A program made the position numbers and the translations under genes. From Spirochaetia bacterium (lineage in GTDB: Bacteria > Spirochaetota > Spirochaetia > WTKD01 > G963693115), in the NCBI GenBank assembly GCA_965226055.1, contig CBDDCA010000005.1, positions 320,001 through 384,000 on the forward strand: DNA of 64,000 nt, in the 5' to 3' direction. Of the stretch, positions 1-64,000 are shown one piece after another; positions within the stretch are counted from its first letter, which is position 1; each line of letters begins with the position of its first letter. The notes under the pieces were generated by a model. The model was not told where the DNA came from, did no database searches, and worked only from the letters and a program-made list of their open reading frames with translations.

Positions 1-299
1 GCTGGTGTCGTTGATGTAGCTTTTACAACTACATGCGTAGCATCGCTTGGAGCTTCCCAGCGTAACGAGAGCGTCCCATCATTGCCTGCTGCTTGTATCT
101 GCACATTGGACACTGATGCGAGTGTCGGGGTTACTGGCGTTCCCCCTCCGCCTGATGAGGAACTGCTACTCTCTGCACATCCTACGAGTACGAGGGTAGT
201 CATTACTAGCACTAAAATCAGTGCAACTAGAGTTATACTATACTTACTTTGTAGCTTACCATTTAGCTGATAGTTTAGTTTTTCATTACTTTTTTTCAT
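1..299 (-). CDS. 5' part of a large surface lipoprotein paralogous to 17641-22334 and 33337-38038 (runs off the left edge); in frame, no poly-G
   Basis: Manual translation from ATG 299 (AAGGAG at 306-311): [69 protein letters not shown]..., nearly identical to the N-termini of the two large paralogues; lipobox LVGC. Missed by the ORF track because it is truncated. Confidence 0.9.
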   Translation of the reverse strand, partial: MKKSNEKLNYQLNGKLQSKYSITLVALILVLVMTTLVLVGCAESSSSSSGGGGTPVTPTLASVSNVQIQAAGNDGTLSLRWEAPSDATHVVVKATSTTP

Positions 300-361
300 A
301 ATGTTCTCCTTATAATTATCTATTTATTGTATAATTATATTATACATAATACACAAGTCTT

Positions 362-370
362 ATTATAGCA
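362..370 (-). promoter_or_regulatory. Extended -10 promoter (TGcTATAAT) for the left-edge lipoprotein gene
   Basis: Plus-strand attatagca at 362-370; the same motif lies upstream of the 38038 paralogue (about 38092-38100). Confidence 0.5.
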
Positions 371-403
371 AAAATACTATTTTTTGTGTTATATCTGAAA
401 ATT

Positions 404-424
404 AAAAAAAAAAAAAAAAAAAAA
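404..424. repeat. A21/T21 homopolymer tract
   Basis: 21 consecutive A on the plus strand, 105-125 bp upstream of the ATG at 299. Confidence 0.9.
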
Positions 425-550
425 TACACTGGATTACACAAAAATGCATAGCAAAAAGTGATAATAATGCTACAATAGAGATGCTATGAACAAAATTTGA
501 TCTCTGCTGAAACCTTTACTGTCGCAATTAGTCCTTGAATCCGCACTCTA

Positions 551-1690
551 TTATTTTTCTATTTCGTTACACATAATAGGGATATTATTAGGATCTTTTA
601 GAATACATAGCTTTGAAGAAACATAAGGGGTACTCATACTCTGCTCTTTTTCTACAAGTATAATATGCTCTTGTTCGGCACAAAACGATACAAACGCATC
701 TATTCCTGATACTTCAATACCAAGCGTACAATAATGTTCCAATAATGAGAGAGAACTATTTACAGAAGAAACAGAATCATCACTCTCTGCATTTATCTCT
801 TTTCTTTGCTCTTTGCTCTGCTGTGTTGTGCTTGCTCCCTCCTTTGAATGAGTATTGTTTCTATTTACAGAAACAAGCTCAATTTCAAATCCAAAAAATA
901 TGTCAGGAAAGACAGCAGTTCCTTTTTTTGAACAAATGATTTTAGTTCTTCTTACTTCTTGATTACGTGGCAAAAAAGAAAAATCTTCAAACTTTCTTTG
1001 TTCATCAAACACAACAGTGTCATATTTTGCAATAGAACGATAAAATGCTATGGTGGCATCAATATCTTGTGTTCCTATCATAAGCCCTGCAAATCGTACA
1101 ATGCGTGGTTTCTTAGATAAGCGTAAACGAGATAATGAACATGTATGCTTGGTGGTATCTTCAAAGCAGTATATCCAATTATATTCTGTATCACGAAAGA
1201 AAAATCCTGCTTTATTATCAGGAGATAGGGCAATATGTGATACCTCATATCCGTACATACTCATAGCGTTCCGCAGAATATGTACATCCTCACACTCAAA
1301 CTTTAAGGCAATAATGCCTATACTATCCACTCCTTTTTCTCTATCAAGCAATGGAAACTTTGTATGCAGAAAATGCAATAATGCCACTGACGGACATTTT
1401 GCTTTGTGAAATAAAAATTGGTATAGTACATTACTATTTTGCACATTCAAAGTAGGGTTTACATGATGTAAGAGAGCAGATATTCCTTGTAGCTGTTGTG
1501 TACTGTCTTTATAAGAAAGGTTATATACATCACAGTACTGTTTCTTTGAAAAAGCAAGGTGTTGTGTATAATAATCCAATGTGCGTGCAGGATACCGACA
1601 GCCAAGCCCAAGAAATGATATGCCTGCGGTTTCCCACTGAGCAGGTTGTGTTTCTTTTGTAGTATGTGCAGTATGTGTTGTCTGAGACAT
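551..1690 (-). CDS. VOC (glyoxalase/bleomycin resistance) family protein, divergent
   Basis: Motifs GLMIGTQDIDATIAFY, FFFRDTEYNW and LKDPNNIPI typical of VOC beta-alpha-beta-beta-beta modules. Confidence 0.6.
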   Translation of the reverse strand: MSQTTHTAHTTKETQPAQWETAGISFLGLGCRYPARTLDYYTQHLAFSKKQYCDVYNLSYKDSTQQLQGISALLHHVNPTLNVQNSNVLYQFLFHKAKCPSVALLHFLHTKFPLLDREKGVDSIGIIALKFECEDVHILRNAMSMYGYEVSHIALSPDNKAGFFFRDTEYNWIYCFEDTTKHTCSLSRLRLSKKPRIVRFAGLMIGTQDIDATIAFYRSIAKYDTVVFDEQRKFEDFSFLPRNQEVRRTKIICSKKGTAVFPDIFFGFEIELVSVNRNNTHSKEGASTTQQSKEQRKEINAESDDSVSSVNSSLSLLEHYCTLGIEVSGIDAFVSFCAEQEHIILVEKEQSMSTPYVSSKLCILKDPNNIPIMCNEIEK

Positions 1691-1731
1691 AATGTATATC
1701 CTATAACTACTGTAAAAACATATCGTGTGTA

Positions 1732-2943
1732 TTACTGTTGCTTATATTGCAGAAAAAAATCGTATAATGATTTCATCGCATTTTGTAACTGCTCTGGTGC
1801 TGGTAATATCACTATACGTATATGGTCAGGAGTTTCATAATTAAATGCTCTTCCATGCACAAGCAAAATATGTTTTTGGTGTAAAATATCCAGCACAAGT
1901 TTTTCATCATCTGTAATGGAGAATTTTTTTATATCTATCTTAGGAAATACATACATTGCTCCTTTTGGATATACTGCAGTCATGCCATCAATAGTAGTAA
2001 TAGCGTCCATCACTATCTTTCTTTGTTGATAGAGCCTTCCTTGTGGTGACACTAAATGATCAATGGCATTGTCATGTTGTAATGCAACAGGAACAGCCCA
2101 CTGTGCTAGCACATTACTACACAGTCGCATATTTGAAAGAATAACAAGTCCTTCCATGACATCTTTTAAGCATTTTTTTGGATCATGTACTACTAACCAA
2201 CCTACCCGTAATCCCGGAGCTCGATACGCTTTTGCAAGCCCATTAAAAAAAATACAGGGATAATCGCCACTTATTTCTGCCATATAATGCATTTTTGCAT
2301 CATCATATAGTACTCTTTCATAAATTTCATCAGACAAAATAATAAGATTATGCTTTTTTGCAATAGTAACAATACGCTGTAATACTTCTTTCTCGTACAC
2401 TGCTCCTGTTGGGTTATTAGGGTTTATCACAACTATCGCTTTTGTTTTTGCAGTTATCTTTGATTCAATGTCTTTGCTATCTGGATTCCATTGACTTTGT
2501 TCATCACAGGTATAATACACTGCTTTTCCTCCCCCTAAACGCACCGAAGCAGTCCATAAAGGATAATCTGGAGTAGGAATAAGTATTTCATCTCCATTGT
2601 TTATAAAAGAATTCAATGCCATTGGAATAAGTTCACTTACTCCATTGCCTAAAAAAATAGAATCTGTATGTACAGTGATGCCTCGTTTTTGATAATACGC
2701 TTGAATTGCATTACGAGCAACCAAGCCTCCACGACTATTCCCATATCCATAGCTTTCCTCTTGATGTTCAAACATATGCTTATACACATCAGTGGTAGGA
2801 AACAATCCAAACGGAGGAGTGTTTCCTGTGTTCAACTTAAGAATAGGAATGCCTTGCTGTTCTAATTTCTCAGCTTCTTCCAGCACTATCCCTCGTATAT
2901 CGTAGCCTACATCATCTAGTTTTTTTGATTTTTCCCATAGCAT
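1732..2943 (-). CDS. alaA: Class I/II PLP-dependent aminotransferase (AlaA-like)
   Basis: KSKKLDDVGYDIRG, IFLGNGVSELI, PDYPLWTA, INPNNPTGAVY, SDEIY, NGLAKAYRAPGLRVGW, MRLCSNV. Confidence 0.85.
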   Translation of the reverse strand: MLWEKSKKLDDVGYDIRGIVLEEAEKLEQQGIPILKLNTGNTPPFGLFPTTDVYKHMFEHQEESYGYGNSRGGLVARNAIQAYYQKRGITVHTDSIFLGNGVSELIPMALNSFINNGDEILIPTPDYPLWTASVRLGGGKAVYYTCDEQSQWNPDSKDIESKITAKTKAIVVINPNNPTGAVYEKEVLQRIVTIAKKHNLIILSDEIYERVLYDDAKMHYMAEISGDYPCIFFNGLAKAYRAPGLRVGWLVVHDPKKCLKDVMEGLVILSNMRLCSNVLAQWAVPVALQHDNAIDHLVSPQGRLYQQRKIVMDAITTIDGMTAVYPKGAMYVFPKIDIKKFSITDDEKLVLDILHQKHILLVHGRAFNYETPDHIRIVILPAPEQLQNAMKSLYDFFLQYKQQ

Positions 2944-2958
2944 ATCTGATCTGTATTC

Positions 2959-3405
2959 TTATGAATCTTCCGATGATTGATCATCGAATTTTTCAAATAA
3001 CTTTGCACGCAAATTAGCACGAGTAAAGCTATGTACATCTATTTTTTCTGTACCAAGTAGATTACAAGTACCTTCAAAATCAACATTAGGTTGCATTCTA
3101 ATTTTAGCAGCATGTATATCTCCACGAATATATGCCGTAGAGTATACTAATAATCCTTTTCTTGCATGAATAGTACCATGGAGAGTACCTGCTATTAAAA
3201 TAAAATCAGCCTCTATTCTCGCTTCAATACTCGCACTAGGAAAAATAACCAATAGCTCACCACCTATAATAGAACCTGACACTGATCCCAGTACACTCAG
3301 AGAAGTCTTAAATCGTAGTGTCCCTGTATATTTAGATGTTTTTCCAATTCTACTGTTTGTCTGTGGAAGCTCAATTAAATTGATTTCATTCTTTGTGTTG
3401 CTCAT
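2959..3405 (-). CDS. Bactofilin (polymer-forming cytoskeletal protein)
   Basis: Beta-helix pattern IGKTSKYTGTLRF..LSVLGSVSGSI..IAGTLHGTIHA..IRGDIHA..FEGTC. Confidence 0.85.
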   Translation of the reverse strand: MSNTKNEINLIELPQTNSRIGKTSKYTGTLRFKTSLSVLGSVSGSIIGGELLVIFPSASIEARIEADFILIAGTLHGTIHARKGLLVYSTAYIRGDIHAAKIRMQPNVDFEGTCNLLGTEKIDVHSFTRANLRAKLFEKFDDQSSEDS

Positions 3406-3424
3406 ATATTATTCCTTTCTACTA

Positions 3425-4147
3425 TTATTCTGATGAAGATACTGTGTCATTTTCAATTCCATATGCTGCATTAGCTAGCAAGAAATTCTTTTCATACATA
3501 TCATCTAAATGAGCTATGCCGTCATTACTGGCAATATGGTTAATCATCTCTTGTAATTGTTCTTTTACTGCGTTGATAGCTGCTAGTACTTCTATTGCAC
3601 TCTTTCGTGATACTACAAGATATTCTTTCATCTCTCGTTCATTGAGTTTGTCTGATAATTTGAAATCAATAAATCGTTGTATCGGAGCTCTTACATGTTC
3701 CGCAAGATGTTCGTTGAGCTTTGTAATATTTTCAATACTCTTTGCTTGTGTCTCCCTCTGAGTCCATACCCTAAATTTATGTACAAGCTGTTCAATAGTG
3801 GAAAGGTACGCAATAAGCTCTAGTACATTGATAGGCTTAGCAAGAAAATAGTTAATGCCTTTGCTAAGATATGCTACCTTGTCTATGACAGATTCACTTT
3901 CATGTACCAGTATTTTAGCAACGAAATTATGAAAATATTGACGCTTAATAGTATCTAAAACAACATCCATTTCTTGTTTTGAAAGATCTTCATAGTCCAG
4001 AATTAAAATATACGGCATTTCATCTTTCATATTTGCACACACTTCCTGTGCTGAGTGAAATATTTCAAATTGAAGTTTTAGGGACTGTAATATTTCTAGT
4101 GGTATTTCCAGAAAATGCTTATTATTGCTTACTGCATAAATTATCAT
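3425..4147 (-). CDS. Response-regulator receiver-like protein with helical C-terminus
   Basis: PYILILDY and GINYFLAKPINVLEL receiver motifs; the acidic pocket at the N-terminus is degenerate. Confidence 0.6.
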   Translation of the reverse strand: MIIYAVSNNKHFLEIPLEILQSLKLQFEIFHSAQEVCANMKDEMPYILILDYEDLSKQEMDVVLDTIKRQYFHNFVAKILVHESESVIDKVAYLSKGINYFLAKPINVLELIAYLSTIEQLVHKFRVWTQRETQAKSIENITKLNEHLAEHVRAPIQRFIDFKLSDKLNEREMKEYLVVSRKSAIEVLAAINAVKEQLQEMINHIASNDGIAHLDDMYEKNFLLANAAYGIENDTVSSSE

Positions 4148-4186
4148 ATATACCTCTTACAAAAACACAGAATTACCAGTATTTAT

Positions 4187-5941
4187 TTAATTTTTTAGTA
4201 TACTAATTTTCTTAAAACTAGTGCTATTATATAGTATAGCATAAAGAAACATTACTATACTGAAAACAACACATATTTTTGCAAAAAAATCTTTATATAC
4301 AGTGTATAGGGTAGTCTTTTCTGTATAGACAGGCACATCATATACAATATAATCACGTGTAAAGGAAGGAAGCATGCGAGCAATCTTTCCGTTAGGGTCT
4401 ATCACTGCAGTTATACCAGCGTTTGTCGCACGTAACACAGAACGCTTGTTTTCCACTGCACGTACAACAGAGAGCTGTAAATGTTGCATTGCATTTACTT
4501 CCATTTTAGACCATGCATCATTAGTAATATTTATCAACAGCTCTGCTCCTTTCTCAACAAACACTGCATTTTGAGCACCAAAGCCATCTTCAAAACAAAT
4601 AGGAGTAGCAAACTGTAGCTGTGATGTTGTAAGTATCGTGTATTCTGTTCCCGGTTCCCAAAAATGCACATCTCTCTCTTTTAGTATATTATAGAAAAAG
4701 GAAAGCGAACGTTTATACGGAAAATATTCTGTAAACGGAACAAGATGTAATTTATAGTACGCTCCGTAGCGTTTATTTCCCTTAAATAAAATGGAAGCAT
4801 TATAATCTATCCTTCTAGGATAATTATCTTCGTCAAATACACGAACTCCTTCCCCGTTCCCAATAAGAAAATATGTATCAGGATATTGTTCAAAATAACG
4901 AAGAAGTGTATTGATAAGCCCTACATACTGCGGATTTTGTTTATACTTTAAGTGATATGCAATAGAAGGAACAAACGCTGTTTCTGACCATACTACCATG
5001 TGAACATCATGCTGAGCAAGTAATTCATCACTTAATCTCATTAACTCCTCTAAAGATTTTTTGTATGCACTGTAGCCTCCTTTCCATGGATCTGTATCGT
5101 GCTGCACTAAGCCTATTTTTTTTGTAGTGCTTTGAGAATAATCTACTGTAGCTACCATCCCATAGAGAAGCACAGCAACAAAAAATACTCCATATACAAT
5201 AGTTGCTCCCTTTTCTATAGTTTTTTTATTGTATTGAGAAAGACGTAGATGCCAAGGAGTACGCACCATTGAAGAAACATTGTGTGTCATATTCATATGC
5301 GTTACGGACATTCTTAAAAAATACTGATAGAGTAAGCTAGAAGGAAACACTACAAGTAAACAGAGTATCCATACACCAAATATATCAGTAATCTGTATAA
5401 GGATAGGATAAAAAGAAAGAGCATAGCCAATAACACCAAAGCTATATCCTAAAAAACCAAGTGTTCGTAGATAGTCATATGCTACCCAACAAATAGGCAA
5501 GAGTAAAAAAGCAAAACGAGGAAAACTGATCATAAGTACCTTTATCACCAGAAAATGAACTATGAAATACAAACCATAAATAGCGGGGACAATCAAAGAA
5601 GCGTTAGGATCAAACACAAATAGCCATACATTAAAAACAAGGTAGCATATAAATCCATACAAAAAGCCCCACAATGGCATGCTTCGGAGAGAATTGCGAT
5701 GTATTAACACATATACTGGTAAAACTGCAAAAAATGATACAAATCCCCACCCAAAACGAATAATAACATTAGGAAAAGCACTACTAAATAAAATTACTCC
5801 CATCAATAACAAGATACAGTTTACAAGCAAATTTTTGAAAAACGACTGTGATGGAAAAAAGAAGAGAGAAATACTAGAGGAGATAGTTCGTTGTTTTACT
5901 ATCAGTTTAATTGGCAGTCTAGTTGGCAGCTTAGCCATCAC
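4187..5941 (-). CDS. lnt: Apolipoprotein N-acyltransferase (true start probably downstream of 5941)
   Basis: Multiple TM segments, then VWSETA, YYKLHLVPFTEY, PICFED, NITNDAWS, RAVEN, RATNAGIT. Confidence 0.95.
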   Translation of the reverse strand: MMAKLPTRLPIKLIVKQRTISSSISLFFFPSQSFFKNLLVNCILLLMGVILFSSAFPNVIIRFGWGFVSFFAVLPVYVLIHRNSLRSMPLWGFLYGFICYLVFNVWLFVFDPNASLIVPAIYGLYFIVHFLVIKVLMISFPRFAFLLLPICWVAYDYLRTLGFLGYSFGVIGYALSFYPILIQITDIFGVWILCLLVVFPSSLLYQYFLRMSVTHMNMTHNVSSMVRTPWHLRLSQYNKKTIEKGATIVYGVFFVAVLLYGMVATVDYSQSTTKKIGLVQHDTDPWKGGYSAYKKSLEELMRLSDELLAQHDVHMVVWSETAFVPSIAYHLKYKQNPQYVGLINTLLRYFEQYPDTYFLIGNGEGVRVFDEDNYPRRIDYNASILFKGNKRYGAYYKLHLVPFTEYFPYKRSLSFFYNILKERDVHFWEPGTEYTILTTSQLQFATPICFEDGFGAQNAVFVEKGAELLINITNDAWSKMEVNAMQHLQLSVVRAVENKRSVLRATNAGITAVIDPNGKIARMLPSFTRDYIVYDVPVYTEKTTLYTVYKDFFAKICVVFSIVMFLYAILYNSTSFKKISILKN

Positions 5942-6320
5942 TTAAAGACCACACTGCATCTTTTAAACGTTTCCCTGCTCTAAATGCTACTACAGTGTGT
6001 TCAGGTACTGTAACCACTTCTCCTGTTTTAGGATTCCGTGCTTTAGTCTTTGCTTTTCGCACACGTAGTTCAAATACTCCAAAATCTCGTAATTCTATGC
6101 TATTGCCTGCTATAATCATCTCAGATATTGTTTGTGTACATAATTTTATCAGAATGTTAATATCATGCTCACTTAAAGAATTGAGTGCTATATTATTATT
6201 GTATTCTTCTAGCTCTTGCTCTGTAGCTCCTGAATGTATACTGGCTTTTCTCTGACGAATATAATCTTCAACTTTGTCATATAAGAGCCTAGCAAGATCG
6301 CTTCGAATTAGTTTACTCAA
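5931..6320 (-). CDS. HU/IHF-family DNA-binding protein (Hbb-like) with N-terminal insertion
   Basis: IELRDFGVFELRVRKAKTKARNPKTGE..VAFRAGKRLK; lies between rpsT and lnt. Confidence 0.9.
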   Translation of the reverse strand: MSKLIRSDLARLLYDKVEDYIRQRKASIHSGATEQELEEYNNNIALNSLSEHDINILIKLCTQTISEMIIAGNSIELRDFGVFELRVRKAKTKARNPKTGEVVTVPEHTVVAFRAGKRLKDAVWSLSDG

Positions 6321-6341
6321 CGATAGCTCACAAAAAATATA

Positions 6342-6731
6342 CTACGATTGTGTGATGTCTGGAGTATCGACATCACTTGAAGCAGGGGCGGTACTTTCGG
6401 AAGCATGCTCTGGTACTGTCGCAGAAGAAACAGGACTTTTATGAGCATTCGTATATGTGTGAATTCGCGTAAAAAGACGAGATTTTATTCTTGCTGCCTT
6501 ATTTCTATGATACACTCCCTTGTTTACTGCTGAGTCAGTAAGCCTTACCACTAAACGCAACTGAGACTTAAATGCATCACTGTTAGTGTCAATGGGATCT
6601 TTAGCATGAGGTTGTAGCATAGCAACAATCTTTTTTAGTTCTGTTCTATGTTGAGAAATAATAGACTTATTACGCAGGTGCTTTTTAGCACTTTGAATGG
6701 TTCTTTTCTTTGCCTGTTTTGTATTAGCCAT
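6342..6731 (-). CDS. rpsT: 30S ribosomal protein S20 with C-terminal extension
   Basis: MANTKQAKKR..RNKS..DSAVNKGVYHRNKAARIKSRL. Confidence 0.92.
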   Translation of the reverse strand: MANTKQAKKRTIQSAKKHLRNKSIISQHRTELKKIVAMLQPHAKDPIDTNSDAFKSQLRLVVRLTDSAVNKGVYHRNKAARIKSRLFTRIHTYTNAHKSPVSSATVPEHASESTAPASSDVDTPDITQS

Positions 6732-6897
6732 ATATTTATTATCTTATTTTATATGAAATATGTCAACTATTCTGTAATGAAATTGGAAATTCAAAATCCA
6801 ATGTTTTATATTTGCTACAATGTATATAATTTTCATTGATTGAATATCCTATTTTTTGATTACACACTGCCTCAGCAGTATATTGTATAATATTACT

Positions 6898-7419
6898 ATG
6901 TCAGATAAAAAAGCAAAAATAGCACTATTTGTAGATGGAGCAAATGTATTTTATTCTCAGAAAACAGCAGATTTTTGGATTGATTGGGTAAAACTCATAG
7001 CACATTTAGAACAAGAAAGAGAAGGCAAAATAGAGCAAGCCTTTTATTATATAGGAAGACATATTCCTCCAGAAGCACGAGCCTCAAAATATACAAAATT
7101 TTTACAAAACATCGGCTTTACTGTTAGAACAAAAGACATTAAATTCTTTACAGATCCTGTTACAGGAGAGAAAAAAAGCAAAGCAAATTTAGATATAGAG
7201 ATTGCCTTTGATATGATGTTTACACTTCCACGATATGATACAGCTATTTTATTTAGTGGTGATGGTGATTTTGTTAGAGCGGTTGAATTGGTGAGACAAA
7301 GTAGTAAGGAAATATATGTATACGCAGAACAAAAAAGCATCGCACGGGAATTAAGAAATGCTGCAGGGATGCATTATGTTGATTTTACAACATTAAAAGA
7401 GATCAAAAGAAATAAATAA
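6898..7419 (+). CDS. NYN/LabA/DUF88 (PIN-fold) putative ribonuclease
   Basis: FVDGANV, KANLDIEIAFDM, LFSGDGDF, SIARELRNAA. ATG 6898 preferred, with TATAAT 6 nt upstream. Confidence 0.9.
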   Translation: MSDKKAKIALFVDGANVFYSQKTADFWIDWVKLIAHLEQEREGKIEQAFYYIGRHIPPEARASKYTKFLQNIGFTVRTKDIKFFTDPVTGEKKSKANLDIEIAFDMMFTLPRYDTAILFSGDGDFVRAVELVRQSSKEIYVYAEQKSIARELRNAAGMHYVDFTTLKEIKRNK

Positions 7420-7444
7420 AGTGTATATACTTTAATACTATTCA

Positions 7445-7476
7445 AGCAAGAGAATCATCAAAGCGATTCTCTTGCT
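7445..7476. terminator. 12-bp stem hairpin downstream of the NYN gene (possibly bidirectional)
   Basis: AGCAAGAGAATC-N8-GATTCTCTTGCT. Confidence 0.65.
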
Positions 7477-7605
7477 CAAGATAACTTTTACCCTTTCTCA
7501 TTTTAAGGGTGTTTCATTTATCATCTTCTCCTGATTTAAGGAGATTATATTTCTTCTTCAAAATTTTGAAGTATGATTTGTCTATCTTACAGATGACAAC
7601 ATCTT
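7445..7605 (-). ncRNA. Candidate structured small RNA convergent on the NYN gene
   Basis: Five consecutive hairpins, a closing helix AAGAUG/UAUCUU, and minus-strand TTGACT (7635-7640) with CAATAT/TATAAT boxes upstream. Family not recognised. Confidence 0.4.
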
Positions 7606-7813
7606 ATAATTATATTGATACTTTTTTTAAAAAAAGTCAAGAGTTTTAACGGAAAATTGTGGAATATTTCCTTTCGTGGTACTGCTTTGTAGATAGTATC
7701 AATTTTACGGAGCTCCCTTCAGTTTATGCTTATCAGTGACATTTTCAAATTTTTCTTACATACAATACATCCCCTTTCTTGACCAAAACTATTATTTTCA
7801 CAATAATAAAACT

Positions 7814-8224
7814 ATGAGAAACATATACAGTACACTGCTTTTAGCAATTATTACCTCTCTAACATTGCTTTCAGTAGCAAATTGTGATGTCCCAACCAGT
7901 TCTGTTCCCTATGTATTTTCTCCTCCTACATGGATAATAGGATCATGGCAAGATGAACATCATCGCTTTACTGCTTTTACATTTTCTGAACATGACATTG
8001 ATATTGGAGGAAACTATACTTTGACAGAACTCTATGCAAATGCAAAAGAAACATTTGATGCAGTAAGTACAGATAACAGTATGTATACTATAACACTGGC
8101 AAATAGCATACATACTTTTATAAAGACGAGTAATAGTACTATAATAGAATATTCCTTTAAGAGACTTGACATAGACAAATCCGAAAGCAATATAAAGCTA
8201 AAAAAAATATCTACAAAAAAATAA
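7814..8224 (+). CDS. Small putative lipoprotein (lipocalin-like beta-rich fold possible)
   Basis: From ATG 7814: MRNIYSTLLLAIITSLTLLSVANC lipobox-like signal; PPTWIIGSW motif; TTGACC-17-AATAAT-6-ATG upstream. Confidence 0.65.
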   Translation: MRNIYSTLLLAIITSLTLLSVANCDVPTSSVPYVFSPPTWIIGSWQDEHHRFTAFTFSEHDIDIGGNYTLTELYANAKETFDAVSTDNSMYTITLANSIHTFIKTSNSTIIEYSFKRLDIDKSESNIKLKKISTKK

Positions 8225-8238
8225 TATACTAAAGATAT

Positions 8239-9300
8239 ATGCTAATTGAAGAAAATAGCAAACTCGATTTTTCGGATGTGCTCATACGACCTAAACGTTC
8301 TCCCTTAGGTTCTCGAAAAGAAGTAGACTTATTTCGTACTTTTCATTTTCGCCATACAGACAAAACATTGACAACAATACCAATTATAGCTTCTAATATG
8401 GACGGAGTAGGCACATTTAATGTAGCAAATACTATAGCAAAAGAAGGCTTGATGACTTGCCTTGCAAAGACATATCAACAAGATGAATATATATCTTTTT
8501 ATTCTCATTGTGAACAGCCTTCTATAATAGCGTATACTATGGGAATCAGTGATGCAGATTTCGAAAAATTTAGTTATGTGTATAAACAAGATTCACATAA
8601 GATCAATTTTATTTGCATTGATGTAGCAAATGGTTATTCTGAACGCTGTAGCGACTTTGTTGCAAAAATGCGTGATAGTTTCCCTGATCTTATTATTGCC
8701 GCAGGAAATGTTGTCACAGGAGATATGACTGCTGAGCTTATTCTAAAAGGTGCTGATATTGTGAAATGCGGTATAGGATCAGGGAGTGTTTGTACTACCC
8801 GTATCAAAACTGGGGTTGGTTACCCACAACTTTCTGCAATCATAGAATGTGCTGATGCAGCACATGGCTTAGAGGGACATATTATTTCTGATGGAGGATG
8901 CACTTCTTCGGGAGATGTAGCAAAAGCATTTGGAGCTGGTGCAGATTTTGTTATGTTAGGAGGAATGTTTGCAGGACACAATGAAGGCGGTGGAGAAATA
9001 ATATATGACAAACAAAGCAATGAACCTACTGGAATACGTTTTTATGGCATGAGTTCTGACACTGCTAATAAAAAACATTTTGGAGGACTAAAAGATTACC
9101 GTAGCTCAGAGGGGCGTGAGACAATTATTCCTTACAAAGGGCCTATTAACTCAACAGTACAAGAAATTCTTGGCGGAATTCGTTCTGCCTGCACATATGT
9201 AGGAGCACAAACATTAAAATCGCTTCCAAAGTGTACTACCTTTATCAAGGTACATCGTACTCATAATACTATATACGAAAAATATACAATTAAAGACTAA
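8239..9300 (+). CDS. guaC: GMP reductase (type 1)
   Basis: [63 protein letters not shown]. Confidence 0.95.
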
Positions 9301-9422
9301 TATTCATACAAAAAACAGAGAAAACAATCAGCAAGAAATACTTATAGTCTGCATAAGTGAGCGTAGTGCTATGGCATAGTATCTGTCTTTAAAACAAAGA
9401 AATGATTTTTTTGTATACTAAT

Positions 9423-9472
9423 AAAGGAGACCTCCTCCTATTTGTTTGCTTATCAATATAGAGGTCTCCTTT
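9423..9472. terminator. Hairpin between the convergent guaC and glnK genes
   Basis: AAAGGAGACCTC...GAGGTCTCCTTT with flanking A/T runs. Confidence 0.7.
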
Positions 9473-9506
9473 TTATTGTATGTATGCTTATCCACATACA
9501 TACAGA

Positions 9507-9848
9507 TTATCCGATTGCCTGCTTTCCTTTGTCACGATTCCTAATTCTTATGCAATCTTCAATAGGAATGACAAAAATCTTTCCATCACCAATAGTATCT
9601 GTTTGAGCTCCTTCAATAATGGCATCTATTGCTTTATCAACAAAATCATCGTTTACTGCTATCTCAATACGAATCTTCTTGAGGAGCTGTAATTCTACTT
9701 CTATCCCTTTCCATGAACCAGTGTAGCCTGCTTGTTGACCACAGCCCAGTGCATTTGTAATGCTCATTTTATATATCTCATGCTTAAACAGAGATTTTTT
9801 TACATCTTCCAGTTTATATGGTTGAATATACGCTATAATTAATTTCAT
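9507..9848 (-). CDS. glnK: P-II nitrogen regulatory protein
   Basis: GCGQQ T-loop base, LLKKIRIEIAV, IGDGKIFV, CIRIR; directly downstream of amtB; AGGAGG RBS. Confidence 0.9.
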   Translation of the reverse strand: MKLIIAYIQPYKLEDVKKSLFKHEIYKMSITNALGCGQQAGYTGSWKGIEVELQLLKKIRIEIAVNDDFVDKAIDAIIEGAQTDTIGDGKIFVIPIEDCIRIRNRDKGKQAIG

Positions 9849-9860
9849 ATTGTTCCTCCT

Positions 9861-11102
9861 TTAATTATCAATAATTTGAAATCCACTATACGACTCATTT
9901 CCATGTTCTGTAATATCAAGTCCTTCTATTTCTTCTTTTCTGCTTACTCTCAATAAGTTCATAGCTTTGAGTATACCAAATAATACTATACAACATAGAG
10001 AAGACCACACTATAAAAACGAACACTCCCAGAGCTTGTACTCCTAGCATTTCAAATCTACTGAGCGTTACCTCTATTATAGAAAGATCTCCAAAAAGCGC
10101 TACCGCAAGTGTCCCCCATATCCCACATACTCCATGTACAGCAAAAGCCCCTACTGGATCATCGATACGTAATACTCGTTCTGTTCCTACTGCTGCAAAC
10201 ACAACAACAATCCCGCCTATCGCACCTATAATAATAGATCCTATTGGTGAAAATATATATGCACCAGCAGTAATACTCACCAATCCTCCAAGTGCTCCGT
10301 TCAAAGTAAGCGGTACATCAACTTTCTTATAGAGCGAAGTAACAGTGAGCATTGCCCCTAGAGTTCCTGCTGCTGCTCCTAACGTGGTATTTACCAAGAC
10401 TAACATTATATTTGTGTCAACTCCAGACAATGTTGAGCCTCCATTAAAACCATACCATCCAAACCATATGATAAAGACACCTAAGCCAACTAACGGGATA
10501 CTATGTCCAGGAAATGAACGAATATGAACACTGCCATCTCCTCTTTTTACAAATTTACCAAGACGAGGCCCAAGAAAAACCGCTGCCCAAAAAGCACACA
10601 TTCCTCCTAAAAGATGAACAACAGTAGAACCTGCAAAGTCATAAAAACCAAGAGAGGCAAGCCATCCTGAATTCCACACCCATCCTCCTGATATAGGATA
10701 CACAAACCCAGTAACAAAAAGAGACACAATGAGATACCCCACAAATTTTGCTCTCTCACTCATAGCTCCTGATATTATTGTTGCTGCAGTAGCAGCAAAC
10801 ACAACCTGCAAAAACCAATCTCTATATACAGTACTGTCTGCCCCTACAAGAGCAAATTGATCTGTCCCAATAATACCTGCATAGGAACTTCCATACATAA
10901 GCCCCCATCCAAACAAGAAAAAAGATATAGCACCTATACACATATCAGATATATTTTTCATAACGATATTTGCTGTATTTTTCGTTCGCACAAGCCCCGA
11001 CTCTAACATCGCAAATCCTGCTTGCATAAAAAATATCAATATGGCAGATAAAACAATCCATAGCATGTCAAAAATTGGTGTAGTAACATTTAATATTTCC
11101 AT
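9861..11102 (-). CDS. amtB: Ammonium transporter
   Basis: FMQAGFAMLESG, DFAGSTVVH, WFGWYGFNGGS, IDDPVGAFAVHG. Confidence 0.96.
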   Translation of the reverse strand: MEILNVTTPIFDMLWIVLSAILIFFMQAGFAMLESGLVRTKNTANIVMKNISDMCIGAISFFLFGWGLMYGSSYAGIIGTDQFALVGADSTVYRDWFLQVVFAATAATIISGAMSERAKFVGYLIVSLFVTGFVYPISGGWVWNSGWLASLGFYDFAGSTVVHLLGGMCAFWAAVFLGPRLGKFVKRGDGSVHIRSFPGHSIPLVGLGVFIIWFGWYGFNGGSTLSGVDTNIMLVLVNTTLGAAAGTLGAMLTVTSLYKKVDVPLTLNGALGGLVSITAGAYIFSPIGSIIIGAIGGIVVVFAAVGTERVLRIDDPVGAFAVHGVCGIWGTLAVALFGDLSIIEVTLSRFEMLGVQALGVFVFIVWSSLCCIVLFGILKAMNLLRVSRKEEIEGLDITEHGNESYSGFQIIDN

Positions 11103-11307
11103 TTTTCCTCCTTGTAACTACATATATGTAATATATTATTAAACTATTACTTTTTTGTCAATACATTTTCTCAAAATAACTGAAAAATCTTAAAAAATGT
11201 GTATATATACGTAATGGAAGCCTGAAAATATCACTTTATTAAAAAAAATTGAAATATTTTGAAAAAATATGTACATATACTTATAAAAAATATAATATAA
11301 TTAAGAT

Positions 11308-11757
11308 ATGAAAAAGATAAAATTACACACACATTTACAAATAAAAGATCAAGAGCAGTACAAGATACATTTTATGAGACCTAATCAAGATGATGATGAA
11401 CCTTCTCATCCTTATGAGTGTTCATTAAAAGAAGTAACACAAGATTGGCAAAATTACCGAGATGAGAACGATAGATGGGGTGATGCTAATTACATTTTTG
11501 CATTAGTGCAAATGCCTGAAGAGCCTGAAAACGAGAACTTGTGGTTATTTTTGGGTATATTTAAAATACTCAAAAAAACAGAGGATGGCTATAGAACTCA
11601 ATGGTTTGATAAATATAAAGAGTTCTTTAATAGGCTCATAGTTAAGTATAATCATCGTGCAAAAAATAACTATTTTAATTTGGAAGGGCTTTATAATAAA
11701 CTCGTACTCCATAAAATAAATGATACAGCAGTAAACAAAGACTGGTCTCTTATATAA
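11308..11757 (+). CDS. Hypothetical protein resembling the N-terminal domain of GIY-YIG nuclease-family proteins (copy 1)
   Basis: YKIHF..WQNYR..YIFAL..LWLFLGIF..RLIVKY pattern recalled from such proteins; no GIY-YIG catalytic domain follows. Confidence 0.55.
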   Translation: MKKIKLHTHLQIKDQEQYKIHFMRPNQDDDEPSHPYECSLKEVTQDWQNYRDENDRWGDANYIFALVQMPEEPENENLWLFLGIFKILKKTEDGYRTQWFDKYKEFFNRLIVKYNHRAKNNYFNLEGLYNKLVLHKINDTAVNKDWSLI

Positions 11758-11874
11758 AAGAAACATCCTTTCTTTTATAGCCTTACTGTTTTGCATGCAC
11801 TGATTGTATCTTTCGTCAATATGTCTCTGAGCTATAGGAAATCAGTGCATGCCATTTTCTATTGGCAAGTGCTT
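11757..11874. repeat. Direct repeat of 12382-12499 (offset 625), including the last 59 bp of apt
   Basis: Near-identical sequence aaagaa..cctttcttttatagcc...ttggcaagtgctt in both places. Confidence 0.9.
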
Positions 11875-11944
11875 TCTGTAAAAAAATCTGAAGATATCTT
11901 GGAAAGAGTAGTATATATCCTGAAAAAAATATATAATATAAGAT

Positions 11945-12382
11945 ATGGAAAAAATAAAAGATATAAAACTAAGTAATGTTTTACCGATAGAAAATCAGTG
12001 GCAGTACAAGATACATTTTATGGTACATGGTGAAGGTACTTCTCATCCTTATGAGTGTTCATTAAAAGAAGTAACACAAGATTGGCAAAATTACCGAGGT
12101 GAGAACAATAGATGGGGTGATGCTAAATATATGTTTGCATTAGTACGAACGCCTGAAGACAATGATCTATGGTTATTTTTGGGTATATTTGAAATACTTG
12201 AAAAAAGAGAGGATGGCTATGACACTAAATGGTCTGATAAACGTAAAGAGTTCTTTAATAGACTCATAATAAAGTATCATAATCGTTCACAACAAATCTA
12301 TCGCAATTTGGAGGGACTTTATGATGAACTCTTACTCCATAAAATAAATGATACAGCAGTAAACAAAAAATGGTCTCCATAA
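11945..12382 (+). CDS. Tandem paralogue of 11308-11757 (copy 2)
   Basis: Shares SHPYECSLKEVTQDWQNYR, LWLFLGIF, KEFFNRLI, NLEGLY, LHKINDTAVNK. Confidence 0.6.
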   Translation: MEKIKDIKLSNVLPIENQWQYKIHFMVHGEGTSHPYECSLKEVTQDWQNYRGENNRWGDAKYMFALVRTPEDNDLWLFLGIFEILEKREDGYDTKWSDKRKEFFNRLIIKYHNRSQQIYRNLEGLYDELLLHKINDTAVNKKWSP

Positions 12383-12440
12383 AAGAAGCGTCCTTTCTTT
12401 TATAGCCTTACTGTTTTGCATGCACTGATTGTATCTTTCG

Positions 12441-12974
12441 TCAGTATGTTTCCGAGCTATAGGAAATCAGTGCATGCCATTTTCTATTGGCAAGTGCTTC
12501 TTCAAAAGGAAGAAAATCAAGTGCAATGATACTTGCCACTTCCTCTACTTGAGCACCATTTGCTTCAAGCAGTTCGCACGCTGCCCTTGCGGTACCACCA
12601 GTAGCAAGAAGATCATCAAACAACACTACTTTTCCATGCGGTACATCCTCAGGGTGTAATTCTACTTCATCTGCACCGTACTCCAGAGAAAAACTTTTTC
12701 TTTGTGTCTTGCGTGGTAGTTTGCCTGCTTTTCTTACAAGCAACAGTGGAAGCTGTAGTTTGTATGCTACTGGAGAAGCAAAGATAAATCCACGAGAATC
12801 TATTGCTACTATCGCAGCTATTCCACTATTTCTATATCTTTCTTCGTACTCATCAATAACTTGTGCAAATACCGTAGGCTGTAATAATATCCCTGTAATA
12901 TCATAAAATAATATTCCTGGTTTCGGAAAATCTTTTACCTTCAATATTGCATTATCTAACGCTGTTTTATCCAT
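12441..12974 (-). CDS. apt: Adenine phosphoribosyltransferase
   Basis: DFPKPGILFYDIT, IDSRGFIF, RKAGKLP, LEYG, DDLLATGGT; AAGGAG upstream of ATG 12974. Confidence 0.96.
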   Translation of the reverse strand: MDKTALDNAILKVKDFPKPGILFYDITGILLQPTVFAQVIDEYEERYRNSGIAAIVAIDSRGFIFASPVAYKLQLPLLLVRKAGKLPRKTQRKSFSLEYGADEVELHPEDVPHGKVVLFDDLLATGGTARAACELLEANGAQVEEVASIIALDFLPFEEALANRKWHALISYSSETY

Positions 12975-13083
12975 GATATCTCCTTTTTTCATTCCTGTTA
13001 TATAATCATTATTATCAATTTTTATCAAATACTTTCTCTTAATTTCATACCATTAATAAAAAAAATTTGACATTCTCTTATTA

Positions 13084-14103
13084 TTATATTCTATTATGCA
13101 ATTTCTTAAATATATGATTACGTGATGATATAGTAGCACTTATATCACTATATATATTACGGGTAAGATATTCATATCCTATTCCCGCTATCATTGCTGC
13201 GTTATCCATACATAATTCTATTGAAGGAAACAAAGCCTTAGTAGAGGGCATATCTTTCATTCTTCTGCGTAAGTATCTATTACATGCCACTCCCCCTCCA
13301 AAAGCTACAGTAGTAATGCCAGTTTCTTTTACCAGTGCTTCAATACGTTCAACAATTATTTCAATAGCAGCAACACGAAAAGCAGCCGCTATATTTTCCT
13401 TACTTTGTGGATATGTTGTATTCCAGTATTTTTCTCTATGATGAATAGATGCTGTCTTTAATCCCGAATAGGACATATCATACCCATATACTTTTATAGG
13501 ATACTGCGGAAAACATGCTGCTTCTGCATTTCCTTCTTCGGCATATACATCAAGCTGTGCTCCTCCTGGATATGCAACTCCAAGCTCTCGTGCTACCTTA
13601 TCAAACGCTTCTCCACATGAATCGTCAAGTGTTACTCCTTTGACTTCTATTGTATCAAAAGTATGCACAATGCCAAGGACAGTATGTCCTCCAGAAACAA
13701 CAACTCCTATGTAGGGATACTGAATATTATTTTCAACACATGCTGAGTAAAAATGTGCTTTAATATGGTCAACACAAACAAAAGGAATACCTCTTGACAA
13801 TGCAACTCCTTTTGCAAACTGTACCCCAACAAGCAAAGAACCGCGCAATCCCGGACAAGCACTTACCGCAATACTATCAATAGAAAGAGAGCTTTGTTTT
13901 TCTGTATACTCTTGCATTACTTGTTGATACAAATGAGCTATATGCTGAACATGTAATCGTGAAGCAAGTTCGGGGACTACTCCGTTATGTTGCTTATGTT
14001 TTTCAATTTGACTGTGTGTGCGTAACGCTATTATTTCATTTCCATCTTTTACCAGCGCAATAGAACACTCATCACAAGAACTTTCAATTCCTAGCACTAC
14101 CAT
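13084..14103 (-). CDS. tsaD: tRNA N6-adenosine threonylcarbamoyltransferase
   Basis: LGIESSCDE, GVVPELASRLH, HIKAH, VSGGHT, DDSCGEAFDK, SYSGLKT, DNAAMIA. Confidence 0.95.
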   Translation of the reverse strand: MVVLGIESSCDECSIALVKDGNEIIALRTHSQIEKHKQHNGVVPELASRLHVQHIAHLYQQVMQEYTEKQSSLSIDSIAVSACPGLRGSLLVGVQFAKGVALSRGIPFVCVDHIKAHFYSACVENNIQYPYIGVVVSGGHTVLGIVHTFDTIEVKGVTLDDSCGEAFDKVARELGVAYPGGAQLDVYAEEGNAEAACFPQYPIKVYGYDMSYSGLKTASIHHREKYWNTTYPQSKENIAAAFRVAAIEIIVERIEALVKETGITTVAFGGGVACNRYLRRRMKDMPSTKALFPSIELCMDNAAMIAGIGYEYLTRNIYSDISATISSRNHIFKKLHNRI

Positions 14104-14182
14104 TACATATAGTATACTTTTTTATAATAATCTTTGTATAACAATAAACAGTATAAAACAAATAGAACAAAAACAGTATTAT

Positions 14183-15268
14183 TTAAGGGGGAGTAGCACT
14201 CACTTGTACATACTCAAAAAAACTGTTTAAGCCAACAAGCTGTCCCCCATCTTCCACAATGGTAGGGTACATTGTAGATATTGCAATAAAGGTATTTGGT
14301 TTTGTTACATGTCCAATAAGCACAGCAAAGCCTTTTTGTTTTGCCAGTGTCATTCCTTTTCTTATTTGCTCAGTAATATATTGTACGTTATTATTGTTAT
14401 CAATAAAAACATCTCGTACGATAATGTGCATGCCTAAACTGTCTGCAACTGCTTCTGCTACTGTATTTGAGCTTGTTCTACTATCTAAAAATATAAGATT
14501 TTTCTGTTTTGCTGTTTTTAGTACTGTATGCATAAGCCTTTTATCAGCAGTAGCAAGGCTTCCCATATGATTATTAAATCCTATACTTCCTGCTACAGAT
14601 TGTAGACTATTTTGAATAAGTTCTGATATTTGATTTGCACTATACGATACTTTGAGTGCATATTCTCCTGGCGACTCATTTCCAATCGGTTGCATTGGCA
14701 TATGTAACATATACGGGATATTATTTTTTTGCAACACATCGACTATTTGGGTTGTATACGATAAAAACGGCAATACCGCAAATGTTACTGTTCCTGCAAA
14801 ACTGAGATACGGGGTTATCTGTTCAAATGATGCTCCAGCATCATCCAGCACAAAGAACAGTACATATGCATCTGTATCATTCTTTAGCGTATACTTTTTT
14901 TTTCTCCCAGAAAATTTATCTTTATTTTCAAGAGTACTATCAAGAAATTCTGAACTTTGCATAGATGCTGTCTTGCTTGCTGTAGGTGATAACACAAGTA
15001 TGTGAGATGTTTCATGTTCTACAGTACTCTCAAAGGGCAGTGAGTACAATGTTTGAGTACCACTATCAGATATTTCTCTATTTGTTTCTCTATTGAAATG
15101 AGACGAGAGAGCATCACTATCAGCTTTAGAATGTTGTGGTTGACTCGATACAGAGATACCATGTGTATCAGTATAAGAAGAACTATAGTAGCTTCCTAAT
15201 AAAAACAATAACAGAAAGAGTACACTACATATTGAAAAAACAATAAGGACAGGACGCCAATATATCAT
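14183..15268 (-). CDS. Divergent polysaccharide deacetylase family protein (YibQ/DUF610-like), N-terminal anchor
   Basis: VLDDAG, TFAVLP, LHMPMQP, NNHMGS, FLDSRT, RDVFID, LIGH. Confidence 0.9.
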   Translation of the reverse strand: MIYWRPVLIVFSICSVLFLLLFLLGSYYSSSYTDTHGISVSSQPQHSKADSDALSSHFNRETNREISDSGTQTLYSLPFESTVEHETSHILVLSPTASKTASMQSSEFLDSTLENKDKFSGRKKKYTLKNDTDAYVLFFVLDDAGASFEQITPYLSFAGTVTFAVLPFLSYTTQIVDVLQKNNIPYMLHMPMQPIGNESPGEYALKVSYSANQISELIQNSLQSVAGSIGFNNHMGSLATADKRLMHTVLKTAKQKNLIFLDSRTSSNTVAEAVADSLGMHIIVRDVFIDNNNNVQYITEQIRKGMTLAKQKGFAVLIGHVTKPNTFIAISTMYPTIVEDGGQLVGLNSFFEYVQVSATPP

Positions 15269-15348
15269 ACTACTAAAAACATCATACCAGTACTATAGTC
15301 ATATACTACTATGTAAAGATTTTCTGCACCTTATGTGATCAAGCTATG

Positions 15349-15672
15349 CTATACATATTTTCTGTACTGCTGAGTAATAGCCTCTGAAAAGCCTAGTTCA
15401 CTTTGCTGAGCAATAAGAGAAGCGTATTCATCATATAACATACCACTAAATATGTCTTCACTTAATCCTCCATAAAAAGGATTTTTCTTTTCATCTACTG
15501 TTTTTTTCATACTATCAAGTACCAGCTTGATAAACATTGCTTCAAACTCATCAGCAATTTTTTCAAGTTTTTCACTATCATCCTTAGCAAGATCAACAGC
15601 ACGTGTTGCGTTCTGCACAGTATATTGATTACTACTACTTGCTTGCTCTAATGCTAATCCGTGTATGTCCAT
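15349..15672 (-). CDS. flgJ: Single-domain flagellar rod-binding protein
   Basis: EFEAMFIKLVLDSMKKTV..EDIFSGMLYDEYA; follows flgG. Confidence 0.85.
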   Translation of the reverse strand: MDIHGLALEQASSSNQYTVQNATRAVDLAKDDSEKLEKIADEFEAMFIKLVLDSMKKTVDEKKNPFYGGLSEDIFSGMLYDEYASLIAQQSELGFSEAITQQYRKYV

Positions 15673-15713
15673 ATACTATCTGCTCCTTGTATTTTTTATC
15701 TACTGTAATATTG

Positions 15714-16508
15714 TTATCGCTTAAGATTTGCTGCAATACCAAGCATAGAATCTGATGTTTGAATAGCTTTAGAGTTAAACTCATATGCTCTTTGTGCTTT
15801 AATCATATTTACAAATTCGGTAATAAGATTTACATTTGATCCTTCACGAAACCCTTGTCTCAATAATCCAACGCCTTCACTTCCTGGCTGAAAAGAAACA
15901 GCATCCCCTGATGCTACTGTTTGTGTAAAATAGTTATTTCCTTGTGCTTCTAATCCAGCAGGATTGAGAAAACGATAGAGTATAAACTGCCCTATTTCTT
16001 CGTAGTTAGTTTCTCCAAATCGTCTAATGCTTACTCTTCCATCATCGGTAACTTTGAGTGTTTTTAAGTCTCCATCTCTTGGAACAAAGATATTAGGATC
16101 TACTCGATACCCTTCACTGGTAACAAGCTGTCTATTTCTATCTATCTTAAATTCACCATTACGAGTATATCCAAAACGCCCTTCGGGCAAAAATATCCGA
16201 AAAAACCCTTCCCCCTGAATGGCAAGATCTGTTTTTACCTGTGTTTGTTCCATATTGCCTTGTTCAAACATTTTAGGCGAAGATGCCGATCGCACTCCAT
16301 GCCCCACCTGTAAGCCTACGGGGACTAGCGTTTGCTCAGTTGCAGGTGTTCCTGCATTACGATGAGTCTGATATATTAAATCTTGAAATTCGCTACGATT
16401 TCGCTTAAATCCAGTAGTATTAACATTAGCAAGATTGTTTGATATTGTATCTATATTAAACTGCTGACCTAACATTCCTGATGCAGCTGTCCATAATGAA
16501 TTTACCAT
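15714..16508 (-). CDS. flgG: Flagellar basal-body distal rod protein
   Basis: SLWTAASGM, ISNNLANVNTTGFK, FQDLIYQ, GYTRNG, AQRAYEFNSKAIQTSD. Confidence 0.95.
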   Translation of the reverse strand: MVNSLWTAASGMLGQQFNIDTISNNLANVNTTGFKRNRSEFQDLIYQTHRNAGTPATEQTLVPVGLQVGHGVRSASSPKMFEQGNMEQTQVKTDLAIQGEGFFRIFLPEGRFGYTRNGEFKIDRNRQLVTSEGYRVDPNIFVPRDGDLKTLKVTDDGRVSIRRFGETNYEEIGQFILYRFLNPAGLEAQGNNYFTQTVASGDAVSFQPGSEGVGLLRQGFREGSNVNLITEFVNMIKAQRAYEFNSKAIQTSDSMLGIAANLKR

Positions 16509-16557
16509 GTTTACTCCTTTACATATCCTTTATTATCTTATATTATCTTAATTATAT

Positions 16558-17418
16558 CTATATTCGTATACTTAACAAACGTTCAGTCGATTGATCAGAA
16601 CTTTGTATTACTTTCTGTCCTGCTTCATAGGCACGATTTACTTCTATCATTTCAACCATTTGTCGAATAGGTTCTACATTTGATGCTTCAATATATCCTT
16701 GCAAAAATGTTGGTCTATCAATCTCAGCTACCAGTTCATTTGCTTCTCCACTGTACTCATTTGCAGTATAAAGGCTGTTTCCTTGTTTTTTGAGATAGCG
16801 CTGAAATTCAAAATCTACCACTCGTATTGTATCTAATACTATTGATTGCTCCCAATCATTATCGTGTGTATCTACAAAATTTTCTACTGGATCGCGCAAA
16901 TCAGCGTTTACTATTACTTGTCCTGCATCATTTACCTTAAAATTATTCTGTTGTACACGGATGTATCCATTTTCACCCAACAAAGGATAGCCTTCTTTTG
17001 TCATAAGTATATTATTATTTCCTATAATAAAATTGCCATTACGCGTATATCGTTCTCCATAAGGGGTGTCTACTGCAAAAAAACCTTGTCCTGATAATGC
17101 TATATCAGCTGGATTTCCTGTCTCTTGAGGAGCTCCTTGTGTAAATACTGTGTATATCTCGTTTTGTTCCACTCCTGTACCAAGCACCCCTACCACTGGA
17201 TTTTTATCTATTGAACCAACTGTGGGCAACACTCCTGTAGGAAACTTAGTACGATACGCTCCCATATTACGAATAAGTAGTTCGGGAAAACTTTTATCAA
17301 TAGACTCTTCTCTTTTATATGCAGTTGTAGTAGCATTAGCAAGGTTATTGGTAATCACATCAAGCCTTTGTTGCTGAGTGAGCATACCAGAAACAGCTGT
17401 ATACATTCCTCTTACCAT
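16558..17418 (-). CDS. flgF: Flagellar basal-body rod protein FlgF/FlhO
   Basis: RGMYTAVSGM, NNLANATT, ERYTRNG, EASNV, RAYEA; upstream of flgG. Confidence 0.8.
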   Translation of the reverse strand: MVRGMYTAVSGMLTQQQRLDVITNNLANATTTAYKREESIDKSFPELLIRNMGAYRTKFPTGVLPTVGSIDKNPVVGVLGTGVEQNEIYTVFTQGAPQETGNPADIALSGQGFFAVDTPYGERYTRNGNFIIGNNNILMTKEGYPLLGENGYIRVQQNNFKVNDAGQVIVNADLRDPVENFVDTHDNDWEQSIVLDTIRVVDFEFQRYLKKQGNSLYTANEYSGEANELVAEIDRPTFLQGYIEASNVEPIRQMVEMIEVNRAYEAGQKVIQSSDQSTERLLSIRI

Positions 17419-17435
17419 ATTATCTCCTACAAGTT

Positions 17436-17463
17436 ATATTCGGTTATCTCAGAAAAGAATAAA
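17436..17463 (-). promoter_or_regulatory. Possible sigma-28 promoter for flgF-flgG-flgJ
   Basis: Minus strand TTTA-N16-CCGAATAT, resembling TAAA-N16-CCGATAT. Confidence 0.35.
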
Positions 17464-17606
17464 GGAAAATTGTAAAAAAAGAATATTGGCATGTTACATG
17501 GTACATTCAAAGGAAATACACATCAAAACATATGTAGTACGATTTCATACATACAGCATAAATGCTTATGCCATGTACTATTTATCTATGTATAAGAAAT
17601 AATACT

Positions 17607-17637
17607 AAAAAGAGAGTGCTATGCACTCTCTTTTTTT
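17607..17637 (-). terminator. Intrinsic terminator after the large lipoprotein gene A
   Basis: AAAAAGAGAGTGC-TAT-GCACTCTCTTTTT immediately past the stop codon. Confidence 0.8.
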
Positions 17638-17640
17638 ATG

Positions 17641-20600
17641 CTAATTCCTACATTCTGGAGAATTAGCACCCTTGGGAAACTGTAATGGTTTCTTCGCCAT
17701 AGCTGAACCTTGGAAATCAAAAGCATCTACAAGTGTTGAACACAATTTCCATGATGACAAATTTTGATCAAATGCACTAGCCTCACTAAACATACTGGAA
17801 AAATTACTAAGTTTCTTAAAACTCCATTTACTTATATTTTGATTAAAAGCACTTGCTTTCCTAAACATTTGCTGAGTCGTAGTAACACTCTTCACATTCC
17901 AGTTTGCTATGTCTTGATTAAAAGGAGTACCAAAAAACATATTTTGCATACTAGTAACTTTACTCACATCCCAACTTCCTATATCTTGATTAAAAGCAGT
18001 ATTAGCAAACATATTTTGCATATTAGTAACTTCACTCACATCCCAACTTCCTATGTCTTGATTAAAAACAGTAGCTTCCTGAAACATATAACTCATATCA
18101 TTTACGCTACTTGTATTCCACAGTGTTATATTTCCATTAAAAGTACTATCATCCTTGAATAATTCACTCATATCAGTAATAGCACTGATATCTATCATGC
18201 TGAGGTTGGGGCTATTGGTGTTTTGTCTGCTTGCTCCTTTTTCTGCAGTGATAATATCTTGCAGTGCTTTCTTTGTCGTTGGTCTGTAATAAGTAGCTGA
18301 CTGTCCTGATGGTGCTGTTCTTAGCTCTGTCTGTATAACGATAGTGGCTGGCACTTTTTTCTTTGAAGCAGTAAGAGTACACTGTGCTACATCATAGCTA
18401 TATTCAGTAATAGCAGTATCTCGTATATTAGACTTATTTGCTATGCCTGTTATAGTAACTGTTTTGCTATTCTGATCAAATGATACTGCTAGCCCCGTCT
18501 CTTTTTTGATTTTCTCTGCATCTACCTCTAGTATGTTTGCATCACAGGTAAAGGCATTGCCACTGGGTGTGCTTGCTAGTACTCTTGTAGTATTTTGTGC
18601 GAGTGCTGTGCCTACTATTGCTGATACAACTGTGGCATTTCCTATCGCTACTGCTGGCGTGCTGGCAGATACTGCTGTTGCTTCTGCTGATACCTTTGTC
18701 TTTTTGAGGCTGTTTACTGCTACTGCGGTGATATAGTACTTTGTATTCAATCGTAGGTTGCTTATTGTATAGCTTGTTGCTCCTGTTGGTACATCGTCTT
18801 TTTCTGCTCCTTCTTGTGCATCGCTTGCTCCTTGTGCCTGTGTTTTTACTGTTGCTCCATCTATGTTTGTTTTTGAGGCTGCGTAGTATACTATATAGTC
18901 TATTTGATTATCTCTTAAATCAGTTCCTTCTGCTGTCGTTCCTTTTACGGTTGGGGCTGTTATGGTAAGTACTATAGTAGCTCCTTGTGCATTTGCTTGT
19001 ATGGTGGGCTTTCCTGGTGCGGCATAGGCTTCTTTTGCGATAAACTCCTTGCGTAGTCCTGTTGCTTCTTTGCTGGTATCAGTACTGTTTACTGCTTGCA
19101 CTACTATTTCGTAAGTTGTGCCTACTGTCAATCCTGTCAGAGTGCTGTTGGTTGTGTCTGCTGCTATTGCTGTGGAGCTTCCTGCTGCTGTTTTTATTGC
19201 TGCTACGCTTTTTGCACTGCCACTTTTGGCTACTTTGTATACTTTGTACGATACTTGTGCTACTGTTAGGGTGTCTCCTTTGTTTGTTTTGTGGCTTGCA
19301 TTGAGACTGGGGGCTGTCCACGATAGCCTTGCACTCCCTCCTGTTACTCCTCCTACTTGTATGTTGCTTACTTCTGCGGGAGCAGTCGCTTGTGATGCGG
19401 TTGTTACACTTGCCACTGACGATGCTACTTTTTTGCTTGTGTCTGTTTTTACTGCTACTTCTACCACAAAGTGATACTTTGTTGCTCCTTTTATTGCTAC
19501 TACTGGTGCTGTGTCTTCAGACAAACCTAAACTGCTAAGGGCTGATACTGTGTACACTCCGCTACTTGCTGTGCCTATGTTTACTTTTCTGCCTCTTTGT
19601 ACTTCTGCTACTGTAGGTGTTGTGTCTTTCTGTAAGCCGTATACTGTGTATACTAGCTCATCATTGCTTGTTACTGTTGTGCCATCTTTGTTTTTTGCTC
19701 CTGTTATTGTGCTTAACTGTGTGAGTACGAGCTTTATTGTTCCTACTGTGTTTGTTGAGGGTGATACTACCAGCTTACCTGTTAAGGACGATGTAGGGGC
19801 TGTTGCTTTTGAGGTGGGGATAGTGCTTAATTCTAGTTTTTGTATTAGTGCGGGATCTTTACTTTGTGCTTTCTTTGTTGCATAGGGATTGAGGCTGTTT
19901 ATTGCTTCTATGCCTATGGTGTACACTGCTCCCTTTGTTCCTATAAATGTTCCTCGTAAGCTGCTGTTTCCTGCTATCTCTTGTGTTTGTACTCCTCCTA
20001 TTGCTTTTATTTCCGCTATAGTTTTAGTACTCTGGTCTCCTGCTACTATGTATACTTTGTACTGTATTTGTGCCTGTGTGAGTTGTCTGTCATTGGGTGC
20101 TTTATGGTTGCTGGTAATTGTTCCTTTTTGAAACTCGTACTGTACGGTATCGCTTGTTACTGTTGATGTTTCGATAAACAGAGTGAGATTCTCTGGTGCT
20201 GGGGGGACAGTGGATACTGCATCATATACTGCTACTTTGTCAGTAAGCGTTGTTGGGGGACTTACTCTGTTATTCTCTACTGTGAGAAAGGTAAAGCTAT
20301 AGCTTTTTGCATTTGCTTGTGTTGATGATACTTCTACGCCATCTGCTATGCCAAAGCTAATGGTGGTAGCTGTACTTGTTATGCTTTTTTCTGCTACCAA
20401 GTTTGTGCCATCTAACATACGCAGAGTGTAGTACTTATTTGATCCAGGAGCTTGCTTAAAAGTTGCTTTTATTTGTATTGCTCCTGTACTTGTATCAAGT
20501 GTAGGCTTGCTTTGAAAGAGATCTTCTGAGGGAGCTGTGAGTGAGTTGGGGGTGCTTATGTCTTTTATGGCTTGGGTGCTTTTGTTTTCTGAGTAATCAT

Positions 20601-22334
20601 AGGTGAGTATTGTTACGGTATATGTTTTGCCTTGCGTGAGTTCTTCGACAGAGAGTGACTTTGTGGGATAGGGTATTTTCTTCTCGCTCAGTACTGCGGT
20701 GCTTGTATCTTTCTCTGCTATGCTCACGCTGTATTCTTTTATGTCCTTGTTATTAGCTTTTGTTGTATCGGGGGCTGTCCATGTTATCTGTGTGCCTATC
20801 TTTGCTGCTGATACAAAGGGATAGCTTGATTGTATGTTTGTTACTGCATCGGGGGCGGTGCTATCTGCTGATGTGCTGACTGTGGCTGTTGCTTCTGTTC
20901 CTTTGTTGCCTGCACTGTCCATCGATACGACTGCCACTGTATACTCGGTGGTTGCTTTTAGTCCTGTTATTTGTGTGTTGCGTACTGTTCGATCTGTTAT
21001 TGTTACTGTCTTTGTTGCTGTTGTGCTGTCCTTTTCTGTTGCTGTTATAGTCACTCCTGCATAATCTCGTACATCGGGGGCTTGCCAGCCTACTACTAGG
21101 CTTGTTGCTCCTCCTACTGCACTTACATTGGTCGCGGGCTTTGTTGTTTTGTCTGTTGTTGCTTGTTCTTTTGACACTGCAGTGGAGTACTTTCCGTTTT
21201 GAGAAACATACACTTCTACTTTGTACGTAAGCGTGCCATAGAGTTTTGTGAGTGCTATGCCATCTTTTGCTACATACACAGTGGCGTACTCTTGATTGTC
21301 TGCACTTGCAGAACTGAGTTTGGCTGTACTGCTATTGTTCACAGTTGCTTCTGCTACTACTGTATTTGTTGCTTTTGTTGTTACTCGTACTAAGAGGCTT
21401 TTGTCGGTAAAGGCAAAGCTCCCCCACTTAATAAGCAGGCTCTCATCGGCTGGGCTATTGCTTTTATCGTTTGCTGTTACTGTAAGATCTGCCTCTGGCA
21501 GTGGCGTTACTGTTTGTGAAAGCTGGGATGCTTGCACGCCTGTCAATACTGTTGTAGGACTGCTTGTGTTGTCATTTCTGTCTTTGTAGCGTATTTCTAC
21601 ATCATAGGATATGCCTGCAAGCGTGGAGACCTTTGGAAGCGTAACTTCTCCTTGCTGTAGGTTCTGCACGGTAGCTTGCGCAAGCACTATGCCACCAGTC
21701 GTGCTTTTTACCACTATCGTTGCTTCGGCTATGTCTGTCTTGCCTGATGCAAGTCGTTCTTTATCCCATGTTATCTTTATGCCATCCCCCGACTTCTCTA
21801 CTCCTACCTGTGTCAATGTGTCCTGTGGTGCAGTAGTATCTATCAGTGTTGTCACTGAGCGTGTTGTTTTTGGTGATACTTCCGTGTCTTTTTGTGCTTC
21901 TATCTCTACGGTGTAGTCGGTGAGTGCTTGTAAGCCTTTGAGTTGGTACGATTGTCCTTGTTGAAAGAGCGTTTGATATTCTATGGCAGGAACACGCACT
22001 TGTATTGATTGTGCTGGTGCTGTTGAAGTTGCAGTCACTACTACATGCGTGGCATCGCTGGGAGCTTCCCAGCGTAACGAGAGTGTCCCATCATTGCTTG
22101 CTACTTGTATCTGCACATTGGACACTGATGCAAGTGTCGGGGTTACTGGTGTTCCCCCTCCGCCTGATGAGGAACTGCTACTGCCCTCCGAACATCCTAC
22201 GAGTACGAGGGTAGTCATTGCTAGCACTAAAAATAATGCTACTAGAGTTAGGCTTTGCTTATATCGAGAGTGTACCCCCCCCCCCCGATTTTTTTCACGC
22301 TGTATAGCTCATCGTTTTGATAGCTATTATTCAT
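17641..22334 (-). CDS. Large surface lipoprotein A: FN3/Ig-like stalk plus C-terminal BspA/DUF285 LRR; frameshifted at G12 (about 1564 aa when in frame)
   Basis: AAGGAG 22342-22347, ATG 22334, G12, lipobox LVGC, FN3-like motifs ([36 protein letters not shown]) and [20 protein letters not shown] repeats. The track ORF begins at 22227. Confidence 0.88.
22275..22286 (-). repeat. Poly-G tract (G12) in the signal-peptide coding region
   Basis: 12 C on the plus strand; G10 or G13 would join ATG 22334 to the long ORF. Confidence 0.92.
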
Positions 22335-22390
22335 AAAAATACTCCTTACTATTTGTTTTATTGTATATAGTATTATACACAATAGTTATT

Positions 22391-22419
22391 ATAGTACAAA
22401 ATAGTATTTCATGTGTCAA
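22391..22419 (-). promoter_or_regulatory. Sigma-70-type promoter for lipoprotein gene A
   Basis: TTGACA (22414-22419)-N17-TACTAT (22391-22396) on the minus strand. Confidence 0.6.
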
Positions 22420-22424
22420 AGAAC

Positions 22425-22456
22425 ATAGCAAGAAAGGAGCTATCCTTTCTTGCTAT
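22425..22456. terminator. Conserved 3' hairpin of the lipoprotein family
   Basis: ATAGCAAGAAAGGA-GCTA-TCCTTTCTTGCTAT; also at 33281-33315 and 63514-63549. Confidence 0.7.
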
Positions 22457-22477
22457 AGCTCCGTTTCTATAGGTATG

Positions 22478-24070
22478 CTACGAGGAGGCACACGCTGTTG
22501 TATCAGTACTATCCTTTGGATGCTTTGCTGTTTTACTCTCCATAGCTGAACCTTTGAAATCTTCAGCATTAGATTGCAATCTTGTTTTACACAATTTCCA
22601 TGATGATAAATTTTGATCAAATACAGATGCATCTGTAAACGCATAAACAAAATGAATAATATTATTCACATTCCACTTTCCTATATTCTGATTAAAGGAA
22701 CTTGCTCCTCTAAACATATAAGCCATATTAGTAACCTTGCTCACATTCCAATTTCCTATATCTTGATTAAAAGCAGTAGCCTTATCAAACATATGATACA
22801 TACTAGTAACCTTGCTCACATCCCAATTTCCTATATCTTGATTAAAATCACTTATGCTTGTTCCTCTAAACATATGAGCCATAATTTCAACATTGCTTAC
22901 ATCCCAGCTTCCTATGTTTTGATTAAAATCACTTGCTCCATCAAACATAGACTCCATATTGCTTACATTACTGGTATTCCATTGTGTTATATCTCCATTA
23001 AAAGGACCATTATCCCGAAATAAAGCACTCATATCAGTAATAGCACTGGTATCTACCATGTTGAGGTTAGGGCTATAAGTATTTTGTCTCCCTACTTCTT
23101 CTTCTGCCTCAATAATCTCTTGCAATGCTTTCTTTGTTGTTGGTCTATAATAGGTAGTTATTTCTCCTGATGGTGCTGCTCTTAGTCCTGTCCTTATAAT
23201 AATGCTTGCTTTTACTTTTTTACTTGAAGCAGTAATTGTACATTGTACTACATCATAGCTATAGCTTGTAATGGCAGGATCATGTACATTTGATTTGTTT
23301 GCTATACCTGTTACGCTCACTGTCTTGCTACTCTGTTCAAACGATACTATGAGGCCTGTTTCTTCTTTGATTTTCTTGCTATCTGCCTCCAGTATGTTTG
23401 CATCACAGGTAAAGTCAGAGTTACTGCTGAGTACTCTCGTACTATTTATTGCTGGGGTTTTGCCTACTTCTGCTGAAACCTCCGTAGTGTTTCCTATAGA
23501 CACTGTACTTTTTGCTTGCTTGGAACTCCGTTGTGCCTGAAACTCATAGCGTAATCCAGTGGATGCTTTTGTGGTATCGGTACTGTTCACTGCTTGTACG
23601 ACTATCTCGTAGGTCGTTCCGTTTATCAATCCTGTCAAAGTAATGTTTGTTGTTCCTGCTGTTACTGTTTTTGGGCTTTTATCTGCTGTTTTTATTTGTG
23701 CCACTGTCCTCTGTATACTGCCACTCTTAGCAATGCTATATACTTTGTACGATACTTGTGCTACTGTTAGGGTATCCCCTTTGTTTGTTTTATGGCTTGC
23801 ACTGAGGCTGGGAGCTGTCCATGATACTCTCATGCCTGTTGAGGTTACTCCTGTTTGTATGTTTGTTACTTCTGCAGGAGCTGTCGCTAGCGATGTGGTT
23901 ATTTTTCTTGCTACTGATGAGGGACTGCTACTACTCTCTTCACATCCTATCAAAAAGAGGGTAACCACTGCAAACACCCATGCCAGTGTAATACAAGTTA
24001 TCCTGTACATATTATATTGAGAGTATGCTCTCCCAATTTTTTCCATGTTGTGTAGCTCTCTATGTATCAT
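22478..24070 (-). CDS. Medium BspA/DUF285 lipoprotein (one FN3-like domain, Cys-pair linker domain, LRR), 530 aa
   Basis: AAGGAGG upstream of ATG 24070; lipobox LIGC; FN3-like segment similar to those in genes A and B; six Trp-anchored repeats. Confidence 0.88.
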   Translation of the reverse strand: MIHRELHNMEKIGRAYSQYNMYRITCITLAWVFAVVTLFLIGCEESSSSPSSVARKITTSLATAPAEVTNIQTGVTSTGMRVSWTAPSLSASHKTNKGDTLTVAQVSYKVYSIAKSGSIQRTVAQIKTADKSPKTVTAGTTNITLTGLINGTTYEIVVQAVNSTDTTKASTGLRYEFQAQRSSKQAKSTVSIGNTTEVSAEVGKTPAINSTRVLSSNSDFTCDANILEADSKKIKEETGLIVSFEQSSKTVSVTGIANKSNVHDPAITSYSYDVVQCTITASSKKVKASIIIRTGLRAAPSGEITTYYRPTTKKALQEIIEAEEEVGRQNTYSPNLNMVDTSAITDMSALFRDNGPFNGDITQWNTSNVSNMESMFDGASDFNQNIGSWDVSNVEIMAHMFRGTSISDFNQDIGNWDVSKVTSMYHMFDKATAFNQDIGNWNVSKVTNMAYMFRGASSFNQNIGKWNVNNIIHFVYAFTDASVFDQNLSSWKLCKTRLQSNAEDFKGSAMESKTAKHPKDSTDTTACASS

Positions 24071-24229
24071 AAAGGCCTCCTTATTGTTATCTATTATTGT
24101 GCATATCATTATACACAATTATTATACAAAATAGTATTTCCTATATCTATGAAGCAAATGAAAAGAAATGAGCATTTCCTTTTTTGCTATAGATATATTT
24201 CTATACCATACTTCTATACTATGCTACGA

Positions 24230-25339
24230 TTATGTGCATGAACTACCAACCTTTGGGTACTGTGCTGTTTTTCCAGCCATAGCTGAACCTCGAAATACAT
24301 TGAAAGAAAAACTTGGTATACGACACCATTTCCATGATGATAAATCCTGATCAAATTTAGAAGCATTATAGAACATTCTCAAGGATGCATCGACATTTTT
24401 TACATTCCAGTTTCCTATATTCTGATTAAAGGCAATTGCTTCAAGAAACATACCAATCATATCAGTAACTTCTCCTGTATTCCAATTTCCTATGTTTTGA
24501 TTAAAAATACTTGCTCTCCAAAACATACCACCCATATCAGTAACTTCTCCCGTATCCCAATTTCCTATGTTTTGATTAAAAACACTTGCTCCCCAAAACA
24601 TACTGTGCATATTCTCTACATTACTTGTGTTCCACTGTGTTATATCTCCATTAAAAGTACTATCATCCTTAAATAAATTTTTCATATCAGTAATGGCACT
24701 GGTATCTATCATGTTGAGATTGGGGCTATTGGTGTTTTGCCTTCCCACTCCTCTTTCTGCAGTGATAATAGCTTTAAGTGCTGTCTTACCCGTTGGTCTG
24801 TAATAGGTAGGCGATGTCTCTCCTGATGGTGCTGTTCTTAGTCCTGTCCTTATAATAATGCTTGCTTTTACTTTTTTACTTGAAGCAGTAATTGTGCATT
24901 GTACTACATCATAGCTATAGCTTGTAATGGCAGGATCATGTACATTTGATTTGTTTGCTATACCTGTTACGCTCACTGTCTTGCTACTCTGCTCAAACGA
25001 TACTATGAGGCCTGTTTCTTCTCTGATTTTCTTGCTATCTGCTTCCAGTATGTTTGCATCACAGGTAAAGGCAGAGTTACTGCTGAGTACTCTTGTACTA
25101 TTTATTGCTTGTTTATTGCCTACTTCTGCTGAAACTACACTAGCGTTTCCTATAATTAGTGGTTTAGTTGTTTTGCTTGCTACTGATAAGGGACTGCTAC
25201 TGCTCTCTTCACATCCTATCAAAAAGAAGGTAGTCATTGCTAACACCCATGCCAGTGTAATACGAGTTATCCTGTACATATTATATTGAGAGTGTACTCT
25301 CCCAATTTTTTCCATGCTGTGTAGCTCTCTATGTATCAT
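24230..25339 (-). CDS. Short BspA/DUF285 lipoprotein (linker domain plus LRR), 369 aa
   Basis: AAGGAGG RBS, lipobox LIGC, linker domain nearly identical to that of the adjacent gene, five Trp-anchored repeats. Confidence 0.88.
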   Translation of the reverse strand: MIHRELHSMEKIGRVHSQYNMYRITRITLAWVLAMTTFFLIGCEESSSSPLSVASKTTKPLIIGNASVVSAEVGNKQAINSTRVLSSNSAFTCDANILEADSKKIREETGLIVSFEQSSKTVSVTGIANKSNVHDPAITSYSYDVVQCTITASSKKVKASIIIRTGLRTAPSGETSPTYYRPTGKTALKAIITAERGVGRQNTNSPNLNMIDTSAITDMKNLFKDDSTFNGDITQWNTSNVENMHSMFWGASVFNQNIGNWDTGEVTDMGGMFWRASIFNQNIGNWNTGEVTDMIGMFLEAIAFNQNIGNWNVKNVDASLRMFYNASKFDQDLSSWKWCRIPSFSFNVFRGSAMAGKTAQYPKVGSSCT

Positions 25340-25454
25340 AAAGGCCTCCTTATTGTTATCTATTATCGTATACCTATCAGCATAGTTATTGTACTACAAA
25401 TACTATTATTTGTATATATTGTAAACTTAGGGTATATTGTAATATAATGAAAGC

Positions 25455-27101
25455 ATGGGAGTGCTAAAAGTACCAGATTACCTCAATGATGACTCGCTTA
25501 TCAAAACTATTCTCACAAGAAATAAAATAAACTCACACAAAGATTATATTTTTTTTACAAAACTTTGTTCGCTTAACTCTGCACAAATACCATTTGAAAC
25601 TGCCATGCAACTTTCTGAAACAACAGGAGATGAGATAACATTTGTAAGCTATCTTGGTCGCTTTACTGACAAAAAATTGATGGTTATCAGATATGCCTTC
25701 AAGCCAGACGGATTGCGTCCTGATTATATTTTTATAAGTGATGAAAACTCATTTGAATTCACATACGAATATATAAATGAGTCTATCAACCAAGGGCTTT
25801 ACGATAGCAATTATCCAATTCCATCCTTTAAGGAATTGACCTATAATAATATAAATATTCCAAAAAATCATATAGAAAATTTTAACCCCAATCTTCTCCG
25901 TGATAAATTACATGGAAAAACAACTTTTTCCCCTACTATTTATTCTATTCCTATATACAAAGATCTTTTTTACTTTACAGATGAAAATATAGATAAAATT
26001 AGTGATTATGCCATTATAAAACTTCAAAACATATTCAAATCATCGTTTCAAGTAACAAATGAAATTCTTAAATTATTTAAGAATGATACACAAGATTTTA
26101 GAACACACATAACAAGCAAAGAATATGGAGTATGGGCTCCTATCATAAAAAAAATTGACAAAGAGATGCCTGCTTTACGACTAAATAAAAAAGTATCAGA
26201 GAGTTATAATTTTCTTGATTTTATCATCATCTTAAAAAGTACAATAGATACACACCTAACATTTATTGACGAAGTAACACACACAGAAAAAAATATAAAT
26301 GATGCAAGAAAAGAGATTGAAGCATACTTTTTCAATTTACCGTATGGAGTAAGCAAAGAAGAGTTCACTGTATTTTATAATGAATTACTTACAACATATA
26401 ACTTAGAACAAGAAGAAGCAGAAAAAAAGATACTACAATCAATTATAATACAAGCAGGTGATTTTGAACCTAATCAGCAAATACATAGTATTATAGATTT
26501 TGATACATACCTTATTCACTCGTCCATGCTACCAAATTGCATTTCAACCAAATATTTCGCTGTTAATGACATAATATATACCATGTATTTAGATATTATG
26601 AAAAAATTTCTTTTACATAAACTAGCTCCTAAAGAACGTATCTTTTTTGATATAGAAGCACTTGAAAGCTCTGTGAGAAAACATGTACAAGAAATTGATG
26701 CTTTCATGTTTACCATACTTCAGTACCCTGTAGTTATTGCAAATATGATTATCAATAATCATAACAGACGAACACTTAACAACAATCAATTAGAATCCTC
26801 GCAGAGTATAGAAGACAAAAACCTATTTAGTAAAATGTCCTTATCAAAGCAATTATCAACTTTTTTTAACCTTAGAACAAAAAAGCTCCTACAATGGCAC
26901 GAGATATTCAATATCAATATAGTACAGTTAGCAACTACAAGTTTTTCTAAGCTATCGTTTTTCCAAAAATTATATTTATTTATCACCAATAGATATAAAC
27001 TCACTATGAAAAAAATTAAAAAGCTAAATAGTTCAATTGAGAGTGGAAGAGAATCAGCATTACATTTCACACATAAAACACAAAAATTTATACAAAAATA
27101 A
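25455..27101 (+). CDS. Hypothetical protein (548 aa, no recognised motif)
   Basis: Long open frame, TATAAT 6 nt upstream, stop codon abuts the next ATG. Confidence 0.7.
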   Translation: MGVLKVPDYLNDDSLIKTILTRNKINSHKDYIFFTKLCSLNSAQIPFETAMQLSETTGDEITFVSYLGRFTDKKLMVIRYAFKPDGLRPDYIFISDENSFEFTYEYINESINQGLYDSNYPIPSFKELTYNNINIPKNHIENFNPNLLRDKLHGKTTFSPTIYSIPIYKDLFYFTDENIDKISDYAIIKLQNIFKSSFQVTNEILKLFKNDTQDFRTHITSKEYGVWAPIIKKIDKEMPALRLNKKVSESYNFLDFIIILKSTIDTHLTFIDEVTHTEKNINDARKEIEAYFFNLPYGVSKEEFTVFYNELLTTYNLEQEEAEKKILQSIIIQAGDFEPNQQIHSIIDFDTYLIHSSMLPNCISTKYFAVNDIIYTMYLDIMKKFLLHKLAPKERIFFDIEALESSVRKHVQEIDAFMFTILQYPVVIANMIINNHNRRTLNNNQLESSQSIEDKNLFSKMSLSKQLSTFFNLRTKKLLQWHEIFNINIVQLATTSFSKLSFFQKLYLFITNRYKLTMKKIKKLNSSIESGRESALHFTHKTQKFIQK

Positions 27102-28337
27102 ATGTATTCAGATATTTCGCTCGTAATTGTTGGTGCGGGGCTACAAGGCATTACTCTCTATATAAACCTTCCGAAAAAAATACAAAACAGAACACTTATA
27201 ATAGACAAAAACACAGAAGCATTATGTAATTTTTATCGTCAAGCACACAATGTCGGAATGAAATACCTGCGCTCTCCTGCAAGCCATTGCTTAAAAGAAC
27301 CGCTTGTATCCTTGCTATCATATTCTCATGCACACAATATTCACACACAGCATTTTAATGGAAAATATCTCACGCCCTCTCTTACACTGCTTGAGCAGTA
27401 TGTACATCATCTATTAAGAAAAACATCTATTGCTACACAGTTTTTTCAAACAACTCTAAAAAACATAACATATACAAATAATAAAACATGGATACTCGAT
27501 ACTAGCAACGGAACTATTAGCACAAAAAATTGTATTTTAGCATTAGGTATGGGTACAGTAAGCTTACCTGATACCATACAAATAAAAAGTGAACATTCCG
27601 CTTATAACAAAGATACACTGCAATCTATGCTTATCAAAAAACATGTGTTGCATCCACAGTATACTCCCTCTCTTAAAAATACACACAGTCATCGTATAGC
27701 AGTCATAGGGGGAGGAATGAGTGGAACACAAACAGCTCTACGATATACAGATAAAGAGAACACACAGAGAAACAGTGTCTCTCTTATATCAGGAAAACAT
27801 GCTTCTGTCCATTTTTTTGATAGTGATCCAGGATATATTGGTCCTAAATATCGTAATATTTTTTCACAGGAAACAGACTATCGTATACGAAGAAACATCA
27901 TTACAAAAGCAAGAAATATTGGATCTATCAATCCGTATGTACATGAAAAATTAATCACTGCTATCAACAAAAAACAAATTGAACATATAAAAGAATATGC
28001 AATGTCTATCCATGTAAAAAACAATGGACACACACATACTTATATAGTACAGCTATCAAATAATGATGAAAAAGAATATGATGACATTATATTTGCTACT
28101 GGATTTGCAAAAAATGAAATGCCTCATAAATCGTTAGTACAAAACATAGCCACTCAATATGGATGCAAAACAGATGATACCATGTGGCCTATTCCTGAGA
28201 AAAATTTAATGTGGCATCACGGATTATACTTAATGGGAGCTTTAGCCGAACTTGAGCTTGGTCCAGCTGCTCGCAATATTATTGGAGCACATTTAGCGTG
28301 TAGAAATTTTAAGCATTCTTGGGAACAATGGATATAA
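27102..28337 (+). CDS. FAD/NAD(P)-binding oxidoreductase
   Basis: IVGAGLQG and IAVIGGGMSG Rossmann motifs, LRSPASH, IFATGF, LELGPAARNIIGA. Confidence 0.8.
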   Translation: MYSDISLVIVGAGLQGITLYINLPKKIQNRTLIIDKNTEALCNFYRQAHNVGMKYLRSPASHCLKEPLVSLLSYSHAHNIHTQHFNGKYLTPSLTLLEQYVHHLLRKTSIATQFFQTTLKNITYTNNKTWILDTSNGTISTKNCILALGMGTVSLPDTIQIKSEHSAYNKDTLQSMLIKKHVLHPQYTPSLKNTHSHRIAVIGGGMSGTQTALRYTDKENTQRNSVSLISGKHASVHFFDSDPGYIGPKYRNIFSQETDYRIRRNIITKARNIGSINPYVHEKLITAINKKQIEHIKEYAMSIHVKNNGHTHTYIVQLSNNDEKEYDDIIFATGFAKNEMPHKSLVQNIATQYGCKTDDTMWPIPEKNLMWHHGLYLMGALAELELGPAARNIIGAHLACRNFKHSWEQWI

Positions 28338-28352
28338 AAAGCATATACGCAC

Positions 28353-30296
28353 CTACTGTGATAGCAATGCTAAAAATTCATCTTCTGATATGATAGCCAC
28401 TCCCTTCTCTTTTGCATCTTTCATTTTTGATGAAGTACTTGTCTCACTATTGGTAACAAGGTAGCTGAGATCTTCACTTACCGTATTTTTTACTATACCG
28501 CCTTGTTTTTTCACTAAATCTTGTAGCTGCTTACGAGGTGCACTCAAAGTTCCTGTAAAACAAAATGACATATTACTGATTGCGGTTGTTACTACTGTTG
28601 GAGTTTCAATATTCACTATCTGTGCTACATCTATAATCTCTTCTTTTAGGTACTGCATTGCCTCAATAATATTTTTGGCAAGCACCGCTCCTATGTTTTC
28701 TATACTTTCTAGCTGTTCCACTGTTGCAGAAAACATATCATCAATACTATGAAAAATACCTGTACGCACTATACTTTCACTGGATAATAACGCTATGCCA
28801 TCTATCCCTAACGATGCAATAAAATGTGCAAGAGAAACACTTTTTTTACTATGCATAGCATTATACAGTTTTTCTGCAAGAGGCTTTGCTACACGATCCA
28901 ATTTCATAAGAGCATCAACAGAAAGTCGATACAAATCTCCTATTTTATGTACTAACGATTGTTTTAATACCAATGTATGTACAAGAGTATCTCCCCAGTA
29001 CGGTATTTCATGTATCTGTATCCAACGCTTAATACGAAATAAAAGCCTTTTTCTGCATTGTACATTAGGACAAAATACCGTAGTGCCATCACTTTGTATA
29101 GTTGCTCCACATACTTCGCATATCGTGGGTAAGGTAATATCCATAAGCCCTTCAGCATTATGCACTACCTTTTCCACCTTTGGAATAATCTCCCCACGTT
29201 TTGCTACCATAACCTCACTCCCAATTTTTAAGCCTAGCTCTTTTATATGATTAGGATGTACTAGGTTAGCACGTTTCACTATTGTACCAGCAAGTGGTAC
29301 AGGATCTAACAATGCAATAGGAGTGTACAGATGCCCCGAAGCACTCCATTCAACCCCTTTTAGTTTTGTTACTTGCTGTTCAAGGGGAAATTTATACGCA
29401 AGCTGTCTATCTGGCAAGAGGCTACTCATATCTATTTTACTGTACTCACACATCTTTATCACCAAGCCATCAATATCGTAGCCTATGTTTTCCCTTGTTT
29501 GTATTGTTGAAGTTCGTAAGCTATCAATAGATGCCTCATCTTCATACACCCAATACGGAACTACGATAAAGCCTAAAGCCTTCAATAGCTCCAGTTTATC
29601 CTTTTCATTTGATAAAGAATACTGAGTAACAGCTTCCCATTGTTTCTGCTCTTCATCACTAAACCAAATATCATAGCACATACACTGCAGCAACTCTACA
29701 TACACACCATTTTTTTTCTTCATAATGCCATTTGCAGCATTACGACAGTTTGCTTTTGTGTTCTCTGAAGAAGAAAAATGTTTCTTAAATACTTGATGCG
29801 TCATTATCACTTCACAGCGAACTGCACAAGTCATATCATAGGAAAGAGAACGGAGTACTCCTTGCATATTACGAGCATTCATCAAAATATCATCGCCAAT
29901 TTTCCCATCGCCACGAGATACTGCTGCACTGAGTGTTCCTTTCTCATACTGAAGCTCTAAACTTGCACCATCAAGTTTATACTCTACAACATAGTGTGAA
30001 CTTGGATGCTTTGCTACCCATGCCTTAAACTGATGAGAATCAGCTGCCTTTGATAAACTTCCCATTGGCATAATATGCTGTTTTTTAGGAAAAAATTCAC
30101 TGCTATCTTTTCCTACTTCTTTTAGTATCGCGTTGCTAGGATCAAGGCTACGCAATCTGTCCCACAAAGCGTCAAAATCACTATCAGAAATTTCTGAGAC
30201 TCCATTATAATACATCTCTTGATGTTTCTTTATCTGAACAACAAGAGTTTCAATCGTCTGTTGTTTCTCCTTATTTTGCTGTTTTTTGTCTTGCAT
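28353..30296 (-). CDS. ligA: NAD-dependent DNA ligase
   Basis: EYKLDG, SRGDGKIGDD, IDGLVIK, Cys4 zinc finger, HhH motifs and BRCT (FCFTGTL). Confidence 0.96.
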   Translation of the reverse strand: MQDKKQQNKEKQQTIETLVVQIKKHQEMYYNGVSEISDSDFDALWDRLRSLDPSNAILKEVGKDSSEFFPKKQHIMPMGSLSKAADSHQFKAWVAKHPSSHYVVEYKLDGASLELQYEKGTLSAAVSRGDGKIGDDILMNARNMQGVLRSLSYDMTCAVRCEVIMTHQVFKKHFSSSENTKANCRNAANGIMKKKNGVYVELLQCMCYDIWFSDEEQKQWEAVTQYSLSNEKDKLELLKALGFIVVPYWVYEDEASIDSLRTSTIQTRENIGYDIDGLVIKMCEYSKIDMSSLLPDRQLAYKFPLEQQVTKLKGVEWSASGHLYTPIALLDPVPLAGTIVKRANLVHPNHIKELGLKIGSEVMVAKRGEIIPKVEKVVHNAEGLMDITLPTICEVCGATIQSDGTTVFCPNVQCRKRLLFRIKRWIQIHEIPYWGDTLVHTLVLKQSLVHKIGDLYRLSVDALMKLDRVAKPLAEKLYNAMHSKKSVSLAHFIASLGIDGIALLSSESIVRTGIFHSIDDMFSATVEQLESIENIGAVLAKNIIEAMQYLKEEIIDVAQIVNIETPTVVTTAISNMSFCFTGTLSAPRKQLQDLVKKQGGIVKNTVSEDLSYLVTNSETSTSSKMKDAKEKGVAIISEDEFLALLSQ

Positions 30297-31179
30297 AGAG
30301 TGGGTGTATTTTCCTTCTTATATTTTCATAATCTTCCCCTGCATGATAACTAGAACGTACAAGAGGAGCCGAGTCACAATGCAAAAATCCCCGTGAGAGA
30401 GCTTCTTGTTTTAGCTCTTCAAATTCTTTTGGTGTCCAATATTTTTGTACTGGAAGATGTTGTTTTGTAGGCTGTAGATATTGTCCTAAATTGACTATTG
30501 AAACATGATGAGATCTCAGATCATCAAGTGTCTGCACAACTTCTTCTCTCGTCTCACCAAGCCCTAGCATAATACTTGATTTTACAGGAATATCGGGCGA
30601 CTTTGTATAGGAATACCCCAATACCTCAAGAGAACGCTGATAGGAAGAACGTGAACGTACAAGAGGAGTAAGACGTTCTACTGTTTCAACATTATGGCTC
30701 ATAATATTTGGAAAAGACTCAAGTACTACATCTATTGAAGCATATTTTCCCATAAAATCTGAAGTAAGCAGCTCAACGCTACATTGGGGGGCTCTTTTTC
30801 GTATAGCGTGTACTGTATTAGCTACTATTTTTGCTCCCCCATCAGGTAACTCATCTCTGTTTACCATTGTAATCACCACATGAGATAACTGAAGTGTTTT
30901 CACCGATTCTGCTACACGAATAGGCTCTAACTCATCTATACCTGATGGGAGGCCTGTTTTTACAGAACAAAAGCGACAACGACGGGTACAGGTATCCCCT
31001 AAAATCATAAATGTAGCGGTACCATGCTGTCCCCAGCACTCATGAATATTAGGGCAACGTGCTTCTTCACATACTGTATTAAGCCTCTTTCCTTTTACAA
31101 GTGATTTTATAAAATGAAAATTCTTATTAGTACCTAATCCTACTTTTAGCCAATCAGGTTTTTTTTGCAACTGCTTCAC
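30271..31179 (-). CDS. lipA: Lipoyl synthase (likely GTG start at 31179)
   Basis: KKPDWLK, CEEARCPNIHECW, CTRRCRFC, HNVETV, LVRSSYHA. Confidence 0.96.
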   Translation of the reverse strand: MKQLQKKPDWLKVGLGTNKNFHFIKSLVKGKRLNTVCEEARCPNIHECWGQHGTATFMILGDTCTRRCRFCSVKTGLPSGIDELEPIRVAESVKTLQLSHVVITMVNRDELPDGGAKIVANTVHAIRKRAPQCSVELLTSDFMGKYASIDVVLESFPNIMSHNVETVERLTPLVRSRSSYQRSLEVLGYSYTKSPDIPVKSSIMLGLGETREEVVQTLDDLRSHHVSIVNLGQYLQPTKQHLPVQKYWTPKEFEELKQEALSRGFLHCDSAPLVRSSYHAGEDYENIRRKIHPLYARQKTAK

Positions 31180-31204
31180 ATATATATTATAATAGATAAT
31201 TAAG

Positions 31205-32263
31205 ATGTTATACAAAGAACTTTTACCTAAAATTGAAGAAGCTCTTCAAAAGCTCCCTGAGCTTACTAAAAAAGCCTCTGATTCTGATTTAATCAAAAAT
31301 AAAAGTGAATACCGCAAGGTATTACAAGAATATACTCAGCTCAACGAATTACAATCAGTAAATCAAGAATACTTAAAAATAGAACAGGAACTACAAGAAG
31401 CACAACTTATTCAAAATGCTGGCGATGAAGAAATGGAAGCTCTTATTAAAGAGGAAATAATAACACTGGAACAAAAAAAAGAAATGCTTTTTACAAAAAT
31501 CCGTGAACTTGTCATACCCGTCAATCCCCTTGATAGCAAAGGAATTATTATAGAAATTCGTGCAGGCACAGGAGGAGAAGAAGCGGGGTTGTTTGTGGCA
31601 GATCTGTTTAGAATGTATTCACGGCATGCTGAAATTCTTAAATGGAAACTTGAAATTATTGATAGCAATCCTACAGGCATTGGTGGTTACAAAGAGATTG
31701 TATTTTCTATAAATAACTCAAGCTATGGAATATTTAAGTATGAAAGTGGAGTACATCGTGTACAACGTATTCCTAGCACCGAAAGCGGAGGGCGTATACA
31801 TACCTCTGCAGTGACAGTAGCAGTACTTCCAGAAGTAGAAGAAGCCGAAGTTATCATAAAAAACGAAGATTTACGCATAGATGTCTATCGTTCATCAGGT
31901 CCGGGCGGACAAAGTGTAAACACCACCGACTCAGCAGTGCGAATTACCCATCTACCTACAAATATTGTCGTAAGCTGTCAAGACGAGAAAAGTCAACACA
32001 AAAACAAAGAAAAAGCAATGCGCGTGTTACGTGCAAGAATAACAGCCTTTGAAGAAGAAAAGAAACAATCAGAAATTGCAGCAAAACGAAAACAACAAAT
32101 TGGATCAGGAGACAGAAGTGAACGCATACGTACCTATAACTATCCTCAAAACAGAGTTACTGATCATCGTATTAACCTTACACTCTATCAGCTTGATAGA
32201 ATGATGGAAGGAGATATACAAGAATTACTTACAAAGCTAAAAATAGAAATGCAGATAGAATAG
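31205..32263 (+). CDS. prfA: Peptide chain release factor 1
   Basis: [21 protein letters not shown] (PxT motif), [22 protein letters not shown]. Confidence 0.97.
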
Positions 32264-32289
32264 TGTTTCTTATATGTTGGAGCTTGTAG

Positions 32290-33249
32290 TTGTATTTATC
32301 AACACTACAAAAAACAGTATTTACTTGTCTCTATGGCTCACAAGCACTACAGAGAGAATATGCTTTGAGTGAGCTTCCTTATGCAGATTGTATTGCACGC
32401 GAAGTACAAACTATACTGTGTTATGCACTGCACTGTGATATACGATACCTGCTCACTCATACTGATACATACATACACAAAAACAACAAAGAAACTGCAT
32501 TGAATATAAGCAATATACGTGCTACTGGATACCCCCTTGCATATGTATTAGGATACCGTTCTTTTTATGAACATACATTTATGGTAAACGAGCATGTTCT
32601 TATTCCTCGTCCTGAAACAGAATTACTTGTAGATCTATGTCTTATGTTGATACAAGATATGGCCTTACAGAAAAAAATACCTCACTGTCTCTTAGATTGT
32701 GGTACAGGTAGTGGTTGTATAGCACTTTCTCTTGCTGCTGCCCTACAGAAACAACATAATAGTACTTGGTATATTGCCATGAACGATATAGACACACAAG
32801 CGTTAGATGTAGCAAAAAATAATGCACACAACATACTAAAAGCCTCCAATGCCACAGACAATACATTACAGCAATATGATATTTCACCGTACGCATATCA
32901 AGACAGTTTGCTCACAAAAGTGCTACAGAAACAAGAACTAGCGTCTCATCCCCCTGGCATTATTGTAGCCAACCTTCCCTATGTGTGCCACCATGAACTA
33001 CCTTTTTCTTGCATACACAACGAACCAACTACAGCACTCAGTGATCATTCTATAGGGGGAATCAGCACCATACGACAGTTCATTACACAAGCCTCTTTGT
33101 TGGCCCACAACTGCATTATACTGCTTGAGTTTGATCCTCTACAAATTGATACCATTATGGCTTTGCTTGTATACAGTAATTTTACTTACATACAATATCA
33201 TAAAGATATACGCAGTCAACTACGTTTTATGAGTGCAAGAAACTTTTAA
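32290..33249 (+). CDS. prmC: Release-factor glutamine methyltransferase
   Basis: GYPLAYVLG, VLIPRPETELLV, LDCGTGSGCIA, ANLPY; follows prfA. Confidence 0.9.
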   Translation: MYLSTLQKTVFTCLYGSQALQREYALSELPYADCIAREVQTILCYALHCDIRYLLTHTDTYIHKNNKETALNISNIRATGYPLAYVLGYRSFYEHTFMVNEHVLIPRPETELLVDLCLMLIQDMALQKKIPHCLLDCGTGSGCIALSLAAALQKQHNSTWYIAMNDIDTQALDVAKNNAHNILKASNATDNTLQQYDISPYAYQDSLLTKVLQKQELASHPPGIIVANLPYVCHHELPFSCIHNEPTTALSDHSIGGISTIRQFITQASLLAHNCIILLEFDPLQIDTIMALLVYSNFTYIQYHKDIRSQLRFMSARNF

Positions 33250-33280
33250 TACATAGCACTCCTTATTGCTCTCTCTGGTT

Positions 33281-33315
33281 CTATAGCAAGAAAGAGCTAT
33301 CCTTTCTTGCTATAG
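33281..33315. terminator. Conserved 3' hairpin of the lipoprotein family
   Basis: CTATAGCAAGAAAG-AGCTATC-CTTTCTTGCTATAG. Confidence 0.7.
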
Positions 33316-33336
33316 GTATGCATTTCTATGCTACGA

Positions 33337-36300
33337 TTATGTACATGCTGGATTACCTTTAAAAATCTTTGGGTGCTTGTTTGTTTTACTTTCCATAGCT
33401 GAGCCTTTGAACTCAGTAGATGATATTTGACCGTGTGAACACAATTTCCATGATGATAAATCTTGATCAAAATTACTAGTATTTTTAAATATATCAAAAA
33501 GATTTATAACATTCTTTACATTCCATTTTCCTATATTTTGATTAAAAGCACTTGCGCCACTAAACATACCATTCATAATAGTAACTTTGCTCACTTCCCA
33601 GCTTCCTATGTCTTGATTAAAAGCACTTGCGCCATTAAACATATTGTCCATCTCAGTAACTTTGCTCACATCCCAACTTCCTATGTCTTGATTAAAAGCA
33701 GAAGCTCTACCAAACATAATACCCATATTAGTTACTTTACTCACATCCCAACTTCCTATGTCTTGATTAAAAACGCTTGCACGCAAAAACATAGAGCGCA
33801 TATTCTCTACATTACTGGTGTTCCACTGTGTTATGTCTCCATTAAAAGTACTATCGCTACTAAATAAACTAAGCATATCAGTAATAGCACTGGTGTCTAT
33901 CATGTTGAGGTTGGGGCTATTGGTGTTTTGTCTCCCTGCTCCTCTTTCTGCAGTGATAATATCTTGCAGTGCTTTCTTTGTCGTTGGTCTATAATAGCTA
34001 GCTACTTGTCCTGCTAGTTTCACCAGTCCTGTCTCTACATTGATAGTCGCAAGTGCCTTTTGTCCCGAGTATGCTCCTGCAGAAGTAATGGTACACTCCA
34101 CTACCTCGTAGTTATACTCAGTTATAGCAGTATCATGTATGTTTGATTTATTTGCTGTACCTCTTATTGTTACTGTATTGGTATTTTTTGCAAATGTTAC
34201 TGCTAAGCCTGTTTCTTCTTTGAGTGTGCTGTCATCTAATGTGCTTTCATCACAGGTAAAGGTAAGTCCACTAGGACTGATACTGGTAAGTACTCTCGTT
34301 GTATTTTGTGCGAGTGCTGTGCCTACTGTTGCTGATACCTTTGTGGCGTTTCCTATCGCTACTGCTGGGGTGCTGGCAGATACTGCTGTTGCTTCTGCTG
34401 ATACTTTTGTCTTTTTAAGGCTATTTACTGCTACTGCGGTAATATAGTATTTTGTATTCAATCGTAGATTGCTTATTGTATAGCTTGTTGCTCCTGTTGG
34501 CACATCGTCTTTTTCTGCTCCTTCTTGTGCATCGCTTGCTCCTTGTGCCTGTGTTTTTACTGTTGCTCCATCTATGTTTGTTTTTGAGGCTGCATAGTAT
34601 ACTATGTAATCTATTTGATTATCTCTTAAATCAGTTCCTTCTGCTGTCGTTCCTTTTACGGTTGGGGCTGTTATGGTAAGTACTATGGTTGCTCCTTGTG
34701 CATTTGCTTGTATGGTGGGCTTTCCTGGTGCGGCATAGGCTTCTTTTGCTATAAACTCCTTGCGTAGTCCTGTTGCTTCTTTGCTGGTATCGGTGCTATT
34801 TACTGCTTGCACTACTATTTCGTAAGTTGTGCCTACTGTCAATCCTGTCAGAGTGCTGTTGGTTGTGCCTGCTGCTACTGTTGTGGAGCTTCCTGCTGCT
34901 GTTTTTATTGCTGCTACGCTTTTTGCACTGCCACTTTTGGCTACTTTGTATACTTTGTACGATACTTGTGCTACTGTTAGAGTGTCTCCTTTGTTTGTTT
35001 TGTGGCTTGCATTGAGACTGGGAGCTGTCCACGATATTGTTGCATTGCCTCCGTCTACTCCCCCTACTTGTATGTTGCTTACTTCTGCGGGAGCTGTCGC
35101 CTGTGATGCGGTTGTTACAGTTGCCACTGTCGATACTGCTTTTTTGCTTGTGTCTGTTTTTACTGCTACTTCTACCACAAAATGATACTTTGTTGCTCCT
35201 TTTATTGCTACTACTGGTGCTGTTTCACTAGACAAACCTAAACTGGCAAGAGCAGAGACAGTGTATACTCCGCTACTTGCACTGCCTATGTTTACTTTTC
35301 TGCCTCTTTGTACTTCTGCTACTGTTGGTGTTGTGTCTTTCTGTAAGCCATACACTGTGTATACTAGCTCATCATTGCTTGTTACTGTTGTGCCATCTTT
35401 GTTTTTTGCTCCTGTTATTGTGCTTAACTGTGTGAGTACGAGCTTTATTGTTCCTGCTGTGTTTGTTGAGGGTGATACTACTAGCTTGCCTGTTAAGGAC
35501 GATGTAGGGGCTGTTGCTTTTGAGGTGGGGATAGTACTCAGTTCTAGTTTTTGTATCAGTGCAGGGTCCTTGCTTTGTGCTTTCTTTGTTGCATAGGGAT
35601 TGAGGCTGTTTATTGCTTCTATGCCTATGGTGTACACTGCTCCTTTTGTTCCTATAAATGTTCCTCGTAAGCTGCTGTTTCCTGCTATCTCTTGCGTTTG
35701 CACTCCTCCCATTGCTTTTATTTCCGCTATAGTTTTAGTACTCTGGTCTCCTGCTACTATGTATACTTTGTACTGTATTTGTGCTTGTGTGAGTTGTCTG
35801 TCATTGGGGGCTTTGTGCTTACTGGTAATTGTTCCTTTTTGAAATTCGTACTGTACGGTATCGCTTGTTTGTGTTGATGTTTCGATAAACAGAGTGAGAT
35901 TTTCTGGTGCTGGGGGGACAGTGGATACTGCATCATATACTGCTACTTTATCAGTGAGCGTTGTTGGGGGGCTTACTCTGTTATTCTCTACTGTGAGAAA
36001 GGTAAAGCTATAGCTTTTTGCATTTGCTTGCGTTGAGGATACTTCTATGCCATCTGCTATGCCAAAGCTAATGGTGGTTGCTGTGTTTGTTATACTTTTT
36101 TCTGCTATCAAGTTTGTGCCATCTAACATACGCAGAGTGTAGTATCTTCCTATGCCTGGAGCTTGCTTAAATGTTGCTTTTATTTGTATTGCTCCCGTTG
36201 TTGTAACTAGGGCAGGCTTGCTTTGAAAGAGATCTTCTGAGGGAGCTGTGAGTGAGTTGGGGGTGCTTATGTCTTTTGTTGCTTGGGTGCTTTTGTTTTC

Positions 36301-38038
36301 TGAGTAATCAAGCGTGAGTATTGTTACGGTATATGTTTTTCCTTGCGTGAGTTCTTCTACAGAGAGTGATATTGTGGGATAGGCTACTTTTTTCTCATTC
36401 AGTACTGTGGTGCTTGTGCCTTTCTCTGCTATGCTTATGCTGTATTCTTTTATGTCTTTGTTGTTGACTTTTGTTATATCGGGGGCTGTCCACGTTATCT
36501 GTGTGCCTACTTTTGCTGCTGATACAAAGGGATAGCTTGCTTGTATGCTTGTCACTGCATCGGGGGCGGTGTTATCTGCTACTGTATCTACTGTGGCAGT
36601 TGCTTCTGTTCCTTTGTTGCCTGCACTGTCCATTGATACTACTGCCACTGTATACTCGGTGGTAGCTTTGAGGCCTGGTATCTGCGTGTTGCGTACTGTT
36701 CTCTCTGTTATTGTCACTGTCTTTGCTGCTGTTGTGCTGTCCTTTTCTGTTGCTGTTATAGTCACTCCTGCATAGTCTCGTACATCAGGGGCTTGCCAGC
36801 CTACTACTAGGCTTGTTGCTCCTCCTACTACACTCACATTGCTTACAGGCTCTGTGCTTTTGTCTGTTGTTGCTTGTTCTTTTGACACTGCAGTGGAGTA
36901 CTTTCCGTTTTTAAAAACATACACTTCTACTTTGTACGTAAGCGTGCCATAGAGTTTTGTGAGTGCTATGCCGTCCTTTGCTACATACACAGTGGCGTAC
37001 TCTTGATTGTCTGCACTTGCAGAACTGAGTTTGGCTGTACTGCTATTGTTCACAGTTTCCTCTGCTACTACTGTATTTGTTGCTTTTGTTGTTACTCGTA
37101 CTAAGAGGCTTTTGTCCGTAAAGGTAACATTTCCCCACTTGATAAGCAGGCTCTCATCGGCTGGGCTATTGCTTTTATCGTTTGCTGTTACTGTAAGATC
37201 TGCCTCTGGCAGTGGCGTTACTGTTTGTGAAAGCTGTGATGCTTGCACGCCTGTCAATACTGTTGTAGGACTGCTTGTGTTGTCATTTCTGTCTTTGTAG
37301 CGTATTTCTACATCATAGGATATGCCTGCAAGCGTGGAGACATTTGGAAGTATAACTTCTCCTTGTTGTAGGTTCTGCACGGTAGCTTGTGCAAGCACTA
37401 TGCCACCAGTCGTGCTTTTTACCACTATCGTTGCTTCGGCTATATCTGTTTTGCCTGATGCAAGTCGCTCTTTGTCCCATGTTATCTTTATGCCATCCCC
37501 CGACTTCTCTACTCCTACCTGTGTCAATGTGTCTTGTGGTGCAGTAGTATCTATCAGTGTTGTAACAGAGCGTGTTGTTTTTGGTGATACTTCTGTGTCT
37601 TTTTGTGCCTCTATCTCTACAGTGTAGTCGGTGAGTGCTTGTAAGCCTTTGAGTTGGTACGATTGTCCTTGTTGAAAGAGTGTTTGATATTCTATTGCAG
37701 GAACACGCACCTGTATGGACTGTGCTGGCGTTGTTGATGTAGCTTTTACGACTACATGCGTGGCATCACTGGGAGCTTCCCAGCGTAAAGCAAGTGTCCC
37801 ATCGTTGCTTGCTACTTGTATCTGCACATTGGACACTGATGCGAGTGTCGGGGTTACTGGCGTTCCCCCTCCGCCTGATGAGGAACTGCTACTGCCCTCC
37901 GAACATCCTACAAGTACGAGGGTAGTCATTGCTAGCACTACTAGTATAGTTAGGTTTTGCTTATACAAGAGTGTACCCCCCCCCCCCCCCGATTTTTTTC
38001 ACGCTGTATAGCTCTTTACTTTTGTAGCTATCATTCAT
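33337..38038 (-). CDS. Large surface lipoprotein B (paralogue of A with a different LRR tip); frameshifted at G15 (about 1566 aa when in frame)
   Basis: AAGGAG 38046-38051, ATG 38038, G15, lipobox LVGC; near-identical to A over about 1200 aa, then a divergent DUF285 region. The track ORF begins at TTG 37968. Confidence 0.88.
37976..37990 (-). repeat. Poly-G tract (G15) in the signal-peptide coding region
   Basis: 15 C on the plus strand; G14 or G17 restores the frame. Confidence 0.92.
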
Positions 38039-38203
38039 AGAAATACTCCTTACTATTTGTTTTATTGTATATAGTATTATACACAATAGTTATTATAGCA
38101 CAAAATAGTATTTCATATATCTGCAAAGAAAATAATAACTTTTGAACTCACGTTATCTATCCAGTATTTACTTAAAATGTACAGAATATACTATACTATA
38201 AAT

Positions 38204-38695
38204 ATGGCTACAATTTCACATCATGGACAAGAAGTACATACAGTAGGCGAACTCCCTTCTGTAGGAACAAAAGCAAAAGATTTTGCCTTATTAGATGAGC
38301 AGCTACAAACTGCTACTTTAGAAACATTTGCTGGTCAGCGAAAAATACTTAACATTTTTCCCAGTATTGATACCTCTACCTGTGCTAGCAGTGTAAAAAC
38401 ATTTGAAGTAAAAATACCTGATAACACAGTAGTGCTTAACATAAGTAGAGATACTCCATTTGCACAAAAACGTTTCTGTCAATCCAATAGTATAGGCAAA
38501 GGCATTTCTTTAAGCGATATGTCACATACATTTGGAAACGATTATGCTCTTACCATCATTTCAGGAAAACTAAAAGATTTCTTATCACGTGCTGTTATTG
38601 TTCTTGATATTGATAATACAGTGCTATATACCGAACAAGTGGCAGAGATTACACAAGAACCAGAGTATGAGAAAGCAATAGAAGTTCTGAAATAA
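38204..38695 (+). CDS. tpx: Thiol peroxidase
   Basis: LNIFPSIDTSTCASSV, ISRDTPFAQKRFC, LSRAVIVLD; ATG 38204. Confidence 0.95.
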   Translation: MATISHHGQEVHTVGELPSVGTKAKDFALLDEQLQTATLETFAGQRKILNIFPSIDTSTCASSVKTFEVKIPDNTVVLNISRDTPFAQKRFCQSNSIGKGISLSDMSHTFGNDYALTIISGKLKDFLSRAVIVLDIDNTVLYTEQVAEITQEPEYEKAIEVLK

Positions 38696-38714
38696 TCACT
38701 TGTATATTTATATA

Positions 38715-39743
38715 CTATAATAATTTTATAACATTACTTATTGCTTCCTGATAACTTTCTAAAGGAGCTTTTTGTATTTGGGTTTTCCCATGTTGTAATA
38801 CATACAAACTGTTTTTTAAATCTGATATAGGAGTTGCTAATTCCGATGCTGTTATTGCTACTGCATGTGCATCAGGTACTTCTAGACTGATAATGCCTGC
38901 TTGTAATTTCATCTTATCTTTTAATGTATTTGTCCTAATTCTTATTTCTTCATACATAGCACCAAATGCTTTACTTGGTGCATTTCTGCTTGTTGTATAT
39001 CTATTTAGTAAGACTAAATGTATTGTTGGCACTTCTAAACCATTTGCTTTAGCTTTCGCAGAAAAATTAGTTTTTGAGTAAAGTTGTGATACACCAACTC
39101 CAAATAATAATTTTCCTATATTATCTATTGCTCTAGCAGAAGCCCCATCTGCAGTACAAGGAACAATTAATCTTTTAGATGCAATCACTGCTTGGGCTGT
39201 GTATGTAGCAAAACTTGGATTACAATCTATAAAGTAGGTTACATTATTAGTATATTTACTAGAAATACCTTCTTGTAAATCTATGATCCACTTATGGACA
39301 TTAGTCCACCTATCTTCTGGTAAGTCTACTGATGCTATTTGATTAATAGACTGAACTTGTAATTCCAAGGATGGATCCCCACTCACCAGTAAAAGATTAT
39401 CTGGCAGTTCTGTTATCCCTAAATCTTTCCTAACTTCAATTACATATTCAGACTCCGAACCTGTGTTTTTATCTGGGTTTGATAACCTTTTATCAAAGTA
39501 CCCCCCTATAGTCTTTCTGTTTTTGTTTTTATTCTCATCATGTTCATTTGCTAATAACTTAGATAGATTTTCATACCCTCTCCCATTTCCTCCTAATACA
39601 ATTTCACTAACATTTGCTTGTGGACACATATCAATTATACAAACTTGTTTATTGGGATTTTTCTTTGCATATTCGGTAGCAAGTACAAACGTTAGAAACG
39701 ATTTACCGACACCACCCTTATTATTCCAAATTGCATACTGCAT
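38715..39743 (-). CDS. Orphan ParA-family ATPase
   Basis: NNKGGVGKS, IDMCPQAN, FIDCNPS; AGGAGG upstream of ATG 39743; no parB nearby. Confidence 0.85.
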   Translation of the reverse strand: MQYAIWNNKGGVGKSFLTFVLATEYAKKNPNKQVCIIDMCPQANVSEIVLGGNGRGYENLSKLLANEHDENKNKNRKTIGGYFDKRLSNPDKNTGSESEYVIEVRKDLGITELPDNLLLVSGDPSLELQVQSINQIASVDLPEDRWTNVHKWIIDLQEGISSKYTNNVTYFIDCNPSFATYTAQAVIASKRLIVPCTADGASARAIDNIGKLLFGVGVSQLYSKTNFSAKAKANGLEVPTIHLVLLNRYTTSRNAPSKAFGAMYEEIRIRTNTLKDKMKLQAGIISLEVPDAHAVAITASELATPISDLKNSLYVLQHGKTQIQKAPLESYQEAISNVIKLL

Positions 39744-39939
39744 ACATATTCCTCCTAAGTTATAATATACATTATACCATATATAATATAATTTGTTATA
39801 CAATTATGTTATTTTCATCTTGTTATCATTTCACAATAATTTATTTAGCACAGCAAAATATATAAGTCCATACTAACTATCACAAACATTCCTATACATA
39901 TATCTCCTCCCATCTCTTACTATATGCTATACTATACAT

Positions 39940-40830
39940 ATGAATACACTACAAGGTACCTTTACAGCACTCATTACTCCGTTTCACGAAGATGGTTCTT
40001 TAGATGAAGTTGCTTTACGAAATTTAGTAGATCAACAAATAGAAAGTGGTATAACAGGACTCGTTCCTGTAGGCACTACAGGAGAAAGCCCTACCCTTAG
40101 TCATCAAGAACACAGCAAAGTTATTCGTATAGTAGTAGAACAAACAAATAAACGTGTTCCTGTCATTGCAGGCACTGGTTCTAATAGTACCCAAGAAGCA
40201 ATAGAGCTTACACTTGCAGCAAAAGAGCTTGGGGCAGACGCATCATTACAAGTAGCTCCCTATTACAATAAACCATCACAAGAAGGATGTATACAACACT
40301 TCACTGCCATAGCTGACCAAGCAAAGTTACCCCTTATTCTCTATAATATCCCTGGACGCACAGGCAAAAATATAGAAATAGACACTATTGTACATCTCTC
40401 TGAGCATCCTATGATTATAGGAGTAAAAGAAGCCACAGGAAATATAACACAAGCAGTAGATATTATGAAAAAGGTAACAAAAAAAGATTTCAGCGTACTC
40501 AGCGGAGACGATGCTCTTACATTAGGTATGATGGTACATGGCGGACATGGAGTTATATCAGTAACAAGCAATGTATTGCCTCAACACATGGCATCACTTA
40601 CGGCTCTATCCCTTGCAGAAGATTTTGTATCAGCTCGAAAATTATTTTTTACACTACTCCCATTTTTTCATGCAACCTTTATTGACACTAACCCTATCCC
40701 TATAAAATATGCTGCCTCTATTTTAGGAATATGTAAAGAAACATATCGTCTTCCCTTATGTCCACTCTCTCATGCCCATAAGCAAGCAGTAAAAGACAGT
40801 TTACAACAAGTACAAGCAGCCATATCGTAA
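39940..40830 (+). CDS. dapA: 4-hydroxy-tetrahydrodipicolinate synthase
   Basis: TALITPF, GTTGESPTL, PYYNKP, LYNIPGRT, GVKEA, SGDD, NPIPIK. Confidence 0.96.
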   Translation: MNTLQGTFTALITPFHEDGSLDEVALRNLVDQQIESGITGLVPVGTTGESPTLSHQEHSKVIRIVVEQTNKRVPVIAGTGSNSTQEAIELTLAAKELGADASLQVAPYYNKPSQEGCIQHFTAIADQAKLPLILYNIPGRTGKNIEIDTIVHLSEHPMIIGVKEATGNITQAVDIMKKVTKKDFSVLSGDDALTLGMMVHGGHGVISVTSNVLPQHMASLTALSLAEDFVSARKLFFTLLPFFHATFIDTNPIPIKYAASILGICKETYRLPLCPLSHAHKQAVKDSLQQVQAAIS

Positions 40831-40847
40831 TACATACAAGCAATGTC

Positions 40848-41771
40848 CTACTGTGTTACTTGATCTATGTATTTTGCTAACTGAACATACTGTTTGACTG
40901 CTACTTCTTCTGCACGCATATGTACACTTATTGAACATGTTTCTAATAAATGGCATATACTTGCTTTTTTTTCCTCACTTGTTTTCATATCATCAAATAA
41001 CCCATTAACAGAAAGCAACATAGGAACTAAAGTATTATATAATTTTTTTCTCCTTTGACTAAACGCTGCACGTACTATAGCACATAAAAGAGAATATGCA
41101 CTATTCCCTATATGGGTATCAGGAATACAGCTAAACACAGTAGACTCCACACTCGGTACAGGATAGAATGAATCGGCAGATACAGAAAAATGATGAGACA
41201 AAGAAAAAACACTTTGCATAAGCACCGAACTTATACCATATTGGCTTTCGCCTACTGTACTCACTAAGCGATCTACCGCCTCTTTTTGTATCATATATAC
41301 AGCAGGAACATGCAACTGTTCTAAAGAGCTTATCTTTATTAAGATACGTACCGCAGAACTGTAGGGTAAATTACCACATACCACATGTGGCAATGTAGCA
41401 CCGCTTGACACATACTGCCCCAATGTTTTTTCGGCATCTCCAGAAACAATAGTAATTTTTCCCATCGCTCGTTCTTGAGCAAACTCTTTTTCTAAAAAAT
41501 GTATTATTCCATAATCAATTTCAAAGACAGTCAGCTGTACATCAGGCAATAATAATGCAGCGCTTACACTTCCTAGCCCAGGACCTATTTCCCAAATCCT
41601 TAATGGCTTTTGCTTGCCATTTATATGAGCTAACGAAAATATAAGCTGAGCTATTTTTTCTACAAAAAAATAGTTTGTAAGAAAATTTTGCCCCCATCGT
41701 TTTTTTAATGCAAGAGAATGAGTAGCAAGAAGCTCTTTAATGTTCTGTTTTTTGTAAAGAATAGTGTGCAT
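40848..41771 (-). CDS. rsmA: 16S rRNA adenine dimethyltransferase (start uncertain, 41771 or 41795)
   Basis: KKRWGQNFL, EIGPGLG, GNLPY, MIQKE, FSQRRKKL, RAEE. Confidence 0.93.
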   Translation of the reverse strand: MHTILYKKQNIKELLATHSLALKKRWGQNFLTNYFFVEKIAQLIFSLAHINGKQKPLRIWEIGPGLGSVSAALLLPDVQLTVFEIDYGIIHFLEKEFAQERAMGKITIVSGDAEKTLGQYVSSGATLPHVVCGNLPYSSAVRILIKISSLEQLHVPAVYMIQKEAVDRLVSTVGESQYGISSVLMQSVFSLSHHFSVSADSFYPVPSVESTVFSCIPDTHIGNSAYSLLCAIVRAAFSQRRKKLYNTLVPMLLSVNGLFDDMKTSEEKKASICHLLETCSISVHMRAEEVAVKQYVQLAKYIDQVTQ

Positions 41772-43047
41772 AGTATCCCGATATAATAAAGCCATACTTC
41801 CGTTTTACATCTCTATTAGAGTATAGTGTAAATAATAATAACACACATACCACTATATATAATAATACTAACTGCTCTATACTTTCTATAGCAATAGCAC
41901 CAGACGCATAAGACATACTATAACGAATAATTGCTCCCACTCCCTGTACAATAACACCAAGATACAATGAAAAAACATTTGGCAACACCAAAAATAACAC
42001 TCCACACAATATGAAAAAAATTACCAACGGAGTCAATACTATTGCACTAAACAAAGCAATAGGATACACTGCCTTAAATACAATAAAGCTATACCATGCC
42101 GTAGTTATCAAAGCCCCAAACCCCACACTAAGAGTTTGTATTATCGCAGGAGGAACATAAGAGTCCAACCTATGAGGAAACATAGCCCTCCCATACACAA
42201 CACCGATTAACGCTAATTGAGATAAAACAAGCCCAACATTACTCAGCGAACGAGTAAACCCTAACAGAAAAATAATACTAGTCATACTCCACAGACTCAT
42301 AAAGTGAATTTTTCCCCATACTAATGAACATAGCAAAGAAAGAGTAAACATAATGGCAGCTCGATACAACGAAGGAATAAACCCTAACCATATACAGTAT
42401 GCCCATACAACCAAAAGACTTACGCCCGCATGTAAAAAAACTGGTATTTTGCCTTTACACCGTAACAATACATACAACAACACATTTAAGTGAAACCCTG
42501 ACAGAGCAAGAAGATGACTTGCTCCTGCACGCCTAGAAATATCACGCAATGCTCCCGATAAATACTGCTTTCTCCCAACAAGTAAAGCACTCAATAATCC
42601 CGCACTATCTTCATCAGCATACCGCATAGTTTTATCCACAATAAACTGTGCTACTGTATCTGCATCATAATTCCATGACAATATAGTAGTAGTTTGTAAC
42701 TTACTCTCTTTTTGCAATACCATAGCACTGGTACTCTCTTGCTCAGCAGTATTAATAACAGTATGATGTGTCCATGTAAGAGAGTACCAATACTGCACTA
42801 AAATAATAAAATAACATACACACAACACCATCAACATACTACCCCTATGCTGTTTCACACATAGTAGTATATTATTTCCTTTCCTTTGTTGTCTATTTTC
42901 TAAAAACCCCTTCTTTTGTTTTGATGCTTTCCCTAACACATATATACATTGGGAACTCAAAAATATCAACAGTATTACATCAGTATACTGTACAAACATA
43001 CGAGAGAGAATACAAAATAACGATAAAATAAATAGAAACTGTGCCAT
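41737..43047 (-). CDS. comEC: ComEC/Rec2-family competence membrane protein (no metallo-beta-lactamase domain)
   Basis: ALLVG, AGASHLLALSGFHL, PSLYRAAIM; many TM segments. Confidence 0.85.
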   Translation of the reverse strand: MAQFLFILSLFCILSRMFVQYTDVILLIFLSSQCIYVLGKASKQKKGFLENRQQRKGNNILLCVKQHRGSMLMVLCVCYFIILVQYWYSLTWTHHTVINTAEQESTSAMVLQKESKLQTTTILSWNYDADTVAQFIVDKTMRYADEDSAGLLSALLVGRKQYLSGALRDISRRAGASHLLALSGFHLNVLLYVLLRCKGKIPVFLHAGVSLLVVWAYCIWLGFIPSLYRAAIMFTLSLLCSLVWGKIHFMSLWSMTSIIFLLGFTRSLSNVGLVLSQLALIGVVYGRAMFPHRLDSYVPPAIIQTLSVGFGALITTAWYSFIVFKAVYPIALFSAIVLTPLVIFFILCGVLFLVLPNVFSLYLGVIVQGVGAIIRYSMSYASGAIAIESIEQLVLLYIVVCVLLLFTLYSNRDVKRKYGFIISGYYAHYSLQKTEH

Positions 43048-43152
43048 ATATCTGTATACACAAAAAAAATTATCTTACTTGAAGTATCATATAATAACAA
43101 CAATGAGTAATTTTTTAATGAAATAGTACACTCTAAAAAACAGTAATTTCCT

Positions 43153-43773
43153 ATGAAAAAAAACATTATTGCACAGATACCCATAGATATTGGCATCATA
43201 TCAAGCTATATACTTCTCAGTACCATTATGTATCCAATATACAATGAACAATTATACTATAGCATGTACATTTTTTATCATATACTTGTGTTCACGGTAT
43301 ATACATTTTTCTATATTTACAGCCCTGCATTTAAGGAACATTTTCTCTACAGCACTACACTCACTAAAAAAACTCTCTGTATATCAATACTAGCCACTAT
43401 ACCGCTTATACTGTTGTCCTTGATTCTCTCCTATTTCTTTCCTGTACAAAATACAGTAACACTTCCTAAGAGTCCTGTTTTGAGCATACTTTTACTTATT
43501 ATAGTAGCAAGCAAAGAAGAGCTTTTTTTTCGAAATTATATAATAAAAATAGGACAACGTCTTGGTATTCCACTGCTTATAAATATAACAAGTAGCTCCT
43601 TACTATTTGCACTAGGGCATTTGTATCAAGGATATATTGTAGGAATATTTTCTTTTTTCGCAGGAGTATTTTTTTGCTATTTATTTCTTCGATATAAGTC
43701 AATATATATATGCATGATATGTCATGGATTATACAATGTCCTATTGTATATACTCTACTATATCAATCAATAA
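43153..43773 (+). CDS. CPBP (CAAX/Abi) intramembrane metalloprotease
   Basis: EELFFR, FALGHLYQG, HGLYN. Confidence 0.88.
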   Translation: MKKNIIAQIPIDIGIISSYILLSTIMYPIYNEQLYYSMYIFYHILVFTVYTFFYIYSPAFKEHFLYSTTLTKKTLCISILATIPLILLSLILSYFFPVQNTVTLPKSPVLSILLLIIVASKEELFFRNYIIKIGQRLGIPLLINITSSSLLFALGHLYQGYIVGIFSFFAGVFFCYLFLRYKSIYICMICHGLYNVLLYILYYINQ

Positions 43774-43864
43774 AAGAACCTGTTTATACAATAGCACAAT
43801 AACCAAACTATAGTAAAAGTATAGTATAACGAAAAAAGACCTATTCTTTACGATTCCTTTACGA

Positions 43865-44884
43865 TTAGCTCTTAAAGAAACTTTTTATACGAGAAAATAA
43901 ACCTTTCTCTTCTAGTACAGTCTCTGGACTTCTTGTATAATCAATGATCTTTTGAGAACGTTGTGCCACTAAGGCCTGTACATCTTTTGCACTTGTTTCT
44001 GCATACGCTTTCATAATAGTTTCTTTTATGTTATGAGCCATACGAACAGGATCGTTATGTGCTCCCCCTGTAGGCTCAGGAATAATTCCATCTATAAGCT
44101 GAAACCGAAAAATTTCTTCAGAGGTAAGTTTCATATATACAGCAGCCTCTTTTGCTTTGCTTGCATCACGTAAAAGAATAGAAGCAAAGCCTTCGGGTGA
44201 TATTACCGAATAGATTGAATTTTCAAGCATGTAGACTTTATCCCCAACCCCAATACCAAGAGCTCCTCCTGATCCTCCCTCTCCAATAACAATACAAATA
44301 ATAGGAGTACATAGCACAGATAGCTCCATAAGGTTTCGTGCAATAGCCTCTCCTATACCACGTTCCTCAGACTGCATTCCAGGATATGCACCTGGAGTAT
44401 CAATAAAAGTAATGATAGGACGACCAAACTTTTCTGCCTGCTTCGCTAGACGCAATGCTTTTCTGTACCCTTCAGGATGAGCCATACCATAATGGCAAAG
44501 AATATTCTCTTTCATATTCTTGCCTTTTTGATGAGCAAGAAATGTAAAATGCACTCCATCTATTGAACATATACCACAAACGAGCGCCTTATCATCTCCA
44601 TAATAGCGATCTCCATGCAACTCCATATACTGATCGCTTATCATATCAATATATTCAAGAGAAGTAGGCCTATCCTGATGTCTTGCAATCTGCACTTTGT
44701 TCCATACCTTTTCGACAGTATCGTCAAAACTCTCTTGTTGCGTATATGATGGCTTTTCATCTCCCCCTTGCTTATCCGTATTAAAATGATCAGAAGCATA
44801 TTGCAATACTTCCGCAGGATCTTTACCTAGCTTTCTTGCCATCTCTTTTAGTTCATCAAATTTTTTTCTTATAGTATCATCCAT
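43865..44884 (-). CDS. accA: Acetyl-CoA carboxylase carboxyltransferase alpha subunit
   Basis: ARHQDRP, ELHGDR, PEGYRKALR, IDTPGAYPG, GEGGSGGAL, YSVISPEG. Confidence 0.96.
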   Translation of the reverse strand: MDDTIRKKFDELKEMARKLGKDPAEVLQYASDHFNTDKQGGDEKPSYTQQESFDDTVEKVWNKVQIARHQDRPTSLEYIDMISDQYMELHGDRYYGDDKALVCGICSIDGVHFTFLAHQKGKNMKENILCHYGMAHPEGYRKALRLAKQAEKFGRPIITFIDTPGAYPGMQSEERGIGEAIARNLMELSVLCTPIICIVIGEGGSGGALGIGVGDKVYMLENSIYSVISPEGFASILLRDASKAKEAAVYMKLTSEEIFRFQLIDGIIPEPTGGAHNDPVRMAHNIKETIMKAYAETSAKDVQALVAQRSQKIIDYTRSPETVLEEKGLFSRIKSFFKS

Positions 44885-44892
44885 AGTTACTC

Positions 44893-45741
44893 CTACTTAT
44901 TATGTACAGTCATCAAATAGTGAAGTACTTTTCTTACATTTGCTCTATGCACTATAGCGTCAACATAGCCTTTTTCAAGTTGAAATTCTGATCGTTGAAA
45001 TCCTTCTGGTAATTTCTGCTTGACAGTACCTTCAATAACACGTGGACCAGCAAACCCTATCAATGCTTCTGGTTCTGCTAAAATAACATCACCTAACATA
45101 GCAAAAGAAGCAGTAACTCCCCCTGTTGTCGGATCAGTCAATAAAACAAACAACGGTATATCCTTTTGTTGAAACAACGCTATAGCATGAGAAGTACGTA
45201 ACATTTGCATAAGAGAAAAAAGCCCTTCATACATTCTTGCTCCACCGCTCGCAGTAACAATAAGACAAGGACAATTTTGACGCATAGCAGTAAACACTGC
45301 CTGAATAAGCCGCTCTCCTACCATAGTCCCCATACTCCCCCCAATAAAATCAAAAGTCATAGCGGCTACCACAATCTTATGCTCAAGAATTTCTCCTATA
45401 GCAACTGATATAGCTTCATCTTCTCTGCTTTTTGCAATAGTATCATGTATCTTTTCTTGATACTGGGGAAAATCGATAGGATTTTGAAACACAGAAGGAA
45501 GTGAAATAATATCGTACATCCCATTATCAAATAATAAATTAAATCGTTCTTTTGCCGAAATACGAAAATGATAATTACAATTTTTACAAACAAATAAGTC
45601 TTTTCGTAAATCACTATACTCTATATGTATATGACATTTTGGACATTGATTTTTTTTATTAAAAAATTCTCTATCATCAACAGTAACAGGTACTGTATCT
45701 TTTTTCTGTTTAGTAAGTATTTTTTTTAGCTTTTGAAACAT
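44893..45741 (-). CDS. accD: Acetyl-CoA carboxylase carboxyltransferase beta subunit
   Basis: Cys4 zinc finger, FIGGSMG, ASGGARM, DPTTGGVTASFA, GFAGPRVI. Confidence 0.96.
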   Translation of the reverse strand: MFQKLKKILTKQKKDTVPVTVDDREFFNKKNQCPKCHIHIEYSDLRKDLFVCKNCNYHFRISAKERFNLLFDNGMYDIISLPSVFQNPIDFPQYQEKIHDTIAKSREDEAISVAIGEILEHKIVVAAMTFDFIGGSMGTMVGERLIQAVFTAMRQNCPCLIVTASGGARMYEGLFSLMQMLRTSHAIALFQQKDIPLFVLLTDPTTGGVTASFAMLGDVILAEPEALIGFAGPRVIEGTVKQKLPEGFQRSEFQLEKGYVDAIVHRANVRKVLHYLMTVHNK

Positions 45742-45784
45742 GATATTTTCCTATTATTACATTTTATATACAATATAATACTCT

Positions 45785-47113
45785 CTATTCTCTTTCAAGT
45801 ACCTTACTTTCTTCTAAATAATTTATTGAATATTTTCCTGAACGAAATGCCTTATCATTGAGGATTTTAACAAACCACTCTTTATTACACGAAAACCCTT
45901 TTCCTTCAATACGCAATTCACTCAGGGAACGAAGCATCTTCTGTATTCCTTCATTTCTATTTTGGGCATGTACTAATAATTTAATAAGCAATGAATCGTA
46001 GAATGGAGGAATAGTACTTCCTTGTGCTATCCATGTATCTATACGAACTCCATGTCCTCCCGGTAAATTCAAAAAATCTATAGTTCCTGAAGAAAGAGCG
46101 TTTATTCTACATTCCATCGCATAGCTATCAATAACAATATCTTCCTGTGAAAAACTCAATGGCTTTTGATTGGCTACCATAATTTGCTCTTTTATAAGAT
46201 CCACTCCCCCTACTAACTCTGACACTGGATGTTCTACTTGAATACGTGCATTCACTTCCATAAAATAGAATTCATCCCCTTCTACTAAAAACTCTATAGT
46301 ACCTGCATTTTTATACCCTATTGAACGAAACAAAGATACTGCTGCATCATACATTTTTTCTCGTAATTCCTCACTCATAGCAGACGATGGACTTTCTTCT
46401 ATCAACTTCTGATGATTCTTTTGTACAGAACAGTCACGTTCACCGATATGCACAACATTAGACACACTATCAGCTATAAGCTGAATCTCTACATGTCTTG
46501 GATTTGTAACATACCGTTCAATATATACACGACTATCAGAAAATGATTTTTCTGCCTCTGATGTAGCAATACTAAAATTGGTATCTATCTGAGAGGACTC
46601 TTCTATCACGCGCATCCCTTTTCCACCACCACCACTTGCTGCCTTAAGGATAATAGGAAACCCATGTTTTTGTGTAAACTCATGTACTTTTTCAGCACTA
46701 TCAACTGCCCCTTCTGATCCAGGAATACAAGGAACTCCTGCTTTTTTAGCAGCCTCCTTTGCTGATACCTTATCTCCTACAAGTGCTATAGTATCTGGAT
46801 CAGGGCCTATAAATACCATCCCAGCCTTCTCCACTTGACGTGCAAAATTTGCATTTTCACTTAAAAAGCCAACCCCTGGATGAACCGCATGACAAGAAGC
46901 TCCCGTAGCAGCAGAAATAATATTATTAACATTAAGATAAGAATCAGAAGAAGGAGGCGGTCCTATACATACTTTCCTATCCGCATATTTTACTGGATAT
47001 GAATCTCTATCAGCCTCAGAGTACCCTATAACGCTTTCTATGCCAAGCTCTTTGCATGCCCTAATAATACGAAGAGCAATTTCTCCCCTATTAGGAATAA
47101 ATATAGAATCCAT
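45785..47113 (-). CDS. accC: Biotin carboxylase
   Basis: NRGEIA, GFLSENA, KAASGGGGKGMR, ERDCSVQ, EVNARIQVEHPV. Confidence 0.96.
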   Translation of the reverse strand: MDSIFIPNRGEIALRIIRACKELGIESVIGYSEADRDSYPVKYADRKVCIGPPPSSDSYLNVNNIISAATGASCHAVHPGVGFLSENANFARQVEKAGMVFIGPDPDTIALVGDKVSAKEAAKKAGVPCIPGSEGAVDSAEKVHEFTQKHGFPIILKAASGGGGKGMRVIEESSQIDTNFSIATSEAEKSFSDSRVYIERYVTNPRHVEIQLIADSVSNVVHIGERDCSVQKNHQKLIEESPSSAMSEELREKMYDAAVSLFRSIGYKNAGTIEFLVEGDEFYFMEVNARIQVEHPVSELVGGVDLIKEQIMVANQKPLSFSQEDIVIDSYAMECRINALSSGTIDFLNLPGGHGVRIDTWIAQGSTIPPFYDSLLIKLLVHAQNRNEGIQKMLRSLSELRIEGKGFSCNKEWFVKILNDKAFRSGKYSINYLEESKVLERE

Positions 47114-47616
47114 TATAAAGCCCTTACTTCAAACAAAGCCTGTCCATACTCAACAAGATGAGAATTTTCTACCAATATAGACACAATTTCCATATCATAT
47201 TCTGCCTCAAATTCATTCATAACTTTCATAGCTTCAATAATACAAAGAACATCTCCTTTTTTCATTTTATCACCTTCTTGAACAAAAGGCGGAGTATCAG
47301 GACCAGCAGATCGATAAAAAGTGCCTACTATTGGAGCAGACACCTCTTGAGTATCCTTCTTTACTTCGGTAGAAGTTACATTTTGAGGGGCTTCATGTAC
47401 TGCAGAAGCTACGGGAGCAGGAGCTTGTGAAATATGATGAGGAACAGGAGGAGAAGTAACAGGGTAATGAGCATACCCTACATCTTTTGTAGGCATTTCC
47501 TTGTTCAGAGTAACCTTGAAATCTCCCTTTACAGACACTTCTATAGTAGCCGAACTTAGCCCACTTGACTTAAACCACTTTGATATATCCTCTAATGTTT
47601 TTTTATCAACTTTCAT
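47113..47616 (-). CDS. accB: Biotin carboxyl carrier protein
   Basis: APIVGTFY, IIEAMKVMNE, VEYGQALF. Confidence 0.96.
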   Translation of the reverse strand: MKVDKKTLEDISKWFKSSGLSSATIEVSVKGDFKVTLNKEMPTKDVGYAHYPVTSPPVPHHISQAPAPVASAVHEAPQNVTSTEVKKDTQEVSAPIVGTFYRSAGPDTPPFVQEGDKMKKGDVLCIIEAMKVMNEFEAEYDMEIVSILVENSHLVEYGQALFEVRAL

Positions 47617-47744
47617 AATTTACCTCACTATATGTATTATACATTAAAACAATAATATCAAGTGCAAGGAAATTAGGTATTTGCGGATTCAAGGACTAAA
47701 TGTCGCCAAAAATTCAACTTCAGAGCAGAAGATAAAAATAATAG

Positions 47745-47776
47745 GGAGCTATTATCTCACATAAGACAATAGCTCC
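47745..47776 (-). terminator. Hairpin downstream of the giant DUF285 gene
   Basis: GGAGCTATT...AATAGCTCC followed on the minus strand by a T-rich run. Confidence 0.65.
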
Positions 47777-47802
47777 TCCATATCTAAGAGTATACTTATG
47801 TT

Positions 47803-50800
47803 CTATTTAGAAGATGGTCCTGTATAGGTTCCTCCTGCCCAATCTGGTGTCTTATGTCTTATAGCAGTACCAGCAAATGCATTTATCGCATTAACCTTTT
47901 TTGATCCAAAATGTTCTTTCCATTCATAGATATCTCTATCAAATGCTGTTGCACCATTAAACATGTGAAACATATTAGTAAGACTGCTGACATCCCACCC
48001 TGCTATATCCCTATTAAACGCATGATTGTCCCAAAACATATTTTTCATATTTTTAACCTTACTTACATTCCAGCCTGATATATTCGCACTAAATGGGCGA
48101 GCATAGCGTAACCCATAGGATGAAAACATATGTTCCATATTCGTAACATTACTGACATCCCAGCCTCCTATACGACTATTAAAACCATCTGTGCTTGCAA
48201 ACATATAGCTCATATCTGTCACTTTCCCTACCTTCCAGTCTTTTATATCTCCAGTAAATTTTGATTGTTGAAACATATATGCCATATCGGTAACATTACT
48301 CACATCCCACCTTGATATATCCCCATTAAATTTCGATATATAAAACATAGATCGCATAGTGGTAACATTACTCACATCCCAGTTTGATATATCCTTATTA
48401 AAACTCGATTCATGAAACATACCTTTCATACTTGTCACATTCCCTACCTTCCAGTCTGATATATCTCCATTAAATCTTGAATTACGAAACATATTGTACA
48501 TAAATTTCACATTATCTACCTTCCATTTTGATATATTCCCCTTAAATGATGTATTAATAAACATATTACTCATATCGGTAACATTACTCACATCCCACCC
48601 CGATATATCTCCCCTAAATGATGATGTATGAAACATACTACTCATATCGGTAACATTACTCACATCCCACCCCGATATATCTCCGTTAAATGATGATGCA
48701 TGAAACATACCTCCCATATCGGTAACATTACTCACATTCCAACCTGATATATCCCCATTAAATTTCGATTTATAAAACATACCTCTCATATTTTTCACTT
48801 TATCTACCTTCCACCCCGATATATCTCCGTTAAATGATGATGTACTAAACATACTTTCCATATCTTCTACTTTATCTACCTTCCAACCCGATATATCTCC
48901 ATTAAATGATGTACCCCAAAACATACGATTCATATCGGTAACATTACTCACATCCCATCTTGCTATATTCCCATTAAATTTTCTCAAAAAACGATCATTA
49001 AATACCTTACTCATATCCCTAATATTTCCTGTGTATATGACATTCAAATCTGCTCTATTATTAGTAGATATCATCTGCCTTATTGCTTTTATCAATTCTG
49101 CTTTATTCGTAGGTCGATATTGATATGTCCAGCTTGGTATTTTATCATTAGGTATCTTAGTCCTATCAAATATCCCTGGTATGTTTATTTTCCTTCCTGC
49201 TACATGCTCTCCCCATGCTTCTAAATCTTGATTAAACTCTGTTGCTCCGTTAAACATATATGCCATAGTAGTTACTGTATCAACTGCCCAGCCCGATATA
49301 TCTTGATTAAAGGCAGTTGCCTTGTAAAACATATAATCCGTATCGGTAACTTTCTTTACATTCCACCTTGATATATCTCCATTAAATTGCGCATAAGCAA
49401 ACATAAAGTACATAGTAGTAACATTACCGACATCCCAACCCGATATATCTTTAGTAAATGGCGAATCATAAAACATTGCTTCCATATCAGTAACATTACT
49501 TACATCCCATTTCGATATATCCCCATTAAATTGCGATTTATAAAACATATGTTCCATATTACCAACACTACTTACATCCCAGCCTGATATATCCCCATTA
49601 AATTGCGATTCACGGAACATCCAGTACATCTGTTCTACATCACTTACATCCCAGCCTGATATATCTCCAGTAAACTGCGATTTATAAAACATACCTTGCA
49701 TATATCTCACATTGCTTACATCCCAGCTTGATATATCTCCAGTAAATCGACTCTCCTTAAACAAATTTCGCATATTTCTCACATTACTTACATCCCAGCC
49801 CGATATATCCCCATTAAAACTTTTCAAAGCACTGTCATAAAATACCTCACGCATATCTCTTATGTATCCTGTATATATTCCATTCAAGTCTGCTGTGTTC
49901 CCATCAGGGTTACCATCCCCATCAGCATCTGCTGCCATCACCGTTTTTATATTTGCTATCAAAGCACTCTTTGTTTTTGGGTAGTATGTATATGTACCAC
50001 TGCCGTCATATATGTGTATGGTAAACTCTTTTGTACGCCTTTTTCCTGCATAATCACCAGTCCCTGTAAACACAATTATATATTTTCTCAGTGCAAGTGC
50101 TTTTGTAGGACTTCCGCTTATTGTTCCATTCACTGCACTAAATGTCAAGCCTGTGTCTGCAGTAAAGGTACTTGGCAGTATACTATAGTCCCCTGTCGCA
50201 TTAAATGTACTCACTCCAGTATTAGTCAATGGAATACTAATGTTCTGTTGCCCTTTTACCATAGTAAATAATGAAGCAACATTGCCTCCATATCTCTGTG
50301 ATATGCTATATATCCAGCTCGGTATATTTTCATCAGAAACATTAGCACCGGTAAATATATTTCCCTTATCCACTGTTCTTCCTGCTATATGCTCTCCCCA
50401 TGCTTCTAAATCTTGATCAAACGCTGCTGCTTTGCGAAACATGTCTTTTATGGTAGTTACACTATCAACTGCCCACCCTGCTATATCTCCATTAAATTTC
50501 GATTGATAAAACATGGCATACATGTTTGTAACATTACTTACCTTCCACTTTGATATATCTCCATTAAATGATGATCCCCAAAACATATATTTCATATTAC
50601 CAACACTACTTACATCCCATTCTGATATGTCTCCAGTAAATGGCGTTTCAGTAAACATTGCTTCCATATCAGTAACATTACTTACATCCCATTGTGATAT
50701 ATCTTCATTAAATGGTGCATAGGAAAACATATAGTGCATAAAAGTAACATTACTTACATCCCAGCCCGATATATCCCCATTAAATTTTGATTGATAAAAC

Positions 50801-53800
50801 ATTGTTCGCATGGTTGTAACATTACTTACGTCCCATTGCGATATATCTCCATTAAATTGCGATTGATAAAACATAGATCGCATGGTTGTAACATTACTTA
50901 CGTCCCATTGCGATATATCTCCATTAAATTTTTTCAAATCACCATAACTACTAAATAACTTATACATATCCGTGATATTCCCCGTATAGATGACATTCAA
51001 ATCAGCACTGTTATCATTAGGACTCCCATCATCATTGGTATCCATCACATCCTTTATCGCTGCTATCAACTCCGCTTTATTGGTAGGAGAGTAACTATAC
51101 TTTCCTGCTGCTACTGTCATGATAAATGGTATCTCATAGCTTTTGCTTGCATAGTCTCCTGTTCCACTAAAGAGCAGTGTATAGCTTTTTGTACTTTGTA
51201 CTTTTGTTGGACTCCCACTTATCGCTCCTGTACTTGCATCTAAGCTAAGCCCTATATCTGTTATGCTCGGAGAGATAGTATAACTCCCCACTGCCGTAGT
51301 AGGCAATTTCTTACTTACTGTTATTACCCCATCTGCTTCTATGGCTTTGCCTACAAACCCACTTATAGTACTGCTTTCGGTTCCTCCAACTGTAAGCACA
51401 AAATCGTAGAGCCATGTAGGTATGTTTTTATCAGAGAGTATCACTCCACTATTATCTGCGGTATTGAATATTTTATCAGTATTTACTGTTCTTTCTGCTA
51501 TATGTTCTCCCCATGCTTCTAAATCCTTATCAAAGGCTGTTGCCCCTTGAAACATTGACTCCATAGTAGTCACAACATCAACTGCCCAGCTTGATATATC
51601 TTGATTAAATGCTCCTGTTTCACTGAACATCTGTTTCATAGTAGCTACCTTGCTTACATTCCAATAGGATATGTCCTTATCAAATGCTGTGTTCTTATAG
51701 AACAGTAATTCCATATCTGCAACATTTCGAACATCCCATAGGGTTATATCATTGTTATACGCTGTTTCTCGAAACATCTCGTTCATAGTTGTGACATTCC
51801 TTACATCCCAGCCTGATATATCCCCTGCATATGATGATTTCTTAAACATATCATTCATATCTGTTATGTTCCCTACATCCCAACTTGTTATGTCTCCATT
51901 TTCTCCTGTAAACTTCGATTCTTCAAACATACTGTCCATCGTAGTTACATTACTTACATCCCAGCCCGATATATCCCCATTAAAATTTCTCAAGGCACTC
52001 TCATTAAATATCCCACTCATATCTGTTATATACCCTGTATATATGACATTCAAGTCTGCTGTATTCCCATCAGGGTTACCATCTCCATCAGCATCTGCTG
52101 CCATCACCGTTTTTATATCTGCTATCAAAGCTGCATTTGTTTTAGGGGTATAAGTATAAGCACTCACATCCTGTATCGTGAGAGTGAGAGGGGTACTTTT
52201 TTTCCTGCCAACATACCCTCCATTTCCTGTAAATGTTATGGTATACTCTTTTGTAGCCAATGCTACCGTAGGAGAACCACTTATCTCTCCAGTTGCTGTA
52301 TCAAATGTCAATCCTGTATCTGTAGTAAATGTATTGGGTACTACACTATAAGTTCCTGTTGCTGCTTTTGGTGTTTTGTCAATAGACAGAACAATATTTT
52401 TATCACTCGTAGTGAACACTTTCTTATTTACTGTAACGCCTGTATCTTTGTACACAAGAGTATATACCCATGATGGAATTTTTTCATCAGGTAAATGAGA
52501 AAATATACCTGTTATATCCAGTGATTTTCCTGATTCTGTTATCTCTGGTATATGCTCTCCCCATGCTTCTAAATCTTGATCAAACGATGTTGCACCATTA
52601 AACATTTTATACATAGTAGTGACTTTCTCAACATTCCACCCTGATATATTCTGATTAAAGACTTTTGATTGATAAAACATTGTCCGCATAGTAGTAACAT
52701 TACTTACATCCCAGCCCGATATATCCCCATTAAATGACGAATCCCAAAACATATGTTTCATATTACCAACACTACTTACATCCCATCTTGATATGTCTCC
52801 AGTAAATGGCGTTTCAATAAACATTGCTTCCATATTAGTAACATTACTTACATCCCAGCCCGATATATCCCCATTAAATTGCGCATAGGCAAACATAAAG
52901 TACATAGTAGTAACATTACTTACATCCCATTTTGATATATCCCCATTAAATGGTGCATAGGCAAACATTATTGCCATATTAGTAACATTACTTACATCCC
53001 AGCCCGATATATCCCCATTAAATGACGAACCACGAAACATAGATCCCATATAAGTAACATTACTTACATCCCATTTTGATATATCCTCATTAAATTTCGA
53101 TTTATAAAACATAGATCCCATAGTAGTAACATTACTTACATCCCAGCCCGATATATCCCCATTAAAATTTCTCAAGGCACTCTCATTAAATATCCTACTC
53201 ATATCCGTGATATTCCCCGTATAGATGACATTCAAATCGGCACTGTTATCATCTGGCGTCCCATCACCGTTTATATCCATTACCTTTTTTATTGCTGCTA
53301 TCAATTCTGTTTTGTTATTAGGAAAATACGCATATTTCCCTTGATTTGACTTTACCTCTAATAAAAATGGGATAACAAGACTCTTGCCTTGAAACTTAGC
53401 GTCTCCAGTAAAAGTAATTGTATATGCTTTTTTTGCTACTTCTTGCGTTGCTATTCCTTTTATTATTCCCTTTTGTGCATCAAATGATAATCCTGTATCT
53501 GCACTAAGTGTATTGGGTGCTATACTATATTGTCCTGTCGCATGTGATGGAAATTGCTTTTTAATCCTCACTACTATGTTTTGATATTGCAACACAGTAA
53601 TATCGTTTATTCTTGCTTCTTGATATATCACATCAAACACATATGCCCATGTAGGTATCTTTTCATCAGACACACTAGCACTATCAAATATATCTGTTTT
53701 ATCTACTGTCCTTCCTGCTATATGCTCTCCCCATGCTTCCAAATCTTGATCAAACGCTTTTGTTGAATTAAACATATTCTCCATAGTAGTTACCGCATCA

Positions 53801-55226
53801 ACTGCCCAGCCTGATATATCCTGATTAAAGGCAGTCGCTCCTTCAAACATACCATCCATAGTGGTAACTTTCTTTACATCCCAATTTGATATATTTCCAT
53901 TAAATCGCGATCCACGAAACATCTCTTTCATTTCTCTTACATTACTGACATCCCAACTTGATATGTCCCCAGTAAATTGTGAGTCACGAAACATACTATT
54001 CATTTCTCTCACATTACTTACATCCCAGCCTGATATATTTCCAGTAAACTTTGATCCTCGAAACATCTCATTCATATATTTCACTTTACTGACATCCCAG
54101 CCCGATATATCTCCAGTAAAATGTTTCAACATACTATCATTAAATATACCACTCATATCCGTAATAGCACTGACATCAATGCTATTGAGATCTGCTGTAG
54201 CATTATCAATAATCCCATTCCCATCAGCATCTACTATCACTTTTATGAGTGCTATCAGCTCTGCTTTTGTCTTAGGTTGTGTCGAATAATCCTTCACTGA
54301 TACCGATACAGCTGCTTGCACATTTTTATTTACTGCTTTATCAAATTCTCCTGTCCCATTAAAAGTAACAGTAAACCTGTGAGGACTTCCTTTTGTTATC
54401 GTCTTAAGGTCTCCTGCATTTGCTGTTATTGTCCCTGTCGTACCATCAAAATTCATCCCTGTTGGAAGTACATCTCTCCCTACTAACACTGGGAGTAATG
54501 CAAATGTTCCTGTTGTTGTTACTGGCCACCGAGTGATAGACACATTCACTGCCCGTCCTACTATTGCTACTACTACCTTTGGCTCTAACAGCACCTCTAA
54601 TGTCAACCATCTGGGATCCTCAGTAACTCCCGAATTCTTAAATACATCTTTACTCACTTTACTTACCGCAGGTGCTACTGCCCATTGCTTCAGATCCTGA
54701 GTAAAAGCAGCTGTTCCTTCAAACATGCTGTTAATCTGTTTTACATTACTTACATCCCAGCCTGATATATCCCCATTAAATTTGGTCGCTCCCTTAAACA
54801 TAGTATTCATGTTTGTTACTTTGCTTACATCCCACCTTGATATCCCTCCACGAAACCCTGTCACTCCTTCAAACATACCACTCATATTTGTTACATGGCT
54901 TACATCCCACTCCGACACATTGCCACTAAAGGTAGGAAACTGCACAAACAAATTACTCATATCAGAAACCTTACTTACATCTATATCGTTTAAGTCTGCT
55001 GCCTTGTCTTTACTCAACCGCTCAGAGATAAGCTGTAATAATTGTTCTTTTGAGCTAGGTTGTACCTTTCCTCCTCCCCCTCCTGGAGCAGGAGAAGATC
55101 CTCCACCAGAGCCCCCTCCTGGAGCTTCACAACCCAATAGTAGTAGTACTAGTATCAATAGTAGCATTACCCCCCCCCCCCCCATATATACAGATTGCTA
55201 TGTATAAACAAATTATTTTTTCTCAT
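47803..55226 (-). CDS. Giant BspA/DUF285 lipoprotein: seven LRR blocks and five putative Ig-like spacers; frameshifted at G14 (about 2474 aa when in frame)
   Basis: AAGGAG 55233-55238, ATG 55226, G14, lipobox LLGC, 24-aa FNGDISGWDVSNVTxMxxMF repeats, spacers with GL(S/T)(F/L)DxxTGxIxG. The track ORF begins at 55185. Confidence 0.88.
55170..55183 (-). repeat. Poly-G tract (G14) in the signal-peptide coding region
   Basis: 14 C on the plus strand; G12 or G15 restores the frame from ATG 55226. Confidence 0.92.
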
Positions 55227-55500
55227 ATGTATCTCCTTACTTTTTTTTTCAAAAATATTCAATATTGTATATAATAAACTATATTACATAATATTACAAT
55301 ACTGTTTCTGCGATTACACAGAAATCAATGAGGAATATAAAAAGCAACAGAAAGGAAAAAAAATAATAAAAAAGTTTGAAATTAAGATTAAAGGGATACA
55401 ATGTACATAATTCCCTTTTCCTCTTCCATAGATACAATACAACAAATACAATATTTTGCTATAATACCACATAGGAAAACAAAGAAATTATTATAAACAT

Positions 55501-56280
55501 ATGCAATACATCAGTAACATCAAAAAACATATATCACAGTTCTTTTTTACTATTGGAGACTTTACTATATTCTCCTTCAAAGCATTTAAGGCTCTGTTTA
55601 CTCCGCCATTTCGAGTAAAGCTCATCATTGATCAGCTCATGCATACTGGCATTGCCTCCATCAGTGTTATAGCTATTTCTAGTATAGCTATTGGCATGAT
55701 TTTTACATTACAGCTTGCCATCGAACTTGAAAAATTCAACAGTGCTGTACTCGTAGGCAACATTATAGGACAAGTATTCAGCAAAGAGCTAAGTCCTGTA
55801 TTTACTGCTTTGATGCTCATTGGAAAAAACGGATCTGCTATGACTGCAGAACTAGGAACTATGCATATTAGTGATCAAATATATGCTATGAAAACGATGT
55901 CTGTAGATCCAATACAATACCTCGTACCTCCACGCCTTATTGCGTGTATGTGGATGTTTCCGTTACTTTCTGCTCTTTCTACTCTTGTAGGATTAGGGGG
56001 AGCATCGTTTGTAGCATTTTATTTACTGAACATTGATAAAGCATCAACAATAGATTACATGTTCAAATCAATTACTCCTTTTGATATTATCATGGGAGTA
56101 TTTAAGTGTTTCCTTATGTCTATTTTTATTTGTCTTATATGTTGTTATCTAGGAATGTCCGATAAACGAAACTCTAATGATGTTGCAAAACAAACCACAA
56201 ATGCTGTGGTAATATCATCATTAACTATACTTATATTAGATTTTATATTAGGAAAACTTATCCTTTTAATAAATATATAA
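55501..56280 (+). CDS. mlaE: MlaE-family ABC permease
   Basis: KELSPVFTAL, GSAMTAELGTM, QIYAM, YLVPPR, TTNAVV. Confidence 0.9.
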   Translation: MQYISNIKKHISQFFFTIGDFTIFSFKAFKALFTPPFRVKLIIDQLMHTGIASISVIAISSIAIGMIFTLQLAIELEKFNSAVLVGNIIGQVFSKELSPVFTALMLIGKNGSAMTAELGTMHISDQIYAMKTMSVDPIQYLVPPRLIACMWMFPLLSALSTLVGLGGASFVAFYLLNIDKASTIDYMFKSITPFDIIMGVFKCFLMSIFICLICCYLGMSDKRNSNDVAKQTTNAVVISSLTILILDFILGKLILLINI

Positions 56281-56293
56281 CTAAGAGATTTAT

Positions 56294-57043
56294 ATGAATG
56301 ACCAAGGCTTTCTAACCATAAAAAATCTTCGCAAATCTTTTGGAAACAAACATATTCTTGATGATATATCGCTTTCCATTAAAAAAAATAGTGTCACTAC
56401 TATTTTTGGAAAAAGTGGTGAAGGAAAAAGCGTACTATTAAAATGCATCGTGGGAATACTCACTGCTGATAGCGGAAATATATTATATAAAAATCATGAT
56501 ATTCGAGAGAAGAAAAAAGAAAATGCTCATATCCTTCAAGATTTTGCGTACTTATTTCAAGAATCTGCATTATTTGATTCATTGACTGTATTTGAAAATG
56601 TTGCATTTCCTTTACGAGAATGTCTAAAAATAAAACAAAAAGCACGCATATCAACCATAGTAGAAGAGTTATTAGAAAGTGTAAGTATAAGAAATAGCAA
56701 TACTAACTATCCATCCAATCTCAGTGGAGGAATGAAAAAAAGGGTAGCGCTTGCAAGACTTCTTGCTCTAAAACCAAAGATAATGCTTTGCGATGAACCA
56801 ACGACTGGACTAGACCCTGTTACTGGGAAAGCTATTACTGAGCTTATTGTAAAGCAAGCAAAAGAACATAATATTACCTGTATCATTATTTCACATGACA
56901 TAAATATAGCATTAGCATATACTGATACTGTGGCTTTTTTAGAAAATGGAAAAATAAGCTATTATGGAAACAAAGAAGGTATGTATACCAGCAACAGTGC
57001 ATTAGCACAACAATTTCTAGATATAGCTATGAATTTAAAATAA
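56294..57043 (+). CDS. mlaF: MlaF-family ABC ATPase
   Basis: GKSGEGKS, FQESALFDSL, LSGGMKKRVALAR, DEPTTGLDP, ISHD. Confidence 0.9.
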   Translation: MNDQGFLTIKNLRKSFGNKHILDDISLSIKKNSVTTIFGKSGEGKSVLLKCIVGILTADSGNILYKNHDIREKKKENAHILQDFAYLFQESALFDSLTVFENVAFPLRECLKIKQKARISTIVEELLESVSIRNSNTNYPSNLSGGMKKRVALARLLALKPKIMLCDEPTTGLDPVTGKAITELIVKQAKEHNITCIIISHDINIALAYTDTVAFLENGKISYYGNKEGMYTSNSALAQQFLDIAMNLK

Positions 57044-57061
57044 AGAAGGAAGGATAAGATA

Positions 57062-58498
57062 TTGAAAAAATCAATTATCATAATAGGCATTTTCTCTACA
57101 GGAGTAATAGTTTTTTTTACTCTTTTTATTATTCAATCAAGTAATTTAGTAGGGACAGAAAGTTATGAAATATCTGCTGAACTAAGCAATGCAGATGGAA
57201 TTATAAGAGAAACAACAGTCAAGATTGCTGGAGTAGATGTAGGAAAGGTCAAAGAATTACTATTACAAACAGATAATCATGTACTCCTTACCATAGAGTT
57301 AGATGGTAAGGTAAGCATCCCTATAGATTCTACAATACAAAAAAAACCACTTGGCATTCTTGGATCATCTTTTTTAGAGATTGTTCCAGGAACAGCTCAA
57401 ATAAATATTAGTGAAGGAGGTACATTACAAAGTACTAATGAGGCAAGTTTGATAGATACATTAGGAGATTCAGCAGGAAGTATCAGTGAAGATATAGAAA
57501 GCATAACAGATACAGTAGATACCTACTTAAAACAAAGCGATATTCTTGAAAAAATAGATAGTATAGCATCAGAATTAAATACTACTGTAATATACATGAA
57601 CACATTATTAGAAACAGTACAAAAAAGTGTAGAAAACAACACTACATCCATTGGCGCAATTATTACTGCAACAGCACAGATAACAAATGCACTTGAGTAT
57701 CTTATAGTGCAAGACAAACAATCATCAAATGATGATTTATCTCAAACATTACTTGCTATCCGAAATACGCTTGTTAATATAGAAGAAATTACAGGTAAAA
57801 TAAACAATGGAGAAGGAACCATAGGAAAATTGATAAATGACGAAGAGTTATACGATAACATCAATGAAACTGCAAGTAAACTAGATACTGCCGTTGATTC
57901 TATAAACAAGGTAGTAAATCCAGCAGCTCAATTAACAACAACCCTTGATTATAGAGTAGAAAATCTCATATCAGAAAACGCTCAGTATACTCCAAAACAG
58001 CATGTTAATCTTCAGTTTGCAATACCCAGTACTTACAGAGAATACAAAGTTGGTATTGCCTATGGTGGCGGAGAAAATCTTACTGATAATACATCCTACC
58101 CTTCTTTATCAGACAGTAATATAAAATTAAATCTCACTATCGGACAAGGGGTCTATAAAGATTATATCGTATTGCATGGAGGAGTTATAGAAAATACAGG
58201 TGGCTTTAGAGTTGATATACGCCCTATAAAAGAATGGGAAATTTCATCAGAGGTATATAATTTTGGCACACAAAATGGAGCAAATATCAGAGCCTTTACT
58301 CAAGTAAAGCCGTTTATATATTTAGAGAATAAGAAAAACCCTCTCAGCTGGCTGTATGTCAATGGTGGAGTAGACGATATACTTAATAGCTATACTCGAA
58401 CCTATTTTGTAGGAATAGGACTACACCTTGTTGACAATTTCTTTCACGAAGCTACTACAGTACTGCCTGTAGCTAACACAATACAACAACTGCCATAA
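57062..58498 (+). CDS. mlaD: Long MlaD/MCE protein with helical region and beta-rich C-terminus
   Basis: N-terminal TM, VKIAGVDVGKV, GILGSSFLEIVPG, GEGTIGKLINDEELY. Confidence 0.85.
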   Translation: MKKSIIIIGIFSTGVIVFFTLFIIQSSNLVGTESYEISAELSNADGIIRETTVKIAGVDVGKVKELLLQTDNHVLLTIELDGKVSIPIDSTIQKKPLGILGSSFLEIVPGTAQINISEGGTLQSTNEASLIDTLGDSAGSISEDIESITDTVDTYLKQSDILEKIDSIASELNTTVIYMNTLLETVQKSVENNTTSIGAIITATAQITNALEYLIVQDKQSSNDDLSQTLLAIRNTLVNIEEITGKINNGEGTIGKLINDEELYDNINETASKLDTAVDSINKVVNPAAQLTTTLDYRVENLISENAQYTPKQHVNLQFAIPSTYREYKVGIAYGGGENLTDNTSYPSLSDSNIKLNLTIGQGVYKDYIVLHGGVIENTGGFRVDIRPIKEWEISSEVYNFGTQNGANIRAFTQVKPFIYLENKKNPLSWLYVNGGVDDILNSYTRTYFVGIGLHLVDNFFHEATTVLPVANTIQQLP

Positions 58499-58503
58499 AA
58501 ACA

Positions 58504-59790
58504 CTAATCAATAACAAACAATCCTTGCGAAATAATTGCTTCTTCATTTTTTATCGTTTTGTACGCTATATCAGATTCTTCGTCTTCATTGTAATAGACT
58601 CCATATACTGATAATTTTTCATAACCAATCGTAAAATCTTCATGACTACAGCTTACATTACATCCAATAGACAACAGCTCTTCTTTTTCTTTCTTATCGT
58701 CATGACCAAAACCGTACCCTGTAGTATACGCAGCTCCCAACGCAAAATGAACACCAGCATTTTCATCAAACAAAATATTATTGAACACAATGCCTGATTT
58801 CCACACAAGTGAGTGAGTATCAACAAGTGCTATCTCCCCAAGATATTGATTGCGTTCATCAGCATGTAAAAAACTTTGAAGCGCATCATTCCCTGATTGA
58901 GCAGATGCAGAAACTACTTTTCCTTGACTAAATGTCATAGTAATACCGTCAATAGTCTTTCCAAATATTTCAATAGGTCGTTGTACTGTTACAGTACCAT
59001 GACTGTATCGACAATCGGGGGAAGTATATGTTTCTTCAGTGGGAACATTTGCTTGAAAACGTTTTCCATTAGAGCTAGTGTGTACCGCTCCTGACCATAT
59101 ACTCCGTTTATTAAGTGAAACAAACCAATTAGTACCTTCGCCTACAAAATGCAAGGCATGATATTTTTTATTATCAAGATATTGTTTTCTTTTTTGTATA
59201 CGACTAATTTTTTCTTCCCATGCGGTAATACAGTCATCCTTGTCTAACATAAGTATGTTACGCATATGTTCCCATAACTTTTTTCCTGCTGAGATAGGAT
59301 CTAAATGAGGAAATATATTTTTTCCCCATACCAATGTAGGATATGCAGTAACTATCCATGTAAACCTATCACTGATTACTCCTTCATGAAAATGCTTTAC
59401 GGTATTTTGATATGTTCTGTGCAATACCGATAATGCCTCTGCTGAAACTGCATTGCTTATATCTTTTTCAAGAGGACTACGCAATGAAATAACACAGGCT
59501 TTCATATCACTGTATTCGTTAAGGGTATCTTTTATATTATTGGGAAGGTATTCAAGATATTCTGTACGAGAATACTGTGCTCGAAGCAGCTGAAGATACT
59601 GATCTTTTATAGATACCGCAACATACTTTGCTCCTTTTTGATATGCTTTTTGAACAAGCGTATAGACCATCTGTTCATACCCAAACTGAGTATTGATAAG
59701 AACAACATCATCTTTATCGACTGCTAAAAGATGCAATATAAGATCTGCATATTTTTCCCTCTCTATAGGTGGTACTATGTCTTGTATCAT
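58504..59790 (-). CDS. Aminopeptidase (M29/AmpS family)
   Basis: EKYADL, ANVPTEETYTSP, YLGEIALV, LFDENA..HFALG, SHEDF. Confidence 0.9.
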   Translation of the reverse strand: MIQDIVPPIEREKYADLILHLLAVDKDDVVLINTQFGYEQMVYTLVQKAYQKGAKYVAVSIKDQYLQLLRAQYSRTEYLEYLPNNIKDTLNEYSDMKACVISLRSPLEKDISNAVSAEALSVLHRTYQNTVKHFHEGVISDRFTWIVTAYPTLVWGKNIFPHLDPISAGKKLWEHMRNILMLDKDDCITAWEEKISRIQKRKQYLDNKKYHALHFVGEGTNWFVSLNKRSIWSGAVHTSSNGKRFQANVPTEETYTSPDCRYSHGTVTVQRPIEIFGKTIDGITMTFSQGKVVSASAQSGNDALQSFLHADERNQYLGEIALVDTHSLVWKSGIVFNNILFDENAGVHFALGAAYTTGYGFGHDDKKEKEELLSIGCNVSCSHEDFTIGYEKLSVYGVYYNEDEESDIAYKTIKNEEAIISQGLFVID

Positions 59791-59857
59791 GCTTTTTTTA
59801 CCTCACAATAATAGCATTCAATATATATACTTATATATAGCTTATGTGTAATACTGC

Positions 59858-60325
59858 TTACTTTTTTATTTCATCAATTTGCTGCGATAAAGAAGCTTGA
59901 TCAATAATAGCCAGTGCAGCAGAATACCCTGCGTTTCCATGTTTTATGCCTGCTCTGTTTAAGGCTTGTTCTACAGTATGGGTAGTGAGTACCCCAAAAC
60001 TTATTGGAATACTGCTCTCACGTGCTATTGCAGCAATAGAAGATGCGGTATTTGACGCAACATAATCATAATGATCTGTATCTCCCTTAATCACTGCTCC
60101 AAGACAACATATTCCATGATAAAGGTTCTTTTTTGATAGCTTATTAGCAATAAAAGCAAGTTCCATAGAGCCAGGCACCCAAAAAATATCAGGGGCATTT
60201 CCTTCATGCTGTTCTATACATTGCTTTGCTCCTGCAAGAAGTTTTTCAGTAATGAGTGAGTTAAAACTAGCAACAACAATAGCAAATTGCTTTCCTTTAG
60301 CACTTAATGTTCCACTATATTCCAT
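59858..60325 (-). CDS. ribH: 6,7-dimethyl-8-ribityllumazine synthase
   Basis: FNSLIT, WVPGSMEL, LGAVIKGDTDHYDYV, FGVLT, QALNRAG. Confidence 0.95.
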   Translation of the reverse strand: MEYSGTLSAKGKQFAIVVASFNSLITEKLLAGAKQCIEQHEGNAPDIFWVPGSMELAFIANKLSKKNLYHGICCLGAVIKGDTDHYDYVASNTASSIAAIARESSIPISFGVLTTHTVEQALNRAGIKHGNAGYSAALAIIDQASLSQQIDEIKK

Positions 60326-60459
60326 TGTTTCTTTCCTTTTTGTCTATTACTTTACCTGTATTTTCTATTATTATATATGCTTTCTATCATATGGCTTTCC
60401 ATTCTATGTTTCTTACCCATAAAAGATCGTATACCCATATATAAAGTATAGCAAATAAC

Positions 60460-61077
60460 TTATACATGTTGTATATAGGATAATAGATCTTCTATGTGAA
60501 GTAGCACAAGACCATGCTCTTTTGCAATATGTTCAAGCTGTGCCATGCTTGCTGCAAAGCCATCTTTGTTAAGTATCTCACAAATAGCAGCTACTGGTCT
60601 GTGTCCAGCTTGCCGTACCAGCTCTATAGATGCTTCGGTATGCCCTGCTCTTGATTGTACTCCCTCTTTATGTGCAACAATGGGAAATATATGTCCCGGT
60701 CGAGCTAAATCTTGTGGCACTGTGCGTGCATCTGCAAGCGTGTTTATAGTAATAGCTCTATCACGTGCTGATACTCCCGTAGTAGTACCTGCAACAGCAT
60801 CTACACTTACAGTAAAGGCAGTATGATGTAAAGAGGTATTATTATTGACTTGCATATCAAGAGAGAGGCTTTGTGCTATCTCAGAAGAAAGAGGACAGCA
60901 CAACAATCCTTTTCCTTCAGTAATCATAAAGTTTACACTTTGAGTATTTACCATTTGAGCAGATTGTACAAAGTCACCTTCATTTTCTCTGTCTACATTA
61001 TCAAATAAGATAACTATCTTGCCTTGTTTTATATCTGCTATTGCTTGTTCAACTATTTCTTTTTTTCGTATTTCCAT
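60460..61077 (-). CDS. ribB: 3,4-dihydroxy-2-butanone-4-phosphate synthase (stand-alone)
   Basis: DRENEGD, TAFTVSVD, TTGVSARDRA, RPGHIFP, RAGHTEA. Confidence 0.95.
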   Translation of the reverse strand: MEIRKKEIVEQAIADIKQGKIVILFDNVDRENEGDFVQSAQMVNTQSVNFMITEGKGLLCCPLSSEIAQSLSLDMQVNNNTSLHHTAFTVSVDAVAGTTTGVSARDRAITINTLADARTVPQDLARPGHIFPIVAHKEGVQSRAGHTEASIELVRQAGHRPVAAICEILNKDGFAASMAQLEHIAKEHGLVLLHIEDLLSYIQHV

Positions 61078-61092
61078 AAGCTCTGTATTTAA

Positions 61093-61791
61093 TTATACTC
61101 TTTTATTGATAACATTGTTATAATGTGATACTACCATGTTGCTAACATGCTTTATTATCATATCGGGTTCTATGTTTATTGCATCCCCTTGTTTTCTATA
61201 TTGTAGAGTTGTATGATGATATGTATGAGGAATAATGTTGACAATAATAGTTTGTGCCTGCGTGTCTATATACGCAATGGTAAGGCTTATTCCATCCAGT
61301 GTCACCGATCCTTCAGGACACATATATTGCATCATTGATTGCGACATGTGTATACTATAAAAATAATTTTTTTCAGAATATGGCAATTCTTTCGTCTGCT
61401 GTTGCTCTTTTGCATCCTTGCTATATGTGTCTTCTTTTTTATGAGTGATAGCCGTAATAGTCCCTGTAGACTCCACATGCCCAAGCACAAAATGCCCTCC
61501 TAAAGAATCTCCTACCTTAAGAGATAGCTCCAAGTTTACATAATCATGTGTTTGTAACAGAGAGAGGTTTGTTTTTTCCTCACTACTGTATAATACCTCT
61601 ACAGTAAAAGTTCCATATAAACGAGAATATGTTACCACAGTAAGACATACCCCATTTACTGCTACAGAGTCTCCTTTTCGAATTCTTTTACTAATATATC
61701 TTGACTTGATAACTAAGCGTCTGTATTTTCCTTCTTCCTTTATGTCTACCGACAGTACCGTACCTATATCAACCACTAATCCTGTAAACAT
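61093..61791 (-). CDS. ribE: Riboflavin synthase
   Basis: MFTGL, GDSVAVNGVCLTV, GGHFVLGHV, DGISLTI, IIPHT. Confidence 0.95.
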   Translation of the reverse strand: MFTGLVVDIGTVLSVDIKEEGKYRRLVIKSRYISKRIRKGDSVAVNGVCLTVVTYSRLYGTFTVEVLYSSEEKTNLSLLQTHDYVNLELSLKVGDSLGGHFVLGHVESTGTITAITHKKEDTYSKDAKEQQQTKELPYSEKNYFYSIHMSQSMMQYMCPEGSVTLDGISLTIAYIDTQAQTIIVNIIPHTYHHTTLQYRKQGDAINIEPDMIIKHVSNMVVSHYNNVINKRV

Positions 61792-61887
61792 AGCTCCTCC
61801 TATAGTAATTGTAGCATTTTCTTATTATAATGGCTTTGGAAAATATAAGCTGTAAACTAATAATTCAATTTATGCGATAATATAAAT

Positions 61888-62130
61888 ATGAAAAAAGAAA
61901 CAAAAAATAGAGATGATGATTCACTTGATACTCCAGTAACTAAATATGATTTGTTGCTAGAAAAAATGAACAGTATAAGCACAAATTTAGAAGAAAAAAT
62001 GAACAGTACGAGCACAAAACTAGAAGAAAAAATAAACAGCTTGAGCAATAGTATAAAAACTATTTATTGGATTATGGGAATAAACTTTGCAACCATGTTC
62101 GCTGGATTCACTTTACTCTACAATAAATAA
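61888..62130 (+). CDS. Small Bdr/DUF1640-like coiled-coil protein with C-terminal TM anchor
   Basis: PVTKYDL, three 11-aa (33-bp) EK(M/I)NS repeats, then WIMGINFATMFAGFTLL. Confidence 0.65.
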   Translation: MKKETKNRDDDSLDTPVTKYDLLLEKMNSISTNLEEKMNSTSTKLEEKINSLSNSIKTIYWIMGINFATMFAGFTLLYNK

Positions 62131-62171
62131 AAAATCTCTAATTTTCATTAAATAGATCAGCCTCTTCTTTT

Positions 62172-63416
62172 TTATATGAGCCTTTGTTTTCCATAACATT
62201 GAAAATATTCTTTTGTATATCCTGATATCAATAGATCCTCTGTGCCATCGGCATTAGCAATAGTACGAGTGTTTACTGTGTACAAAGAAGATACTTCTTT
62301 CATGGTAGTGATTCCCTGTATCTGAAAAGAGGAGTGCTGTGTGCCACCTATAATTTTTGGTGCTATAAATACTGATATTTTATCTATAAGCCCCATAGAA
62401 AAAAAACTACTGAGCAATGTTGCTCCACTTTCCAGTAAGACAGAATAGCAGGACAAAGAATACAGTACATCCAATACATGATACAAATCTATACGTTGCT
62501 TTGTATCTCTCTCCTGTGTAATGATTTTTGCTCCACGTGCTTCTAGTGCTTGTGCTTTTTTCTTTTTTTGATGAACATACTGTTTTGCACAAAAAATAAT
62601 AACACCAGGGGACTGTCTGCGTGCAATATCAAATATACGGGCATGTGCGGGAGTTTTTAATGTTGTATCAAGAATTACCAACAACGGATTATTGGATGCT
62701 TTTGACATATCATTACTACTATTTTTTAGTCGAACATCAAAACGAGGATTATCTTTGAGTATAGTATTTACTCCTGTGATAATTGCTTGAGCTTGCTTGC
62801 GTATGATACGATGTACCACTGCTCGTGAAGCCTCTCCTGTAATCCACTGTGAGTCTCCCGAAAGAGATGCTATGCGTGCATCAATACTCTGTGCAATTTT
62901 TGCATGTACAAAAGGATGCTTTTTCTGTTGTAATGCAATAAACACCTCGTTTAATTCTACCAGCTCTTTTTGGAGAATATCAAGTACTATTACTTCTATC
63001 CCTGCTTTTTGCAACAATGCAATGCCTTTGCCTTGCATATTTTTATTGGGATCGATCATGCCTACTACTACTTTCTTTATTCCTGATGCTATAATGGTAT
63101 CGGTACAGGCAGGTTGCTTTTTTCCTTTCCACACAGCACAGCATGGCTCTAAGGTACAGTACAGTATTGCCTCATCCATTATCTTTGGCATAACAGGAGA
63201 TGTACGAGAAAAACTAAAAACATTGCTTTTTTTCAATGCTCTGTCTATGGCAATTTTTTCTGCATGTTGCTGTCCATACTGTGCATGCCATCCTTGTGCT
63301 ATAATCTCATCATCTTTTACTATCAATGCCCCTACTTTAGGGTTTGGATATACTGCATTCCCTCCCCTTTTTGCAAGAGCTATAGCTTTCTGCATATATT
63401 TCTTATGCTCATTCAT
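62172..63416 (-). CDS. ribD: Bifunctional riboflavin deaminase/reductase (start 63416 or 63440)
   Basis: PNPKVGA, HAE, TLEPC..PAC, KIAQSIDA, SQWITG, DNPRF, IAPKIIGG. Confidence 0.95.
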   Translation of the reverse strand: MNEHKKYMQKAIALAKRGGNAVYPNPKVGALIVKDDEIIAQGWHAQYGQQHAEKIAIDRALKKSNVFSFSRTSPVMPKIMDEAILYCTLEPCCAVWKGKKQPACTDTIIASGIKKVVVGMIDPNKNMQGKGIALLQKAGIEVIVLDILQKELVELNEVFIALQQKKHPFVHAKIAQSIDARIASLSGDSQWITGEASRAVVHRIIRKQAQAIITGVNTILKDNPRFDVRLKNSSNDMSKASNNPLLVILDTTLKTPAHARIFDIARRQSPGVIIFCAKQYVHQKKKKAQALEARGAKIITQERDTKQRIDLYHVLDVLYSLSCYSVLLESGATLLSSFFSMGLIDKISVFIAPKIIGGTQHSSFQIQGITTMKEVSSLYTVNTRTIANADGTEDLLISGYTKEYFQCYGKQRLI

Positions 63417-63513
63417 ACTATATTTCTCATTATACATCATACACTATTATGAGTTTAGTTTGTATATGATATACAAAGATATATAGAAATATTTTCTTAC
63501 TGCTCTTATGGTT

Positions 63514-63549
63514 CTATAGCAAGAAAGGAGCTATCCTTTCTTGCTATAG
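63514..63549. terminator. Conserved 3' hairpin of the lipoprotein family (perfect 16-bp stem)
   Basis: CTATAGCAAGAAAGGA-GCTA-TCCTTTCTTGCTATAG. Confidence 0.7.
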
Positions 63550-63569
63550 GTATTGTTTCTTATATTCTA

Positions 63570-64000
63570 CTATGAGCTACACTCTGCAGATCCTTTGAAT
63601 TTTGGATATCTGCTTGAAACTCTGTCTAAAGGTGAACCTACAAACATATTATTAATTGAAGTTCCTGGTTTAAATTCACACATTCTCCACGATGATAAAT
63701 CTTGATTAAATACAGTGGTACCAGAAAACATACCTGTTGCTGTAGAAACATTTTCAACATTCCATCCACTTATATTTTGATTAAATTTACTAGCTACAGC
63801 AAACATATCATTCATATCAGTAACCTCACTCACATCCCAATCTCCTATGTCTTGATTAAATACAGAAGCAAAGGCAAACATACTATTCATATTCGTTACA
63901 TTACTGGTATTCCACTGTGTTATATCCCCATTAAAAGTACTATCTCTAAAAAATAAATCACTCATATCAGTAATGGCACTGGTATCTATCATGTTGAGGT
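63570..64000 (-). CDS. 3' end of another BspA/DUF285 gene (starts beyond the right edge)
   Basis: [13 protein letters not shown]-cap shared with the paralogues, four Trp-anchored repeats, Cys-pair C-cap. Confidence 0.88.
   Translation of the reverse strand, partial: LNMIDTSAITDMSDLFFRDSTFNGDITQWNTSNVTNMNSMFAFASVFNQDIGDWDVSEVTDMNDMFAVASKFNQNISGWNVENVSTATGMFSGTTVFNQDLSSWRMCEFKPGTSINNMFVGSPLDRVSSRYPKFKGSAECSS

Follow-up and report, generated by a model that had tools for sequence, protein, structure and literature searches.

In a stretch of spirochete DNA and in the genome of a close relative, we identified a family of surface lipoproteins that we consider, with a probability of roughly three in four, to form a dispersed, Opa-like contingency repertoire, both phase-variable and recombining. 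It would represent surface variation of the Opa type, with new features, in lipoproteins carrying DUF285 repeats, for which frame switching and a ligand are predicted. Two genomes were compared in all: that of the window (the whole 64,000-nt stretch analyzed), with its genes A to G, and that of the relative OZ244590.1, a Spirochaetia MAG whose housekeeping genes are 96-98% identical.

The window contains seven related genes. An earlier note on this DNA had reported five of them (A-E), with ends at 17641, 22478, 24230, 33337 and 63570; all five end there, on the minus strand, and genes F and G are additional. The N-cap motif that the note described, LxM(I/V)DxSAITDM, is present in all five and is preceded by YYRPT..RQNTxSPN in the four genes where this part is visible. 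Its repeat counts (6 in A, 6 in C, 5 in D, 6 in B and 4 in E) were reproduced once the final unit, which extends into the cap, is counted as well, and all seven xMxxMFxx words and all five two-Cys cap loops that it quoted were recovered. The features of the window genes are as follows.

1..299, minus strand: gene G, 5'-terminal part of another long-stalk paralogue (ATG at 299), in frame and without a G run, continuing past the left window end
17607..17635, minus strand: type-2 3' hairpin downstream of A
17641..22334, minus strand: gene A, long-stalk lipoprotein with signal peptide, about 10 FN3-like modules, linker and DUF285 tip; frame broken at the G run as sequenced
17641..18204, minus strand: tip of A, consisting of DUF285/PARCEL repeats and a two-Cys cap that runs from 17772
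18169..18291, minus strand: A N-cap (YYRPT...LxMIDxSAITDM)
18292..18645, minus strand: linker of A, a beta-rich domain of about 118 aa that is lineage-restricted and modeled with low confidence
18646..22194, minus strand: A stalk, starting at the lipobox Cys, with a Ser/Gly tether and a chain of beta-sandwich modules (Pfam fn3, model, and Foldseek matches to FN3 chains)
22420..22462, minus strand: type-1 3' hairpin downstream of C
22478..24070, minus strand: gene C, 530 aa, one FN3, linker and tip; in frame, without a G run
24230..25339, minus strand: gene D, 369 aa, only linker and tip; in frame, without a G run; missing at the corresponding place in OZ244590.1
33281..33315, minus strand: type-1 3' hairpin downstream of B (z -6.1)
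33337..38038, minus strand: gene B, mosaic long-stalk paralogue whose frame is broken as sequenced
33337..33996, minus strand: B N-cap and tip, exchanged segment
47803..55226, minus strand: gene F, 2,460-aa lipoprotein with seven DUF285 modules and Ig-like spacers, without a two-Cys cap; out of frame as sequenced; missing at the corresponding place in OZ244590.1
63514..63549, minus strand: type-1 3' hairpin downstream of E
63570..63998, minus strand: tip of gene E, which continues past the right window end

A lipobox-like motif, which would direct the protein to the membrane as in many DUF285/PARCEL proteins, was found by pattern match in A, B, C, D, F and G. From its RBS-linked ATG (22334), gene A spans 4,691 nt, or about 1,564 codons, which is not an integer number of codons. 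The earlier note had described D, C and A as a tandem trio of nested lengths; the lengths hold (369 and 530 aa exactly, about 1,564 for A; 327, 488 and 1,517 aa when mature), but the nesting is loose, the single FN3 of C matching A residues 965-1094, the second-last stalk module of A and not the last. Genes C and D form a short subtype that is always open. Among 44 genes, type-1 3' hairpins follow 28 and type-2 hairpins follow 13. Genetic code 4 was rejected, as table 11 reads all genes and the longer B frame reflects an unnecessary read-through of an upstream TGA.

By their sequence profile, the tip repeats are DUF285/PARCEL units. PF03382 was detected in all six window proteins searched (184-1498 bits, cut-off 25; E 2e-55 to 5e-58 per tip), as was TIGR02167 (38-489 bits, cut-off 30), whereas scores for the Mbov_0838 family (NF045896, cut-off 500) were 97-141 for A-E and reached 956 for F only when 21 repeat stretches were summed. 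The unit is 25 aa long in 150 of 174 cases, with the consensus VxxMxxMFxxAxxFNQDIGxWD and an entropy profile that separates conserved hydrophobic from variable polar positions. That DUF285/PARCEL repeats combine a constant hydrophobic frame with polar positions that vary was described in 2010 (PMC2996958), in an article whose main text does not contain 'spiroch'. In the tips studied here, self reverse-complement scores for dyad symmetry of the coding DNA, a further DUF285/PARCEL trait, were 24-32, not above those of codon shuffles (means 28-36), although PMC2996958 used a different motif method; imperfect dyad pairs span only 14-19 nt.

Modeling suggests that the tip is an LRR-like solenoid carried on an FN3 stalk, in agreement with the earlier note. 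The tip model (pLDDT 86-98) has beta-bridges every 25 residues, and LRR proteins account for all of its 50 best structural matches (Z 8.7-13.1). The best is TpLRR (6mlx; Z 13.1, rmsd 3.6, 182 aligned), whereas the FNIP/FGxxFN LRRs (7zal; Z 10.3) have the highest identity (19%) and share the FNQxI..W motif with the tip; neither has a significant sequence match to it. Since many LRR classes score within 1-3 Z of each other, the LRR class of the tip is not fixed. The canonical LxxLxLxxNxL segment is absent, with no Pfam LRR family at E 0.001, and Foldseek with the tip model returned nothing at E 0.001. No solved structure was found by sequence, a profile of 41 tips finding no LRR chain in PDB at E 10; the CutS and TmpA rows of that kind of search were dismissed as noise. 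The linker is modeled less well (pLDDT 40-63): a search of the ESM Atlas with linker and N-cap gave only leads below 0.9, and the linker has 8 matches among 1.84 billion representatives. A homologue search with D yielded, beyond two window proteins, only DUF285 repeat matches among the best 120 of 330.

Variation is concentrated on a contiguous set of positions that line up with the beta-bridge ladder (position 15) and with the cap loop. Among 174 repeat units 173 are unique, as are all 44 caps. As the earlier note had described, the framework is fixed and the xMxxMFxx positions are hypervariable; the latter show an excess of nonsynonymous change: in 35 of the 39 genes of the relative, pN is 0.62 against a pS of 0.38 at the variable x positions (bootstrap ratio 1.42-1.84) and 0.105 in the framework, these pairwise counts being mutually dependent and close to saturation. 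Hydrophobic residues make up 17.6% at repeat positions 17/18/21/22 versus 2.6% at other non-core positions. The FNIP register would place the variable positions on the concave face and its edge, as argued from register and not from coordinates, while the TpLRR register would presumably place them on the flank.

Three genes of the window are interrupted by a G run within the N-region of the signal peptide:

22275..22286, minus strand: G12 run in A (G14 in its positional counterpart L001:11217)
37976..37990, minus strand: G15 run in B
55170..55183, minus strand: G14 run in F

All three genes are out of frame at these runs and are not open from their start codons. The runs are the only G/C runs longer than 6 in the window, and all three occupy the signal-peptide position; runs of at least 12 are expected about 0.0003-0.006 times in 64 kb. 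Three of the six window genes with a visible start carry a G run. The relative possesses at least 39 paralogues, which make up 7.3% of its chromosome; 36 of the 39 are visible from the 5' end, one of these having lost its signal peptide, and G runs (G11-G18) are present in 30 of the 35 with a visible signal peptide. Seven of these 30 are in frame, a deficit that is not significant relative to one third (p 0.33, or p 0.19 for 7/33 with the window genes added). Apart from the frame, 22 of 23 out-of-frame genes are intact, and stalk pN/pS is 0.086/0.243 in out-of-frame and 0.087/0.232 in in-frame genes, i.e. purifying selection is equal. The arrangement suggests that the genes would switch frame at their G runs. 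Assemblies are prone to errors at long G runs, and any single on/off call may therefore be wrong. The signal N-region of a more distant family member, P0124, known here from its protein alone, contains five glycines. A bypass start at the ATG within the hydrophobic stretch (MTTLVLVGC) was rejected, as most paralogues have ATA there. Automatic annotation loses the signal peptide in every out-of-frame copy. The earlier note had overlooked both the putative poly-G switch and the known DUF285/PARCEL identity of the repeat.

Comparison of loci and of domains points to recombination among the paralogues. The earlier note had called A and B near-identical in their stalks but different in their tips, and identity is 94.6% over 1,176 codons of stalk against 60.8% in the tips. 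From 600 nt on, 10 of the 11 windows along the stalk of A are closest to B and not to A's own counterpart in the relative. Synteny breaks only once, at A, where the repeats could have caused a mis-join. At three of four positional counterparts in the relative the tip is different. The tip of C is stable at its locus (90% to L001:9341), and that of E is 62.5% identical to its positional counterpart L007:6248 and best matched by L016:6257 (69.7%). Gene B is a mosaic: its stalk resembles that of A, its linker and 3' flank those of the positional counterpart L001:3, and its tip that of L014:6245. Its identity to L014 rises at YYRP and ends at the stop codon, 53-58 of 60 nt being identical in each window between them, and the breakpoints coincide with the conserved N-cap (the most conserved of five DNA blocks compared) and the terminator. 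Between B and L014, pS is 0.089 in the tips, to be compared with 0.08-0.13 in housekeeping genes, and 0.34 in the stalks, whereas pS between the tip of B and that of its positional counterpart is 0.385.

Stalk, linker and tip trees are incongruent, with 0-2 of 30 splits in common, and the topologies of the other two partitions are rejected by each of the three. Of the three outcomes that would have refuted the earlier note, congruent domain trees and a constant tip at each locus were therefore not observed, while the third, concerning the face that bears the variable residues, could be argued from register only. However, stalk blocks of the same size have only 1-3 of 29 splits in common with each other. 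The recombinational tip swapping that the earlier note proposed is therefore retained insofar as tips move between loci, as in B, but swapping specific to the tip was rejected, because adjacent stalk blocks conflict as much. The tip tree itself is poorly resolved, a constrained tree being better than the free tree by 14.5 log units, and the tips of A and B could not be shown to be a non-clade (p-AU 0.71). The longest identical tracts are 75 nt among tips, where no two are identical, and 104 nt between the A and B stalks. As these tracts are short, exchange looks slow and at the level of strains.

In an Opa-like repertoire, each gene would encode a lipid-anchored protein whose stalk, with about 10 FN3-like modules, is followed by a linker and by an LRR-like DUF285 tip; an exposed stripe of this tip (repeat positions 15, 17, 18, 21 and 22 plus the cap loop) is the predicted binding or recognized surface. 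The G11-G18 run, whose place after the start codon but ahead of the hydrophobic signal-peptide stretch is observed directly, would slip during replication; genes would therefore turn on and off independently and cells would show different subsets, between about one quarter and one third of the family being displayed at once. Homologous recombination among paralogues, evident between the two genomes, would use crossovers in the shared stalk, N-cap and 3' hairpin, homogenizing stalks within a genome and moving linkers and tips between loci, and reciprocal events probably also rearrange the chromosome. Finally, the substitution statistics argue for diversifying selection that would favor point changes at the exposed stripe. 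As to function, adhesion to variable host or habitat ligands appears slightly better than an even bet, and escape from phage, predators or host recognition is plausible at lower odds; the two are not exclusive. We regard as doubtful a bolder version, an anticipatory binding library. In it, about 40 LRR-like paratopes under positive selection, all borne on one kind of stalk, would be sampled randomly through frame switches that are independent of each other (up to 2^30 states). Cassette-like tip replacement between the conserved N-cap and the shared terminator would renew them at rates measurable in one host population, and its crossovers would also invert large chromosome segments. If true, an uncultured spirochete lineage would possess the functional equivalent, in bacteria, of a variable-receptor system recognizing host ligands.

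The Opa proteins of Neisseria are a multi-locus surface family in which a repeat in the signal sequence sets the frame, few copies are in frame per isolate, and recombination and gene conversion within the genome reassort the hypervariable parts (PMC13183285). The family described here shares the many separate complete loci, the frame-setting simple repeat and the recombination between loci, but Opa has 9-12 loci with pentanucleotide repeats, whereas here about 40 loci carry a mononucleotide G run and encode a lipid-anchored, stalked, LRR-like protein; moreover, the scarcity of in-frame copies known from Opa was not shown here. Opa is a beta-barrel, and no homology to it was found, Pfam giving only DUF285 and fn3 and the models consisting of a solenoid and beta-sandwiches. 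Among spirochetes, poly-G phase variation is known for tpr of Treponema pallidum, with promoter-proximal runs on few genes, and gene conversion for vlsE of Borrelia, with silent cassettes feeding one site; here, by contrast, the predicted frame switches lie within the coding part of about 30 complete paralogues. Compared with other DUF285, PARCEL or NCBI 'BspA family LRR' lipoproteins (PF03382, TIGR02167; Drp, LppQ and LppC in mycoplasmas), the present genes form one homogeneous subfamily of at least 39 copies, distinguished from the mycoplasma lipoproteins by a common FN3 stalk, a lineage-restricted linker, a two-Cys cap, the G run in 30/35 genes and a spirochete host.

The earlier note had likened the design to lamprey VLRs, in which a capped LRR-type solenoid on a stalk bears a variable stripe and a variable C-cap loop. 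The likeness is structural only (capped solenoid, variable stripe, cap loop, stalk): Foldseek rows for VLRs have E of about 1, no PDB match was found by profile, and diversity is germline and spread over complete loci, without cassette assembly. A VLR-, vlsE- or TprK-like system, in which silent cassettes would feed tips at a high rate into expression sites of living populations, is improbable. Flanking of the replaced B tip by conserved blocks is what cassette conversion would leave, the uniqueness of nearly all repeat units fits it as well, and out-of-frame genes could be donors; yet every tip covered belongs to a long gene at a locus of its own, promoterless tip cassettes in an array were found neither in the window nor in the covered 27% of the chromosome of the relative, no two tips are identical or share a tract longer than 75 nt, and stalk blocks recombine equally. 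Marginally likelier, though still poorly favored, is a static DUF285 paralogue family shaped by duplication and loss, with frame breaks due to assembly errors or early pseudogenes and tip variety due to neutral drift at exposed positions. The DUF285 families known from mycoplasmas have 12-27 genes and vary at their polar positions (PMC2996958, PMC2824730, PMC10634449), and the short identical tracts, the retained tip of C and the simple absence of D and F from the relative would be compatible with such a family. However, errors cannot account for a long G run (11-18) at one position in 33 genes, the out-of-frame genes are intact and constrained, pN exceeds pS at the x positions, and the tip of B requires two crossovers within about 660 nt, for which a single mis-join is insufficient.

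The earlier note had also suggested display at different heights. The D-C-A trio and one relative gene of 2,579 aa (mature) do vary in stalk length, but 31 of 33 intact relative genes encode mature proteins of 1,379-1,605 aa, D is missing in the relative, and the putative switch is absent from the short genes; a repertoire varying mainly in height (short, medium and long stalks), with the tips secondary, is very unlikely. Adenine-directed mutagenesis by a diversity-generating retroelement has hardly any credibility as the source of tip variety. A lipoprotein of Treponema denticola is a target of such an element, and the present tips resemble it as C-terminal variable domains on a spirochete lipoprotein, with a third codon base that is mostly T at x sites (108/122 at position 18). 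Variation is not adenine-centered, however (second base at position 18: G 49, C 31, A 26, T 16), and framework adenines are fixed; no RT-like motif was found in 380 ORFs of at least 200 aa by a weak regex test on a partial genome, nor any template repeat among the top 60 of 313 matches in the window self-comparison.

DUF285 repeats are widespread and have no assigned ligand. The 44 recently diverged tips on one scaffold indicate the exact positions under diversifying selection and thereby make the question of DUF285 binding testable. A literature search found no case of Opa-style surface variation in this spirochete class. Such variation, with about four times as many loci as Opa and 7% of the chromosome committed to it, implies that the surface of this uncultured organism is under strong selection.

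A further homopolymer lies 105-125 nt upstream of gene G:

404..424, minus strand: T21 run (A21 on the plus strand)

A promoter scan around this run gave one site versus 2.4 expected. Similar runs (T13-T17) precede 10 family genes in OZ244590.1.

Five minus-strand genes of the window (A, C, D, B and E) carry tips of DUF285 repeats and lie where the earlier note had placed them; splitting the tips recovered the 6, 6, 5, 6 and 4 units, the N-cap, the variable words and the two-Cys caps that it described. A and B, which it held to be near-identical in the stalk and different in the tip, are 94.6% identical over 1,176 stalk codons vs 60.8% in the tips. The features are as follows:

1-424: G, long-stalk paralogue running off the left end, without a G run, T21 upstream
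6856-7419 (+): NYN-domain protein, amid housekeeping genes
11240-12499 (+): tandem duplicate genes (149 and 145 aa, 81% DNA identity), without a Pfam or NCBIfam match
17641-22334 (-): A, long-stalk lipoprotein gene
ending at 22478 (-): C, 530 aa
ending at 24230 (-): D, 369 aa
33337-38038 (-): B, long-stalk lipoprotein gene
38715-39803 (-): isolated ParA-like ATPase, amid housekeeping genes
47803-55226 (-): F, lipoprotein of 2,460 aa with seven DUF285 modules and Ig-like spacers
61850-62120: 270-nt piece between ribD and ribE
ending at 63570 (-): E, running off the right end

The flanking genes are housekeeping genes (flgFG, ligA, prfA, prmC, acc, mla, rib), and none of the 44 neighbouring ORFs scanned was named as a transposase or recombinase. 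What the earlier note overlooked are frame-breaking G runs near the starts of A, B and F. Neither A nor B has a proper start to its long ORF: an RBS-linked ATG (22334 in A, 38038 in B) is followed 16 codons on by a run of G12 or G15, respectively, and the frame ends after 28 or 25 codons. F is built alike, with a run of G14. No other G/C run in the 64-kb window is longer than 6, and the one remaining long run is A21, upstream of G. In C and D, which are open, GGGAGAG stands at the place of the run in A and B.

A profile of the linker and N-cap matched 38 stretches in 32 loci, all within one of 185,579 genomes, OZ244590.1 (a Spirochaetia bacterium MAG, 2.36 Mb; below, the relative). Five housekeeping genes are 96-98% identical between the two (pS 0.08-0.13), thus the window comes from the relative's own species or from a sister species. 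Across the loci examined, which span 27% of the relative's chromosome, there are at least 39 family genes (7.3% of chromosome length). A run of 11-18 G is present in 30 of the 35 genes with a visible signal peptide; 7 of these genes are in frame and 23 out of frame. The place of F is taken by about 130 nt (L007:18808-18942). The ribD-ribE piece is absent from the matching place in the same locus, and is 71% like L014:12464-12701, a different locus.

We assign a probability of roughly 75% to a frame-switched, recombining repertoire of surface lipoproteins, in which slipped-strand changes in the G runs would turn genes on and off, and the tips of the proteins, which would be displayed at the surface, may bind ligands. 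The gene anatomy, run positions and lengths, intactness, mosaicism and nonsynonymous excess are direct observations. A static family with errors is improbable, since 22 of the 23 out-of-frame genes are intact apart from the run and their stalk pN/pS (0.086/0.243, 22 genes) resembles that of six in-frame genes (0.087/0.232), as expected for switching loci rather than decaying ones. In one further gene the signal peptide has been lost, and two have an additional frameshift. Assembly of tips from cassettes is slightly less probable again, variation in display height is very unlikely, and a retroelement is scarcely credible. The observation of the earlier note is real, larger and better supported than could be seen from the sequence alone, but its centre is recombination and probable frame switching.

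Recombination was traced through positional counterparts in the relative, assigned from flanking genes. Among 43 tips, the counterpart ranks 14th for A (58% identity), 18th for B (64%), 5th for E (62.5%) and 1st for C (90%). The tip of B is 86% identical to that of L014:6245, at housekeeping-level pS (0.089), although their stalks are only 74% alike and L014:6245 sits 1.4 Mb from B's counterpart. In 60-nt windows, identity between the two is 26-47 before YYRP, climbs to 53-58 there and drops past the stop; the linker and 3' flank of B resemble its counterpart, not L014. Of five blocks compared, the N-cap shows the highest conservation (0.88-0.91), and one of two hairpins forms the 3' end in 41 of 44 genes, so homology is available on both sides of the tip. 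The stalk of A is closest to B (95%) and not to its counterpart (85%), hence stalks are homogenised within the genome. Trees of stalk, linker and tip (33 genes, excluding 11 of 44 that are short, partial, frameshifted, signal-less or doubled) have 0-2 of 30 splits in common, and each rejects the others; the tip tree is weakly resolved. The tip-specific swapping proposed earlier was not borne out: 600-nt stalk blocks conflict equally (32 genes) and the longest identical tract among tips is 75 nt, which argues for general and slow exchange rather than a fast tip-specific switch. L023:10000-11040 and L010:10000-11010 have stalk end, tip and 3' flank in common and unrelated linkers, which by sequence comparison reads as exchange of the linker alone.

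Synteny with the relative breaks after A (17641; flgF in the window, ribokinase in the relative) and between 33698 and 46137, where B is the only family gene. The blocks flanking the second break are 0.9 Mb apart and inverted in the relative, approximately symmetric about the point where family genes switch strand. Both breaks probably stem from crossovers in paralogues, a kind of recombination that would drive chromosomal inversion; mis-joins are possible, each break being single.

Every one of the 44 caps is unique, as are 173 of 174 repeat units. Among 25-residue units (40 first, 82 middle), entropy peaks at positions 17, 18, 21, 22 (2.6-3.6 bits) and 15, while F1, I5, W8 and F20 are invariant. 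In the first repeats of 35 of the relative's 39 genes, the x positions (variable sites of xMxxMFxx, as defined in the earlier note) have pN 0.62 vs pS 0.38 over all sites (ratio 1.42-1.84, bootstrap over genes) and framework positions pN 0.105, these counts being non-independent and near saturation. Hydrophobic residues occupy 17.6% of x positions vs 2.6% of remaining non-core positions, in keeping with a binding surface. The variable positions are contiguous and share the register of the cap loop; by the FNIP register (PMC9525666) they would lie on the concave face and edge.

All six repeat proteins of the window pass the DUF285 (Pfam) and TIGR02167 PARCEL cut-offs, so the combination of fixed frame and variable x positions is a trait of that family. 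A model of the linker and tip of B (41 aligned sequences) reaches pLDDT 86-98 across the repeats, with beta-bridges recurring at position 15 every 25 residues. Foldseek gave no significant match to the tip model; the matches from a wide structural search were LRR proteins throughout, TpLRR best (Z 13.1, rmsd 3.6, 182 aligned). The stalk model of A has about ten beta-sandwich modules, one low-confidence (pTM 0.31), and matches FN3 chains. The linker profile has 8 matches among 1.84 billion representatives, with FN3 and/or DUF285 alongside in all except one short protein.

The family thus belongs to the DUF285/PARCEL lipoproteins. It resembles lamprey VLRs in protein design alone and does not form a VLR system. 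In its workings the family is comparable to Neisseria Opa, which has its genes at separate loci, with a repeat in the signal-sequence part and recombination among copies (PMC13183285), but it is not an Opa. Mycoplasma DUF285 repertoires comprise 12-13 genes, with phase variation of the family considered unlikely (PMC2824730), or about 27 (PMC10634449). We found no report of a frame-switched DUF285 family in a spirochete in the literature searched, whose coverage omits most subscription journals.

Runs of T13-T17 lie upstream of ten of the relative's family genes, in a context like that of T21 at G. In H. pylori sabA, such runs are reported to tune promoters (PMC4081817). Just past a T15 run, the gene at L032:5873-6100 is missing its start and signal peptide, although a frame of 1,650 codons is still open; it is a possible silent donor. 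A third type, a 744-aa FN3-DUF285 lipoprotein with an F-like cap and no G run (L019:2695-4926 (+)), adjoins an IS30-like transposase (L019:5159-6130 (-)). Directly downstream of another family gene lies a Cas9-like 1,399-aa protein with RuvC III and HNH domains (L015:11197-15396 (-)). Outside family genes, a G41 run at L030:18991-19031 is possibly an assembly artefact.

Follow-up and report, generated by a model that had tools for sequence, protein, structure and literature searches.

Introduction

Slipped-strand phase variation at poly-G tracts occurs in the coding sequences of Campylobacter and in the tpr promoters of Treponema pallidum, and a first-pass annotation of the DNA described here took these as its precedents. 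Nearer ones are provided by pilC of Neisseria, the DUF285 lipoproteins of Mycoplasma, and the pilins of Bifidobacterium. The tpr genes have in common with the present locus G homopolymers that modulate surface-protein genes in a spirochaete; however, the tracts of tpr, and those of Neisseria porA and opc, are promoter elements that act on transcription, whereas the three runs described here all lie within coding sequence, 43–48 nt inside it, and would act on the reading frame. In the combinatorial lipoprotein systems of mycoplasmas such as Vlp, the mutable tracts consist mostly of poly-A or TA repeats in the promoter.

In Neisseria pilC, a poly-G tract in the signal-peptide coding region switches the gene on and off by reversible frameshifting (Jonsson et al. 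1991, as cited in PMC2193922), the tract being genic and given as G(9–20) (PMC5953494). The position of the G/C homopolymer in the signal-peptide-coding part is common to pilC and to the genes described here. PilC is, however, a pilus-tip adhesin of a proteobacterium, encoded in two copies, whereas here about 20 giant DUF285/FN3 lipoprotein genes are found per spirochaete genome, and the run comes after an extension of 11–24 residues and before the charged residues in the n-region of a lengthy lipoprotein leader.

Among the mycoplasmas, phase-variable lipoproteins are represented by Vlp of M. hyorhinis (PMC11868660, PMC2996958) and contingency genes by those of M. capricolum (Wise et al. 2006; PMC11868660, PMC2996958); as here, many lipoprotein genes each carry a mutable tract of their own, which is understood as a means of combinatorial surface display. 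PARCEL/DUF285 lipoproteins with contingency tracts have been reported from the Mollicutes (Roske et al. 2010, PMC2996958), where further genes for PARCEL lipoproteins are flanked on the 5′ side by homopolymer or dinucleotide tracts (PMC2996958). Repeat family (PF03382), lipoprotein class and device are all common to both systems. The Mollicutes belong to another phylum, and their proteins are small and encoded by few genes, whereas the genes described here have 1,500–2,500 codons, FN3 or He_PIG stalks, and 15–33 copies with one conserved leader, and their G-run and T-run 5′ modules appear to be interchanged between orthologues.

The third precedent is a sortase-dependent pilin of Bifidobacterium breve, in which the Sec signal and the remainder of the protein occupy two ORFs split by a G11–G12 tract (PMC9187656). 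This is again a gut bacterium with a G-tract between the Sec signal and the rest of a precursor, but an actinobacterium with two loci, both encoding pilins, in which a mixture of tract lengths was measured and found enriched in vivo (PMC9187656), whereas the present runs are known from assembled sequence.

Three G-runs at the starts of giant lipoprotein genes

The window analysed is a stretch of 64,000 nt from a Spirochaetia bacterium (GCA_965226055.1, contig CBDDCA010000005.1, positions 320,001–384,000, forward strand), an uncultured gut spirochaete whose genome (G000) is a metagenome-assembled consensus, and which was compared with the genome of a sister species (G001). Frames and tract positions were checked by script, and tract lengths were varied in silico from n−2 to n+2. 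Only three G/C runs of at least 7 nt occur in the window (G12, G15 and G14), all on the minus strand and all at the starts of large lipoprotein genes, as the first-pass annotation had noted; the number of runs of at least 12 expected from base composition is 0.00009. The script also bore out the run positions, the start codons with AAGGAG 6–7 nt upstream, the leader stops, and the lengths at which each frame becomes continuous.

The three genes, here termed A, B and the giant gene, comprise every gene in the window of more than 1,000 codons of the DUF285 lipoprotein kind, with PF03382 scores of 186, 195 and 1,498 bits, respectively, against a curated cut-off of 25. The tract lies 48 nt (A), 48 nt (B) and 43 nt (giant gene) after the ATG and before the lipobox. 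At the assembled lengths the leader ORFs terminate 0–8 codons past the run, and the frames downstream are undamaged, remaining open for 1,528, 1,543 and 2,460 codons. A lipoprotein signal peptide with a lipobox Cys was recognised by eye in all three: ...LLLILVLLLLGC in the giant gene, and a common 13-residue motif in A and B, each preceded by R/K.

Gene A (17641–22334, minus strand) belongs to family 1, and consists of a leader, the G12 tract, a signal peptide, an FN3 stalk and a DUF285 LRR-like tip. As assembled, its leader (22248–22347, minus strand) runs from AAGGAG at 22342–22347 and ATG at 22332–22334 through a 28-codon ORF to TAA at 22248–22250. The tract occupies 22275–22286 (minus strand), with 26 open-frame codons between it and the lipobox Cys codon (22192–22194) in the long frame, which is entered one base earlier and stays open to 17641. 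A continuous frame is obtained in silico at G13, and also at G10. Matches to Pfam are strong for both DUF285 (2e-55) and fn3 (1e-26). A predicted structure of the last 269 residues (pLDDT 75.7) retrieved only LRR proteins among the best 50 of 48,161 chains in VIA-align (Z 9.0–12.3), led by Leptospira LIC12234 (Z 12.3, rmsd 3.3, 170 aligned) and including T. pallidum TpLRR (Z 11.9), while a Foldseek search of the same model against the PDB gave no match at E<=0.001. The model thus has the form of a curved solenoid of ~24-residue repeats of LRR type, consistent with the LRR label given earlier.

Upstream of gene A lies a terminator-like hairpin (22424–22457), followed by a promoter-like TTGACA-17-TACTAT (22391–22419), the whole spanning 22391–22457 on the minus strand. 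One terminator-like site was seen here against 0.0 expected, and promoter scans found promoter-like sites in numbers no higher than in shuffled sequence; together, the hairpin and the promoter-like site suggest that gene A is transcribed as a separate unit. A search of 185,579 species genomes with gene A gave 40 loci, of which 36 are in the sister genome and four align to the DUF285 tip only, so that no close relative was found outside the sister genome.

Gene B (33337–38038, minus strand) is a family-1 paralogue with a G15 tract at 37976–37990 (minus strand). Its AAGGAG (38046–38051) and ATG (38036–38038) lead into 28 residues that end at a stop codon at 37961–37963, and the lipobox Cys codon is at 37903–37905, in a frame open to 33337. 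A 1-nt deletion past the tract (tacactcttgtat against tacactctcgatat) shifts the in-frame lengths to 14 and 17, and these are the lengths at which the frame is continuous in silico.

The giant gene (47803–55226, minus strand), of family 3, carries 19 DUF285 stretches and He_PIG. Its G14 tract (55170–55183, minus strand) follows AAGGAG at 55233–55238 and ATG at 55224–55226, the leader ORF MRKNNLFIHSNLYIWGGGG closing with TAA at 55167–55169; the Cys codon is at 55129–55131, with the frame open to 47803. Of the lengths tried in silico, only G15 and G12 join the AAGGAG-served ATG to the long frame. The leader stop, however, forms part of a TAATG (55165–55169, minus strand) whose overlapping ATG shares the frame of the 2,460-codon ORF (MLLLILVLLLLGC...), a possible termination-reinitiation site, and a second in-frame ATG is made by “AT” and the first G of the tract (55183–55185). 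This overlap may make the “off” state of the giant gene leaky. The earlier statement that all three genes are off therefore holds, at the assembled lengths, for the AAGGAG-served ATGs, but the giant gene may leak, and such a state is unremarkable where nine of 47 family-1 members are in frame.

As had been proposed, the giant gene has a leader with no relation to the one in A and B; relatives of this leader carry GGGGAGGGG (L111) or have no run (L105, L107, L109 and L112), and the G-run of this gene arose separately from those of A and B. The gene sits in a 7.7-kb segment (47682–55398) that the sister genome lacks at the syntenic position, where 134 bp are found instead. The left edge of the segment is the 18-nt element TGCGGATTCAAGGACTAA (47682–47699), and a 98.7% identical copy of the segment is present elsewhere in the same genome (C6:843384–851014).

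Runs across the two genomes

In G000 the histogram of G/C runs falls steeply with length (105 of 6 nt, 19 of 7, four of 8, one of 9 and none of 10), and is followed by 31 runs of 11–20 nt, where base composition predicts 0.018 (~1,700-fold fewer). A genome-wide scan for long G-runs had been suggested as a check, and it places 20 of these 31 runs and the single G9 in lipoprotein leaders: 15 of family 1, three of family 2 and three of family 3. The others lie at four hsdS 5′ ends, in one DNA-methylase gene and at six other sites; Pfam supports these assignments for the one hsdS copy scanned (Methylase_S, 9e-45) and for the methylase gene (N6_N4_Mtase, 7e-20). In the sister genome, 43 runs reach at least 11, a length of 41 being called among them, and 33 of the 43 are in family-1 leaders at lengths of 11–18.

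The family-1 run occupies the same place in the leader, with both flanks conserved, in 15 genes of G000 (lengths 9–16) and in 33 of G001. Two of the 14 scored members in G000, a count that leaves out one member at a contig end, and seven of 33 in G001 are in frame, giving nine of 47; the corresponding figures are two of three (G000) and none of two (G001) for family 2, and one of three for family 3. In-frame members were found at lengths of 13, 16 and 17, and close family-1 paralogues include both out-of-frame classes as well as in-frame members. Off genes of G000 retain open frames equal in length to those of in-frame paralogues (1,553–1,609, 2,551 and 2,473 codons). The bias towards off, nine of 47 against an expected third, is weak (binomial p = 0.044), and the copies are not independent.

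Run lengths in G000 are concentrated, with 23 of the 31 at 14 or 15, and the three family-3 copies are all G14 despite flank divergence of 1.6–4.3%. Such tight clustering is odd for very fast length change, or may reflect a mutational equilibrium or gene conversion. The mismatch repair genes are intact, MutS1 (752 bits) and MutL (419 bits) being without stops; mismatch repair lowers the slippage rate of short runs, while long runs still escape. The G's of 26 of 32 runs are on the G-rich replication strand, but a replication-strand bias was rejected as the cause, since the exceptions include three of the four hsdS runs, which have C's on the coding strand, and gene orientation explains the pattern.

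Run-less relatives and putatively exchangeable 5′ modules

The generality claimed for the switch, in all large LRR lipoprotein genes of the window, stands for those above 1,000 codons, but three further family genes have no G-run. The first (22478–24070, minus strand) is short, with FN3 and DUF285 and a family-1-type leader (MIHRELHNMEKIGRAYSQYN...LIGC), and has GGGAGAGCA in place of the G-run at the homologous site, leaving nothing to slip. A second short gene with DUF285 (24230–25339, minus strand) has the same run-less leader type (MIHRELHSMEKIGRVHSQYN...). The third is the 5′ end of a fourth family-1 gene, which starts at 298 (1–298, minus strand) and whose leader also lacks a G-run; about 40 nt upstream of its TGcTATAAT is a T21 run (404–424, minus strand; A21 on the plus strand), which is the family's alternative promoter-side homopolymer module. 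More widely, homologous leaders also occur run-less or with an interrupted run.

The same alternation is seen between species. Synteny with the sister genome was established through searches with flanking genes; a search based on the gene A leader was discarded, as its top DNA hit in G001 (~404,800) is non-syntenic, only the family gene aligning. At the position of gene A, the sister species has an orthologue whose leader is short and without a run, and which has a T15CT5 run by its promoter instead. Homology between the two ends at window position 22230, within the signal peptide, and the 5′ modules differ. Judged from this alignment, a coding G-run and a promoter T-run appear to have been swapped at one orthologous locus, which is new here.

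A flank rule at run ends

A further regularity concerns the end of the run. TA stands at the end of 73 of 74 G-runs of at least 11 in the two species, and does so in all seven unrelated flank groups, in any gene, strand or codon phase, whereas only 9–19% of shorter runs (4–8) end in TA, and the figures for other run-rich spirochaetes are 12 of 37 and none of nine. Selection for a stop codon was ruled out as the cause, as the triplet in family 1 is TAC, and the TA of hsdS stands upstream of a C-run. At the abstract level, no fitting description of a flank rule at homopolymer switches was found in the literature, and the TA ending of long G-runs is new here and unexplained. A process that reads the flank, such as sequence-dependent slippage, repair or nicking, might make or keep the runs, these being carried on exchangeable 5′ modules recombined among ~40 giant lipoprotein genes, and generic slippage would then not suffice to explain the switches; we consider this rather unlikely.

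Probable phase variation and its alternatives

The three G-runs are probably sites of slipped-strand phase variation, forming heritable and independent on/off switches. The anatomical features typical of frameshift-type contingency loci are present: long runs in 5′ coding sequence, an excess of runs with a gap in the length distribution, toggling by 1–2 units, and length differences between paralogues. This agrees with the frameshift-switch anatomy first described. At its assembled length, each run sets the AAGGAG-served ATG out of frame with an intact long frame, and in silico one or two G's more or fewer reconnect start codon and long frame. Slipped-strand mispairing during replication would alter the length of the run, reversibly and at a high rate. 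At in-frame lengths the product would be a prolipoprotein whose signal peptide, with 4–5 Gly in its n-region, would be removed at the lipobox Cys. As the Gly codons lie upstream of this Cys, the mature protein, stalk and LRR tip, should be identical at every “on” length, which upholds the earlier proposal that the Gly run leaves it unaffected. With ~20 such genes per genome, different cells would display different subsets; the giant gene at G14 may give some product through reinitiation at TAATG, and hence three levels rather than two. The switch would be carried on an exchangeable 5′ module.

A non-heritable alternative is that the runs recode or dim expression, with RNA polymerase slippage or termination-reinitiation yielding a fixed low fraction of in-frame product whatever the DNA length, and DNA switching being secondary; genes “off” at the assembled lengths would then be weakly expressed and not silent. 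The RNA-DNA hybrid measures ~9 bp. Tracts of G12–G15 are longer than this hybrid, the condition described for transcriptional slippage on A/T runs (PMC1088944). The stop codon of the giant gene's leader is overlapped by an in-frame ATG, for which the G-run could serve as a Shine-Dalgarno-like site. A 2026 preprint on a repeat switch of Mycoplasma bovis reports that weak expression persists in its frameshifted “off” states (10.64898/2026.04.01.715767), and 38 of the 47 family-1 members are out of frame. Recoding sites, however, hold one conserved frame relation, whereas here nine of 47 members are in frame, both off classes occur, and some members have no run; furthermore, the only in-frame starts past the run in A and B, a GTG and an ATG that lies 8 codons upstream of the Cys, would leave the product with no usable signal peptide. 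This explanation is unlikely.

Doubt about the assembly itself carries less weight. The runs would be real but their lengths miscalled, the true lengths being fixed in frame, with no switching. The sequence is a consensus assembled from a metagenome, homopolymers of 12–15 are a classic weak point on all platforms, and the called lengths concentrate at 14–15, one or two below the in-frame 16; with such error-prone lengths, no single locus can be called on or off with certainty. Called lengths nevertheless show no ceiling, spanning 9–20 and reaching 41 in the sister genome, and a similar spread appears in two independently assembled species, with in-frame members at 13, 16 and 17. The 30-odd housekeeping proteins of the window align to Pfam models end to end despite its 76 A/T runs of at least 7, and the bimodal excess of 11–20-nt runs at gene starts would be a contingency-locus signature even with lengths off by one.

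Public sequence bears on the called lengths. Window DNA is contained in six public runs as Logan contigs, those bridging a tract being of 40–70 letters. None of the contigs listed over 21900–38400 bridges the gene A or B run, and JGI metagenome contigs gave 0 stretches with exact family-1 leader patterns and at least 9 G's. Over 22150–22450, contigs that bridge a run show an exact C12 and a C14 in X1, and C14, C13 (depth 2.7) and C11 in X2. Their flanks are common to paralogues, the 17 and 19 nt being the same in G11 and G14 copies, so that the contigs are not assignable to one locus. C11, C12 and C14 are the assembled lengths of three paralogues sharing gene-A-type flanks, and this reproduction of the called lengths argues against miscalling, with the reservation that X1 or X2 may be the source sample. 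Fixed, miscalled lengths are accordingly a quite improbable account.

That the out-of-frame genes are pseudogenes left by the decay of an over-expanded family, with runs as mutational scars, is scarcely credible: out-of-frame members are the majority, L097 of the sister genome is frameshifted a second time further downstream, and the in-frame G000 member C5:412491 yields 527 codons only, but 15 out-of-frame G000 genes keep uninterrupted frames of 1,553–2,551 codons in a genome of 35% G+C, and the position of the run is kept in 48 genes with flanks conserved on both sides.

Conclusions

With precedents in Neisseria, Mycoplasma and Bifidobacterium, the device itself is already known, and may be called textbook; the points that might be of value are its scale, the exchange of G-run and T-run modules, and the TA rule. 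For annotation, genes of 4.6–7.4 kb such as these should not be labelled pseudogenes, and an on/off state read from a consensus assembly is not to be trusted. At the abstract level, no description of a poly-G phasome in gut spirochaetes was found in the literature. Slipped-strand phase variation at these loci would add an uncultured, mismatch-repair-proficient lineage of gut spirochaetes to the bacteria with a large “phasome”, here with G/C runs on four hsdS genes, one gene for a DNA methylase, and ~20 giant genes for lipoproteins with LRR tips.

Long G-runs at lipoprotein gene starts

Runs of at least seven G or C occur only three times in the 64-kb window, and all three (3/3) lie at the start of a large DUF285 lipoprotein gene on the minus strand: G12 at 22275–22286 in gene A (17641–22334), G15 at 37976–37990 in gene B (33337–38038) and G14 at 55170–55183 in the giant gene (47803–55226). 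Composition predicts 0.00009 runs of 12 or more. Each ATG has AAGGAG 7, 7 and 6 nt upstream, respectively (coordinates script-checked), and is separated from its run by 48, 48 and 43 nt. The giant gene's leader ORF reads MRKNNLFIHSNLYIWGGGG before its stop as assembled, while a second frame past the run encodes, in all three genes, a hydrophobic stretch and then a lipobox (VMLLLILVLLLLGC in the giant gene), beyond which 1,528 (A), 1,543 (B) and 2,460 (giant gene) codons stay open. In silico, the ATG and the long frame are united by run lengths of 13 in gene A, 14 or 17 in gene B, and 15 or 12 in the giant gene, with gene B differing from gene A because one base is absent directly after its run. 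The first-pass annotation had described these runs, leaders and frames exactly, and was also correct in seeing no comparable runs elsewhere in the window.

All three products match Pfam DUF285 (PF03382; 186, 195 and 1,498 bits for A, B and the giant gene), with fibronectin type III matches in A and B, and a He_PIG match in the giant gene. For a model of the last 269 residues of gene A (pLDDT 75.7), Foldseek found nothing at E≤0.001. When 48,161 chains were compared with VIA-align, leucine-rich-repeat proteins filled all of the best 50 rows, with Leptospira LIC12234 at the head (Z 12.3, rmsd 3.3, 170 aligned), and T. pallidum TpLRR (Z 11.9) near the top, making the first-pass label of LRR lipoprotein a fair one at the level of predicted fold.

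Three further family genes in the window have no G-run. Upstream of gene A stand two in tandem, both of them short DUF285 lipoprotein genes (22478–24070 and 24230–25339, minus strand), whose leaders are homologous to those of A and B (family 1) with GGGAGAGCA in place of the run; these are either switch precursors or decayed, locked forms. The third is another large family 1 gene, the fourth large one, of which the window includes the 5′ end with a run-less leader (1–298, minus strand, ATG at 298); it has a T21 run (404–424, minus strand) ~40 nt upstream of its TGcTATAAT. The genome holds 29 A/T runs of 13–30, mostly in the same promoter context, which on the opposite strand reads gaaaatt-A(n)-tacactgg and resembles the coding G-run flanks, gaaaatc-G(n)-tacactc.

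Long runs across the genome

The genome (2.25 Mb, 35% G+C, 6 contigs, with the window at C5:320001–384000) contains 105, 19, 4, 1 and 0 G/C runs of lengths 6 to 10, matching the 107 (≥6) and 19 (≥7) expected from composition. Beyond this, 31 runs of at least 11 are observed vs 0.018 expected: one each of 11, 12, 16, 18 and 20, three of 13, 13 of 14 and ten of 15. Grouped by flanks together with one G9, these 32 comprise 15 in family 1 (1,530–1,609 residues), three in family 2 (about 2,550 residues), three in family 3 (that of the giant gene), four at hsdS 5′ ends as C-runs in the coding sense (Methylase_S 9e-45, one copy scanned), one in a DNA-methylase gene (N6_N4_Mtase 7e-20), two intergenic, two at the ends of duplicated short ORFs, and two others. 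In family 1, scoring covered 14 members, leaving out a fifteenth at a contig end, and found 2 in frame, one of which yields just 527 codons; in family 2 two are in frame, and in family 3 one, thanks to an additional base ahead of its G14.

The type I hsdS genes (C1:13372, C3:96327, C4:27722, C6:662400) carry C14–C20 after codon 10, with three in frame and one out, and the methylase gene at C6:565977 is interrupted by G15. Together, the five genes make up candidate phase-variable restriction-modification systems. The genome also encodes MutS1 and MutL, neither of them broken by a stop. Unlike Campylobacter and Helicobacter, which are not known to have it, this spirochaete has mismatch repair, and this may be the reason for its long runs.

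A TA dinucleotide after long runs

Read as G, runs of at least 9 are followed by TA in 31/32 cases, against 8.5–19% for runs of 4–8; in the window this TA lies at 22273–22274, 37974–37975 and 55168–55169. For runs of at least 11 the count is 30/31 here and 43/43 in the sister-species genome, G001, compared with 12/37 in G017 (another spirochaete with many runs), 0/9 in G008 and 1/6 in G005. Conservative single-linkage clustering on either flank reduced 75 runs to seven unrelated groups, and in 7/7 TA is the 3′ flank or the majority 3′ flank; every run is preceded by a C or a T. Selection for a stop codon does not account for the TA, as codon phases differ and in hsdS the TA precedes the C-run. 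Interrupted precursors (GGGGAGGGGTA; GGGAGAGTACAC) have the TA already. No published rule of this kind was found in a literature listing.

The 37 runs in G017, and the nine in G008 (eight followed by C, in two arrays of five and three spaced about 7.8 kb), look like other, unrelated homopolymer repertoires within the class.

The sister species and exchange of 5′ modules

Among 30 relatives searched, a DNA match to the family 1 leader was found in G001 alone, the sole same-genus genome. A pattern-based scan of one genome per species across 185,579 species likewise placed close gene A relatives only there: 36 of the 40 loci came from G001, and the other four match the DUF285 tip alone. Of these 36, 27 have a G-run of at least 8 just upstream (five with a T-run too), four have a T-run alone, and five have neither, being two badly anchored matches, two interrupted G/A stretches and one different leader. 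G001 (one contig, 2.36 Mb) has 43 runs of at least 11: 33 in family 1 leaders (lengths 11–18; seven in frame, plus one in frame through the run and shifted again downstream), two in family 2, four intergenic, one in hsdS and three others. The latter include a G41, the longest by far, within the 5′ portion of a short ORF (L093, G001 C1 about 1976900; MHQSAGM then the Gly run).

Flanking genes are syntenic and 95–96% identical between the two species. The body of gene A aligns at 90% to one G001 gene, the homology ending at window position 22230, inside the signal peptide. This positional orthologue has a short leader, MKKVMKKYWLIALVLAIVTLVLVGC, that lacks a G-run, and its promoter is preceded by T15CT5 (G001:C1:1610597-1610821, in L119 and L141). 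This break, with a different leader and run type, indicates that a 5′ module of promoter, leader and switch was exchanged at an orthologous locus.

Window 17641–38038, with genes A and B, the two short ones and a 7.8-kb stretch of housekeeping genes that include ligA, lipA, prfA and prmC, corresponds to just one family gene at G001:C1:1606053-1610821. The ancestral flank is retained on the 3′ side by gene A and on the 5′ side by gene B, an arrangement that points to duplication with inserted material.

Origin of the giant gene's run and the segment around it

Both G001 (L105, L107, L109) and the studied genome (L112) hold run-less leaders akin to that of the giant gene (e.g. MRKNNFFIHSKGVILLLILAVLLGC), and L111 has tatGGGGAGGGGTAc, encoding WGGV, at the homologous place, where a single A-to-G change would yield G9. 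None of the G001 runs of at least 11 was found in family 3. These run-less and interrupted leaders support the earlier suggestion that the giant gene's run arose independently.

The giant gene lies in a 7.7-kb segment (47682–55398) absent from the syntenic G001 site, which has 134 bp there; a 98.7% identical copy, likewise G14, is present on contig C6. The left edge of the segment coincides exactly with one of the two exact copies in the window (0 expected) of an 18-nt element, TGCGGATTCAAGGACTAA, at 47682–47699 (plus strand). The other, at 528–545 (minus strand), lies ~100 nt on the 5′ side of the T21 promoter.

Probable phase variation and its alternatives

Classical slipped-strand phase variation is the best reading of the three genes, and we hold it to be probable. 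Slippage would alter the run by one base, bringing the ATG into or out of register with the export signal; out-of-frame ribosomes would terminate within 0–8 codons, and the in-frame product would be lipidated and cleaved at the lipobox Cys, so that the Gly codons would be absent from the mature protein. The first-pass interpretation was largely right; switching itself, with all else beyond the frames, is what we infer.

Its statement that all three genes are off as assembled stands for the start ATGs, which are out of frame, but in the giant gene off may mean low, since the leader TAA in the G14 state overlaps an ATG (TAATG, 55165–55169) in frame with the long ORF. Termination-reinitiation there is possible, giving MLLLILVLLLLGC..., and the G-run could act as a Shine-Dalgarno-like site. 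In genes A and B, in-frame starts past the run are limited to one GTG and one ATG, the latter 8 codons ahead of the Cys, and neither would provide a usable signal peptide. That the runs serve for recoding or as dimmers, through reinitiation or RNA-polymerase slippage, is on balance unlikely.

Some observations count against phase variation: lengths are tightly clustered (23/31 are 14 or 15), and the family 3 copies are all G14 (3/3) though their flanks have diverged by 1.6–4.3%. A further point against it is that the excess of out-of-frame genes in family 1 of the two species is only weakly significant (9/47 in frame vs one third, p = 0.044), with copies that are non-independent. Less likely than recoding is that run lengths are miscalled and in truth fixed. 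Window DNA is present in six public runs from three studies, as Logan contigs. No run-bridging contig was among those listed for 21900–38400, and those for 22150–22450 have just 41–70 letters, with flanks identical in the paralogues that carry G11 (C6:438057) and G14 (C6:632382). Exact C12 and C14 contigs in run X1, and C14, C11 and C13 (depth 2.7) contigs in X2, share these flanks and fit the assembled lengths of three loci, the low-depth C13 excepted; X1 or X2 may be the source sample of the assembly. Two exact-pattern scans of JGI metagenome contigs gave no match. Contigs from other samples (runs X5 and X6) link paralogous tip regions of gene A, gene B and the short genes (22453–24655; 33317–33799; e.g. 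22846 to 33799); the tips could have recombined in other strains, or the joints could be a graph artefact of repeats.

Decay into pseudogenes is very improbable, as all out-of-frame lipoprotein genes retain frames equal in length to those of in-frame paralogues, which excludes old pseudogenes.

In PMC9187656, Bifidobacterium pilins are described with G11–12 tracts between the Sec signal and the remainder, and with measured length mixtures. The switch device is therefore already known, down to the protein family. No description of such switches in gut spirochaetes was found in literature listings and abstracts, and the scale of the switch repertoire in this organism is unusually large.
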